A DNA stretch of 24,000 nt, from NCBI GenBank assembly GCA_016201215.1, contig JACQDH010000002.1:3303-27302 (forward strand). The letters run 5' to 3'. Under the pieces are notes generated by a model that was given only the letters and a program-made list of their open reading frames with translations, did not search any database and was not told the DNA's origin. This document shows positions 1-24,000 of this stretch, in pieces. Numbering within the stretch: position 1 is the first letter of the stretch; every line of letters starts with the position of its first letter. This DNA is from Acidobacteriota bacterium (GTDB lineage: Bacteria; Acidobacteriota; Terriglobia; Acidiferrales; UBA7541). Position numbers and translations under genes: made by a program.

Positions 1-2
1 AT

Positions 3-908
3 CCCGCCTCGCGGCGCGTGCTCGAACTCGCGCACAAAGTCGCCGAAACCTCCACCACGCTGCTGATCACGGGAGAGAGCGGCACCGGCAAAGACCAACT
101 CGCACGCCTGGTCCACGAGCTGAGCCCGCGGCGGGATGCGCCCTATCTGAAGATCGATTGCGCCAGCCTGCCGCAAGAACTGGTCGAATCGGAACTGTTC
201 GGCCACGAGCGCGGCGCCTTTACCGGCGCGGTCGAACGCAAGCTCGGCCGGATGGAAATGGCCGACGGCGGCACGCTGGTGCTCGATGAAGTGGCCGCGC
301 TGACCGCCAGCATCCAGTCCAAGCTGCTGCGCGTGCTCGAGGAGCGCAATTTCGAGCGACTGGGCGGCACCGAAACCCTGCACATCGAAGCGCGCCTGGT
401 GGCGCTGACCAACGCCGACCTGGCCAAAGCCGTGGCCGCCGGACGCTTTCGCGAAGACCTCTACTTCCGTTTGAATGTGCTCACCATTGTCGTGCCGCCG
501 CTGCGCGAGCGCCCGGCGGACATCCTGCCGCTGGCCGAGCAACTCCTGGCGAGGCTGGGCCCGGTGCATGGCCGGCCCGACGCGGCCTTCAGCGACGTCG
601 CCCGGGAACTACTGGCGGCCTACCGCTGGCCGGGCAATGTCCGCGAACTCAAGAACGTCATCGAACGCGCGCTGGTCTTCGCCAAAGAGTCCCTGCTGAA
701 GCCGGAGGACTTCCCCGAGAGCGTCCGTGCCGCCGAAGCCGGAACTCCGGTCGGCACCACGCGTCTGCGTTCGCTCGAAGAGGTGCAACGTGAAGTCATC
801 GAGGCCACGCTCGAAGCCACGCGGTATAAGATTTCCAAAGCCGCCGAGATCCTGGGCATTAGCCGGAAAACCCTGCTCGACAAGCGCAAGAAGTACGGCT
901 TGAATTGA
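3..908 (+). CDS. sigma-54-dependent (NtrC/Fis-family) transcriptional activator, 5'-truncated by the window edge
   Basis: The frame is open from the window start. It has an AAA+ Walker A (GESGTGK), the GAFTGA sigma-54 contact loop (ERGAFTGA), a Walker B (LVLDEV), the WPGNVRELKN sensor motif and a C-terminal Fis-type HTH (ISKAAEILGISRKTLLDKRKKYGL). Confidence 0.9.
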   Translation, partial: PASRRVLELAHKVAETSTTLLITGESGTGKDQLARLVHELSPRRDAPYLKIDCASLPQELVESELFGHERGAFTGAVERKLGRMEMADGGTLVLDEVAALTASIQSKLLRVLEERNFERLGGTETLHIEARLVALTNADLAKAVAAGRFREDLYFRLNVLTIVVPPLRERPADILPLAEQLLARLGPVHGRPDAAFSDVARELLAAYRWPGNVRELKNVIERALVFAKESLLKPEDFPESVRAAEAGTPVGTTRLRSLEEVQREVIEATLEATRYKISKAAEILGISRKTLLDKRKKYGLN

Positions 909-951
909 GAGATTGCCGATCGCCATCCGGCGTGGCCCCGGAACGCGTGCC

Positions 952-1021
952 TCTGTCATCCTGAGTGCAGCGCAGGATCTCAACGATGAGATTTTTCGCT
1001 GCGTCCCGACACGGCCGGGAC
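952..1021. repeat. intergenic GC-rich hairpin element (GTCATCCTGAG-type, REP-like) or possible terminator
   Basis: GCAGCG(967-972)...CGCTGC(997-1002) encloses an inner stem ATCTCA/TGAGAT with a TTTT run. A second stem GTCCCG/CGGGAC lies at 1003-1021. Only one copy occurs in this window, so repeat status rests on my recollection of similar intergenic motifs. Confidence 0.3.
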
Positions 1022-1098
1022 TTCGCTCAGCTTGACACACGGAGTCGCAGCCCAAACTTTCCCGTGCGGGTCCACGCAGGAAGCCGCGGCGCGGAACG

Positions 1099-1530
1099 AT
1101 GATGAAAATCCGGATGGTCATGCTGGGCAAGACGCGCCGCGCGGAGTTTCGCGCGCTGCTAGAGGACTACCTCGTGCGCATCCGCCGCTACGCGCCGATC
1201 GAGACCGTCGAGCTGCGCGACTCCGCGGCAGCGGCTCGCAAACTCCAGCTCGATCCGGCAAGCACAGTGGTTCTGCTCGACGCCGCCGGAAAGCAATTCA
1301 CTTCGCAGCAGTTCGCCCGCTGGCTCGGCGAGCGTCGCGACCACGGCACTCGCGAACTGGTTTTTCTGTGCGGCGACGCCGACGGCTTCCCGGAAGCCAT
1401 CCGCCGCGCCGCCATTGCCAAGCTCTCGCTCTCCGCGCTCACCGTGCCGCATGAATTTGCCCGCGTCGTGCTGGCCGAGCAGCTCTATCGCGCGTTCGCC
1501 ATTCTCGCGGGACATCCTTACCCGAAGTAG
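1099..1530 (+). CDS. rlmH: 23S rRNA (pseudouridine1915-N3)-methyltransferase RlmH (SPOUT family)
   Basis: 143 aa, the right size. It has the typical RlmH layout: VLLDAAGKQFTSQQFA, FLCGDADGF, LSLSALTVPH and a C-terminal GHPYPK (compare the HPYHR end of E. coli RlmH). Confidence 0.85.
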   Translation: MMKIRMVMLGKTRRAEFRALLEDYLVRIRRYAPIETVELRDSAAAARKLQLDPASTVVLLDAAGKQFTSQQFARWLGERRDHGTRELVFLCGDADGFPEAIRRAAIAKLSLSALTVPHEFARVVLAEQLYRAFAILAGHPYPK

Positions 1531-1695
1531 CCTGCGGCACATGGATTGGCCGGACGCCCCCTGCGTTTACTCGACGGGTCAAGCGGTGTAAACTCTTGTC
1601 GATACACGCAGCCGTGGTTTGCGTGTCCCCGTCGTGTGATCCCGCTCGCGCTTGCGGCCGCGCCCCTTCCAGAGCACGCAAGGAGGTCGCCGGCG

Positions 1696-2205
1696 ATGAA
1701 AACCTTCGCCAAGTGGAAGCTGACGGGCCTGGGAATTCTTCTGCTCACGGCAGCCGCCTGCCAAACGGGCAGCGGCCGGTCGGCGCGGGAGCCTGCGGGC
1801 GCGCAGGGCCAAGGGGGATGGAATCCTTATCAGGACACGAAGGGGTTCTCAGTCTCCTTGCCGCCCGGCTGGAGCGCGCGGGCCGACCGCGCCACCGGGC
1901 GCGTGGACATCCAGGGCGCGGCCGGCGAATCGGCCGTCGTCTGGCCGGTTTTTCTACCGGCGGCCGGGACTGCGCCTCCTGATTCCGCCTCCGCCGCTGC
2001 GATCCTTCACCGTCTGGCGACAAAAATCTGGCCGGACGCAAGTTGGGACGCGCCCCAATCGGTCGGCCCGGCAGCCGTCCGGCTGCGCGGGCGGCGCGGC
2101 GACGCCATCGTGACTACCGTTTTCACCTGGATGCCGAGCCCCAAAGGCGCAGCAGCGTACTTCTATGCCACCACAGCTCCCGCAGCGCGTTACCGCAGCC
2201 TCTAA
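1696..2205 (+). CDS. hypothetical lipoprotein (N-terminal module of a possibly split gene)
   Basis: The ATG at 1696 is preceded by AGGAGG (1681-1686). Signal peptide with lipobox: MKTFAKWKLTGLGILLLTAAAC. It ends at TAA 2203-2205 and is in frame with the next ORF. Confidence 0.6.
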   Translation: MKTFAKWKLTGLGILLLTAAACQTGSGRSAREPAGAQGQGGWNPYQDTKGFSVSLPPGWSARADRATGRVDIQGAAGESAVVWPVFLPAAGTAPPDSASAAAILHRLATKIWPDASWDAPQSVGPAAVRLRGRRGDAIVTTVFTWMPSPKGAAAYFYATTAPAARYRSL

Positions 2206-2247
2206 GATTCCTTTGCCAGAATCCTGGCCAGCTTCCGCGCCGTCGGT

Positions 2248-3225
2248 ATGCCCGCGGCGCAGCCCGCCGAGCCCGCGGTTCGCTACGTCCGCTGGAGCGA
2301 CCCGCGCGAGAACGCCTTCAGCCTGGAAGTGCCTGCCGGCTGGCGCGTGACCGGCGGGCTGTTCCGCTTCGCCTCGGTGGACACACGAGGAGCCGTGGAA
2401 GCAGCTTCGCCGGACGGCCAGATTCGTATCACGCTGGGCGACGCCGAGCTGCCGACATTTACGGAACCGAACCAGACGCTGGCCATGACCGGCTTCACCG
2501 AAGGGCGATGGTATTCGCCCGGTTACGGCGTGCAGTTTCTCGTGCGCCGCTACACGCCGGGCACTGCGTTTGCCACCGAATATGTGCGCACCAAAGTCGC
2601 GCGGGGCTGCTCAGAGCTCAGCTTGCTTGACACGCGCGACCGCCCCGACGCGGTGCAGGCCATCAACGCCGTCAACGCGCAGTACAGCGCTGTCGGCGTC
2701 TCCATGGTCGTGACCGCAGGCGAGACGGCCTTCACCTGCCGCAGCAGCGGCCGAATGCTGCGCGGCTACTACTTCGCCGGGACGCAATTGACGCGAACGC
2801 AGGGCGTGAGCCTGTGGAACGTCCAGTACCTGTTCGGCGGCATCGCCCCGGCGGATAAGACTGCGCAGGGGCAGGTTGTGCTCGAGCACATGGTTCGCTC
2901 CTTCGAGTTGAATCCCCAGTGGGTGGGAATGCAGCAGAACATCACTGCCAATACGTCCAAGATTGTCAGCCGCACGCATCAAGAAATCTCCAACATCATT
3001 TCCGACACCTACTGGAGCCGCCAGTCGGTGATGGACGAGCTCAGCCGGCGCCGGTCGAACGTTACGCTCGGCCTCGAAGACGTGATCGATACGCAGTACG
3101 GGCGGCAAATCAAGGTGGAGAGCGGCTCAAACTACTACTGGATCGACCACACCGGCACGATTGTCGGCACCGACACCTACACGCGCCCCAATCTGGATTT
3201 CCGCGAGCTGATTCGCCTGCCGTAG
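2248..3225 (+). CDS. hypothetical protein (second module; same frame as 1696-2205)
   Basis: A 325-aa ORF with host-like codon usage. It contains a motif (FSLEVPAGW) paralogous to FSVSLPPGW in the upstream ORF. No recognisable catalytic family. Confidence 0.6.
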   Translation: MPAAQPAEPAVRYVRWSDPRENAFSLEVPAGWRVTGGLFRFASVDTRGAVEAASPDGQIRITLGDAELPTFTEPNQTLAMTGFTEGRWYSPGYGVQFLVRRYTPGTAFATEYVRTKVARGCSELSLLDTRDRPDAVQAINAVNAQYSAVGVSMVVTAGETAFTCRSSGRMLRGYYFAGTQLTRTQGVSLWNVQYLFGGIAPADKTAQGQVVLEHMVRSFELNPQWVGMQQNITANTSKIVSRTHQEISNIISDTYWSRQSVMDELSRRRSNVTLGLEDVIDTQYGRQIKVESGSNYYWIDHTGTIVGTDTYTRPNLDFRELIRLP

Positions 3226-3312
3226 CGCTCGGCTCGCGCGTTGCGTGTCCGCGACTCTTCGCTGAGGACCCCTACCCCAAACGCCAGTCCTGGTGTAAAA
3301 GGTTTCTCTGCC

Positions 3313-3693
3313 ATGGCCATCAAGATTACGCACGACCCGGGCGCGCCGACCGCCGCGGTCGAGTTAATGATCACGCGACCGCTGCCCGATTACGACCTCG
3401 AAGTGGTCGAGGCGCGCGTGCCGCGCGACGTGGACGGCATCCTCGTCTCACAAGGATTCAGAGACCTGATGGACGATGCGCAGGGAATCCTTGATCGTGC
3501 TCTGGTCGATGCGGGTATCGAAATCGCGCAGCTTACCGGAGCAATCTGCCCCGATGGCGGCGTTTATCGCCCTGGCATCTGGCTGGTGCTACGCGAACCC
3601 GGCGCGGTAGCAGGTCAAGGTATGTCGGCCGCCGCGCGCGAACGCGTCGCCGCCGTGGCCAAGGAACTGCGTGCCCGCCTCGCGCTCTCCTGA
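3313..3693 (+). CDS. hypothetical small protein
   Basis: ATG at 3313 (MAIKITHDPG...), 126 aa with GC3-rich codon usage. No family recognised. Confidence 0.45.
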   Translation: MAIKITHDPGAPTAAVELMITRPLPDYDLEVVEARVPRDVDGILVSQGFRDLMDDAQGILDRALVDAGIEIAQLTGAICPDGGVYRPGIWLVLREPGAVAGQGMSAAARERVAAVAKELRARLALS

Positions 3694-3825
3694 CTAAGAA
3701 CCAAGAGATATGAATGCAGCGGCGCTCGTAGCCCGTGACAAGCGGAGTGAGGCAGGTCACCACGGAGACGAGTGACTCGCTATAGCACGTCGCCACAACG
3801 GCTTACCATCCTGCCGAGGCTGCGC

Positions 3826-3854
3826 TTGACGTTTCTGCGCCCTGCCTTCACTAT
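3826..3854 (+). promoter_or_regulatory. candidate sigma-70 promoter upstream of cobO
   Basis: TTGACG (3826-3831), a 17-nt spacer, then CACTAT (3849-3854), about 50 nt upstream of the ATG at 3904. Confidence 0.3.
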
Positions 3855-3903
3855 TTCCTCTGCTCTTTACCGGGCGCTGAAGGCTGCGGCCAAGCGCTCC
3901 TCC

Positions 3904-4440
3904 ATGCCCGAAGAAAAAGGTCTGCTGATCGTTTACACGGGTCCCGGCAAGGGCAAGACCACGTGCGCTCTGGGGACGGCGTTTCGCGCCGTGGGCCAGG
4001 GGCTGCGCGTGCTCATGGTGCAGTTCATCAAGGGTTCGTGGCACTATGGGGAGCTGGACGCGGCCAAGATGCTGGGCGACGACAAGATGGAGATTCGCCC
4101 GATGGGCCGCGGCTTTGTCAAAGTCGGCGGCGCGGAGACCGACCCAGAAGACATCCGGCTGTGCCAGGAGGCCTGGGAGTTCAGCCGGGCGCAGATCAAC
4201 AGCAGCAAGTATGATCTCGTTGTGCTCGACGAGATCAACTACGTGATCAGCTATGGCATGCTCGACGTGGAACAAGTGGTGGCGGCGCTGGTGGCGCGGC
4301 CCGAGCGCATCCACGTGATTTGCACCGGGCGCAACGCGCACCCGAAGCTGGTCGAACTGGCCGATCTGGTCACCGAGATGCGCGAGGTCAAGCACCCGTA
4401 CACCAAGGGCATCCTGGCGCAGCGGGGTATTGACTACTAG
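3904..4440 (+). CDS. cobO: cob(I)yrinic acid a,c-diamide / cob(I)alamin adenosyltransferase (CobO/BtuR family)
   Basis: MPEEKGLLIVYTGPGKGKTTCALG P-loop, VQFIKG, DLVVLDEINY, and a C-terminal HPY...GIDY, all typical of the CobO/BtuR family. I place the start at ATG 3904 rather than the track start at 3772. Confidence 0.85.
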   Translation: MPEEKGLLIVYTGPGKGKTTCALGTAFRAVGQGLRVLMVQFIKGSWHYGELDAAKMLGDDKMEIRPMGRGFVKVGGAETDPEDIRLCQEAWEFSRAQINSSKYDLVVLDEINYVISYGMLDVEQVVAALVARPERIHVICTGRNAHPKLVELADLVTEMREVKHPYTKGILAQRGIDY

Positions 4441-4448
4441 AAATTTGC

Positions 4449-4473
4449 GATCTCCTATCTGAGATCTGAGATC
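4449..4473 (+). promoter_or_regulatory. inverted plus tandem repeat immediately upstream of the accD start
   Basis: GATCTC (4449-4454) pairs with GAGATC (4461-4466). TGAGATC-like units repeat in tandem (CTGAGATCTGAGATC). The block ends 4 nt before the ATG at 4478. No obvious Shine-Dalgarno. Confidence 0.2.
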
Positions 4474-4477
4474 ACAC

Positions 4478-6457
4478 ATGGCCTGGTTCAAACGCGAGAA
4501 GAAGGCGATCGAACAGCCCACGCCGCCCGACGAGCGACGCGTCAAGACCGAGGGCTTGTGGATCAAGTGCGAGGCCTGCCGCGCCATCGTCTGGAAGAAG
4601 GACCTTGAGACCAACTGGCAGGTCTGCCCGAAGTGCCAGCACCACTTCAAGCTGGACGCGCGGCGGCGCCTGGAGCTGCTGCTCGACGGTCGCTGGCTGG
4701 AACACGAGGTCGCAATGGCCTCCACCGACCCGCTCGGGTTTACGGACTCCAAGCCTTACGCCCAGCGTTTGAAAGAGGCGCAGAAAAAGCTGGGCCTGTC
4801 CGACGCCATCCTCACCGTGGAAGGCCAACTGGCCGGCCGCCCGCTGGTCTGCTGCTCGATGGAGTTCGGCTTCATCGGCGGCTCGATGGGCGCGGTGGTG
4901 GGCGAGAAGGTAACGCGCGCGATCGAGCTGGCCATCGAAAAGAAGCTGCCGCTGGTGATCGTCTCCTGCTCGGGCGGCGCGCGCATGATGGAAGGCACCA
5001 TCAGCCTGATGCAGCTCGCCAAGGTCTCCGCGGCGCTGGCGCGGCTGGATGAGGTGCGCTTGCCATACGTCTCCGTGCTCACCGATCCCACCACCGGCGG
5101 GGTCACCGCCAGCTACGCCATGCTCGGTGACCTCAACATCGCCGAACCCGGCGCGCTGATCGGCTTTGCCGGCCCGCGCGTCATCGAGCAGACCATCCGG
5201 CAGAAGCTGCCCCCTGGCTTTCAGCGTAGCGAGTTTTTGGTACAGCACGGCTTCCTCGACGCAGTCGTCAAACGCAGTGAATTGATGCTCGACAGCGTCC
5301 TGCGCGCCGCCGGCCTACACACCGCTCTCTACACCTCGCCGCATCTCGAGCGCATCAACGAGCGGCTGCGCCTGGACGGCGAGGACATCTCCGACGCCGA
5401 ATTCACCGAGGCTTTTGAGCGTCTGCAAGCGCTGATCGAGCGCCTGATGGCCACCGGCGAGTTGCCCGCGCACCCGACCTACTTCGAGTGCCTGACGGCC
5501 ATGGCTCTGGAGGTTTTCGCCCGGCGGCAGGTAGATTTCGCCGTCTTCGAGGTGGGCATGGGCGGGCGGCTGGACTCGACCAACATCGTCACGCCCGAGG
5601 TCGCCGTCATCACGCAGATTGATTTCGACCACGAGAATTTCCTGGGCCACTCGATCGAGGAGATTGCCGCAGAAAAAGCCGGCATCATCAAACCCGGCGC
5701 GTGCGTGGTGAGCGCCGCGGAGCGGCCCGAGGCACGCGCGGTGATTGCGCGGCGCGCTGCAGAAAGGGACGCGCGGCTGGTGGAGGTGGACACCGCCTAT
5801 CGCATCGAGGAGATGCAGACCTCAGCGGGTTGCTATCGCGCCGTGATTTCTTCAGCGCACTCCGCAAAGCGCGTGGAGCTGGCGCCGCCGCTGCCCGGGC
5901 GCTTCCAGGTGCGCAACGCCCTGACCGCATTGGCCGCGGCGCGCCTGCTCACTGAGCGCGGATATCCTCTCGATGATGCGGCCATCGCGCGCGGCATCGC
6001 TACGGTCCGCTGGCCCGGGCGCCTGGAAAAAGTCCAGGACCGGCCCGCGGTCTATCTCGACGGCACCCACAACCCCGCCGGCGCGCGCGAGTTGCTGGCG
6101 TTTTGGGACGAGCATTTCGCCGGCTGCCGCATCCACCTGGTCTATGGTGCGATGCGCGATAAAGCGGTTGATGAAATTACCGGCCTGCTCTTCCCGCGCG
6201 CGGCGACGGTCACGCTCACGCAGCCGCGCCAGCCCCGCGCGATCTCCGCCGGTGTGCTCTTAAAGATGACGCGCCACCTCAACGATTCGATCGAGGTTGC
6301 CGAAGCGCCGGAAGAAGCGCTCGAAGACGCCTTGGATCTTGCCGCCCCTGGCGATGCGGTGTTTGCCACGGGCTCGCTTTACCTGGCCGGCGACCTCCGC
6401 CGCTGGTGGTTTGCCCGCCGCGCCAGTCAGGCCGCCACCGCTCCCAGCACAGACTGA
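4478..6457 (+). CDS. accD/folC: in-frame fusion ORF: acetyl-CoA carboxylase carboxyltransferase beta (AccD, about 4478-5285) joined to an N-terminally truncated folylpolyglutamate/dihydrofolate synthase (FolC, about 5286-6457)
   Basis: The AccD part has a Zn-ribbon (CEACRAIVWKKDLETNWQVCPKCQHH), FGFIGGSMG, SGGARMMEG and FQRSEFLVQHGFLDAVVKRSEL. The sequence then continues directly as MLDSVLRAAGLHTALYTSPHL..., which matches FolC just after its P-loop. Later FolC motifs are present: EVGMGGRLDSTN, DFDH, GRFQ, DGTHNP. Confidence 0.85.
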   Translation: MAWFKREKKAIEQPTPPDERRVKTEGLWIKCEACRAIVWKKDLETNWQVCPKCQHHFKLDARRRLELLLDGRWLEHEVAMASTDPLGFTDSKPYAQRLKEAQKKLGLSDAILTVEGQLAGRPLVCCSMEFGFIGGSMGAVVGEKVTRAIELAIEKKLPLVIVSCSGGARMMEGTISLMQLAKVSAALARLDEVRLPYVSVLTDPTTGGVTASYAMLGDLNIAEPGALIGFAGPRVIEQTIRQKLPPGFQRSEFLVQHGFLDAVVKRSELMLDSVLRAAGLHTALYTSPHLERINERLRLDGEDISDAEFTEAFERLQALIERLMATGELPAHPTYFECLTAMALEVFARRQVDFAVFEVGMGGRLDSTNIVTPEVAVITQIDFDHENFLGHSIEEIAAEKAGIIKPGACVVSAAERPEARAVIARRAAERDARLVEVDTAYRIEEMQTSAGCYRAVISSAHSAKRVELAPPLPGRFQVRNALTALAAARLLTERGYPLDDAAIARGIATVRWPGRLEKVQDRPAVYLDGTHNPAGARELLAFWDEHFAGCRIHLVYGAMRDKAVDEITGLLFPRAATVTLTQPRQPRAISAGVLLKMTRHLNDSIEVAEAPEEALEDALDLAAPGDAVFATGSLYLAGDLRRWWFARRASQAATAPSTD

Positions 6458-6521
6458 GCCCTCACCGACCTGACACGGCGCGCATCGGCACGGGTTGCTG
6501 CGCCCCAGAGCCGATGCTAGG

Positions 6522-7322
6522 ATGAAAGAATCGATGCCAAGTGAAATACAGCACAGTCCGCGGGTCGGCGTGCCCTGGCGCACCGCGCGAGAAGAAGCCC
6601 AGAACAACCGGCCGAAAATTGACAACTACCTTCGCGCCGTCGAAGCCGCCGGCGGCGCGCCCGAGTTGATCTCCCTGGGCACACTTGGAGGCCTCCGCCC
6701 GGAGCTGGACGGCCTGTTGCGCGCGTTTGACGCCTTTGTGCTTCCTGGCAGTCCGGCCGACGTGGACCCAACGCGCTACGGCGTCCGCCGCCACCCGCTG
6801 TGCGCTGAAGCGGACCCGCAGCGGGAGCGCACCGACTATGCCGTGCTCAACCACGCCTTCGCCGCCAAGAAGCCGGTCCTGGCCATCTGCTACGGCACCC
6901 AGCTTTTGAACGTCTATCTCGGTGGCACGCTCCTGCAAGACATCCGCAGCGAGCTGCGGAGCATGATCCGGCACAGCAAGAAAGACCCACCACCCAGCAC
7001 CGACGACCCCATGCACGCCGCGCGGATCGAGGGCGGATCGAAGCTCGCCGGGCTGGCCGGGATGACCGGGCTGGCGGAGACGGGTTATTCCGCGTACGTC
7101 AACAGCTCGCATCATCAGTCCATTCTCACGCCCGGCCGCGGCCTGCGCATCACCGCGCACGCCCCCGATGGAGTCGTGGAAGCAGTGGAATGGACCGGCG
7201 ACGCCAACTGGGTGGTTGGGGTGCAGTGGCACCCGGAGCGCATGCCGGACGATCGCCTGGCGGAAGCGTTATTCCGCAACCTGATCGCTGCCGCGCGCGG
7301 CGCGGTTTCCGGGGTTCGGTGA
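6522..7322 (+). CDS. class-I glutamine amidotransferase / gamma-glutamyl-GABA hydrolase-like (peptidase C26 family)
   Basis: VLAICYGTQLLN provides the nucleophile Cys. SSHHQS and VVGVQWHPE motifs are present. The start is uncertain: ATG 6522 or 6534. Confidence 0.8.
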   Translation: MKESMPSEIQHSPRVGVPWRTAREEAQNNRPKIDNYLRAVEAAGGAPELISLGTLGGLRPELDGLLRAFDAFVLPGSPADVDPTRYGVRRHPLCAEADPQRERTDYAVLNHAFAAKKPVLAICYGTQLLNVYLGGTLLQDIRSELRSMIRHSKKDPPPSTDDPMHAARIEGGSKLAGLAGMTGLAETGYSAYVNSSHHQSILTPGRGLRITAHAPDGVVEAVEWTGDANWVVGVQWHPERMPDDRLAEALFRNLIAAARGAVSGVR

Positions 7323-7350
7323 CCGGTATCGAGACTCGGGTTCTCGTTGT

Positions 7351-7380
7351 TCCATTTTTCTTTTCCCTTTTCCTTTCTCC
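7351..7380 (+). other. polypyrimidine tract in the 5' region of the SDR gene
   Basis: tccatttttcttttcccttttcctttctcc; positions 7355-7380 are 26 consecutive pyrimidines. It is followed by GGGGGA and the ATG at 7390. Confidence 0.5.
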
Positions 7381-7389
7381 GGGGGACGC

Positions 7390-8154
7390 ATGATTTCGCT
7401 CGCGGGCAAGGCAGCACTCATCACGGGAGGCTCGCGCGGCATCGGCGCAGCAGTGGTGAAGCTGTTCGCGCAAGCTGGCGCCGACGTGGTGTTCAACTAC
7501 CACCGCAACCGCGAGGCCGCCCGCCAAGTTGAGCAGGAAGCGCGGAAGCACGGCACGCGCGTCGAGTCGCTCAAGGCCGATTTGGGCCGCATGGCCGACG
7601 CGCGCAAGCTGGTGAAGTACACGGCCGAGCGCCTGGGCCGGCTCGACATTCTGGTGGCCAACGCCGGCATCTGGAACGCGGAGGACGCCCCGATCGACAA
7701 GATGACGGAGCGCGAGTGGGATGAAATGGTGCGCGTGAATCTGAAGAGCGTCTATGGGGTCACGCACTTCGCCGCGGCGCACATGATCGCGCAGCGCTCC
7801 GGGCGCATCATCGCCATCAGCTCGACCGCGGGACAGCGCGGCGAGGCGTTCCACACGCACTACGCCGCCACCAAGGGCGCCATCATCAGCTTCGTCAAAG
7901 GGCTGAGCACCGAGCTGGCGCGGCACAACATCCTGGTCAATTGCGTCGCACCGGGCTGGGTGGATACGGAGATGTCCCGGCCGGTGCTCGCGACCAAGGC
8001 CGGATGGAAATTCGCCACCTCCGCAATTCCCCTGGGCCGCGCGGCCACCGCGGAAGAGATCGCCGGGCCGATCCTGTTTCTCGCCTCCGACCTTGCAACC
8101 TTTGTGACCGGTGAGATCCTCAATGTAAATGGAGGTGCGGTGCTGTGCGGCTGA
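7390..8154 (+). CDS. SDR-family oxidoreductase (3-oxoacyl-ACP reductase FabG-like)
   Basis: TGGSRGIG cofactor motif, NAG, the catalytic S...YAATK (YxxxK) and a C-terminal NVNGG. Confidence 0.85.
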   Translation: MISLAGKAALITGGSRGIGAAVVKLFAQAGADVVFNYHRNREAARQVEQEARKHGTRVESLKADLGRMADARKLVKYTAERLGRLDILVANAGIWNAEDAPIDKMTEREWDEMVRVNLKSVYGVTHFAAAHMIAQRSGRIIAISSTAGQRGEAFHTHYAATKGAIISFVKGLSTELARHNILVNCVAPGWVDTEMSRPVLATKAGWKFATSAIPLGRAATAEEIAGPILFLASDLATFVTGEILNVNGGAVLCG

Positions 8155-8975
8155 TGCGGCGAAGCGTTGTGGCAATCGTCCTGCTGGCAATGGGCGCGCT
8201 GGGCGTCGCGGCGCCGGTGCGCGCGCAGAACCCGGAGACGCTCCTCCCGGAGCAGAGCGCCGCGAAGGCCAAGGATCTCCTCCAGCAGGCCCTCGCCGCG
8301 CTGGGCGGCCCAGCCTATCTCGGCGTGCGCGACGCCGATTGCTCGGCGCGTCTTTCGCTGTTCGGTCATTCCGGCGACCTAACCGGCTACGACTTTATCC
8401 ACGATATCTGGAAGTTCCCGGACAAGAATCGCACCGAGTATTCCAAGAAGGGCAACGTCGTGGACATCTACAACGGCAACCAGGGCTGGACGCTGGACCG
8501 GGCCGGAGTGGCCGAAGCCTCGGCCGTGGCCGTGGAAGATTTTCAGGAGCAGGTGAAGAAGGACATGGACAACCTGCTGCGCTATCGGCTGAAGGAAGAG
8601 GGCATGATCTTCCGCTACGGCGGCAGCGACATCGTGGACCTCAAGCAGGTGGAATGGGTGGAGCTGGTGGACCGCGACCGGCGCACATTCCGCCTGGCGC
8701 TGGATGGTTCGACCCACCTGCCCGTCCGCTATGTCGTGCTTACGCGGAATCCCAGCACCCGCGAGCGCACCGAGGAGATCACCTACTTTTCCAACTATCA
8801 CGTCGAGAACGGCGTGCAGACGCCGTTCCAGGTCACCCGCGAACGCAACGGCCTGAAGATCTTTCAGGCGTTCTATTACGGCTGCAAGTACAACAGCGGC
8901 GTCAGCGACGACCTGTTCTCCCGCGCCGCGCTCGAAAAGCGCTGGGCGGAAACTCCTAAAAAGAAGAAAAAGTAG
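8145..8975 (+). CDS. secreted hypothetical protein with a lysine-rich C-terminus
   Basis: Signal peptide MRRSVVAIVLLAMGALGVAAPVRAQ. The start is GTG 8145 or ATG 8154; the ATG overlaps the upstream TGA by 1 nt (cTGATG). It ends ...ETPKKKKK. No family assigned. Confidence 0.6.
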   Translation: MRLMRRSVVAIVLLAMGALGVAAPVRAQNPETLLPEQSAAKAKDLLQQALAALGGPAYLGVRDADCSARLSLFGHSGDLTGYDFIHDIWKFPDKNRTEYSKKGNVVDIYNGNQGWTLDRAGVAEASAVAVEDFQEQVKKDMDNLLRYRLKEEGMIFRYGGSDIVDLKQVEWVELVDRDRRTFRLALDGSTHLPVRYVVLTRNPSTRERTEEITYFSNYHVENGVQTPFQVTRERNGLKIFQAFYYGCKYNSGVSDDLFSRAALEKRWAETPKKKKK

Positions 8976-9038
8976 CCGCGTCCCGTCGGCACGGGTTTCT
9001 GCTAGACTCCGCGCATCCTCCCGCGGAGGTTTCCTGAC

Positions 9039-10340
9039 GTGCTTCGCCGACGCGAATTCATCCGGCGCGCTGCGGTGGCCGCGGCGCTGCTCGGCCTGCC
9101 GCTGGCTCGGGCCGAGCAACTCTTCGCCCAGGACCCGCCCGCGCTGCCGCCGCGCGACCTCTACGGCACCGACCCGGACCGCTACTGGGCCGAGTTGCGC
9201 CGCCAGTGGCTGCTCGCCGCCGACCGCATCAACCTGAACTGCGGCTCGGTGGGCTGCACGCCGCTGCCGGTGCTGCGCGCGATGATTGACCACCTGCTCT
9301 CGGCCGAGGAATTCCGCGAGGCGCCCTACCCGTGGTTCGGCTACGAGGAGAATACGCGCCTGCGCGAGCTGCGCGACGCGCTGGCCGCGTTCCTGCACGT
9401 GAAGCGCGACGAGCTGGCCATCGTGCGCAACGCCACCGAAGCCAACAACGTGGTTTGCAACGGCCTGGACCTCAAGCCCGGTGACGAAGCCCTGCTCACC
9501 GACCAGGAGCATCCCGGCGGGCGCTGCTGCTGGGAGCAGAAGGCCGCGCGCTTCGGCGTGGAGTTGCGTTATGTCACGCTGCCCAAGCCTCCGGCCTCCA
9601 AGGAGCAGATCGTCGAACTGTTCGCACGCGCTATCACGCCGCGCACGCGCATCCTGGTCTTCAGCCACATCACGACGGTCACCGGCGTCATTCTTCCGGT
9701 GAAGGAAATCTGCGCGCTGGCGCGCTCGCGCGGCATCCTGACGCACGTGGACGGCGCGCACGCCATCGGGCAGATCCCACTCGACCTGTACGACCTGGGC
9801 TGCGACTTCTACGCCACCAGCCCGCACAAGTGGCTGATGTCGCCCAAGGGCACCGGCACGCTCTACGTGCGCGAAGAGTTGCTCGAGCGACTGTGGGTGA
9901 ATACGGTTACCACGGACTGGCGCAACTACGCGCTCAAGGCCTATCGCTTCTCGACCTTCGGCACGTCGAATCTTTCCGTGATGGTGGGCCTCAAGGCCGC
10001 GCTCGATTTCTTCCACACGATCGGCCCGGAGCGCATCTACGCGCGGCTGCACCAGCTTGCCACGCGGGTGCGTGACCGCGTCGCCGCACACGCCCAGGTG
10101 CAAGTCGTGAACGCCAGCAAGGACGAGTTTTTCGGCGGCCTGGTGAGCTTTGAGCCGGTGCCGCGCGTCGCACCCGGCGCAACGACCGGTGGGCTGCAGC
10201 GCGTGGCCGACGAATGCGCCGCACGCAACATCCGCATCGCCGGCGGCCCGGAGCGCATCCGCATCGCTACGCACATCTTCACCCAGCCGACCGATCTCAG
10301 CGCATTCTTCGACGCTCTCGATGCCGGCCTCCGCGCTTGA
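9039..10340 (+). CDS. class-V aminotransferase (cysteine desulfurase / isopenicillin-N epimerase-like, PLP-dependent) with a twin-arginine signal
   Basis: GTG start. N-terminus [25 protein letters not shown] looks like a Tat motif (RREFIR). It has HVDGAH and SPHKW (the PLP-binding lysine context). Confidence 0.8.
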
Positions 10341-10372
10341 TTCCGGTCAGTTGCCTGGCACGGAAGCATGCG

Positions 10373-10402
10373 TTGGTTCCGGCTCGGCGCTCGCGGTATA
10401 AT
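10373..10402 (+). promoter_or_regulatory. candidate sigma-70 promoter for hslV(U)
   Basis: A perfect TATAAT at 10397-10402, with TTGGTT at 10373-10378 (18-nt spacer). GAGGA lies about 12 nt upstream of the ATG at 10436. Confidence 0.4.
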
Positions 10403-10435
10403 ATGCGGATGCGACAGACGAGGAAAAGTTCGCAG

Positions 10436-10960
10436 ATGCGCGGCACAACGGTTTTGTGCGTGCGGCGGGACAACAAGGTGGTGATGGCGGGCGACGGCCA
10501 GGTGACCTTCGGCGAGAGCGTGATGAAGCACTCGGCGAAGAAGATCCGCCGACTGTTCGACGACAAGATCCTGGCAGGCTTCGCCGGTACGACCGCCGAT
10601 GCGCTTTCACTCTTCGGACGCTTCGAGGGCAAGCTGCAGGAGCATCACGGCAACCTGGCGCGCGCGGTGGTCGAGCTGGCCAAGGACTGGCGCACCGACC
10701 GCGCCCTGCGGCACCTGGATGCGCTGTTGGTGGTGGCCGACGCCAAGTCCACGTTCCTGGTTTCCGGGCGCGGCGACATCATCGAGCCCGACGACGGCAT
10801 CTGCGCCATCGGGTCGGGCGGGGCGTTTGCCCTGGCCGCGGCGCGGGCGCTGGCGAAGCACACCAAACTCGCCGCCAAGGAGATTGCGCAGGAGGCCATG
10901 CGCATCGCCAGCGAGATCTGCATCTTTACCAACGACAACTTCACCCTGGAAGAATTGTGA
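10436..10960 (+). CDS. hslV: ATP-dependent protease subunit HslV
   Basis: [26 protein letters not shown]...GFAGTTADA...GSGG aligns along its whole length with the HslV pattern, including the N-terminal catalytic Thr context. Confidence 0.9.
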
Positions 10961-10978
10961 GCGCGCAATGAGGGCACG

Positions 10979-12264
10979 ATGAGCGGCAAAGCGGAAAAAG
11001 ATGCGGTGATTTATCTCCCCGGCGAGCAGAGCGCGGCGCAGCCGGAGCCGCCGCCGTCGTTCGACGAGTTGACGCCGCGGGAGATCGTCATTGAGCTCGA
11101 CAAGTACATCGTCGGGCAGAACGCGGCGAAACGCGCCGTGGCCATTGCGCTGCGCAACCGCGTGCGACGGCAGAAGCTGACTCCCGAGCTGGCCGAGGAA
11201 GTCCTGCCCAAGAACATCCTGATGATCGGCCCCACCGGCGTGGCAAGACGGAGATCGCGCGGCGGCTGGCGCGCCTGGCGGGCTGCCCGTTTGTGAAGGT
11301 GGAGGCGTCGAAGTACACCGAGGTGGGCTACGTCGGCCGCGATGTCGAATCCATGGTGCGCGACCTGGTGGAGATGTCCATTGACATGATCCGCGAGGAA
11401 AAACTCGACGAGGTGGCCGAACGCGCCGAGCAGGCCGCCGAGGAGCGCGTGCTCGACCTGTTGCTGCCCGCCTCGCCGCCGCACCCCGCGGAGCTCTCCA
11501 ACCCCGCCATCGAAGCGCAGAACCGCGAGCAGGCCAGCCGCACGCGCGACAAGTTGCGCGCCCAGCTCCGCGAAGGCAAGCTCGACCAGCGCGTTGTCGA
11601 GGTGGAGGTGCGCGAGCGCTCGATGCCCGCGTTTGAAATCGTCAGCAGCCAGGGCGTCGAGGAGATGGACATCAACGTCAAGGACATGCTCTCGGGCTTT
11701 TTCGGCCAGCAGAAGAAGAAGCGCAAGATGACCGTGGCCGAGGCGTTCGATTACTTGATCCAGGAGGAAGAGAGCCGCCTGATCGACATGGACCAGGTGA
11801 CGCGGTCGGCGGTGGAGCGCGCCGAGCAGATGGGCATCATTTTCGTTGACGAGATCGACAAGATCGCCGGGCGGGAATCGGGCCACGGCCCGGACGTTTC
11901 GCGCGAGGGCGTGCAGCGCGACGAGATGACCTCGCTCGGCGAGGCCGATTTCGTGCGCATCCTTACCGAGCCGAAGAACGCGCTGATCAAGCAGTACACG
12001 GCGCTGCTCGAAACCGAAGGCGTGAAACTCAGCTTCAGCGAAGACGCCGTGGCCACACTGGCGCGCTTTGCCGCGCTGGTGAACGAGCAGACGGAAAACA
12101 TCGGCGCGCGCCGCCTGCACACCATCCTCGAAAAGGTCCTGGACGATATCTCGTTTGAGGCTCCCGAGCTGAAAAAGAAAACCGTCAAGATTGATGCCGC
12201 CTACGTCCACAAGCAGCTCGCTGACATCGTCAAGAACCAGGACCTGAGCCGGTACATCCTCTGA
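10979..12264 (+). pseudogene. hslU: hslU (AAA+ unfoldase) disrupted by a -1 frameshift in Walker A and by an in-frame internal deletion
   Basis: Frame 2 reads ...[31 protein letters not shown]...ILMIGPTGV, then goes out of frame at ggcgtggcaagacg (11237-11250). Frame 1 continues [37 protein letters not shown]. Later, DVSREGVQRD is followed directly by EMTSLGEADFVRILTEP, skipping the ~50-aa LLP...GRFPIRV block present in canonical HslU. Confidence 0.85.
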
Positions 12265-12281
12265 TCCCCACCACGCCGCAG

Positions 12282-13478
12282 ATGAAAACAAGAAGAGAGG
12301 ACTCCGCCGTGACGTTTCAATCCCGCGACGCTTGGGCCTCTCTTCTGGTTTTTCTCTTTGCACTGCTGTGCTTTAGCGCGCTGGCGGGTTGCGCCGCGCC
12401 GGGCGAGCCGGCCCCGAAGCGGCCGCTGGTGCCGGGAGCGATCAAGGACCTGGCCGTGCGCCAGGCGGGCGACGCCGTGGTGTTGACCTTCACCCTGCCG
12501 AAAAACTCCATCGAGGGCCAGCCGCTCGGCGAACCGCCCGCGGTGGAGATCTATCGCGGGGCGCTGCCCGCCGGAGCGGCGCAGGGCAAACTCTCCACGC
12601 GGCTGGTCTATGCGATTCCCGGGGCGCTGGTGGACACCTATCTCAGCGAGGGGCGTGTGAAGTTTTCCGACCCGCTGAGGCCCGAAGATCTGGCCGGGCA
12701 AGCAGGCGGGCAAATGGTCTATATGGTGCGGACGCGCGCGTCACGTAGGCGGGCCTCGGCAGACTCCAACGTCGCGGCCCTGCGGGTTTACCCCGCGCCC
12801 GAGCGCATTGGCGACGTCCGCGCCGCGGTCACCGAAACGACCGTCGAGCTCTCGTGGTCGCCACCGCAGCGCAACTCCACCGGCAGCGCGCTCGGCTCGC
12901 TGGCAGGCTACCGCGTCTATCGCGCCGAAGTCGAGCCTGGCGGGGATGCCGCCGCGGTGGATGATCCCTCGAAGGCCAAGCGGAAAACGCCGCTCGAATT
13001 GCTGGGGCCCACGCCCGCGGCGGCGTTCCGCGACACCCAGTTTGAATTCGGCCGCACGTATCTTTACACCGTGCGCAGCGTGGCGCAGTATGAGGCCGAT
13101 TCCGTCGAGTCGGCCGATTCGCGGCCGGTGGTGGTGACCCCGCGCGATGTTTTCCCGCCCGCGGCGCCGCAGGGGCTGGTGGTCGTCCTGGTGCCCGCCA
13201 CAGCCGGCGCAGAGGCGTACCTGGAACTTTCCTGGAGCATCAGTCCTGAAACTGACCTGGCCGGGTACCACGTCTATCGAAGCGAGCCGGAGGGCGCTGC
13301 AGCTTCGGGCCGCGGGGAGCGCGTGAACCGCGAATTGTTGCTCAGCCCAACGTTTCGTGATATGTGGGTCGAGCGCGACCGCCGCTATACCTACCGAGTC
13401 ACCGCGGTGGATCTTGCCGGCAACGAAAGCCCCGCGAGTGCCGCCGTCTTGGCGGAAGTCCCGCCGCGCGAGCCATAA
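12282..13478 (+). CDS. lipoprotein with fibronectin type III-like repeats
   Basis: Lipobox LAGC after a hydrophobic segment. Repeated FN3-like signatures: VELSWSPP, YLELSWSISPETDLAGYHVYRSE, YTYRVTAVDLAGNES. Confidence 0.65.
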   Translation: MKTRREDSAVTFQSRDAWASLLVFLFALLCFSALAGCAAPGEPAPKRPLVPGAIKDLAVRQAGDAVVLTFTLPKNSIEGQPLGEPPAVEIYRGALPAGAAQGKLSTRLVYAIPGALVDTYLSEGRVKFSDPLRPEDLAGQAGGQMVYMVRTRASRRRASADSNVAALRVYPAPERIGDVRAAVTETTVELSWSPPQRNSTGSALGSLAGYRVYRAEVEPGGDAAAVDDPSKAKRKTPLELLGPTPAAAFRDTQFEFGRTYLYTVRSVAQYEADSVESADSRPVVVTPRDVFPPAAPQGLVVVLVPATAGAEAYLELSWSISPETDLAGYHVYRSEPEGAAASGRGERVNRELLLSPTFRDMWVERDRRYTYRVTAVDLAGNESPASAAVLAEVPPREP

Positions 13479-13494
13479 GGAAAGGCCCTGAGAA

Positions 13495-13980
13495 ATGATT
13501 GCACGGTTGCCCCAGTCGCAGCTCCCGGGCTCACGGTGGCTCGCGTGGCTGCGCAACGCAACGCTGCGCGTGGGTTTGCTGACCGGCATCTATCTCTCCA
13601 TCGTCCTGGCCGCCTGGATGCTCATCGCCAACCGCGTCCCCTGGTCAGCCAAGTTTGCCCACGCCCGCAACCTCGGGGCGGCAGCAGTGATGGCCGTACT
13701 GATGCTGATTCCCGTTCTGCGGTTCTTGCGCTCGCCAGCGCGGCTGTTTGCTTCCGGCGTGGTGGGCTGGGCGGTGTTGTCTTGGACCTACGTGATGCTG
13801 GGGCTGTATTTCGAGCGGCTCTACAGCCGGAAGGGGCCTTTGCACGTGTTCATGCTTGGCGCCGTGGTCTATGGGTCCGCCGCCGTGGTTGCCTGGGTGG
13901 CTTCGATGGTGCTGGCCGCACGCCGCCATCACCATCATCACCACCAGAGTGTCGCCGTTTCACGCCGCCGGATGTACTGA
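13495..13980 (+). CDS. integral membrane protein with a C-terminal His6 run
   Basis: About four hydrophobic segments, ending ...LAARRHHHHHHQSVAVSRRRMY. AAGGAAAGG lies upstream of the ATG at 13495. Confidence 0.55.
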   Translation: MIARLPQSQLPGSRWLAWLRNATLRVGLLTGIYLSIVLAAWMLIANRVPWSAKFAHARNLGAAAVMAVLMLIPVLRFLRSPARLFASGVVGWAVLSWTYVMLGLYFERLYSRKGPLHVFMLGAVVYGSAAVVAWVASMVLAARRHHHHHHQSVAVSRRRMY

Positions 13981-13987
13981 CTTCCCG

Positions 13988-14800
13988 ATGAAACTCTGTC
14001 GGTTCCAGCCGCTGCATTTCAGCGCCGAGCAGGTCGGACGCTCGGGCGGCGAAGCGTATCCCGAGCCGCGCGCGGGCGTGATCACCGGCGAAACGGTGCG
14101 GGAGATTTCGGGCGACATCTTCCGCCAGTGGCGCGCCACCGACCGCGCCTGGCCGCTCGAGGAAGTGAAGCTGCTGCCGCCGGTAGTGCCCAGCAAGCTT
14201 GTTTGCCTGGGGCGCAACTACCGCGCGCACGCCGCCGAGCTGGGCCACGAGGTTCCCAAGGAGCCGCTGATTTTCCTCAAGCCGCCTTCGGCGATTATCG
14301 GCCCCGAGGAACCCATCGTGCTCCCGCCCATCTCCCAGCGCGTGGACTACGAGGGCGAACTGGCCGCGGTCATCGGCCGCGTCTGCTCGCAACTCGCGCC
14401 GGACGCCGACGTGCGGCCGTACATCCTGGGCTGGACGTGCCTCAACGACGTGACGGCGCGCGACCTGCAAAGGGCCGACGTGCAGTTCACCCGCGCGAAG
14501 GGTTTTGACACCTTCTGCCCGCTCGGGCCGGTGATCGAAACCGAGCTCGACCTGGCCACGACCACGATCGAAACCTACGTCAACGGCGAGCGGCGCCAGT
14601 CTGCTCCGGCCACGCTGATGATCTTTCCGGTTGATGTTATAATTCGCTGGGTTTCGCGCATGATGACGCTGGTGCCCGGCGACATCATCGCTACCGGCAC
14701 GCCAGCGGGCGTCGGGCCGCTGAAGGCTGGAGACGTGGTCGAAGTGGTGGTCGGCGGCGTGGGCACGCTCCGTAACCCGGTGGTCACACCGGCGACGTAA
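13988..14800 (+). CDS. fumarylacetoacetate hydrolase (FAH) family protein
   Basis: KLVCLGRNYRAHAAE, IFLKPPSA, DYEGELAAVIG, NDVTARD, KGFDTFCPLGP and PGDIIATGTP are canonical FAH-family motifs. I place the start at ATG 13988 rather than the track start at 13856. Confidence 0.85.
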   Translation: MKLCRFQPLHFSAEQVGRSGGEAYPEPRAGVITGETVREISGDIFRQWRATDRAWPLEEVKLLPPVVPSKLVCLGRNYRAHAAELGHEVPKEPLIFLKPPSAIIGPEEPIVLPPISQRVDYEGELAAVIGRVCSQLAPDADVRPYILGWTCLNDVTARDLQRADVQFTRAKGFDTFCPLGPVIETELDLATTTIETYVNGERRQSAPATLMIFPVDVIIRWVSRMMTLVPGDIIATGTPAGVGPLKAGDVVEVVVGGVGTLRNPVVTPAT

Positions 14801-14848
14801 ATCCTCTCCGCAGAATGCCGTATCCTGTAGGCTATAAGGAGATCGCCC

Positions 14849-15544
14849 ATGAAATTTTTTCTGGATACCGCGAACCGGGACGAAATCCGCCAGGCGGTCG
14901 CGCTCGGCGTGCTCGACGGCATCACCACGAATCCCACGCTGGTGGCCAAGGAGAAGCGCCCCTTCCGCGAGCACATCCTGGAGATCTGCGAGATTGTCAA
15001 GCCCGGCGTGGTGAACGCGGAGGTGGTTTCCACCGATACCGAGGGGATGCTCCGCGAAGCACACGAGCTGGCCGGCTGGCACCCCAACATCGTGGTGAAG
15101 GTGCCCATGACGCTGCCTGGAGTGCAGGCGCTCCATGTGCTGGCGCGCGAGGGCGTGCGCGTCAACGTCACCCTGGTCTTCTCCGCAGCCCAGGCGCTGA
15201 TTGCGGCCAAGGCCGGCGCGTATTTCGTCAGCCCGTTCCTCGGGCGGCTGGACGACGTGGCGCAGAGTGGCCTGGGGCTGTTGCGCGAGATCGTGGAGGT
15301 CTACCGCGCCTATAACTTTCCAACGCAGATCCTGGCCGCGAGCCTGCGCCATCCGATCCACGTCGTGGAGGCGGCGAAGATGGGCGCGCACATCGCCACC
15401 ATGCCGTTCAAGGTTTTCGAGCAACTCTTCAAGCACCCGTTGACCGACCGGGGGCTGGAAGGATTCCTGAAAGATTGGGAGAAGGCGCGCGAGGTGCTGG
15501 GTGAGATTGTGGAACCCGCCGGCGCGCGCAAAGGCGGGCGGTGA
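14849..15544 (+). CDS. tal: transaldolase / fructose-6-phosphate aldolase (short TalB-3B/Fsa type)
   Basis: [27 protein letters not shown] (Schiff-base Lys context) and [17 protein letters not shown] lies 7 nt upstream of the ATG. Confidence 0.9.
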
Positions 15545-15996
15545 GATACCTTGGAATCGATTGGCGGATTCTGCTGGGAACCGCGGTGGCACTCCTGTTC
15601 GGCGGCGGCGCGTTCTATTGGTTGCGTCGGCGGCCGGCAGACCCGGAGGAAATCGAACGCCGGCGCCGCTCACACCTGAACCAGGTGGGCCGCATCGTCG
15701 AAGGCCACGTCGTCGAGCTGCTGGAAACTTCGCCCGAGCCGCAGAGCGGTGGCGGCTTTTTCCGAAGGCGCGGCCACGCCGCCCCCGGCGGCACGCCCGA
15801 TGGCGCGCGCAAGCTGGTCTGCTACAGCTACTCGATCTCCGGCGTCACCTACGAAACCGCCCAGGACGTCACCGGGCTCGAGGAGCGCCTGCACCTGGAG
15901 CGCCTGGCCGCCGGCCAGCCAGCCAGCGTCAAGTACGATCCCTCGAACCCCAGCGACTCCATCCTGGTGGCCGACGACTGGTCCGGCCTGCACTGA
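15541..15996 (+). CDS. membrane-anchored hypothetical protein (DUF3592-like)
   Basis: The GTG start overlaps the tal stop (GTGA). One N-terminal TM segment is followed by a beta-rich domain ([11 protein letters not shown]...VKYDPSNP). Confidence 0.5.
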
Positions 15997-16095
15997 AGCG
16001 GCGCCCGCCACTCCCCCAGCAGCCCGGTGCGAATCAGTAGGTGATTCCCGTTGCGCCCGCTCTGAGCTATCCTTGCCTTTGTTTCGGACACACCA

Positions 16096-16356
16096 ATGAA
16101 GCAGCGCATCACCTACACGCACCTGCTCGCGGCCGTGCTGACCACGCTGCTGGTGGTGGCCATGACCCTGGCGGCGGTGTTCCTGCTGGTCAAGGTCACT
16201 TTTACCATCGCCGAGATGAGCAACCCGATGTTCCGCGCCGCAGCGGTGATGGCCGAATTGGTCCTCGGTGCAGTTCTCCTGGTGGGCACCGTATATATGG
16301 CCACGCATCTGGCCGTGCGCATCTTCGGCGGTGGCACGCCGCGCGCCGGTGACTGA
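16096..16356 (+). CDS. small hypothetical membrane protein
   Basis: 86 aa with two clear hydrophobic segments. No family recognised. Confidence 0.4.
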   Translation: MKQRITYTHLLAAVLTTLLVVAMTLAAVFLLVKVTFTIAEMSNPMFRAAAVMAELVLGAVLLVGTVYMATHLAVRIFGGGTPRAGD

Positions 16357-16470
16357 GCCTCTTCCGGCGTGCCATTGCGGGGCGCGGCAGGTCATGGGAG
16401 ACTTGCCCTGCCGGCCCGGCGCCGGGGCGAAAGGAGCTTGCCGGAGGGTTTTGCCTGCAAGCAGAATCTT

Positions 16471-18066
<1,596 letters not shown>

Positions 18067-18091
18067 CGCGTCGGAGCGAGGGCGGCCGGCT

Positions 18092-18172
18092 CGAGCGAAG
18101 CTCCCGCGCAGCGGGAACACCAACCCCAAGAAGAAGCACGGCAACATCCCGCTGTCGCAAATGGTCTGTTGA
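18092..18172 (+). pseudogene. relic second copy of the carboxyltransferase 3' terminus (RAKL...[12 protein letters not shown]), out of frame with the intact gene
   Basis: Positions 18119-18154 encode [12 protein letters not shown], identical to 18028-18063. There are 7 nucleotide differences, all at third codon positions. RAKL at 18092-18103 likewise matches 17980-17991 with 2 synonymous changes. Confidence 0.6.
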
Positions 18173-18197
18173 CTAAAGTCATCACCGGCATTATCCT
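18169..18197 (+). promoter_or_regulatory. candidate promoter for the methyltransferase gene (possibly a leaderless transcript)
   Basis: TTGACT (18169-18174), a 17-nt spacer, then TATCCT (18192-18197). The first ATG (18205) lies 8 nt after the -10 and has no Shine-Dalgarno. Confidence 0.3.
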
Positions 18198-18204
18198 TGG
18201 GTCC

Positions 18205-19110
18205 ATGTTGGCGTGTAAGCCTTACTACGAGACTCATCTCGGAAGAGCTTACCTGGGTGATTGCCTAAGAATCATGCGCCAATTGCCCGACGATTCGGTC
18301 AACTTAGTGATGACTTCGCCGCCTTTCGGCCTTGCTTTTAAGAAGGAGTACGGCAACCCGGATTCAGACGACTACGTAGAGTGGTTCCTGCCGCATGCGC
18401 GGGAGATGAAACGGCTCATTAAGAAGGACGGGAGCATCGTCATAGACATAGGCGGTGCCTGGAAGAAAGGAAATCCGACTCGGTCTCTTTACCAGTTCAA
18501 GTTGCTGCTAACTCTCTGTGAAGAGGTTGGTCTTCACCTTGCCCAGGACTTTTATTGGTTCCGACCGGCCGCCCTACCCGCGCCTGCCGAGTGGGTCGCC
18601 GTCAGGCGGATTCGAGTCAAGGACTCAGTGAACTGCATTTGGTGGTTGAGCAAGACCGAATGGCCGAAAGCCAGCAACCGAAATGTACTGCAGCCGTACA
18701 GCAAAGATATGATCCGCCTCCTCCAGAAAGGGTACAGGTCAAAACTTCGTCCGTCCGGCCATTTCGTGACGCCCAAGTTCATGAGTGACCGCGGTGGTGC
18801 GATTCCACCGAACCTTCTACAAGTGGGCGGCAATGAATCCAACAGCCACTATCTCAAAGCTTGTGGAGAAGCAGGACTTAGACCTCACCCGGCTCGCTTC
18901 CCCAGAGAGATACCAGAGTTTTTCATTAAGCTGACCACCGAGGAAACGGATTGGGTCCTGGACCCGTTCGCAGGTTCAAACGTGACTGGCGAGGCCGCTG
19001 AGTTTATGAACAGGCGTTGGATCGCTATAGAAATCAGGAAGGACTATTTGGAAGGATCACTTTTCCGCTTCGAGGAGCCAGAGCTCTTTCGCAGCGCATC
19101 TGCCCGTTAA
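18205..19110 (+). CDS. Type II DNA methyltransferase, beta-class amino-MTase (N4-cytosine or N6-adenine; SPPF favours m4C)
   Basis: Motif IV is TSPPFGL (SPPF at 18316-18327), near the N-terminus. AdoMet motif I is [10 protein letters not shown] (18961-18990), near the C-terminus. This motif order defines the beta class. The region is low-GC. The track start TTG 18169 coincides with the putative -35, so I prefer ATG 18205. Confidence 0.85.
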
Positions 19111-19331
19111 GTCTTCCGCCGTTCCGCCAAAGCGATCATGGTGCTGAGCGGTACATCGAGTGCTTCGGCTAACCTCTTTGCGGTCTCCAGAGTCGGATGA
19201 CGCTTCCCGCGTTCGATCATGCTAACGAAGGTGCGGTCCAAATCGGCGAGCTCGGCGAGCTTTTCTTGAGAAAGTCCTCGTCGAGTGCGGACTTCTCGCA
19301 CAACTTCTCCGAATCTGGCTGAAAAACTCAC
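19107..19331 (-). CDS. controller (C) protein-like XRE-family HTH regulator of the R-M system
   Basis: 74 aa with a GTG start. [41 protein letters not shown] matches the hallmark SQE.LA....DRT(Y/F)(I/V)S.IERG.R.P(S/T) pattern of R-M C proteins. It sits between the R and M genes. Confidence 0.75.
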
Positions 19332-19337
19332 CAGTCG

Positions 19338-19877
19338 CTACACCAACCGCAGCGCCGAAATCAAATCCTCGCGCCAGTAGCCACGATAGGCCGTGGATTC
19401 TCCCAAGGAGACTCTATTGTCGATGCGGCCGCGATAGGCCTTGTGGCGAGCAAGCTTTGCGGTAGCTATGAATCGAAATTCCCACCGCTTGGTTTGGTTG
19501 AAGAGGCACGCCGCAAGGACTTGGAATTCTGAAGGCTTATAAAACCTTCCTTGTGGTCCAACCGTTTTCGCGTATCGGGTCCTCATGAAATCGACCGTAA
19601 TCTCTCCGCGTCTCAATGTTTTCTGGACGTTCTTACATTCGACAAGATATTTGCGTCCTTCAAAGAGCACCCAGAAGTCCGATTTCCCTTCCTCGACCGG
19701 CGAACCGAAGTCAGTGATCTGGCGCATGTCACGCATTGTAGTCAGATACTGTCGAAGATGCTCTTGCGCTATTCCTCCCTTAACCGCTACAAGCAAGCGA
19801 CTATTTCTATGGATTACGTCCAGGATGGTAGATGCCGGCAGGGCAAACATCTTCTCGAGCGGGTGCTCTTGACTCAT
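19338..19877 (-). CDS. Type II restriction endonuclease candidate (PD-(D/E)XK fold)
   Basis: The D-x12-E-x-K motif is SDFWVLFEGRKYLVECK (D codon 19677-19679, E 19638-19640, K 19632-19634). It is adjacent to the MTase and C gene and is low-GC. An alternative ATG at 19934 would place the C-boxes inside the ORF. No specific REase family recognised. Confidence 0.6.
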   Translation of the reverse strand: MSQEHPLEKMFALPASTILDVIHRNSRLLVAVKGGIAQEHLRQYLTTMRDMRQITDFGSPVEEGKSDFWVLFEGRKYLVECKNVQKTLRRGEITVDFMRTRYAKTVGPQGRFYKPSEFQVLAACLFNQTKRWEFRFIATAKLARHKAYRGRIDNRVSLGESTAYRGYWREDLISALRLV

Positions 19878-19907
19878 AGGCGTGATGGGACAACATGCCC
19901 CCAGTGT

Positions 19908-19932
19908 GACTAATAGTCTACGGACTATAGTC
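19908..19932 (-). promoter_or_regulatory. tandem C-box-like operator (two GACT..AGTC palindromes)
   Basis: The minus strand reads GACTATAGTC-CGTA-GACTATTAGTC (19932 down to 19908). This is two palindromes separated by 4 nt, directly upstream of the endonuclease ORF. A third degenerate copy, GACTCATAGGCGTG, lies at 19871-19884 on the plus strand and overlaps ATG 19877. Confidence 0.6.
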
Positions 19933-20012
19933 ATATATCACTTCAGGGGCGCGGGGAGATTCCGGGGATTTGTGAAATTCTGGTCCGCAGTCGAATGACT
20001 TCTGCCCGGGCG

Positions 20013-20021
20013 TGCTAGAAT
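20013..20021 (+). promoter_or_regulatory. candidate extended -10 promoter for accC at the island's right edge
   Basis: TGCTAGAAT (TGn plus TAGAAT) at 20013-20021, 26 nt upstream of the ATG at 20047. No convincing -35. Confidence 0.25.
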
Positions 20022-20046
20022 TCCCCTGCGCCCTTCCGCTGGAACC

Positions 20047-21591
20047 ATGTTCAAGAAGATTCTGATTGCGAATCGCGGCGAAATTGCCATCCGCATCCTG
20101 CGCGCCTGCCGCGAACTGAGCGTGGGCGCGGTCGCGGTGTTCAGCGAAGCGGACCGCGCTTCGCTGCACGTGCGCCTGGCCGACGAGGCCTATCCGATCG
20201 GGCCCTCGGCTTCCCGCGAAAGCTACCTGCGTATTGACAAGCTGATGGACGTCGCGCGGCGGGCGGGCTGCGACGCCCTGCACCCCGGCTACGGTTTTCT
20301 AGCCGAAAACCACGATCTGCCTCGCGCCTGCGCGGAGGCCGGGGTCACGTTCATCGGGCCGACCGCGGCGGCGATGGAGCAGTTGGGCTCGAAGACCGCG
20401 GCGCGGCAACTGGCGCGGCGCGCGGGCGTGCCCATGGTGCCCGGCACAGTGGATCCCATCGAGCAGCTCGAGGACGCGCAGCGACTCGCACGTGAGACTG
20501 GTTATCCGGTGCTGCTCAAGGCCGTGGCCGGCGGCGGGGGCAAGGGCATGCGGCTGGTCACAAGCGATGCGGAGCTGCCCGCGGCGTGGCGCGACGCCAG
20601 CTCCGAGGCGCTCAACGCCTTCGGCGATGCCCGGCTTTATCTCGAGAAGTTCCTCGAGCGCCCGCGGCACATCGAAATCCAGATCCTCGGCGACCTGCAC
20701 GGCCACCTCGTATATCTTGGCGAGCGTGAATGTTCCGTCCAGCGGCGCCACCAGAAGGTGATTGAGGAGGCGCCCTCCCCGGTGGTGGATGCCAAGCTGC
20801 GCCGCGCGATGGGCGAGGCGGCGGTGGCGCTGGCGCGCGCAGCGGGCTACACCAACGCCGGCACGATCGAATTCCTGGTGGACGCGTCGCGCAATTTTTA
20901 TTTTCTCGAGGTCAACACGCGCCTGCAGGTGGAGCATCCGGTCACGGAAGCGGTCACCGGCTTCGACCTAGTCAAGCTGCAAATCCGCGTTGCCGCGCGC
21001 GAGCCGCTGCCCTTCACGCAGGAGGATGTCGCCCTGCGCGGGCACGCCATGGAGTGCCGCATCTACGCCGAAGACCCGGACAACAACTTTTTTCCGTCGC
21101 CCGGAAAAATCCTCGCGCGGCGCGTGCCCTTCGGCCCGGGGATTCGCCTGGACGACGGCGTATATCCCGGCTGGACCGTGCCGACCGACTACGACCCGCT
21201 GTTGGGCAAACTGATTGCCTGGGGAAACGACCGCGCCGAAACCATCGCGCGCATGAAGCGGGCGCTCGAGGAATACTACATCACCGGCATCAAGACCAAC
21301 GTCGGGCTGTTCCGGAGCATCCTGGCCGACCCGGGGTTCCTGCGCGGCGAAATCCACACGCGCTGGCTTGACGACCGGTTGCAGACGTCTGCGAAACCCG
21401 CCCCGGCCGCAGCGAAGCCAGTCGACGACAGGCAGCCGCGGATGGAAGATGTGGCCCTGCTGGCCGCGGTGCTCTGGCACCTGGAAAACAACAGCGCCCC
21501 GGCGAAGGCGGCCAATCAGCAGGCGAATGCGGAATCGCGCTGGAAGCTCGAAGGCCGCCGCGCGGTGCTCGACAGGAGTCCGGGAAGGTGA
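20047..21591 (+). CDS. accC: biotin carboxylase subunit of acetyl/propionyl-CoA carboxylase (with a C-terminal extension)
   Basis: MFKKILIANRGEIAIRI, HPGYGFLAEN, GGGGKGMR, EKF...PRHIEIQ, ERECSVQRRHQK, EVNTRLQVEHPVTE and RIYAEDP are full-length canonical ATP-grasp biotin carboxylase motifs. Confidence 0.92.
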   Translation: MFKKILIANRGEIAIRILRACRELSVGAVAVFSEADRASLHVRLADEAYPIGPSASRESYLRIDKLMDVARRAGCDALHPGYGFLAENHDLPRACAEAGVTFIGPTAAAMEQLGSKTAARQLARRAGVPMVPGTVDPIEQLEDAQRLARETGYPVLLKAVAGGGGKGMRLVTSDAELPAAWRDASSEALNAFGDARLYLEKFLERPRHIEIQILGDLHGHLVYLGERECSVQRRHQKVIEEAPSPVVDAKLRRAMGEAAVALARAAGYTNAGTIEFLVDASRNFYFLEVNTRLQVEHPVTEAVTGFDLVKLQIRVAAREPLPFTQEDVALRGHAMECRIYAEDPDNNFFPSPGKILARRVPFGPGIRLDDGVYPGWTVPTDYDPLLGKLIAWGNDRAETIARMKRALEEYYITGIKTNVGLFRSILADPGFLRGEIHTRWLDDRLQTSAKPAPAAAKPVDDRQPRMEDVALLAAVLWHLENNSAPAKAANQQANAESRWKLEGRRAVLDRSPGR

Positions 21592-21640
21592 ACTGCGGCT
21601 CGGCGTTCGGCTTTCGATCCTTGGAGTGAGGAGAGCTCGG

Positions 21641-22078
21641 ATGAAATGGATTACCCGGCAACACGCCAAAGTGGATCGCGTGGCCTGTCCCTGGCTGATC
21701 CGGCGCTTCATTGATGCGGATGCCGAGTTCCTGTTTGCACCGGAGAACGAAGTGCTGAAGATCGCCGAGCGCGAAGAAGCCGTGCCGTTCGATATGCCCC
21801 GTAACCCGGAGTTGAAGTTCACCCACCACAGCGGCCTGTGCACGTTTGAAGTGCTGATCCGCGAGTTCAACCTGAAAGAGCCGGGCCTGACGCGCCTGGC
21901 GAAAATCGTACACGCGGCGGACCTCAGCGGCGAGGAGCACAAAGCTCCCGAGGCCGCGGGGCTCAAGGCCGTCGCCGAGGGTTTCCATGCGCTCAATCTG
22001 ACCGACAAGGAACGCTTGGCCTACGGTTATCCGATCTACGAGGCACTCTACGCCTGGTGCCGGAAGCAAGGAAAATGA
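21641..22078 (+). CDS. ChrB C-terminal domain-like protein (chromate-resistance 'Chrome_Resist' family)
   Basis: MKWITRQHAKVDRVACPWLIRRFIDADAEFLF matches my recollection of the conserved N-terminal signature of this family. GGAGTGAGGAG lies upstream of ATG 21641. Its stop overlaps the BCCP start (ATGA). Confidence 0.7.
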   Translation: MKWITRQHAKVDRVACPWLIRRFIDADAEFLFAPENEVLKIAEREEAVPFDMPRNPELKFTHHSGLCTFEVLIREFNLKEPGLTRLAKIVHAADLSGEEHKAPEAAGLKAVAEGFHALNLTDKERLAYGYPIYEALYAWCRKQGK

Positions 22079-22572
22079 TTCTCGACGTGCGCATCGGCGG
22101 ACGCACGCGCCGCGTGGAAGTGGAGCGGCAAGGCAGCCGGCTGCGAGTTCAGCTCGATGGCCGCGCGTTCGAAGCCGATGCGGTCGAGGTGGCCCCGGGC
22201 ACCTATTCGATCCTGCTGGACGCTCGCGCGCTGGAGGTGCGCGTGCAGCCCGCCGGCGACGCCGTGCATGTGCACGCGGGCGGGGAAGAGTTTTTGGCCG
22301 AGGTGCTCGACCCGCGCGCGTGGCGCGGCAAGCGCGGCGGGGTGCTCAAGCTCGAAGGCCGCCAGCAGATCATCGCGCCGATGCCCGGCAAGGTGGTGCG
22401 GCTGCTGGTCAAGACGGGCGACACGGTGGAGGCCGGCCAGGGCTTGCTGGTCGTCGAAGCGATGAAGATGCAGAACGAAATCCGCGCGCCCAAGACCGGC
22501 AAGGTCGAGCGGCTGGCGGTCAGCGAAGGCCAAGCGGTCAATGCCGGCGAAGTCATCGCCGTAGTCGCCTGA
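22075..22572 (+). CDS. biotin carboxyl carrier protein (biotinyl/lipoyl domain)
   Basis: The C-terminal biotinylation motif is EAMKMQNEI, within GQGLLVVEAMKMQNEIRAPKTGKV. ATG 22075 overlaps the upstream stop. Confidence 0.85.
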   Translation: MILDVRIGGRTRRVEVERQGSRLRVQLDGRAFEADAVEVAPGTYSILLDARALEVRVQPAGDAVHVHAGGEEFLAEVLDPRAWRGKRGGVLKLEGRQQIIAPMPGKVVRLLVKTGDTVEAGQGLLVVEAMKMQNEIRAPKTGKVERLAVSEGQAVNAGEVIAVVA

Positions 22573-22581
22573 TACGCCCTT

Positions 22582-22610
22582 CCTCTGTAGCCCGCCTTTT
22601 CAGAGGCGGG
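22582..22610 (+). terminator. stem-loop after the BCCP gene
   Basis: CCCGCC (22591-22596) pairs with GGCGGG (22605-22610). An alternative stem is CCTCTG/CAGAGG. It starts 10 nt after the stop. The T-tract is weak (ATT). Confidence 0.35.
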
Positions 22611-22640
22611 ATTCCCCGGCATGTGAGTGGAGGAAAGAGC

Positions 22641-22660
22641 CTCGCGTCTGAAGACGCGAG
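22641..22660. terminator. stem-loop between convergent genes (BCCP and PPIase)
   Basis: A perfect 8-bp stem, CTCGCGTC-TGAA-GACGCGAG. An A-rich stretch on the plus side could act as the U-tract for the minus-strand transcript. Confidence 0.4.
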
Positions 22661-22700
22661 CTGCACAATCTCGAATCTCTGAATGGTGAGGTTGGGGATG

Positions 22701-23771
22701 CTACTTCTTGGCCGGGGCCGCGGCTTTGGCGGCGCCGGGCAGCTTGCCGGCCGATTCGACCACCTGACGGGCCAGATAGTTTGCCACCTTGGCATCATCG
22801 CGCGCGGTGGCCAGGTAAGCGGCGCGGAGCAACTGCTCCTTGCGGTTGCGCAGGGCGTCGCGGATGGACTGCTGCACCTGTGGGTCGGAAAGGTCGCGCT
22901 GGCCCGGGGCCTCGCGGGAGATGAGCTTAAGGATGCGGTAGTTGTCGCGCAGCGCGATCACCCCGCTGAGCTGGCCGGGCTTGAGCGCCAGCACCGTCTT
23001 CTTCAGCGCCGGGTCCGACTGGGAGAGCGCGGATTCAGGGATGTAGCCCAGGTCGCCGCCGGTCGCGGCGGTGGTGGGATCTTCCGAGTAGTCCATGGCG
23101 AGCTGGGAGAAGTCGGCACCACCGTTGAGCCGTTCGAGCAGCGCGGCACACTTGCGGCGGGCTTCAACGTCGGTGGTGGCGTCGTCGTTCTTGCGGTTGC
23201 GCACCTGCGGGTCCCTGCGCGGCGTGACCACCATCTGCGCGATGCGGTACTGTGGCTCGGCCACGTTGAACTGTGCGCGATTCTGGTTGAAGAAGTCGGT
23301 GACGTCCTGGTCGGTGATGGAGATCTTGGCCACCACTTCGCGGTTGATCAGCTTCTTGACGGAGAGTTGCCGGCGAAGATCGCGCTTCAGATCGTCCACG
23401 GTGACGCCGCGGTCCTTCATCTGCCGCTGGAATTCGTCTTCGGTGTAGGGGCTCTTGAACTCGGTGAATTTGTCCTCGACCTCGCCGTCGCTGGCCTCTA
23501 GGCCCGCGGCCTTGGCGCGCTCGAGCAAGATTTCGTTGCTGATTAGCTCGTCGAGGATGTTCAGCTTGAGCGAGAGGGCCTCTTCCTGCGAAGGCTCCTG
23601 ACCCTGGGGGGTTACGCGGCTGCGGTAGTACTTTTCGACCTCGTCGCGCTTGATCTCCTTGCCGTTGACCGTGGCCCACACGTCGGGCGCCGGTGGCGCC
23701 TGCTTCTTGCAGGCCGGCGCGCAGACCAGCGCCGCCAGAATCCCCAGGGCTGCGACCAGGCGTTTCAGCAC
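22701..23771 (-). CDS. SurA/PrsA-like peptidyl-prolyl cis-trans isomerase lipoprotein (parvulin domain)
   Basis: The GTG start is preceded by AAGGAG. Signal/lipobox: LAALVCAPAC. It has a SurA-N-like helical region and a parvulin core (GGDLGYI...LKPGQLSGVI...YRILKL). Confidence 0.8.
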   Translation of the reverse strand: MLKRLVAALGILAALVCAPACKKQAPPAPDVWATVNGKEIKRDEVEKYYRSRVTPQGQEPSQEEALSLKLNILDELISNEILLERAKAAGLEASDGEVEDKFTEFKSPYTEDEFQRQMKDRGVTVDDLKRDLRRQLSVKKLINREVVAKISITDQDVTDFFNQNRAQFNVAEPQYRIAQMVVTPRRDPQVRNRKNDDATTDVEARRKCAALLERLNGGADFSQLAMDYSEDPTTAATGGDLGYIPESALSQSDPALKKTVLALKPGQLSGVIALRDNYRILKLISREAPGQRDLSDPQVQQSIRDALRNRKEQLLRAAYLATARDDAKVANYLARQVVESAGKLPGAAKAAAPAKK

Positions 23772-23808
23772 ACAGGCTCCTTTGTTGTCCGATGCGGGAA
23801 ACGCCGGC

Positions 23809-24000
23809 TTAGGCGGCCTTCTTCACCCGGCCGGAGCGAATGCAGGCGGTGCAGACGCGCACGTGCTTGCGCACGCCGTTGACCATCGCCCGGACGCGGC
23901 GCAGGTTTGCGTTCCAGCGGCGCCGGCGCACATTGTGGGCATGGCTGATGATGTTGCCGTAGCTCGGACCCTTGCCGCAAATCTCGCACTTCTGGGCCAT
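23809..24000 (-). CDS. rpmB: 50S ribosomal protein L28
   Basis: MAQKCEICGKGPSYGNIISHAHNVRRRRWNANLRRVRA...VRVCTACIRSG is the canonical L28 pattern. The ATG sits exactly at the window end (23998-24000, complement). Confidence 0.9.
   Translation of the reverse strand: MAQKCEICGKGPSYGNIISHAHNVRRRRWNANLRRVRAMVNGVRKHVRVCTACIRSGRVKKAA

Follow-up and report, generated by a model that had tools for sequence, protein, structure and literature searches.

Among the described restriction-modification (R-M) systems governed by a controller (C) protein, PvuII (M.PvuII, C.PvuII and R.PvuII; CAGCTG, m4C) is a three-gene Type IIP system with a GACT...AGTC double C-box over the promoter of its nuclease operon. 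The C-box consensus is GACT-N3-AGTC-N4-GACT-N3-AGTC, and the C proteins fall into subgroups in which a DR(T/S)Y recognition helix is paired with a CGTG-type central spacer, as in C.AhdI and C.BclI with their conserved GT, or an HRTY helix with TGTA, as in C.PvuII (PMC2175313). In Esp1396I, the methyltransferase gene and the nuclease operon are convergent, with a double operator at the nuclease operon and a single operator at the methyltransferase promoter, which represses the methyltransferase early (PMC2691842). The canonical gene order places C upstream of R, and both are co-transcribed (PMC3850674, PMC12707154). R-M complexes that move without mobility genes have also been described, namely low-GC units between conserved genes with a repeat of about 45 bp overlapping the 3' end of the upstream gene, and insertions with long target duplication, in which direct repeats of the target of more than 30 bp flank the inserted R-M genes (Furuta, Abe and Kobayashi 2010, PMC2853133).

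Here, we analyzed a comparable low-GC cassette between two conserved genes in an Acidobacteriota (Terriglobia, "Acidoferrales/gp2"-like) chromosome. Within the window, i.e. the whole 24-kb stretch of DNA that was analyzed, positions 18167-19934 very probably represent a horizontally acquired, intact Type II R-M module under the control of a C protein. Like PvuII, it belongs to Type IIP and comprises three genes, with a C protein, a GACT...AGTC double C-box over the nuclease-operon promoter and an SPPF methyltransferase (M) homologous, and by sequence orthologous, to M.PvuII (1boo). It is ordinary in kind, save for the family of its nuclease (R) and the position of the regulator gene after the nuclease gene, and it does not overturn the current understanding of such systems.

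Composition and gene content of the unit

The three open reading frames listed in the initial annotation, a methyltransferase, a small helix-turn-helix (HTH) frame and a 198-aa frame, are all present (Table 1). The G+C content of the unit is 53.1% (0.531) compared to 65.7% (0.657) in the remaining window, which places it 11 standard deviations below 374 windows of equal length elsewhere in the stretch (mean 0.657, SD 0.011, minimum 0.617). Earlier hand counts over single lines (32/60 and 30/60 in the cassette, 37/60 and 45/60 in the flanks) were exact, and the foreign composition deduced from them is found in every genomic context compared, with the cassette 10-13 points of G+C under its flanks. 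The same difference appears at third codon positions, where GC3 amounts to 0.62 for M, 0.56 for C and 0.59 for R versus 0.84-0.88 for pccB, accC, the BCCP gene and surA. As judged from their sequences, all three cassette genes are intact and under purifying selection, with dN/dS values of 0.18 for R (versus L011), 0.05 for C and 0.10 for M. The host is described as a soil Acidobacterium, and the module sits between two carboxylase genes.

Table 1. Features of the R-M unit and its borders (positions in the window; O_M, O_L and O_R, operators).
Feature	Position	Strand	Remarks
pccB functional 3' end (tail A)	18023-18066	+	rare AT-ending codons; GC3 of the gene 0.87
GC-rich spacer between the two pccB tails, 46 nt	18068-18113	.	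diverged equivalent in L109
Ghost pccB 3' end (tail B)	18114-18158	+	out of frame, stop lost
R-M unit	18167-19934		1768 bp, low-GC, conserved; ends TGTTGACTAAAGTCATCA to GACTATAGTCAT
Putative M promoter	18169-18197	+	-35 TTGACT 18169-18174, 17-nt spacer, -10 TATCCT 18192-18197
O_M, single C-box-like palindrome GACTAAAGTC	18171-18180		overlaps -35 of the M promoter
M, beta-class N4-cytosine DNA methyltransferase, 301 aa	18205-19110	+	SPPF and second 10-residue motif
C, controller protein, 74 aa	19107-19331	-	GTG start 6 nt past the R stop; recognition helix DRTF
R, PD-(D/E)XK nuclease, presumed restriction endonuclease, 179 aa	19338-19877	-	(P/S)D68-x12-E81-C-K83
Putative C-dependent R-C promoter	19892-19920	-	-35-like TAGACT 19920-19915, 17-nt spacer, -10-like CATGTT 19897-19892
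Double C-box	19908-19932	-	O_L GACT-AT-AGTC 19932-19923, CGTA, O_R GACT-ATT-AGTC 19918-19908
Native extended -10-like element TGCTAGAAT	20013-20021	+	upstream of accC; of the host, not of the cassette

A PvuII-like methyltransferase and its presumed nuclease partner

M matches PF01555 (4.8e-39) and the PADLOC model MTase_II (1.7e-115), and it aligns with M.PvuII over the full length (E 1.7e-103), with 51% identity spread evenly over 292 columns. The SPPF and the ten-residue motif both align with those of M.PvuII, giving M recognizable catalytic and AdoMet-binding motifs. At the level of sequence, M is a homologue of the m4C enzyme M.PvuII, which upholds and extends the earlier assignment to the SPPF beta-class enzymes. 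Translation most likely starts at ATG 18205 rather than at TTG 18169, because the TTGACT at the latter position forms the -35 of the putative M promoter. This promoter was picked up by a promoter scan and is kept in L011, L005, L001 and L007. The ATG lies only 7 nt past the -10, and the M mRNA would therefore be leaderless or nearly so.

A CAGCTG specificity is plausible for this enzyme. The hexamer is absent from the window (0 observed versus 8.2 expected), and in the cassette loci no hexamer palindrome has a lower observed/expected ratio (0.35). Since it is also the most depleted one in cassette-free relatives (0.51), CAGCTG avoidance does not discriminate, and palindrome avoidance was rejected as a read-out of specificity. 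In distant loci of the family, the ratio is 0.69 and the hexamer is not notably depleted.

The 198-aa frame had been proposed as a PD-(D/E)XK nuclease candidate of no namable family, with the start of R at ATG 19877. This start was retained; the alternative at 19934 falls within the C-box. D68, E81 and K83 are invariant in 42 sequences and E40 is near-invariant, while in the window S replaces the near-invariant P preceding D68. The AF2 model of R (pLDDT 92.6) has the canonical strand order, with strands at 57-59, 69-73 and 76-85, D68 before strand 2, and E81 and K83 in strand 3, and it contains the alpha-beta-beta-beta-alpha-beta core with an acidic residue and (D/E)-x-K. A Foldseek search with this model returned the homing endonuclease I-Ssp6803I (2ost) as the best match (3.7e-6), followed by the weaker matches to archaeal Hjc and EcoRV and by RecU. 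The predicted core fold is common to R, I-Ssp6803I, Hjc and EcoRV, but identities are only 10-20%, TM-scores are about 0.5, and R has an extra three-helix N-terminal part. In contrast to M, the nuclease does not resemble its PvuII counterpart: R.PvuII is outside the top 50 fold matches and no PDB sequence matches R at E up to 10. Likewise, no match was obtained in the Pfam, NCBIfam, PADLOC and PHROGs libraries or by tblastn against phages, and tblastn against plasmids gave two matches, both "hypothetical". Based on the confident predicted fold and the invariant D...ExK, R is a predicted PD-(D/E)XK nuclease of a family unannotated in these four HMM libraries and among the PDB sequences. The family comprises about 530 clusters at 50% identity, is labelled "hypothetical" in RefSeq, and has some members that carry the methylase-associated MTaX1 domain or an HTH as a fusion.

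It could be argued that R is not the restriction partner of M, and that the locus instead combines an orphan or regulatory methyltransferase with an HTH/nuclease toxin-antitoxin-like or repair module. No library recognizes R as a restriction endonuclease, in fold it lies closest to resolvases and a homing endonuclease, and the HTH protein also scores with antitoxin and repressor models, e.g. HipB and HigA. We nevertheless consider this highly improbable given the genomic association of the family. Relatives of R adjoin PvuII-like methyltransferases in about 60 metagenome loci with three different gene arrangements, every close-subfamily locus has R, C and M side by side, and relatives at 29-40% identity still lie beside PvuII-like methyltransferases in about 40 further loci. 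Remoter homologues on RefSeq plasmids adjoin other methyltransferase classes, and the fusions to MTaX1 or HTH, the controller proteins as best solved relatives of the HTH protein, and canonical C-boxes at both promoters, including that of M, also speak against this reading. R as the restriction partner of M is a role unlike the intron homing of I-Ssp6803I or the resolvase function of Hjc, and the unit carries beside the methyltransferase a separate gene for an endonuclease with a predicted active site and presumed catalysis.

As Pfam, NCBIfam, PADLOC and PHROGs all fail to detect the R family, defence surveys would score such loci as orphan methyltransferases, and a profile for the family would turn many of these "orphans" into complete R-M systems. 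The combination of a PvuII-type m4C methyltransferase with a nuclease unrelated to R.PvuII makes the system a candidate for a non-homologous isoschizomer or for a new specificity.

Controller protein, operators and gene order

The product of the small HTH frame matches HTH_3 (1.6e-18) and the PADLOC model Control_protein (9.6e-17), and its best-scoring solved relatives are all R-M controller proteins: C.BclI (2.5e-14), C.AhdI (4.9e-12) and C.Esp1396I (3clc; 1.5e-7). A homologue left uncalled by annotation is found at the same position in every related locus. By homology, the protein is a controller of the C.AhdI/C.BclI type, and the initial description as C-protein-like can be sharpened to a true C protein accompanied by C-boxes. 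Sites of the form GACT-N2-3-AGTC occur only three times in the 24 kb (the double C-box and O_M) versus 0.34 expected, and none of 100 shuffles (0/100) reached three. The double C-box upstream of R is kept in all close loci, and the O_M palindrome is conserved across the cassette contexts.

The DRTF helix and the central spacer, which is CGTA or CGTG among the loci, set the cassette apart from C.PvuII and place it in the C.AhdI subgroup (PMC2175313). Unlike in C.AhdI and C.BclI, the helix ends with F instead of Y, the centre of O_L comprises 2 nt versus 3 nt in the consensus, and the operators precede R rather than the C gene. A CATNTT motif lies at a fixed distance from the C-boxes in all loci, and by analogy with PvuII (PMC2175313) a putative C-dependent R-C promoter can be placed there. 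Overall, the operators in their layout match the published consensus, the DR(T/S)Y/CGTG-type pairing and the single M operator of Esp1396I (PMC2175313, PMC2691842).

M is convergent with R-C, as in Esp1396I and not divergent as in PvuII, and the M and C stops overlap in a shared TTAA. Esp1396I differs in that its genes follow the order C then R with an ordinary leader, its enzymes are unrelated, and the cassette has no intergenic terminator between the overlapping convergent genes. In every close locus R precedes C, whereas in PvuII and in the canonical arrangement C lies upstream of the endonuclease gene; a coarse literature search, which did not extend to REBASE, revealed no precedent for this order. 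Some loci of distant R relatives show the canonical C-R-M order, with C-boxes upstream of C in L126 and L154.

By analogy with the described systems, M would be transcribed at once after cell entry from its sigma-70-like promoter and shield the chromosome, probably by m4C modification of CAGCTG. The R-C operon would be transcribed weakly and C, translated from the distal cistron 6 nt past the R stop, would build up slowly. Dimers of C would next occupy O_L and switch on the R-C promoter; with more C, O_R would be occupied and the R-C promoter repressed, and binding to O_M would lower M as well. Because C is located downstream of R, unlike in the C systems of the literature compared, the logic by which methylation would precede restriction is presumptive for this gene order. 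With its activator-repressor gene behind the toxic one, the operon offers a test of the weight that the C-then-R order carries for the delay between methylation and restriction.

Insertion site and origin of the module

The TAG stop of the carboxyltransferase gene (pccB) lies at 18066 and the start of the biotin carboxylase gene (accC) at 20047, as annotated before. A synteny comparison showed that the two genes are separated by 11-99 nt in the relatives L010, L039, L042, L043 and L046, while in most relatives other genes, amounting to 0.3-3.5 kb, stand between them. Among the relatives fetched for this comparison, only L011 and L005/L006 carry the cassette. The cassette is regarded as an insertion because pccB and accC are adjacent in close relatives, and the empty sites bear out this part of the initial annotation; its further view of a disrupted carboxylase operon was overstated, as accC keeps its own promoter-like element TGCTAGAAT, which is also kept in L005, L011, L039, L042, L043 and L092. 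Comparison of these sequences indicates that the pccB-accC interval is a variable intergenic hotspot and not a tight operon, and that the cassette interrupts neither gene. The three genes are not a general feature of the relatives with host-like composition: carriage is patchy, empty sites are present, and the composition is foreign throughout.

At the left border, tail B is a 45-nt copy of 18023-18067 (80% identical) and the counterpart of the functional pccB tail of L011 and L094, where this tail lies directly against the cassette. This ghost tail is common to the window and L109, and it is continuous with the functional tail in L011. No donor for the 46-nt spacer between the tails was found in any fetched locus. 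The arrangement recalls the repeat of about 45 bp overlapping the upstream gene in the R-M units described previously (PMC2853133). Insertion with long target duplication was rejected, as both copies are located on the left of the unit, 91 nt apart, with nothing similar on the right, and so was a 91-nt tandem duplication, since the second halves of the two repeat units are unrelated. A hicB remnant on the right of the cassette was also unsupported; only the accC promoter element is common to L005 and L014. None of the ORFs of at least 200 aa in the rest of the window codes for an integrase or transposase, nor does any in or beside the unit, in agreement with the initial annotation. Its statement that clear terminal repeats are lacking has to be amended in view of the pccB-tail copy and the operator palindromes at the ends, and these border repeats identify no mechanism.

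We propose that related genomes exchanged the module by lateral transfer and recombination and that it entered the pccB-accC spacer in this way, with no transposase or integrase of its own behind the transfer, and that the 45-nt ghost pccB tail would be a trace of this event. Lateral acquisition is supported by discordance between cassette and flanks in both directions: compared to L011, the cassette dS is about half of the flank dS, whereas compared to L005, the cassette dS is saturated and the flank dS is not.

A single insertion in an ancestor of the Acidoferrales-like lineages, followed by vertical inheritance and repeated loss, would instead make the unit old resident DNA. Such a history would fit the occupation of the same interval in three or four lineage groups, the purifying selection on all genes, and identities between the window and L005 that are of the same order for cassette (R 77%, M 80%) and flanks (pccB 85%, accC 70%). 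It appears improbable given this dS discordance and the persistently low G+C content of the cassette in all contexts. Moreover, the cassette is absent from the nearest relatives of the window (L010) and of L005 (L014, L016-L018, L020 and L034), its fine position varies (in L005 it precedes hicB, in L095 and L097 it follows or truncates hicB, and in the window hicB is missing), and the unit is also found at unrelated loci in other genomes.

Conservation of the unit ends 10 nt or less from host genes in several independent contexts; these limits are tighter than untidy illegitimate recombination would predict and count against the lateral transfer and recombination that we prefer. They could be accounted for by a discrete mobile element that lands as an exact 1.77-kb block, with the operator palindromes at its ends (left, TGACTAAAGTCA; right, TGACTATAGTCA) serving as recombination sites for the C protein, the nuclease, or a recombinase supplied by the host or in trans. 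Units of 1754-1781 bp without mobility genes have identical ends (TGTTGACT... to ...GACTATAGTCATA) in at least 12 genomic contexts; these ends form an imperfect inverted repeat of about 13 bp. The block in L005 starts 8 nt past the pccB stop, its other end lies 5 nt ahead of the hicB ATG, the hicB frame in L095 runs directly into TGTTGA, and the top fold match of R is a homing endonuclease.

Several observations make such an element unlikely. No target-site duplications were detected at about 12 junction pairs, where the operator palindromes are the only inverted repeats, no recombinase is encoded, and neither solo C-box scars nor att-like sites were found in about 1 Mb of sequence from cassette-free relatives. 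Outside L011, GACT-N2-3-AGTC occurs 11 times there, about as often as expected by chance, and never in a pccB-accC gap. The contexts diverged anciently (R 57-80% identical), and any neutral flank transferred together with the unit would be unrecognizable by now; the sharp ends may simply show how far selection reaches, i.e. as far as the two promoters. At the only recent junction that is readable (window, L109 and L011), a flank, namely the pccB tail, was indeed transferred along with the unit. We attach a similarly low probability to the boldest reading of the locus, an autonomous "naked" mobile R-M module with operator palindromes as ends, moved with the aid of its regulator, its nuclease or a host factor, and combining a previously undescribed restriction endonuclease family of independently evolved PvuII-like (CAGCTG) specificity with a reversed R-then-C circuit.

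In these soil Acidobacteria, the pccB-accC spacer takes up small selfish modules again and again, including the cassette, hicAB and vapC, and offers a compact model of a hotspot that operates without mobility genes.

Composition, gene content and nuclease family of the cassette

The segment between the carboxyltransferase (pccB) and biotin carboxylase (accC) genes holds a C-controlled Type II restriction-modification (R-M) module that is intact, ordinary in kind and of lateral origin, and the initial annotation of a foreign R-M cassette with methyltransferase (M), controller protein (C) and nuclease (R) genes was essentially right. Distinctive are a nuclease family without a match in the searched HMM libraries or among PDB sequences, its combination with a PvuII-type methyltransferase although it is unrelated to R.PvuII, and a reversed R-then-C operon.

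The G+C content of the cassette (window 18167-19934) was 0.531 compared with 0.657 for the remaining window; 374 same-sized stretches from outside it averaged 0.657 (SD 0.011, minimum 0.617), which puts the cassette 11 SD lower. This bears out the low-GC block claimed initially, and recounting the four 60-nt G+C counts reported with it gave identical values. GC3 was 0.56-0.62 for the three cassette genes and 0.84-0.88 for the flanking genes, whose best relatives are found in metagenome-assembled Acidobacteriota/Terriglobia genomes (‘gp2’, Acidoferrales). Based on dN/dS against the related locus L011, M (0.10), C (0.05) and R (0.18) are all under purifying selection.

Features of the cassette and its surroundings (window coordinates) and positions of the unit in related loci
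Feature	Location	Strand	Description
pccB	ends 18066		carboxyltransferase, left of cassette; PF01039, 3.8e-206
Functional pccB tail	18023-18066		last 14 codons, rare AT-ending codons
GC-rich spacer	46 nt		between the two pccB tails
Ghost pccB tail	18114-18158		second copy, GC codons, decaying, out of frame; cassette next
Single C-box-like site	18171-18180		GACTAAAGTC; overlaps -35 of putative M promoter
M	18205-19110	+	PF01555; N4-cytosine methyltransferase homologue
C	19107-19331	-	74-aa HTH_3 protein
R	start ATG 19877		179 aa; PD-(D/E)XK nuclease, presumed restriction partner of M
Double C-box	19932-19908	R strand	just upstream of R; GACT-AT-AGTC-CGTA-GACT-ATT-AGTC
accC	starts 20047		biotin carboxylase, right of cassette
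Unit position 1	9 nt past pccB stop		L011, L093, L094
Position 1, ghost-tail form	same junction at ghost pccB tail, 100 nt past functional stop		window, L109
Unit position 2	8 nt past pccB stop, 5 nt before hicB		L005
Unit position 3	hicB truncated		L095, L096
Unit position 4	further variant		L097-L100, L111

In comparisons with PDB, M aligned end to end with M.PvuII (1boo, E 1.7e-103; 51% identity evenly across 292 columns), and the best solved relatives of C were all R-M controller proteins (C.BclI, 2.5e-14; C.AhdI, 4.9e-12; C.Esp1396I, 1.5e-7). C was also matched by PADLOC ‘Control_protein’ models. For R, no match was obtained in Pfam, NCBIfam, PADLOC, PHROGs or PDB sequences. The 45 homologues of an initial search were all unnamed or ‘hypothetical’; in their alignment, D68, E81 and K83 are invariant (pattern PD-x12-E-C-K) and E40, in the preceding long helix, is near-invariant, with S replacing the usual P ahead of D68 in the window's R. 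The confident AlphaFold model of R (pLDDT 92.6) places D68 just before strand 2 and E81/K83 in strand 3, and its closest solved fold neighbours are the PD-(D/E)XK enzymes I-Ssp6803I (E 3.7e-6), Hjc, EcoRV and RecU; R.PvuII was not found within the top 50 fold matches. The earlier proposal of a PD-(D/E)XK nuclease of no nameable family is supported by these residues, the fold model and the lack of library matches.

A profile search extended the R family to about 530 clusters at 50% identity, including fusions of about 390-500 aa to the ‘methylase-associated X1’ (MTaX1) domain PF20296 (P0062, P0070, P0083, P0132) and a 251-aa protein with an N-terminal HTH_3 fusion (P0064), resembling a C-REase fusion. 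Two RefSeq plasmid homologues, annotated as hypothetical proteins, neighbour an N4/N6-type and a C5 methyltransferase, respectively. Scanning metagenomes for relatives of R returned 65 loci, in nearly all of which R adjoins a PvuII-like methyltransferase sharing 50-93% identity with that of the window. Where R is at least 44% identical (close subfamily), it is followed by C and convergent with M, while distant members (R 29-40% identical) show R then M on one strand or, in some cases, the canonical order C, R, M, with C-boxes upstream of C in L126 and L154. The strongest argument that R is probably the restriction partner of M is this linkage, conserved across three arrangements.

Operators, predicted regulation and target

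The 24-kb window contains exactly three GACT-N2-3-AGTC palindromes (C-boxes) compared with 0.34 expected, and 0/100 shuffles reached three. The double box upstream of R fits the published layout GACT-N3-AGTC-N4-GACT-N3-AGTC (PMC2175313), conserved central GT included. By the published rule (PMC2175313), a CGTG-type spacer accompanies C proteins whose recognition helix is DR(T/S)Y; C has a DRTF helix, and the spacer varies between CGTA and CGTG among loci. M is convergent with the R-C operon, with TTAA common to both stop codons. The start of M was set to ATG 18205 rather than TTG 18169, an option in the ORF list, because the latter is the first base of a TTGACT hexamer pairing in a promoter scan with TATCCT 17 nt downstream, the ATG lies 7 nt past this putative -10, and an equivalent start codon is present at the same place in related loci. 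We infer that the M mRNA is leaderless or almost so.

The combination of a double operator for the nuclease operon with a single one on the promoter of a convergent M gene resembles Esp1396I, in which C represses M early and activates, then later represses, the CR promoter (PMC2691842). By analogy, C would repress M early, and activate and then repress the nuclease operon. Unlike in Esp1396I, C is placed after R, whereas C is described as lying upstream of a promoterless REase gene (PMC3850674; PMC12707154); a non-exhaustive literature search found no published description of the R-then-C order. C was missed by gene callers everywhere, yet is found after R in every close locus, here starting 6 nt past the R stop. 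At 19332-19349 (minus strand), a weak hairpin and T-rich run lie across the R stop and the GTG start of C. No more than a consensus match (five such found, 2.5 expected in shuffles), this feature could influence read-through or the translation of C.

Given the homology to M.PvuII, the best guess for the target is CAGCTG/m4C, with about an even chance of being correct. The window has no CAGCTG site (8.2 expected), and of all hexamer palindromes this one shows the strongest depletion in cassette loci (13 observed, 37.3 expected). The same holds for about 1 Mb of pccB loci that lack the cassette within the fetched stretch (L010, L012-L089; 181 observed, 357 expected, 0.51), and CAGCTG is unremarkable in distant family loci (0.69). 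The depletion in cassette-free relatives hints at widespread CAGCTG-specific restriction in these Acidobacteria or at compositional bias.

Insertion site and distribution of the unit

Among 80 fetched pccB loci (one genome per species), only L011 and L005/L006 carry the cassette between pccB and accC; it is missing from L010, the closest to the window, and from the loci closest to L005 (L014, L016-L018, L020, L034). The two genes lie 11-99 nt apart in L010, L039, L042, L043 and L046, all cassette-free, whereas most other loci hold 0.3-3.5 kb of unrelated genes (S9 peptidase, PqqC/TenA-like, RpiA-like, hicAB, vapC). Judged from these empty sites and other gap genes, the cassette was inserted, as claimed initially, but into a variable spacer rather than a tight operon. 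An extended -10-like element, TGCTAGAAT (20013-20021, ending some 25-30 nt before accC begins), is conserved in L005, L011, L039, L042, L043 and L092, suggesting pccB-independent transcription of accC within this clade.

The unit, 1754-1781 bp long, has sharp conservation limits (TGTTGACTAAAGTCATCA to GACTATAGTCATA) and is present in at least 12 contexts, with G+C below the flanks each time; at least four positions fall inside the pccB-accC interval. Small selfish modules concentrate in this hotspot interval. Others found here are hicAB (L014, L033), a hicB remnant (L016) and vapC (L034), and the R-M unit has taken the place of the hicB promoter region in L005 and truncates hicB, with hicA gone, in L095 and L097. 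In agreement with the initial annotation, no recombinase genes were found among window ORFs of 200 aa or more or in the unit, nor any target duplications at the junctions or solo operator scars in cassette-free relatives. The sharp ends across ancient contexts may mark only the limit of selection, at the two promoters; however, this does not account for how closely the unit approaches host genes in L005 and L095.

Between window and L011, cassette dS was 0.24-0.44 and flank dS 0.66-0.81, while against L005 the cassette was saturated and the flanks reached 1.2-1.4, values that are rough given the composition differences. This discord in both directions argues against simple co-divergence of cassette and flanks.

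The two-tail layout of the window recurs in L109 (reverse complement 1-205), where the second copy retains its terminal TAG. Only one tail is present in L011 and L094; equivalent to the second copy, it is functional and abuts the cassette directly; the 46-nt spacer had no match in the fetched loci. Either the cassette came with a stub of a donor pccB, joined 46 nt beyond the resident stop, and the L011 type arose by deletion between the repeats, or a patch of 91 nt was a later addition. Both readings make the double tail a relic of recombination among related genomes, not of transposition.

Between accC and the biotin-carboxyl-carrier gene, an ORF with a ChrB_C domain (21650-22078, plus strand; PF09828, 6e-46), shared only with L011 among the fetched pccB loci and with a G+C content of 0.61 compared with 0.67-0.69 in its neighbours, appears to be a second insertion specific to this lineage within the carboxylase cluster. 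Elsewhere in the window, a single 659-aa ORF (4478-6457, plus strand) joins an AccD zinc ribbon and N-terminal carboxyltransferase part to FolC-type Mur-ligase middle and C-terminal domains, and is either an accD-folC gene fusion or else an unnoticed frameshift.

Follow-up and report, generated by a model that had tools for sequence, protein, structure and literature searches.

A putative controller-protein-regulated restriction–modification island in which the endonuclease gene lies between the operator and the controller gene

Gene content of a low-GC island

The window, by which we mean the whole 24,000-nucleotide stretch of DNA analysed here, contains a low-GC island at ~18090-20040 (GC ~53% vs ~66% in its flanks) that lies between two plus-strand carboxylase genes. 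It holds a co-oriented pair of genes on the minus strand and a third gene that converges on them:

19338..19877, minus strand: R, the leading gene of the operon, for a putative restriction endonuclease of 179 aa that has a PD-(D/E)xK fold and an invariant D67...E80-x-K82
19107..19331, minus strand: C, encoding a 74-aa HTH_3 controller protein and lying second in the operon, its GTG start 6 nt past the R stop
18205..19110, plus strand: M, a 301-aa N4-cytosine methyltransferase (PF01555; PADLOC MTase_II at 1.7e-115), convergent with R-C

Over its full length, M is closely homologous to M.PvuII (1boo, E 1.7e-103). Its stop codon overlaps that of C (TTAA, 19107-19110), an overlap kept in most of the related loci described below; a terminator could therefore not fit between the two convergent units. 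Since the flanking carboxylase genes of this host point the same way as M, plus-strand read-through would be antisense to both C and R; any bearing of such read-through on the island would be speculative.

The product of R had no match when searched against Pfam, NCBIfam, PADLOC and the sequences of the PDB, which makes the endonuclease family invisible to the first three of these and amounts to an annotation gap. Among the fold matches of its AlphaFold model (pLDDT 90.5), I-Ssp6803I ranks first (E 9e-6) and Hjc resolvases and EcoRV come next; 45 homologues, most of them starting at the position of ATG 19877, have the D...E-x-K residues invariantly in common. On the strength of this model we regard R as a putative PD-(D/E)xK nuclease. 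An M.PvuII-like methylase gene adjoins R in 53 of the 54 related loci. Searches of plasmids by tblastn gave two distant matches for R and five for C, all annotated as hypothetical or HTH proteins and too few for a survey of gene order.

By homology, the product of C (74 aa) belongs among the true controller (C) proteins. It is a small HTH_3 protein homologous to the characterised C proteins, which form a ~8-9 kDa class, and it is encoded beside Type II methylase and endonuclease genes in a trio that is kept in 29 loci. It matches PF01381 at 1.6e-18 and PADLOC Control_protein at 1e-16, and its top PDB matches are C.BclI (2.5e-14) and C.AhdI (4.9e-12), then C.Esp1396I. A HMMER alignment places its residues R33, T34, R44 and E23 opposite R35, T36, R46 and E25 of C.Esp1396I, the first three of which contact bases and the last of which contacts sigma (PMC3488213; PMC2691842), and its recognition helix, DRTF, is the same as that of C.Esp1396I. 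Operators of the PvuII type are most strongly conserved at their central GT, and in them a CGTG spacer accompanies a DR(T/S)Y recognition helix (PMC2175313). As a side observation, the NCBI records of an Acidobacteria MAG include a protein with 100% identity to C, which is annotated only as a helix-turn-helix regulator.

A double operator upstream of R

Read directly from the sequence, the minus strand at 19940..19904 is TGATATATGACTATAGTCCGTAGACTATTAGTCACAC, in exact agreement with the palindromic sequence quoted in an earlier, sequence-only reading of this DNA. Within it lies a double box, GACTATAGTC-CGTA-GACTATTAGTC (19932..19908, minus strand), with the following parts:

19923..19932, minus strand: OL, the left, promoter-distal operator GACTATAGTC, perfectly palindromic over 10 bp, its GAC and GTC flanking TATA at a spacing of 4 bp
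19919..19922, minus strand: the spacer between the two operators, CGTA, which reads CGTG in many relatives and has a conserved central GT
19904..19918, minus strand: OR, the right, promoter-proximal operator GACTATTAGTC with its conserved flank ACAC, GAC/GTC 5 bp apart

The whole can be written as a classical double C-box with a central GT, GACT-N2-AGTC-CGTA-GACT-N3-AGTC. The centre of OL is 2 nt, as against 3 nt in the classical GACT/AGTC formula, and equals the GAC-N4-GTC spacing of the Esp1396I OM; in the latter, the TG/CA and GAC/GTC elements are placed symmetrically and 4 bp separate GAC from GTC, and the spacing in the Esp1396I OL and OR is 5 bp (PMC3488213). The pattern GACT-N(2-3)-AGTC-N4-GACT-N(2-3)-AGTC matched once in the 24 kb (at 19908-19932) and in 0/100 dinucleotide-preserving shuffles. 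Single GACT-N(2-3)-AGTC boxes occur three times in the window (0.34 expected), and the third of them, GACTAAAGTC at 18171-18180, stands before the methylase gene and had been missed by the sequence-only reading. The uniqueness of the double box, its conservation among relatives and the homology of C together bear out the earlier proposal that the palindromes form a C-box operator of the AhdI/Esp1396I/PvuII type.

In the typical layout the C-box is found immediately before C, and C upstream of a co-oriented R. Here R and C are again co-oriented and the box again lies upstream of the operon that contains C, but R is situated between the box and C. This order, already noted in the earlier reading as operator, R (19877..19338), a 6-nt gap and C (19331..19107), holds up and is conserved in 28 further loci. 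The same reading had pointed to a third, degenerate box at 19871-19884; the sequence does exist, but it is not conserved in relatives, GAGTC being found only in the window and in locus L049, and GAGCC, GAGCG or GGCTG elsewhere. The exact operator had 0 matches in viral contigs, and known RNA families were absent from 17800-20300 at E <=1.

Conservation of layout and operator among related loci

Scans of genome and metagenome contigs yielded 54 related loci, whose layouts were sorted by tblastn with the three window proteins. Twenty-eight loci share with the window the layout R -> C -> <- M, at R identities of 46-92%, and occur in Acidobacteria, Terriglobia, Rugosimonospora, Rubrobacter and other actinobacteria (Actinomycetota). 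In twelve loci that are further removed (R identity 33-43%) the genes follow the canonical colinear order C -> R -> M, with a C-box, ACT(C/T)ATAGTC-TCTA-GACTnAnAG, in front of C, and 14 of the 54 have no detectable C gene. The strict box pattern was also sought in the C-less restriction–modification loci of the family, where it had no match.

Every R-C locus carries the box 43-90 nt, and mostly 53-56 nt, before the R start. When 24 non-redundant upstream regions were aligned, the sole conserved block upstream of R was (T)GACTATAGTCCGT(A/G)GAC-N5-GTCAC; column identity within it is 0.8-1.0, compared with 0.3-0.45 outside, and drops sharply at the box edges. OL is present in 29/29 R-C loci (as the variant GACCATAGTC in one to three of them) with column identities of 90-100%, CCGT(A/G) was found in 25/25 aligned sequences, and the GAC..N5..GTCAC of OR is kept in most R-C loci. 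Conservation is weaker in one subclade (L005-L007, L053 and L054), in which OR is degenerate and there is no clear OM, the operator at the methylase gene described below; the full circuit is therefore not universal.

The operator is also found away from R. The genes of three C homologues with 66-67% identity (L060, L061 and L062) are each immediately preceded by the same TAGACTATAGTCCGTAGACTnnnAGTCAC, in contexts that are unrelated: L060 lies beside a C5 methylase operon, and L061 and L062 lie before a 507-aa gene. That the same operator precedes these C genes in unrelated contexts indicates that it travels with the C clade.

Predicted promoters and a putative operator at the methylase gene

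Four further features concern transcription of the two convergent units:

19915..19920, minus strand: predicted -35 of the R-C promoter, TAGACT, in position and composition as the mapped AhdI -35 TGGACT (PMC2275141)
19892..19897, minus strand: predicted weak -10, CATGTT, 17 bp past the -35 and a poor match (3/6)
18167..18184, no strand assigned: OM, a putative single symmetric operator TGTTGACTAAAGTCATCA, TG-N2-GAC-N4-GTC-N2-CA, overlapping the methylase -35
18169..18197, plus strand: methylase promoter TTGACT-17-TATCCT, the sole plus-strand sigma-70-like site in 17900-20150

The R-C promoter has a conserved geometry. Its -35, T(A/G)GACT, is kept in most aligned loci and is made up of the end of the spacer and the first half of OR; 16-17 bp further on, at a fixed distance in most aligned loci, there follows a hexamer of the form xAxxxT (CATGTT, AATGTT, CATCCT, TATCAT, TACGCT, TAATAT or TACTAT). 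This -10 fell below the reporting level of the consensus scan, as would be expected of an activator-dependent promoter, and the host is probably an acidobacterium, which may not follow the promoter rules of E. coli. The predicted transcript start lies at ~19886-19883, which would give a leader of ~6-9 nt with no Shine-Dalgarno sequence. Two suggestions of the sequence-only reading give way to this geometry. It had placed a -35 at TTAGTC and a -10 at TCCCAT, with transcription starting at the ATG; these hexamers are not conserved, and for want of conservation at the -10 position we reject that promoter in favour of the AhdI-like TAGACT, 17 bp, CATGTT. It had further expected a leaderless R mRNA, which the predicted short leader would make not strictly so. 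With respect to the promoter predicted here, the OL centre falls near -42.5, and OL is presumed to be the putative activating site; the OR centre falls near -28, where OR overlaps the -35 and the promoter spacer and is hence presumed to be the repressing site.

Upstream of M the conserved element is TGTTGACTnnAGTCATCA-N7-ATTAT(C/G)CT, found in 15/19 non-redundant loci; TGTTGACTnnAGTCATCA itself is kept in these 15 of 19, and its flanks are not conserved. Both hexamers of the methylase promoter are conserved, and the start codon lies 7-9 nt away in relatives. As ATG 18205 is only 7 nt past the -10, the M mRNA is probably leaderless. We presume from its sequence and position that OM is a putative site at which C represses M, and the combination of a single symmetric operator on the methylase promoter with a convergent M is the one expected of dual control of the Esp1396I type.

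Sequence specificity

The target of M.PvuII, CAGCTG, is absent from the window (0 vs 9.4 +/- 3 expected). It is likewise absent from the host flanks (0 vs 9-16 expected under Markov models of order 1-3), where it is the most depleted of the 64 hexamer palindromes, even as CAGCT occurs there 30 times and AGCTG 43 times. This sequence bias suggests a history of CAGCTG restriction in the lineage. As for whether the island itself has PvuII specificity, its methylase is orthologous to M.PvuII and its R has no R.PvuII match, and the absence of CAGCTG is consistent with such a specificity and no proof of it.

A proposed circuit and its alternatives

We consider it probable that the island is a horizontally acquired Type II restriction–modification system under C-protein control of an Esp1396I/AhdI-like kind, with R placed between the operator and C. 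At the locus and its relatives we observe conserved sites, the order of the genes, an R-C junction that is tight, a C protein homologous to solved controller proteins and an operator that co-occurs with this C clade; from homology to characterised systems we infer binding, the sign of regulation, the start sites, co-transcription and coupling. The circuit could then run as follows: (i) the strong methylase promoter TTGACT-17-TATCCT would fire on entry into a cell; (ii) the weak R-C promoter TAGACT-17-CATGTT would yield a trickle of bicistronic R-C mRNA, on which the translation of C would be coupled to that of R; (iii) as C rises, a dimer on OL (~-42.5) would activate this promoter, probably through contact with sigma-70 region 4; (iv) C on OM, over the methylase -35, would turn M down; and (v) at higher C a second dimer would join cooperatively at OR (~-28) and cap R-C expression.

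The junction of the two minus-strand genes bears on step (ii). In 22/22 non-redundant loci no more than 6 nt lie between the R stop and the C start, or the two genes overlap (through GTGA, through ATGA or by 8 nt), which makes co-transcription and translational coupling of R and C probable. What would set this circuit apart from the canonical one is that the output of C depends on the translation of R and that the C gene abuts M. The sequence-only reading went further and argued that the R-first order changes the establishment delay. We found nothing that supports this. For canonical systems, where R is on the C transcript, the explanation given for the delay is that the promoter is weak and needs its activator, that C dimerises and that binding is cooperative (PMC2275141), and since those systems too put C and R on one transcript, the order alone would not obviously alter the delay.

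A bolder joint reading, which we hold only tentatively and think unlikely, takes R-first as a distinct timing design and R as an unrecognised family of CAGCTG-specific endonucleases. Three features would make up the design: C synthesis may be gated by R translation through the coupled or overlapping stop and start codons; early, strong M transcription, with no terminator between the abutting M and C genes, may run antisense through C and R and hold the activator down; and repression of the M promoter by C may relieve this interference, to give a two-promoter toggle. Were this so, such islands would stand annotated as an orphan methylase and an HTH gene, with R missed by current tools.

Toxin-first toxin–antitoxin operons such as higBA and mqsRA have a downstream HTH antitoxin that is a pure repressor and binds palindromes in the operon promoter. 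By analogy, the HTH protein of the island could do no more than repress its own R-C operon and M, without ever activating, and the step from site to activation does rest on homology and on the position of OL. The toxic gene comes first here too, the HTH gene second, and the palindromes lie over the promoter; OR and OM both overlap -35 hexamers; and the best NCBIfam matches of C, which are sub-threshold, are antitoxin-type HTH families. We nevertheless judge this unlikely. The closest solved relatives of C are activator-repressor C proteins, the sigma-contact glutamate is retained, and OL sits at a class-II activator position before a weak promoter, in the geometry of the C-activated AhdI promoter. 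A constitutively active R promoter, moreover, would be lethal upon entering a new cell. The island also differs from higBA and mqsRA in that protection is provided by a separate methylase and that the regulator belongs to the activator-repressor C family.

A less probable alternative still is that C is made mainly from a promoter inside R, such that the box controls R and not C and there is no autoregulatory loop. Csp231I shows that separate promoters are possible in C/R pairs (PMC4824078), a weak terminator-like hairpin is found at the R-C junction (19349..19332), and an internal promoter of a non-conserved kind may be present. Against this stands the junction itself, tight in all 22 loci. 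A C promoter inside R had been named in the sequence-only reading as something that would undo its interpretation, and we rejected it after scans within R detected no window of suppressed synonymous change, no minus-strand sigma-70-like site and no further box. The hairpin we take as chance, given that the junction sequence and its layout (gap or overlap) differ between loci and that terminator-like matches are not enriched (5 vs 2.5 +/- 1.7). Finally, the C relatives that keep the same operator before their own gene point to autoregulation as its ancestral use.

That the palindromes are coding sequence of a 198-aa R starting at ATG 19934, or are there by chance, is very improbable: an in-frame ORF from 19934 is open across the box in the window, and two database proteins are called with the corresponding N-terminal extension ('MTIVRGLIVT'), but most homologues start at the 19877 position, such an ORF is open in only 4/22 non-redundant loci and then in differing frames, so that the box is not coding and the long ORF not the real gene, and DNA-level conservation ends sharply at the box edges in a pattern that 0/100 shuffles reproduced.

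Comparison with known systems

Controller-protein circuits are the textbook means of delaying a lethal nuclease after gene transfer. The C gene is described as one that 'typically precedes' R (PMC6237814) and as upstream 'in the great majority' of systems (PMC3850674), and the more recent modelling work, like a review from 2025, confines itself to the C-R promoter or to Kpn2I and Csp231I as exceptions. A systematic survey of 2009 scanned the DNA before C genes, and nowhere else, and located operators for ~70% of the C proteins (PMC2632904); a search of that design would miss the R-first layout reported here. In the literature we found no description of an R-then-C operon with a C-box before R, which may already be catalogued in REBASE, and all the characterised and modelled cases that we found are C-first or have C separately transcribed. 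The R-first form is accordingly best seen as a variant of a known circuit. Its interest lies in the natural comparison that it offers of gene order and coupling in establishment: the same operator and C clade precede either C itself or R-C, and the same restriction–modification family exists in C-R-M, R-C/M and C-less forms.

The closest parallel is Esp1396I, where C.Esp1396I represses a convergent M gene through OM (PMC3488213; PMC2691842). In both systems M converges on the C/R operon, the promoter of that operon has a double operator and the methylase promoter one that is single and symmetric; the symmetric site has GAC/GTC 4 bp apart, here around TATA (OL) or TAAA (OM), and the asymmetric site 5 bp apart; and the CGT(G/A) spacer, the DRTF helix and the equivalents of R35, T36, R46 and E25 are held in common. 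The differences are several. The order is R then C here and C then R in Esp1396I, and the perfect symmetric site serves here as OL as well as OM. The stop codons overlap here and leave no room for a terminator, whereas Esp1396I has a putative bidirectional one (PMC2691842); the predicted leader of ~6-9 nt has no Shine-Dalgarno sequence, unlike the 27-nt leader of Esp1396I, which has one. Moreover, R is without detectable sequence similarity to any solved chain, and M is of the M.PvuII family.

At the level of the promoter the island is most like AhdI, in which the mapped C/R promoter has a -35 of TGGACT, an 18-bp spacing, a weak -10 and a leaderless start, and in which OL activates and OR represses (PMC2275141). 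Here too the -35 consists of the spacer end and the first half of OR (TAGACT or TGGACT), followed after 17-18 bp by a weak -10 and a short or absent leader. In AhdI, however, the C gene comes first, the mRNA is strictly leaderless, and it is methylation rather than C that governs the methylase promoter.

With PvuII the island shares a full-length M.PvuII homologue, the probable target CAGCTG, absent from the window, and C-protein control through a GACT/AGTC double box with a conserved central GT. It differs in that its R has no detectable sequence similarity to R.PvuII, with I-Ssp6803I as the best fold match; in PvuII, furthermore, M is divergent from C-R, the spacer is TGTA and the helix HRTY. 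Kpn2I (PMC6237814) and Csp231I (PMC4824078) are documented departures from the standard C-R operon. Csp231I keeps C first and adds R promoters, and in neither of the two does R stand between operator and C, as it does in the window and its 28 relatives of the same layout.

Island borders and gene ends

The restriction-modification island lies between two carboxylase genes that share one orientation, one of them carboxyltransferase-like and the other biotin-carboxylase-like.

16369-18066, plus strand: upstream carboxylase gene
18023-18067 and 18114-18158: direct repeat of 45 nt, copies 80% identical and 91 nt apart
18090-20040: island between the carboxylase genes
20047-21591, plus strand: downstream carboxylase gene

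The methylase gene (M) runs in the same direction as these flanking genes, while the putative endonuclease (R) and controller-protein (C) genes run opposite to them, so that any host read-through would be antisense to both R and C. The 45-nt repeat duplicates 3'-terminal sequence from the upstream carboxylase gene: copy 1 (18023-18067) has lower-GC codons and a stop codon, and copy 2 (18114-18158) is GC-rich and has lost its stop codon. In the related loci L001 and L033, a stop-terminated copy directly adjoins the methylase promoter. On these features the repeat looks like the scar of a rearrangement at the island edge.

Two short features lie at the ends of the methylase gene.

18192-18207, plus strand: predicted M -10 hexamer through the start codon
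19107-19110: overlap of the stop codons (TTAA) of the convergent C and M genes

The stop-codon overlap, which is kept in most related loci, leaves no space for a terminator between the two transcription units. At the other end of M, the start codon follows the predicted -10 hexamer by 7 nt (7-9 nt in relatives), and no Shine-Dalgarno sequence was found in the start region (18192-18207). For these reasons the leaderless mRNA, which the sequence-only reading had proposed for the R-C operon, looks to be that of the methylase and not that of C.

Absence of CAGCTG

The hexamer CAGCTG, the PvuII recognition site, is absent from the whole window (1-24000), against an expectation of 9.4 +/- 3.0 from shuffled sequences. 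Within the host flanks (1-18090 and 20041-24000) it ranks as the most depleted of the 64 six-base palindromes; Markov models of orders 1-3 predict 9-16 occurrences there where 0 are observed. Its part-sites are present (CAGCT 30 times, AGCTG 43 times). Together with the local methylase, a close homologue of M.PvuII, the missing site suggests past restriction at CAGCTG in this lineage.

The endonuclease family and its relatives

The family of R (19338-19877, minus strand) gave no sequence match in Pfam, NCBIfam, PADLOC or PDB, and its members are annotated 'hypothetical protein' everywhere they were found. The nearest fold to the predicted R structure is that of the homing endonuclease I-Ssp6803I. 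In Methanothrix harundinacea and Rathayibacter, distant family members are plasmid-borne and sit beside methylase genes.

L055, 2501-2947: distant plasmid R family member
L056, 1250-1768: distant plasmid R family member
L004, 3001-4474: R and M convergent, as in the window, with no detectable C gene and no C-box (the double operator) of the strict pattern
L049 (metagenome contig), 922-1459: R gene, 538 nt, matches split over two overlapping frames

Like L004, seven R->M loci (L009, L012, L019, L023, L024, L026, L030) lack both a detectable C gene and a strict-pattern C-box, so the family has both C-controlled and C-free forms. In L049 the split matches indicate a frameshift in R. C and M, at 89% and 91% identity, are intact there, and so are the three operators. 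This locus looks like a decaying copy in which the nuclease was lost first.

An actinobacterial subclade (L005-L007, L053, L054) keeps the left operator as GAC(T/C)ATAGTCCGTAG; the right half differs, reading TAGCTnnnnnnGTGAC. In these loci R is preceded by a leader of about 85-90 nt, and no clear GACT-NN-AGTC was found at their methylase promoter.

The canonical C->R->M order occurs in distant loci of the same family (L008, L010, L011, L014, L016-L018, L020-L022, L025, L029), with the C-box about 40-60 nt before C, near locus position 2720-2760. Their inter-operator spacer is TCTA in place of (T/C)GT(A/G), the spacer whose central GT is described as the most conserved position of PvuII-type operators (PMC2175313).
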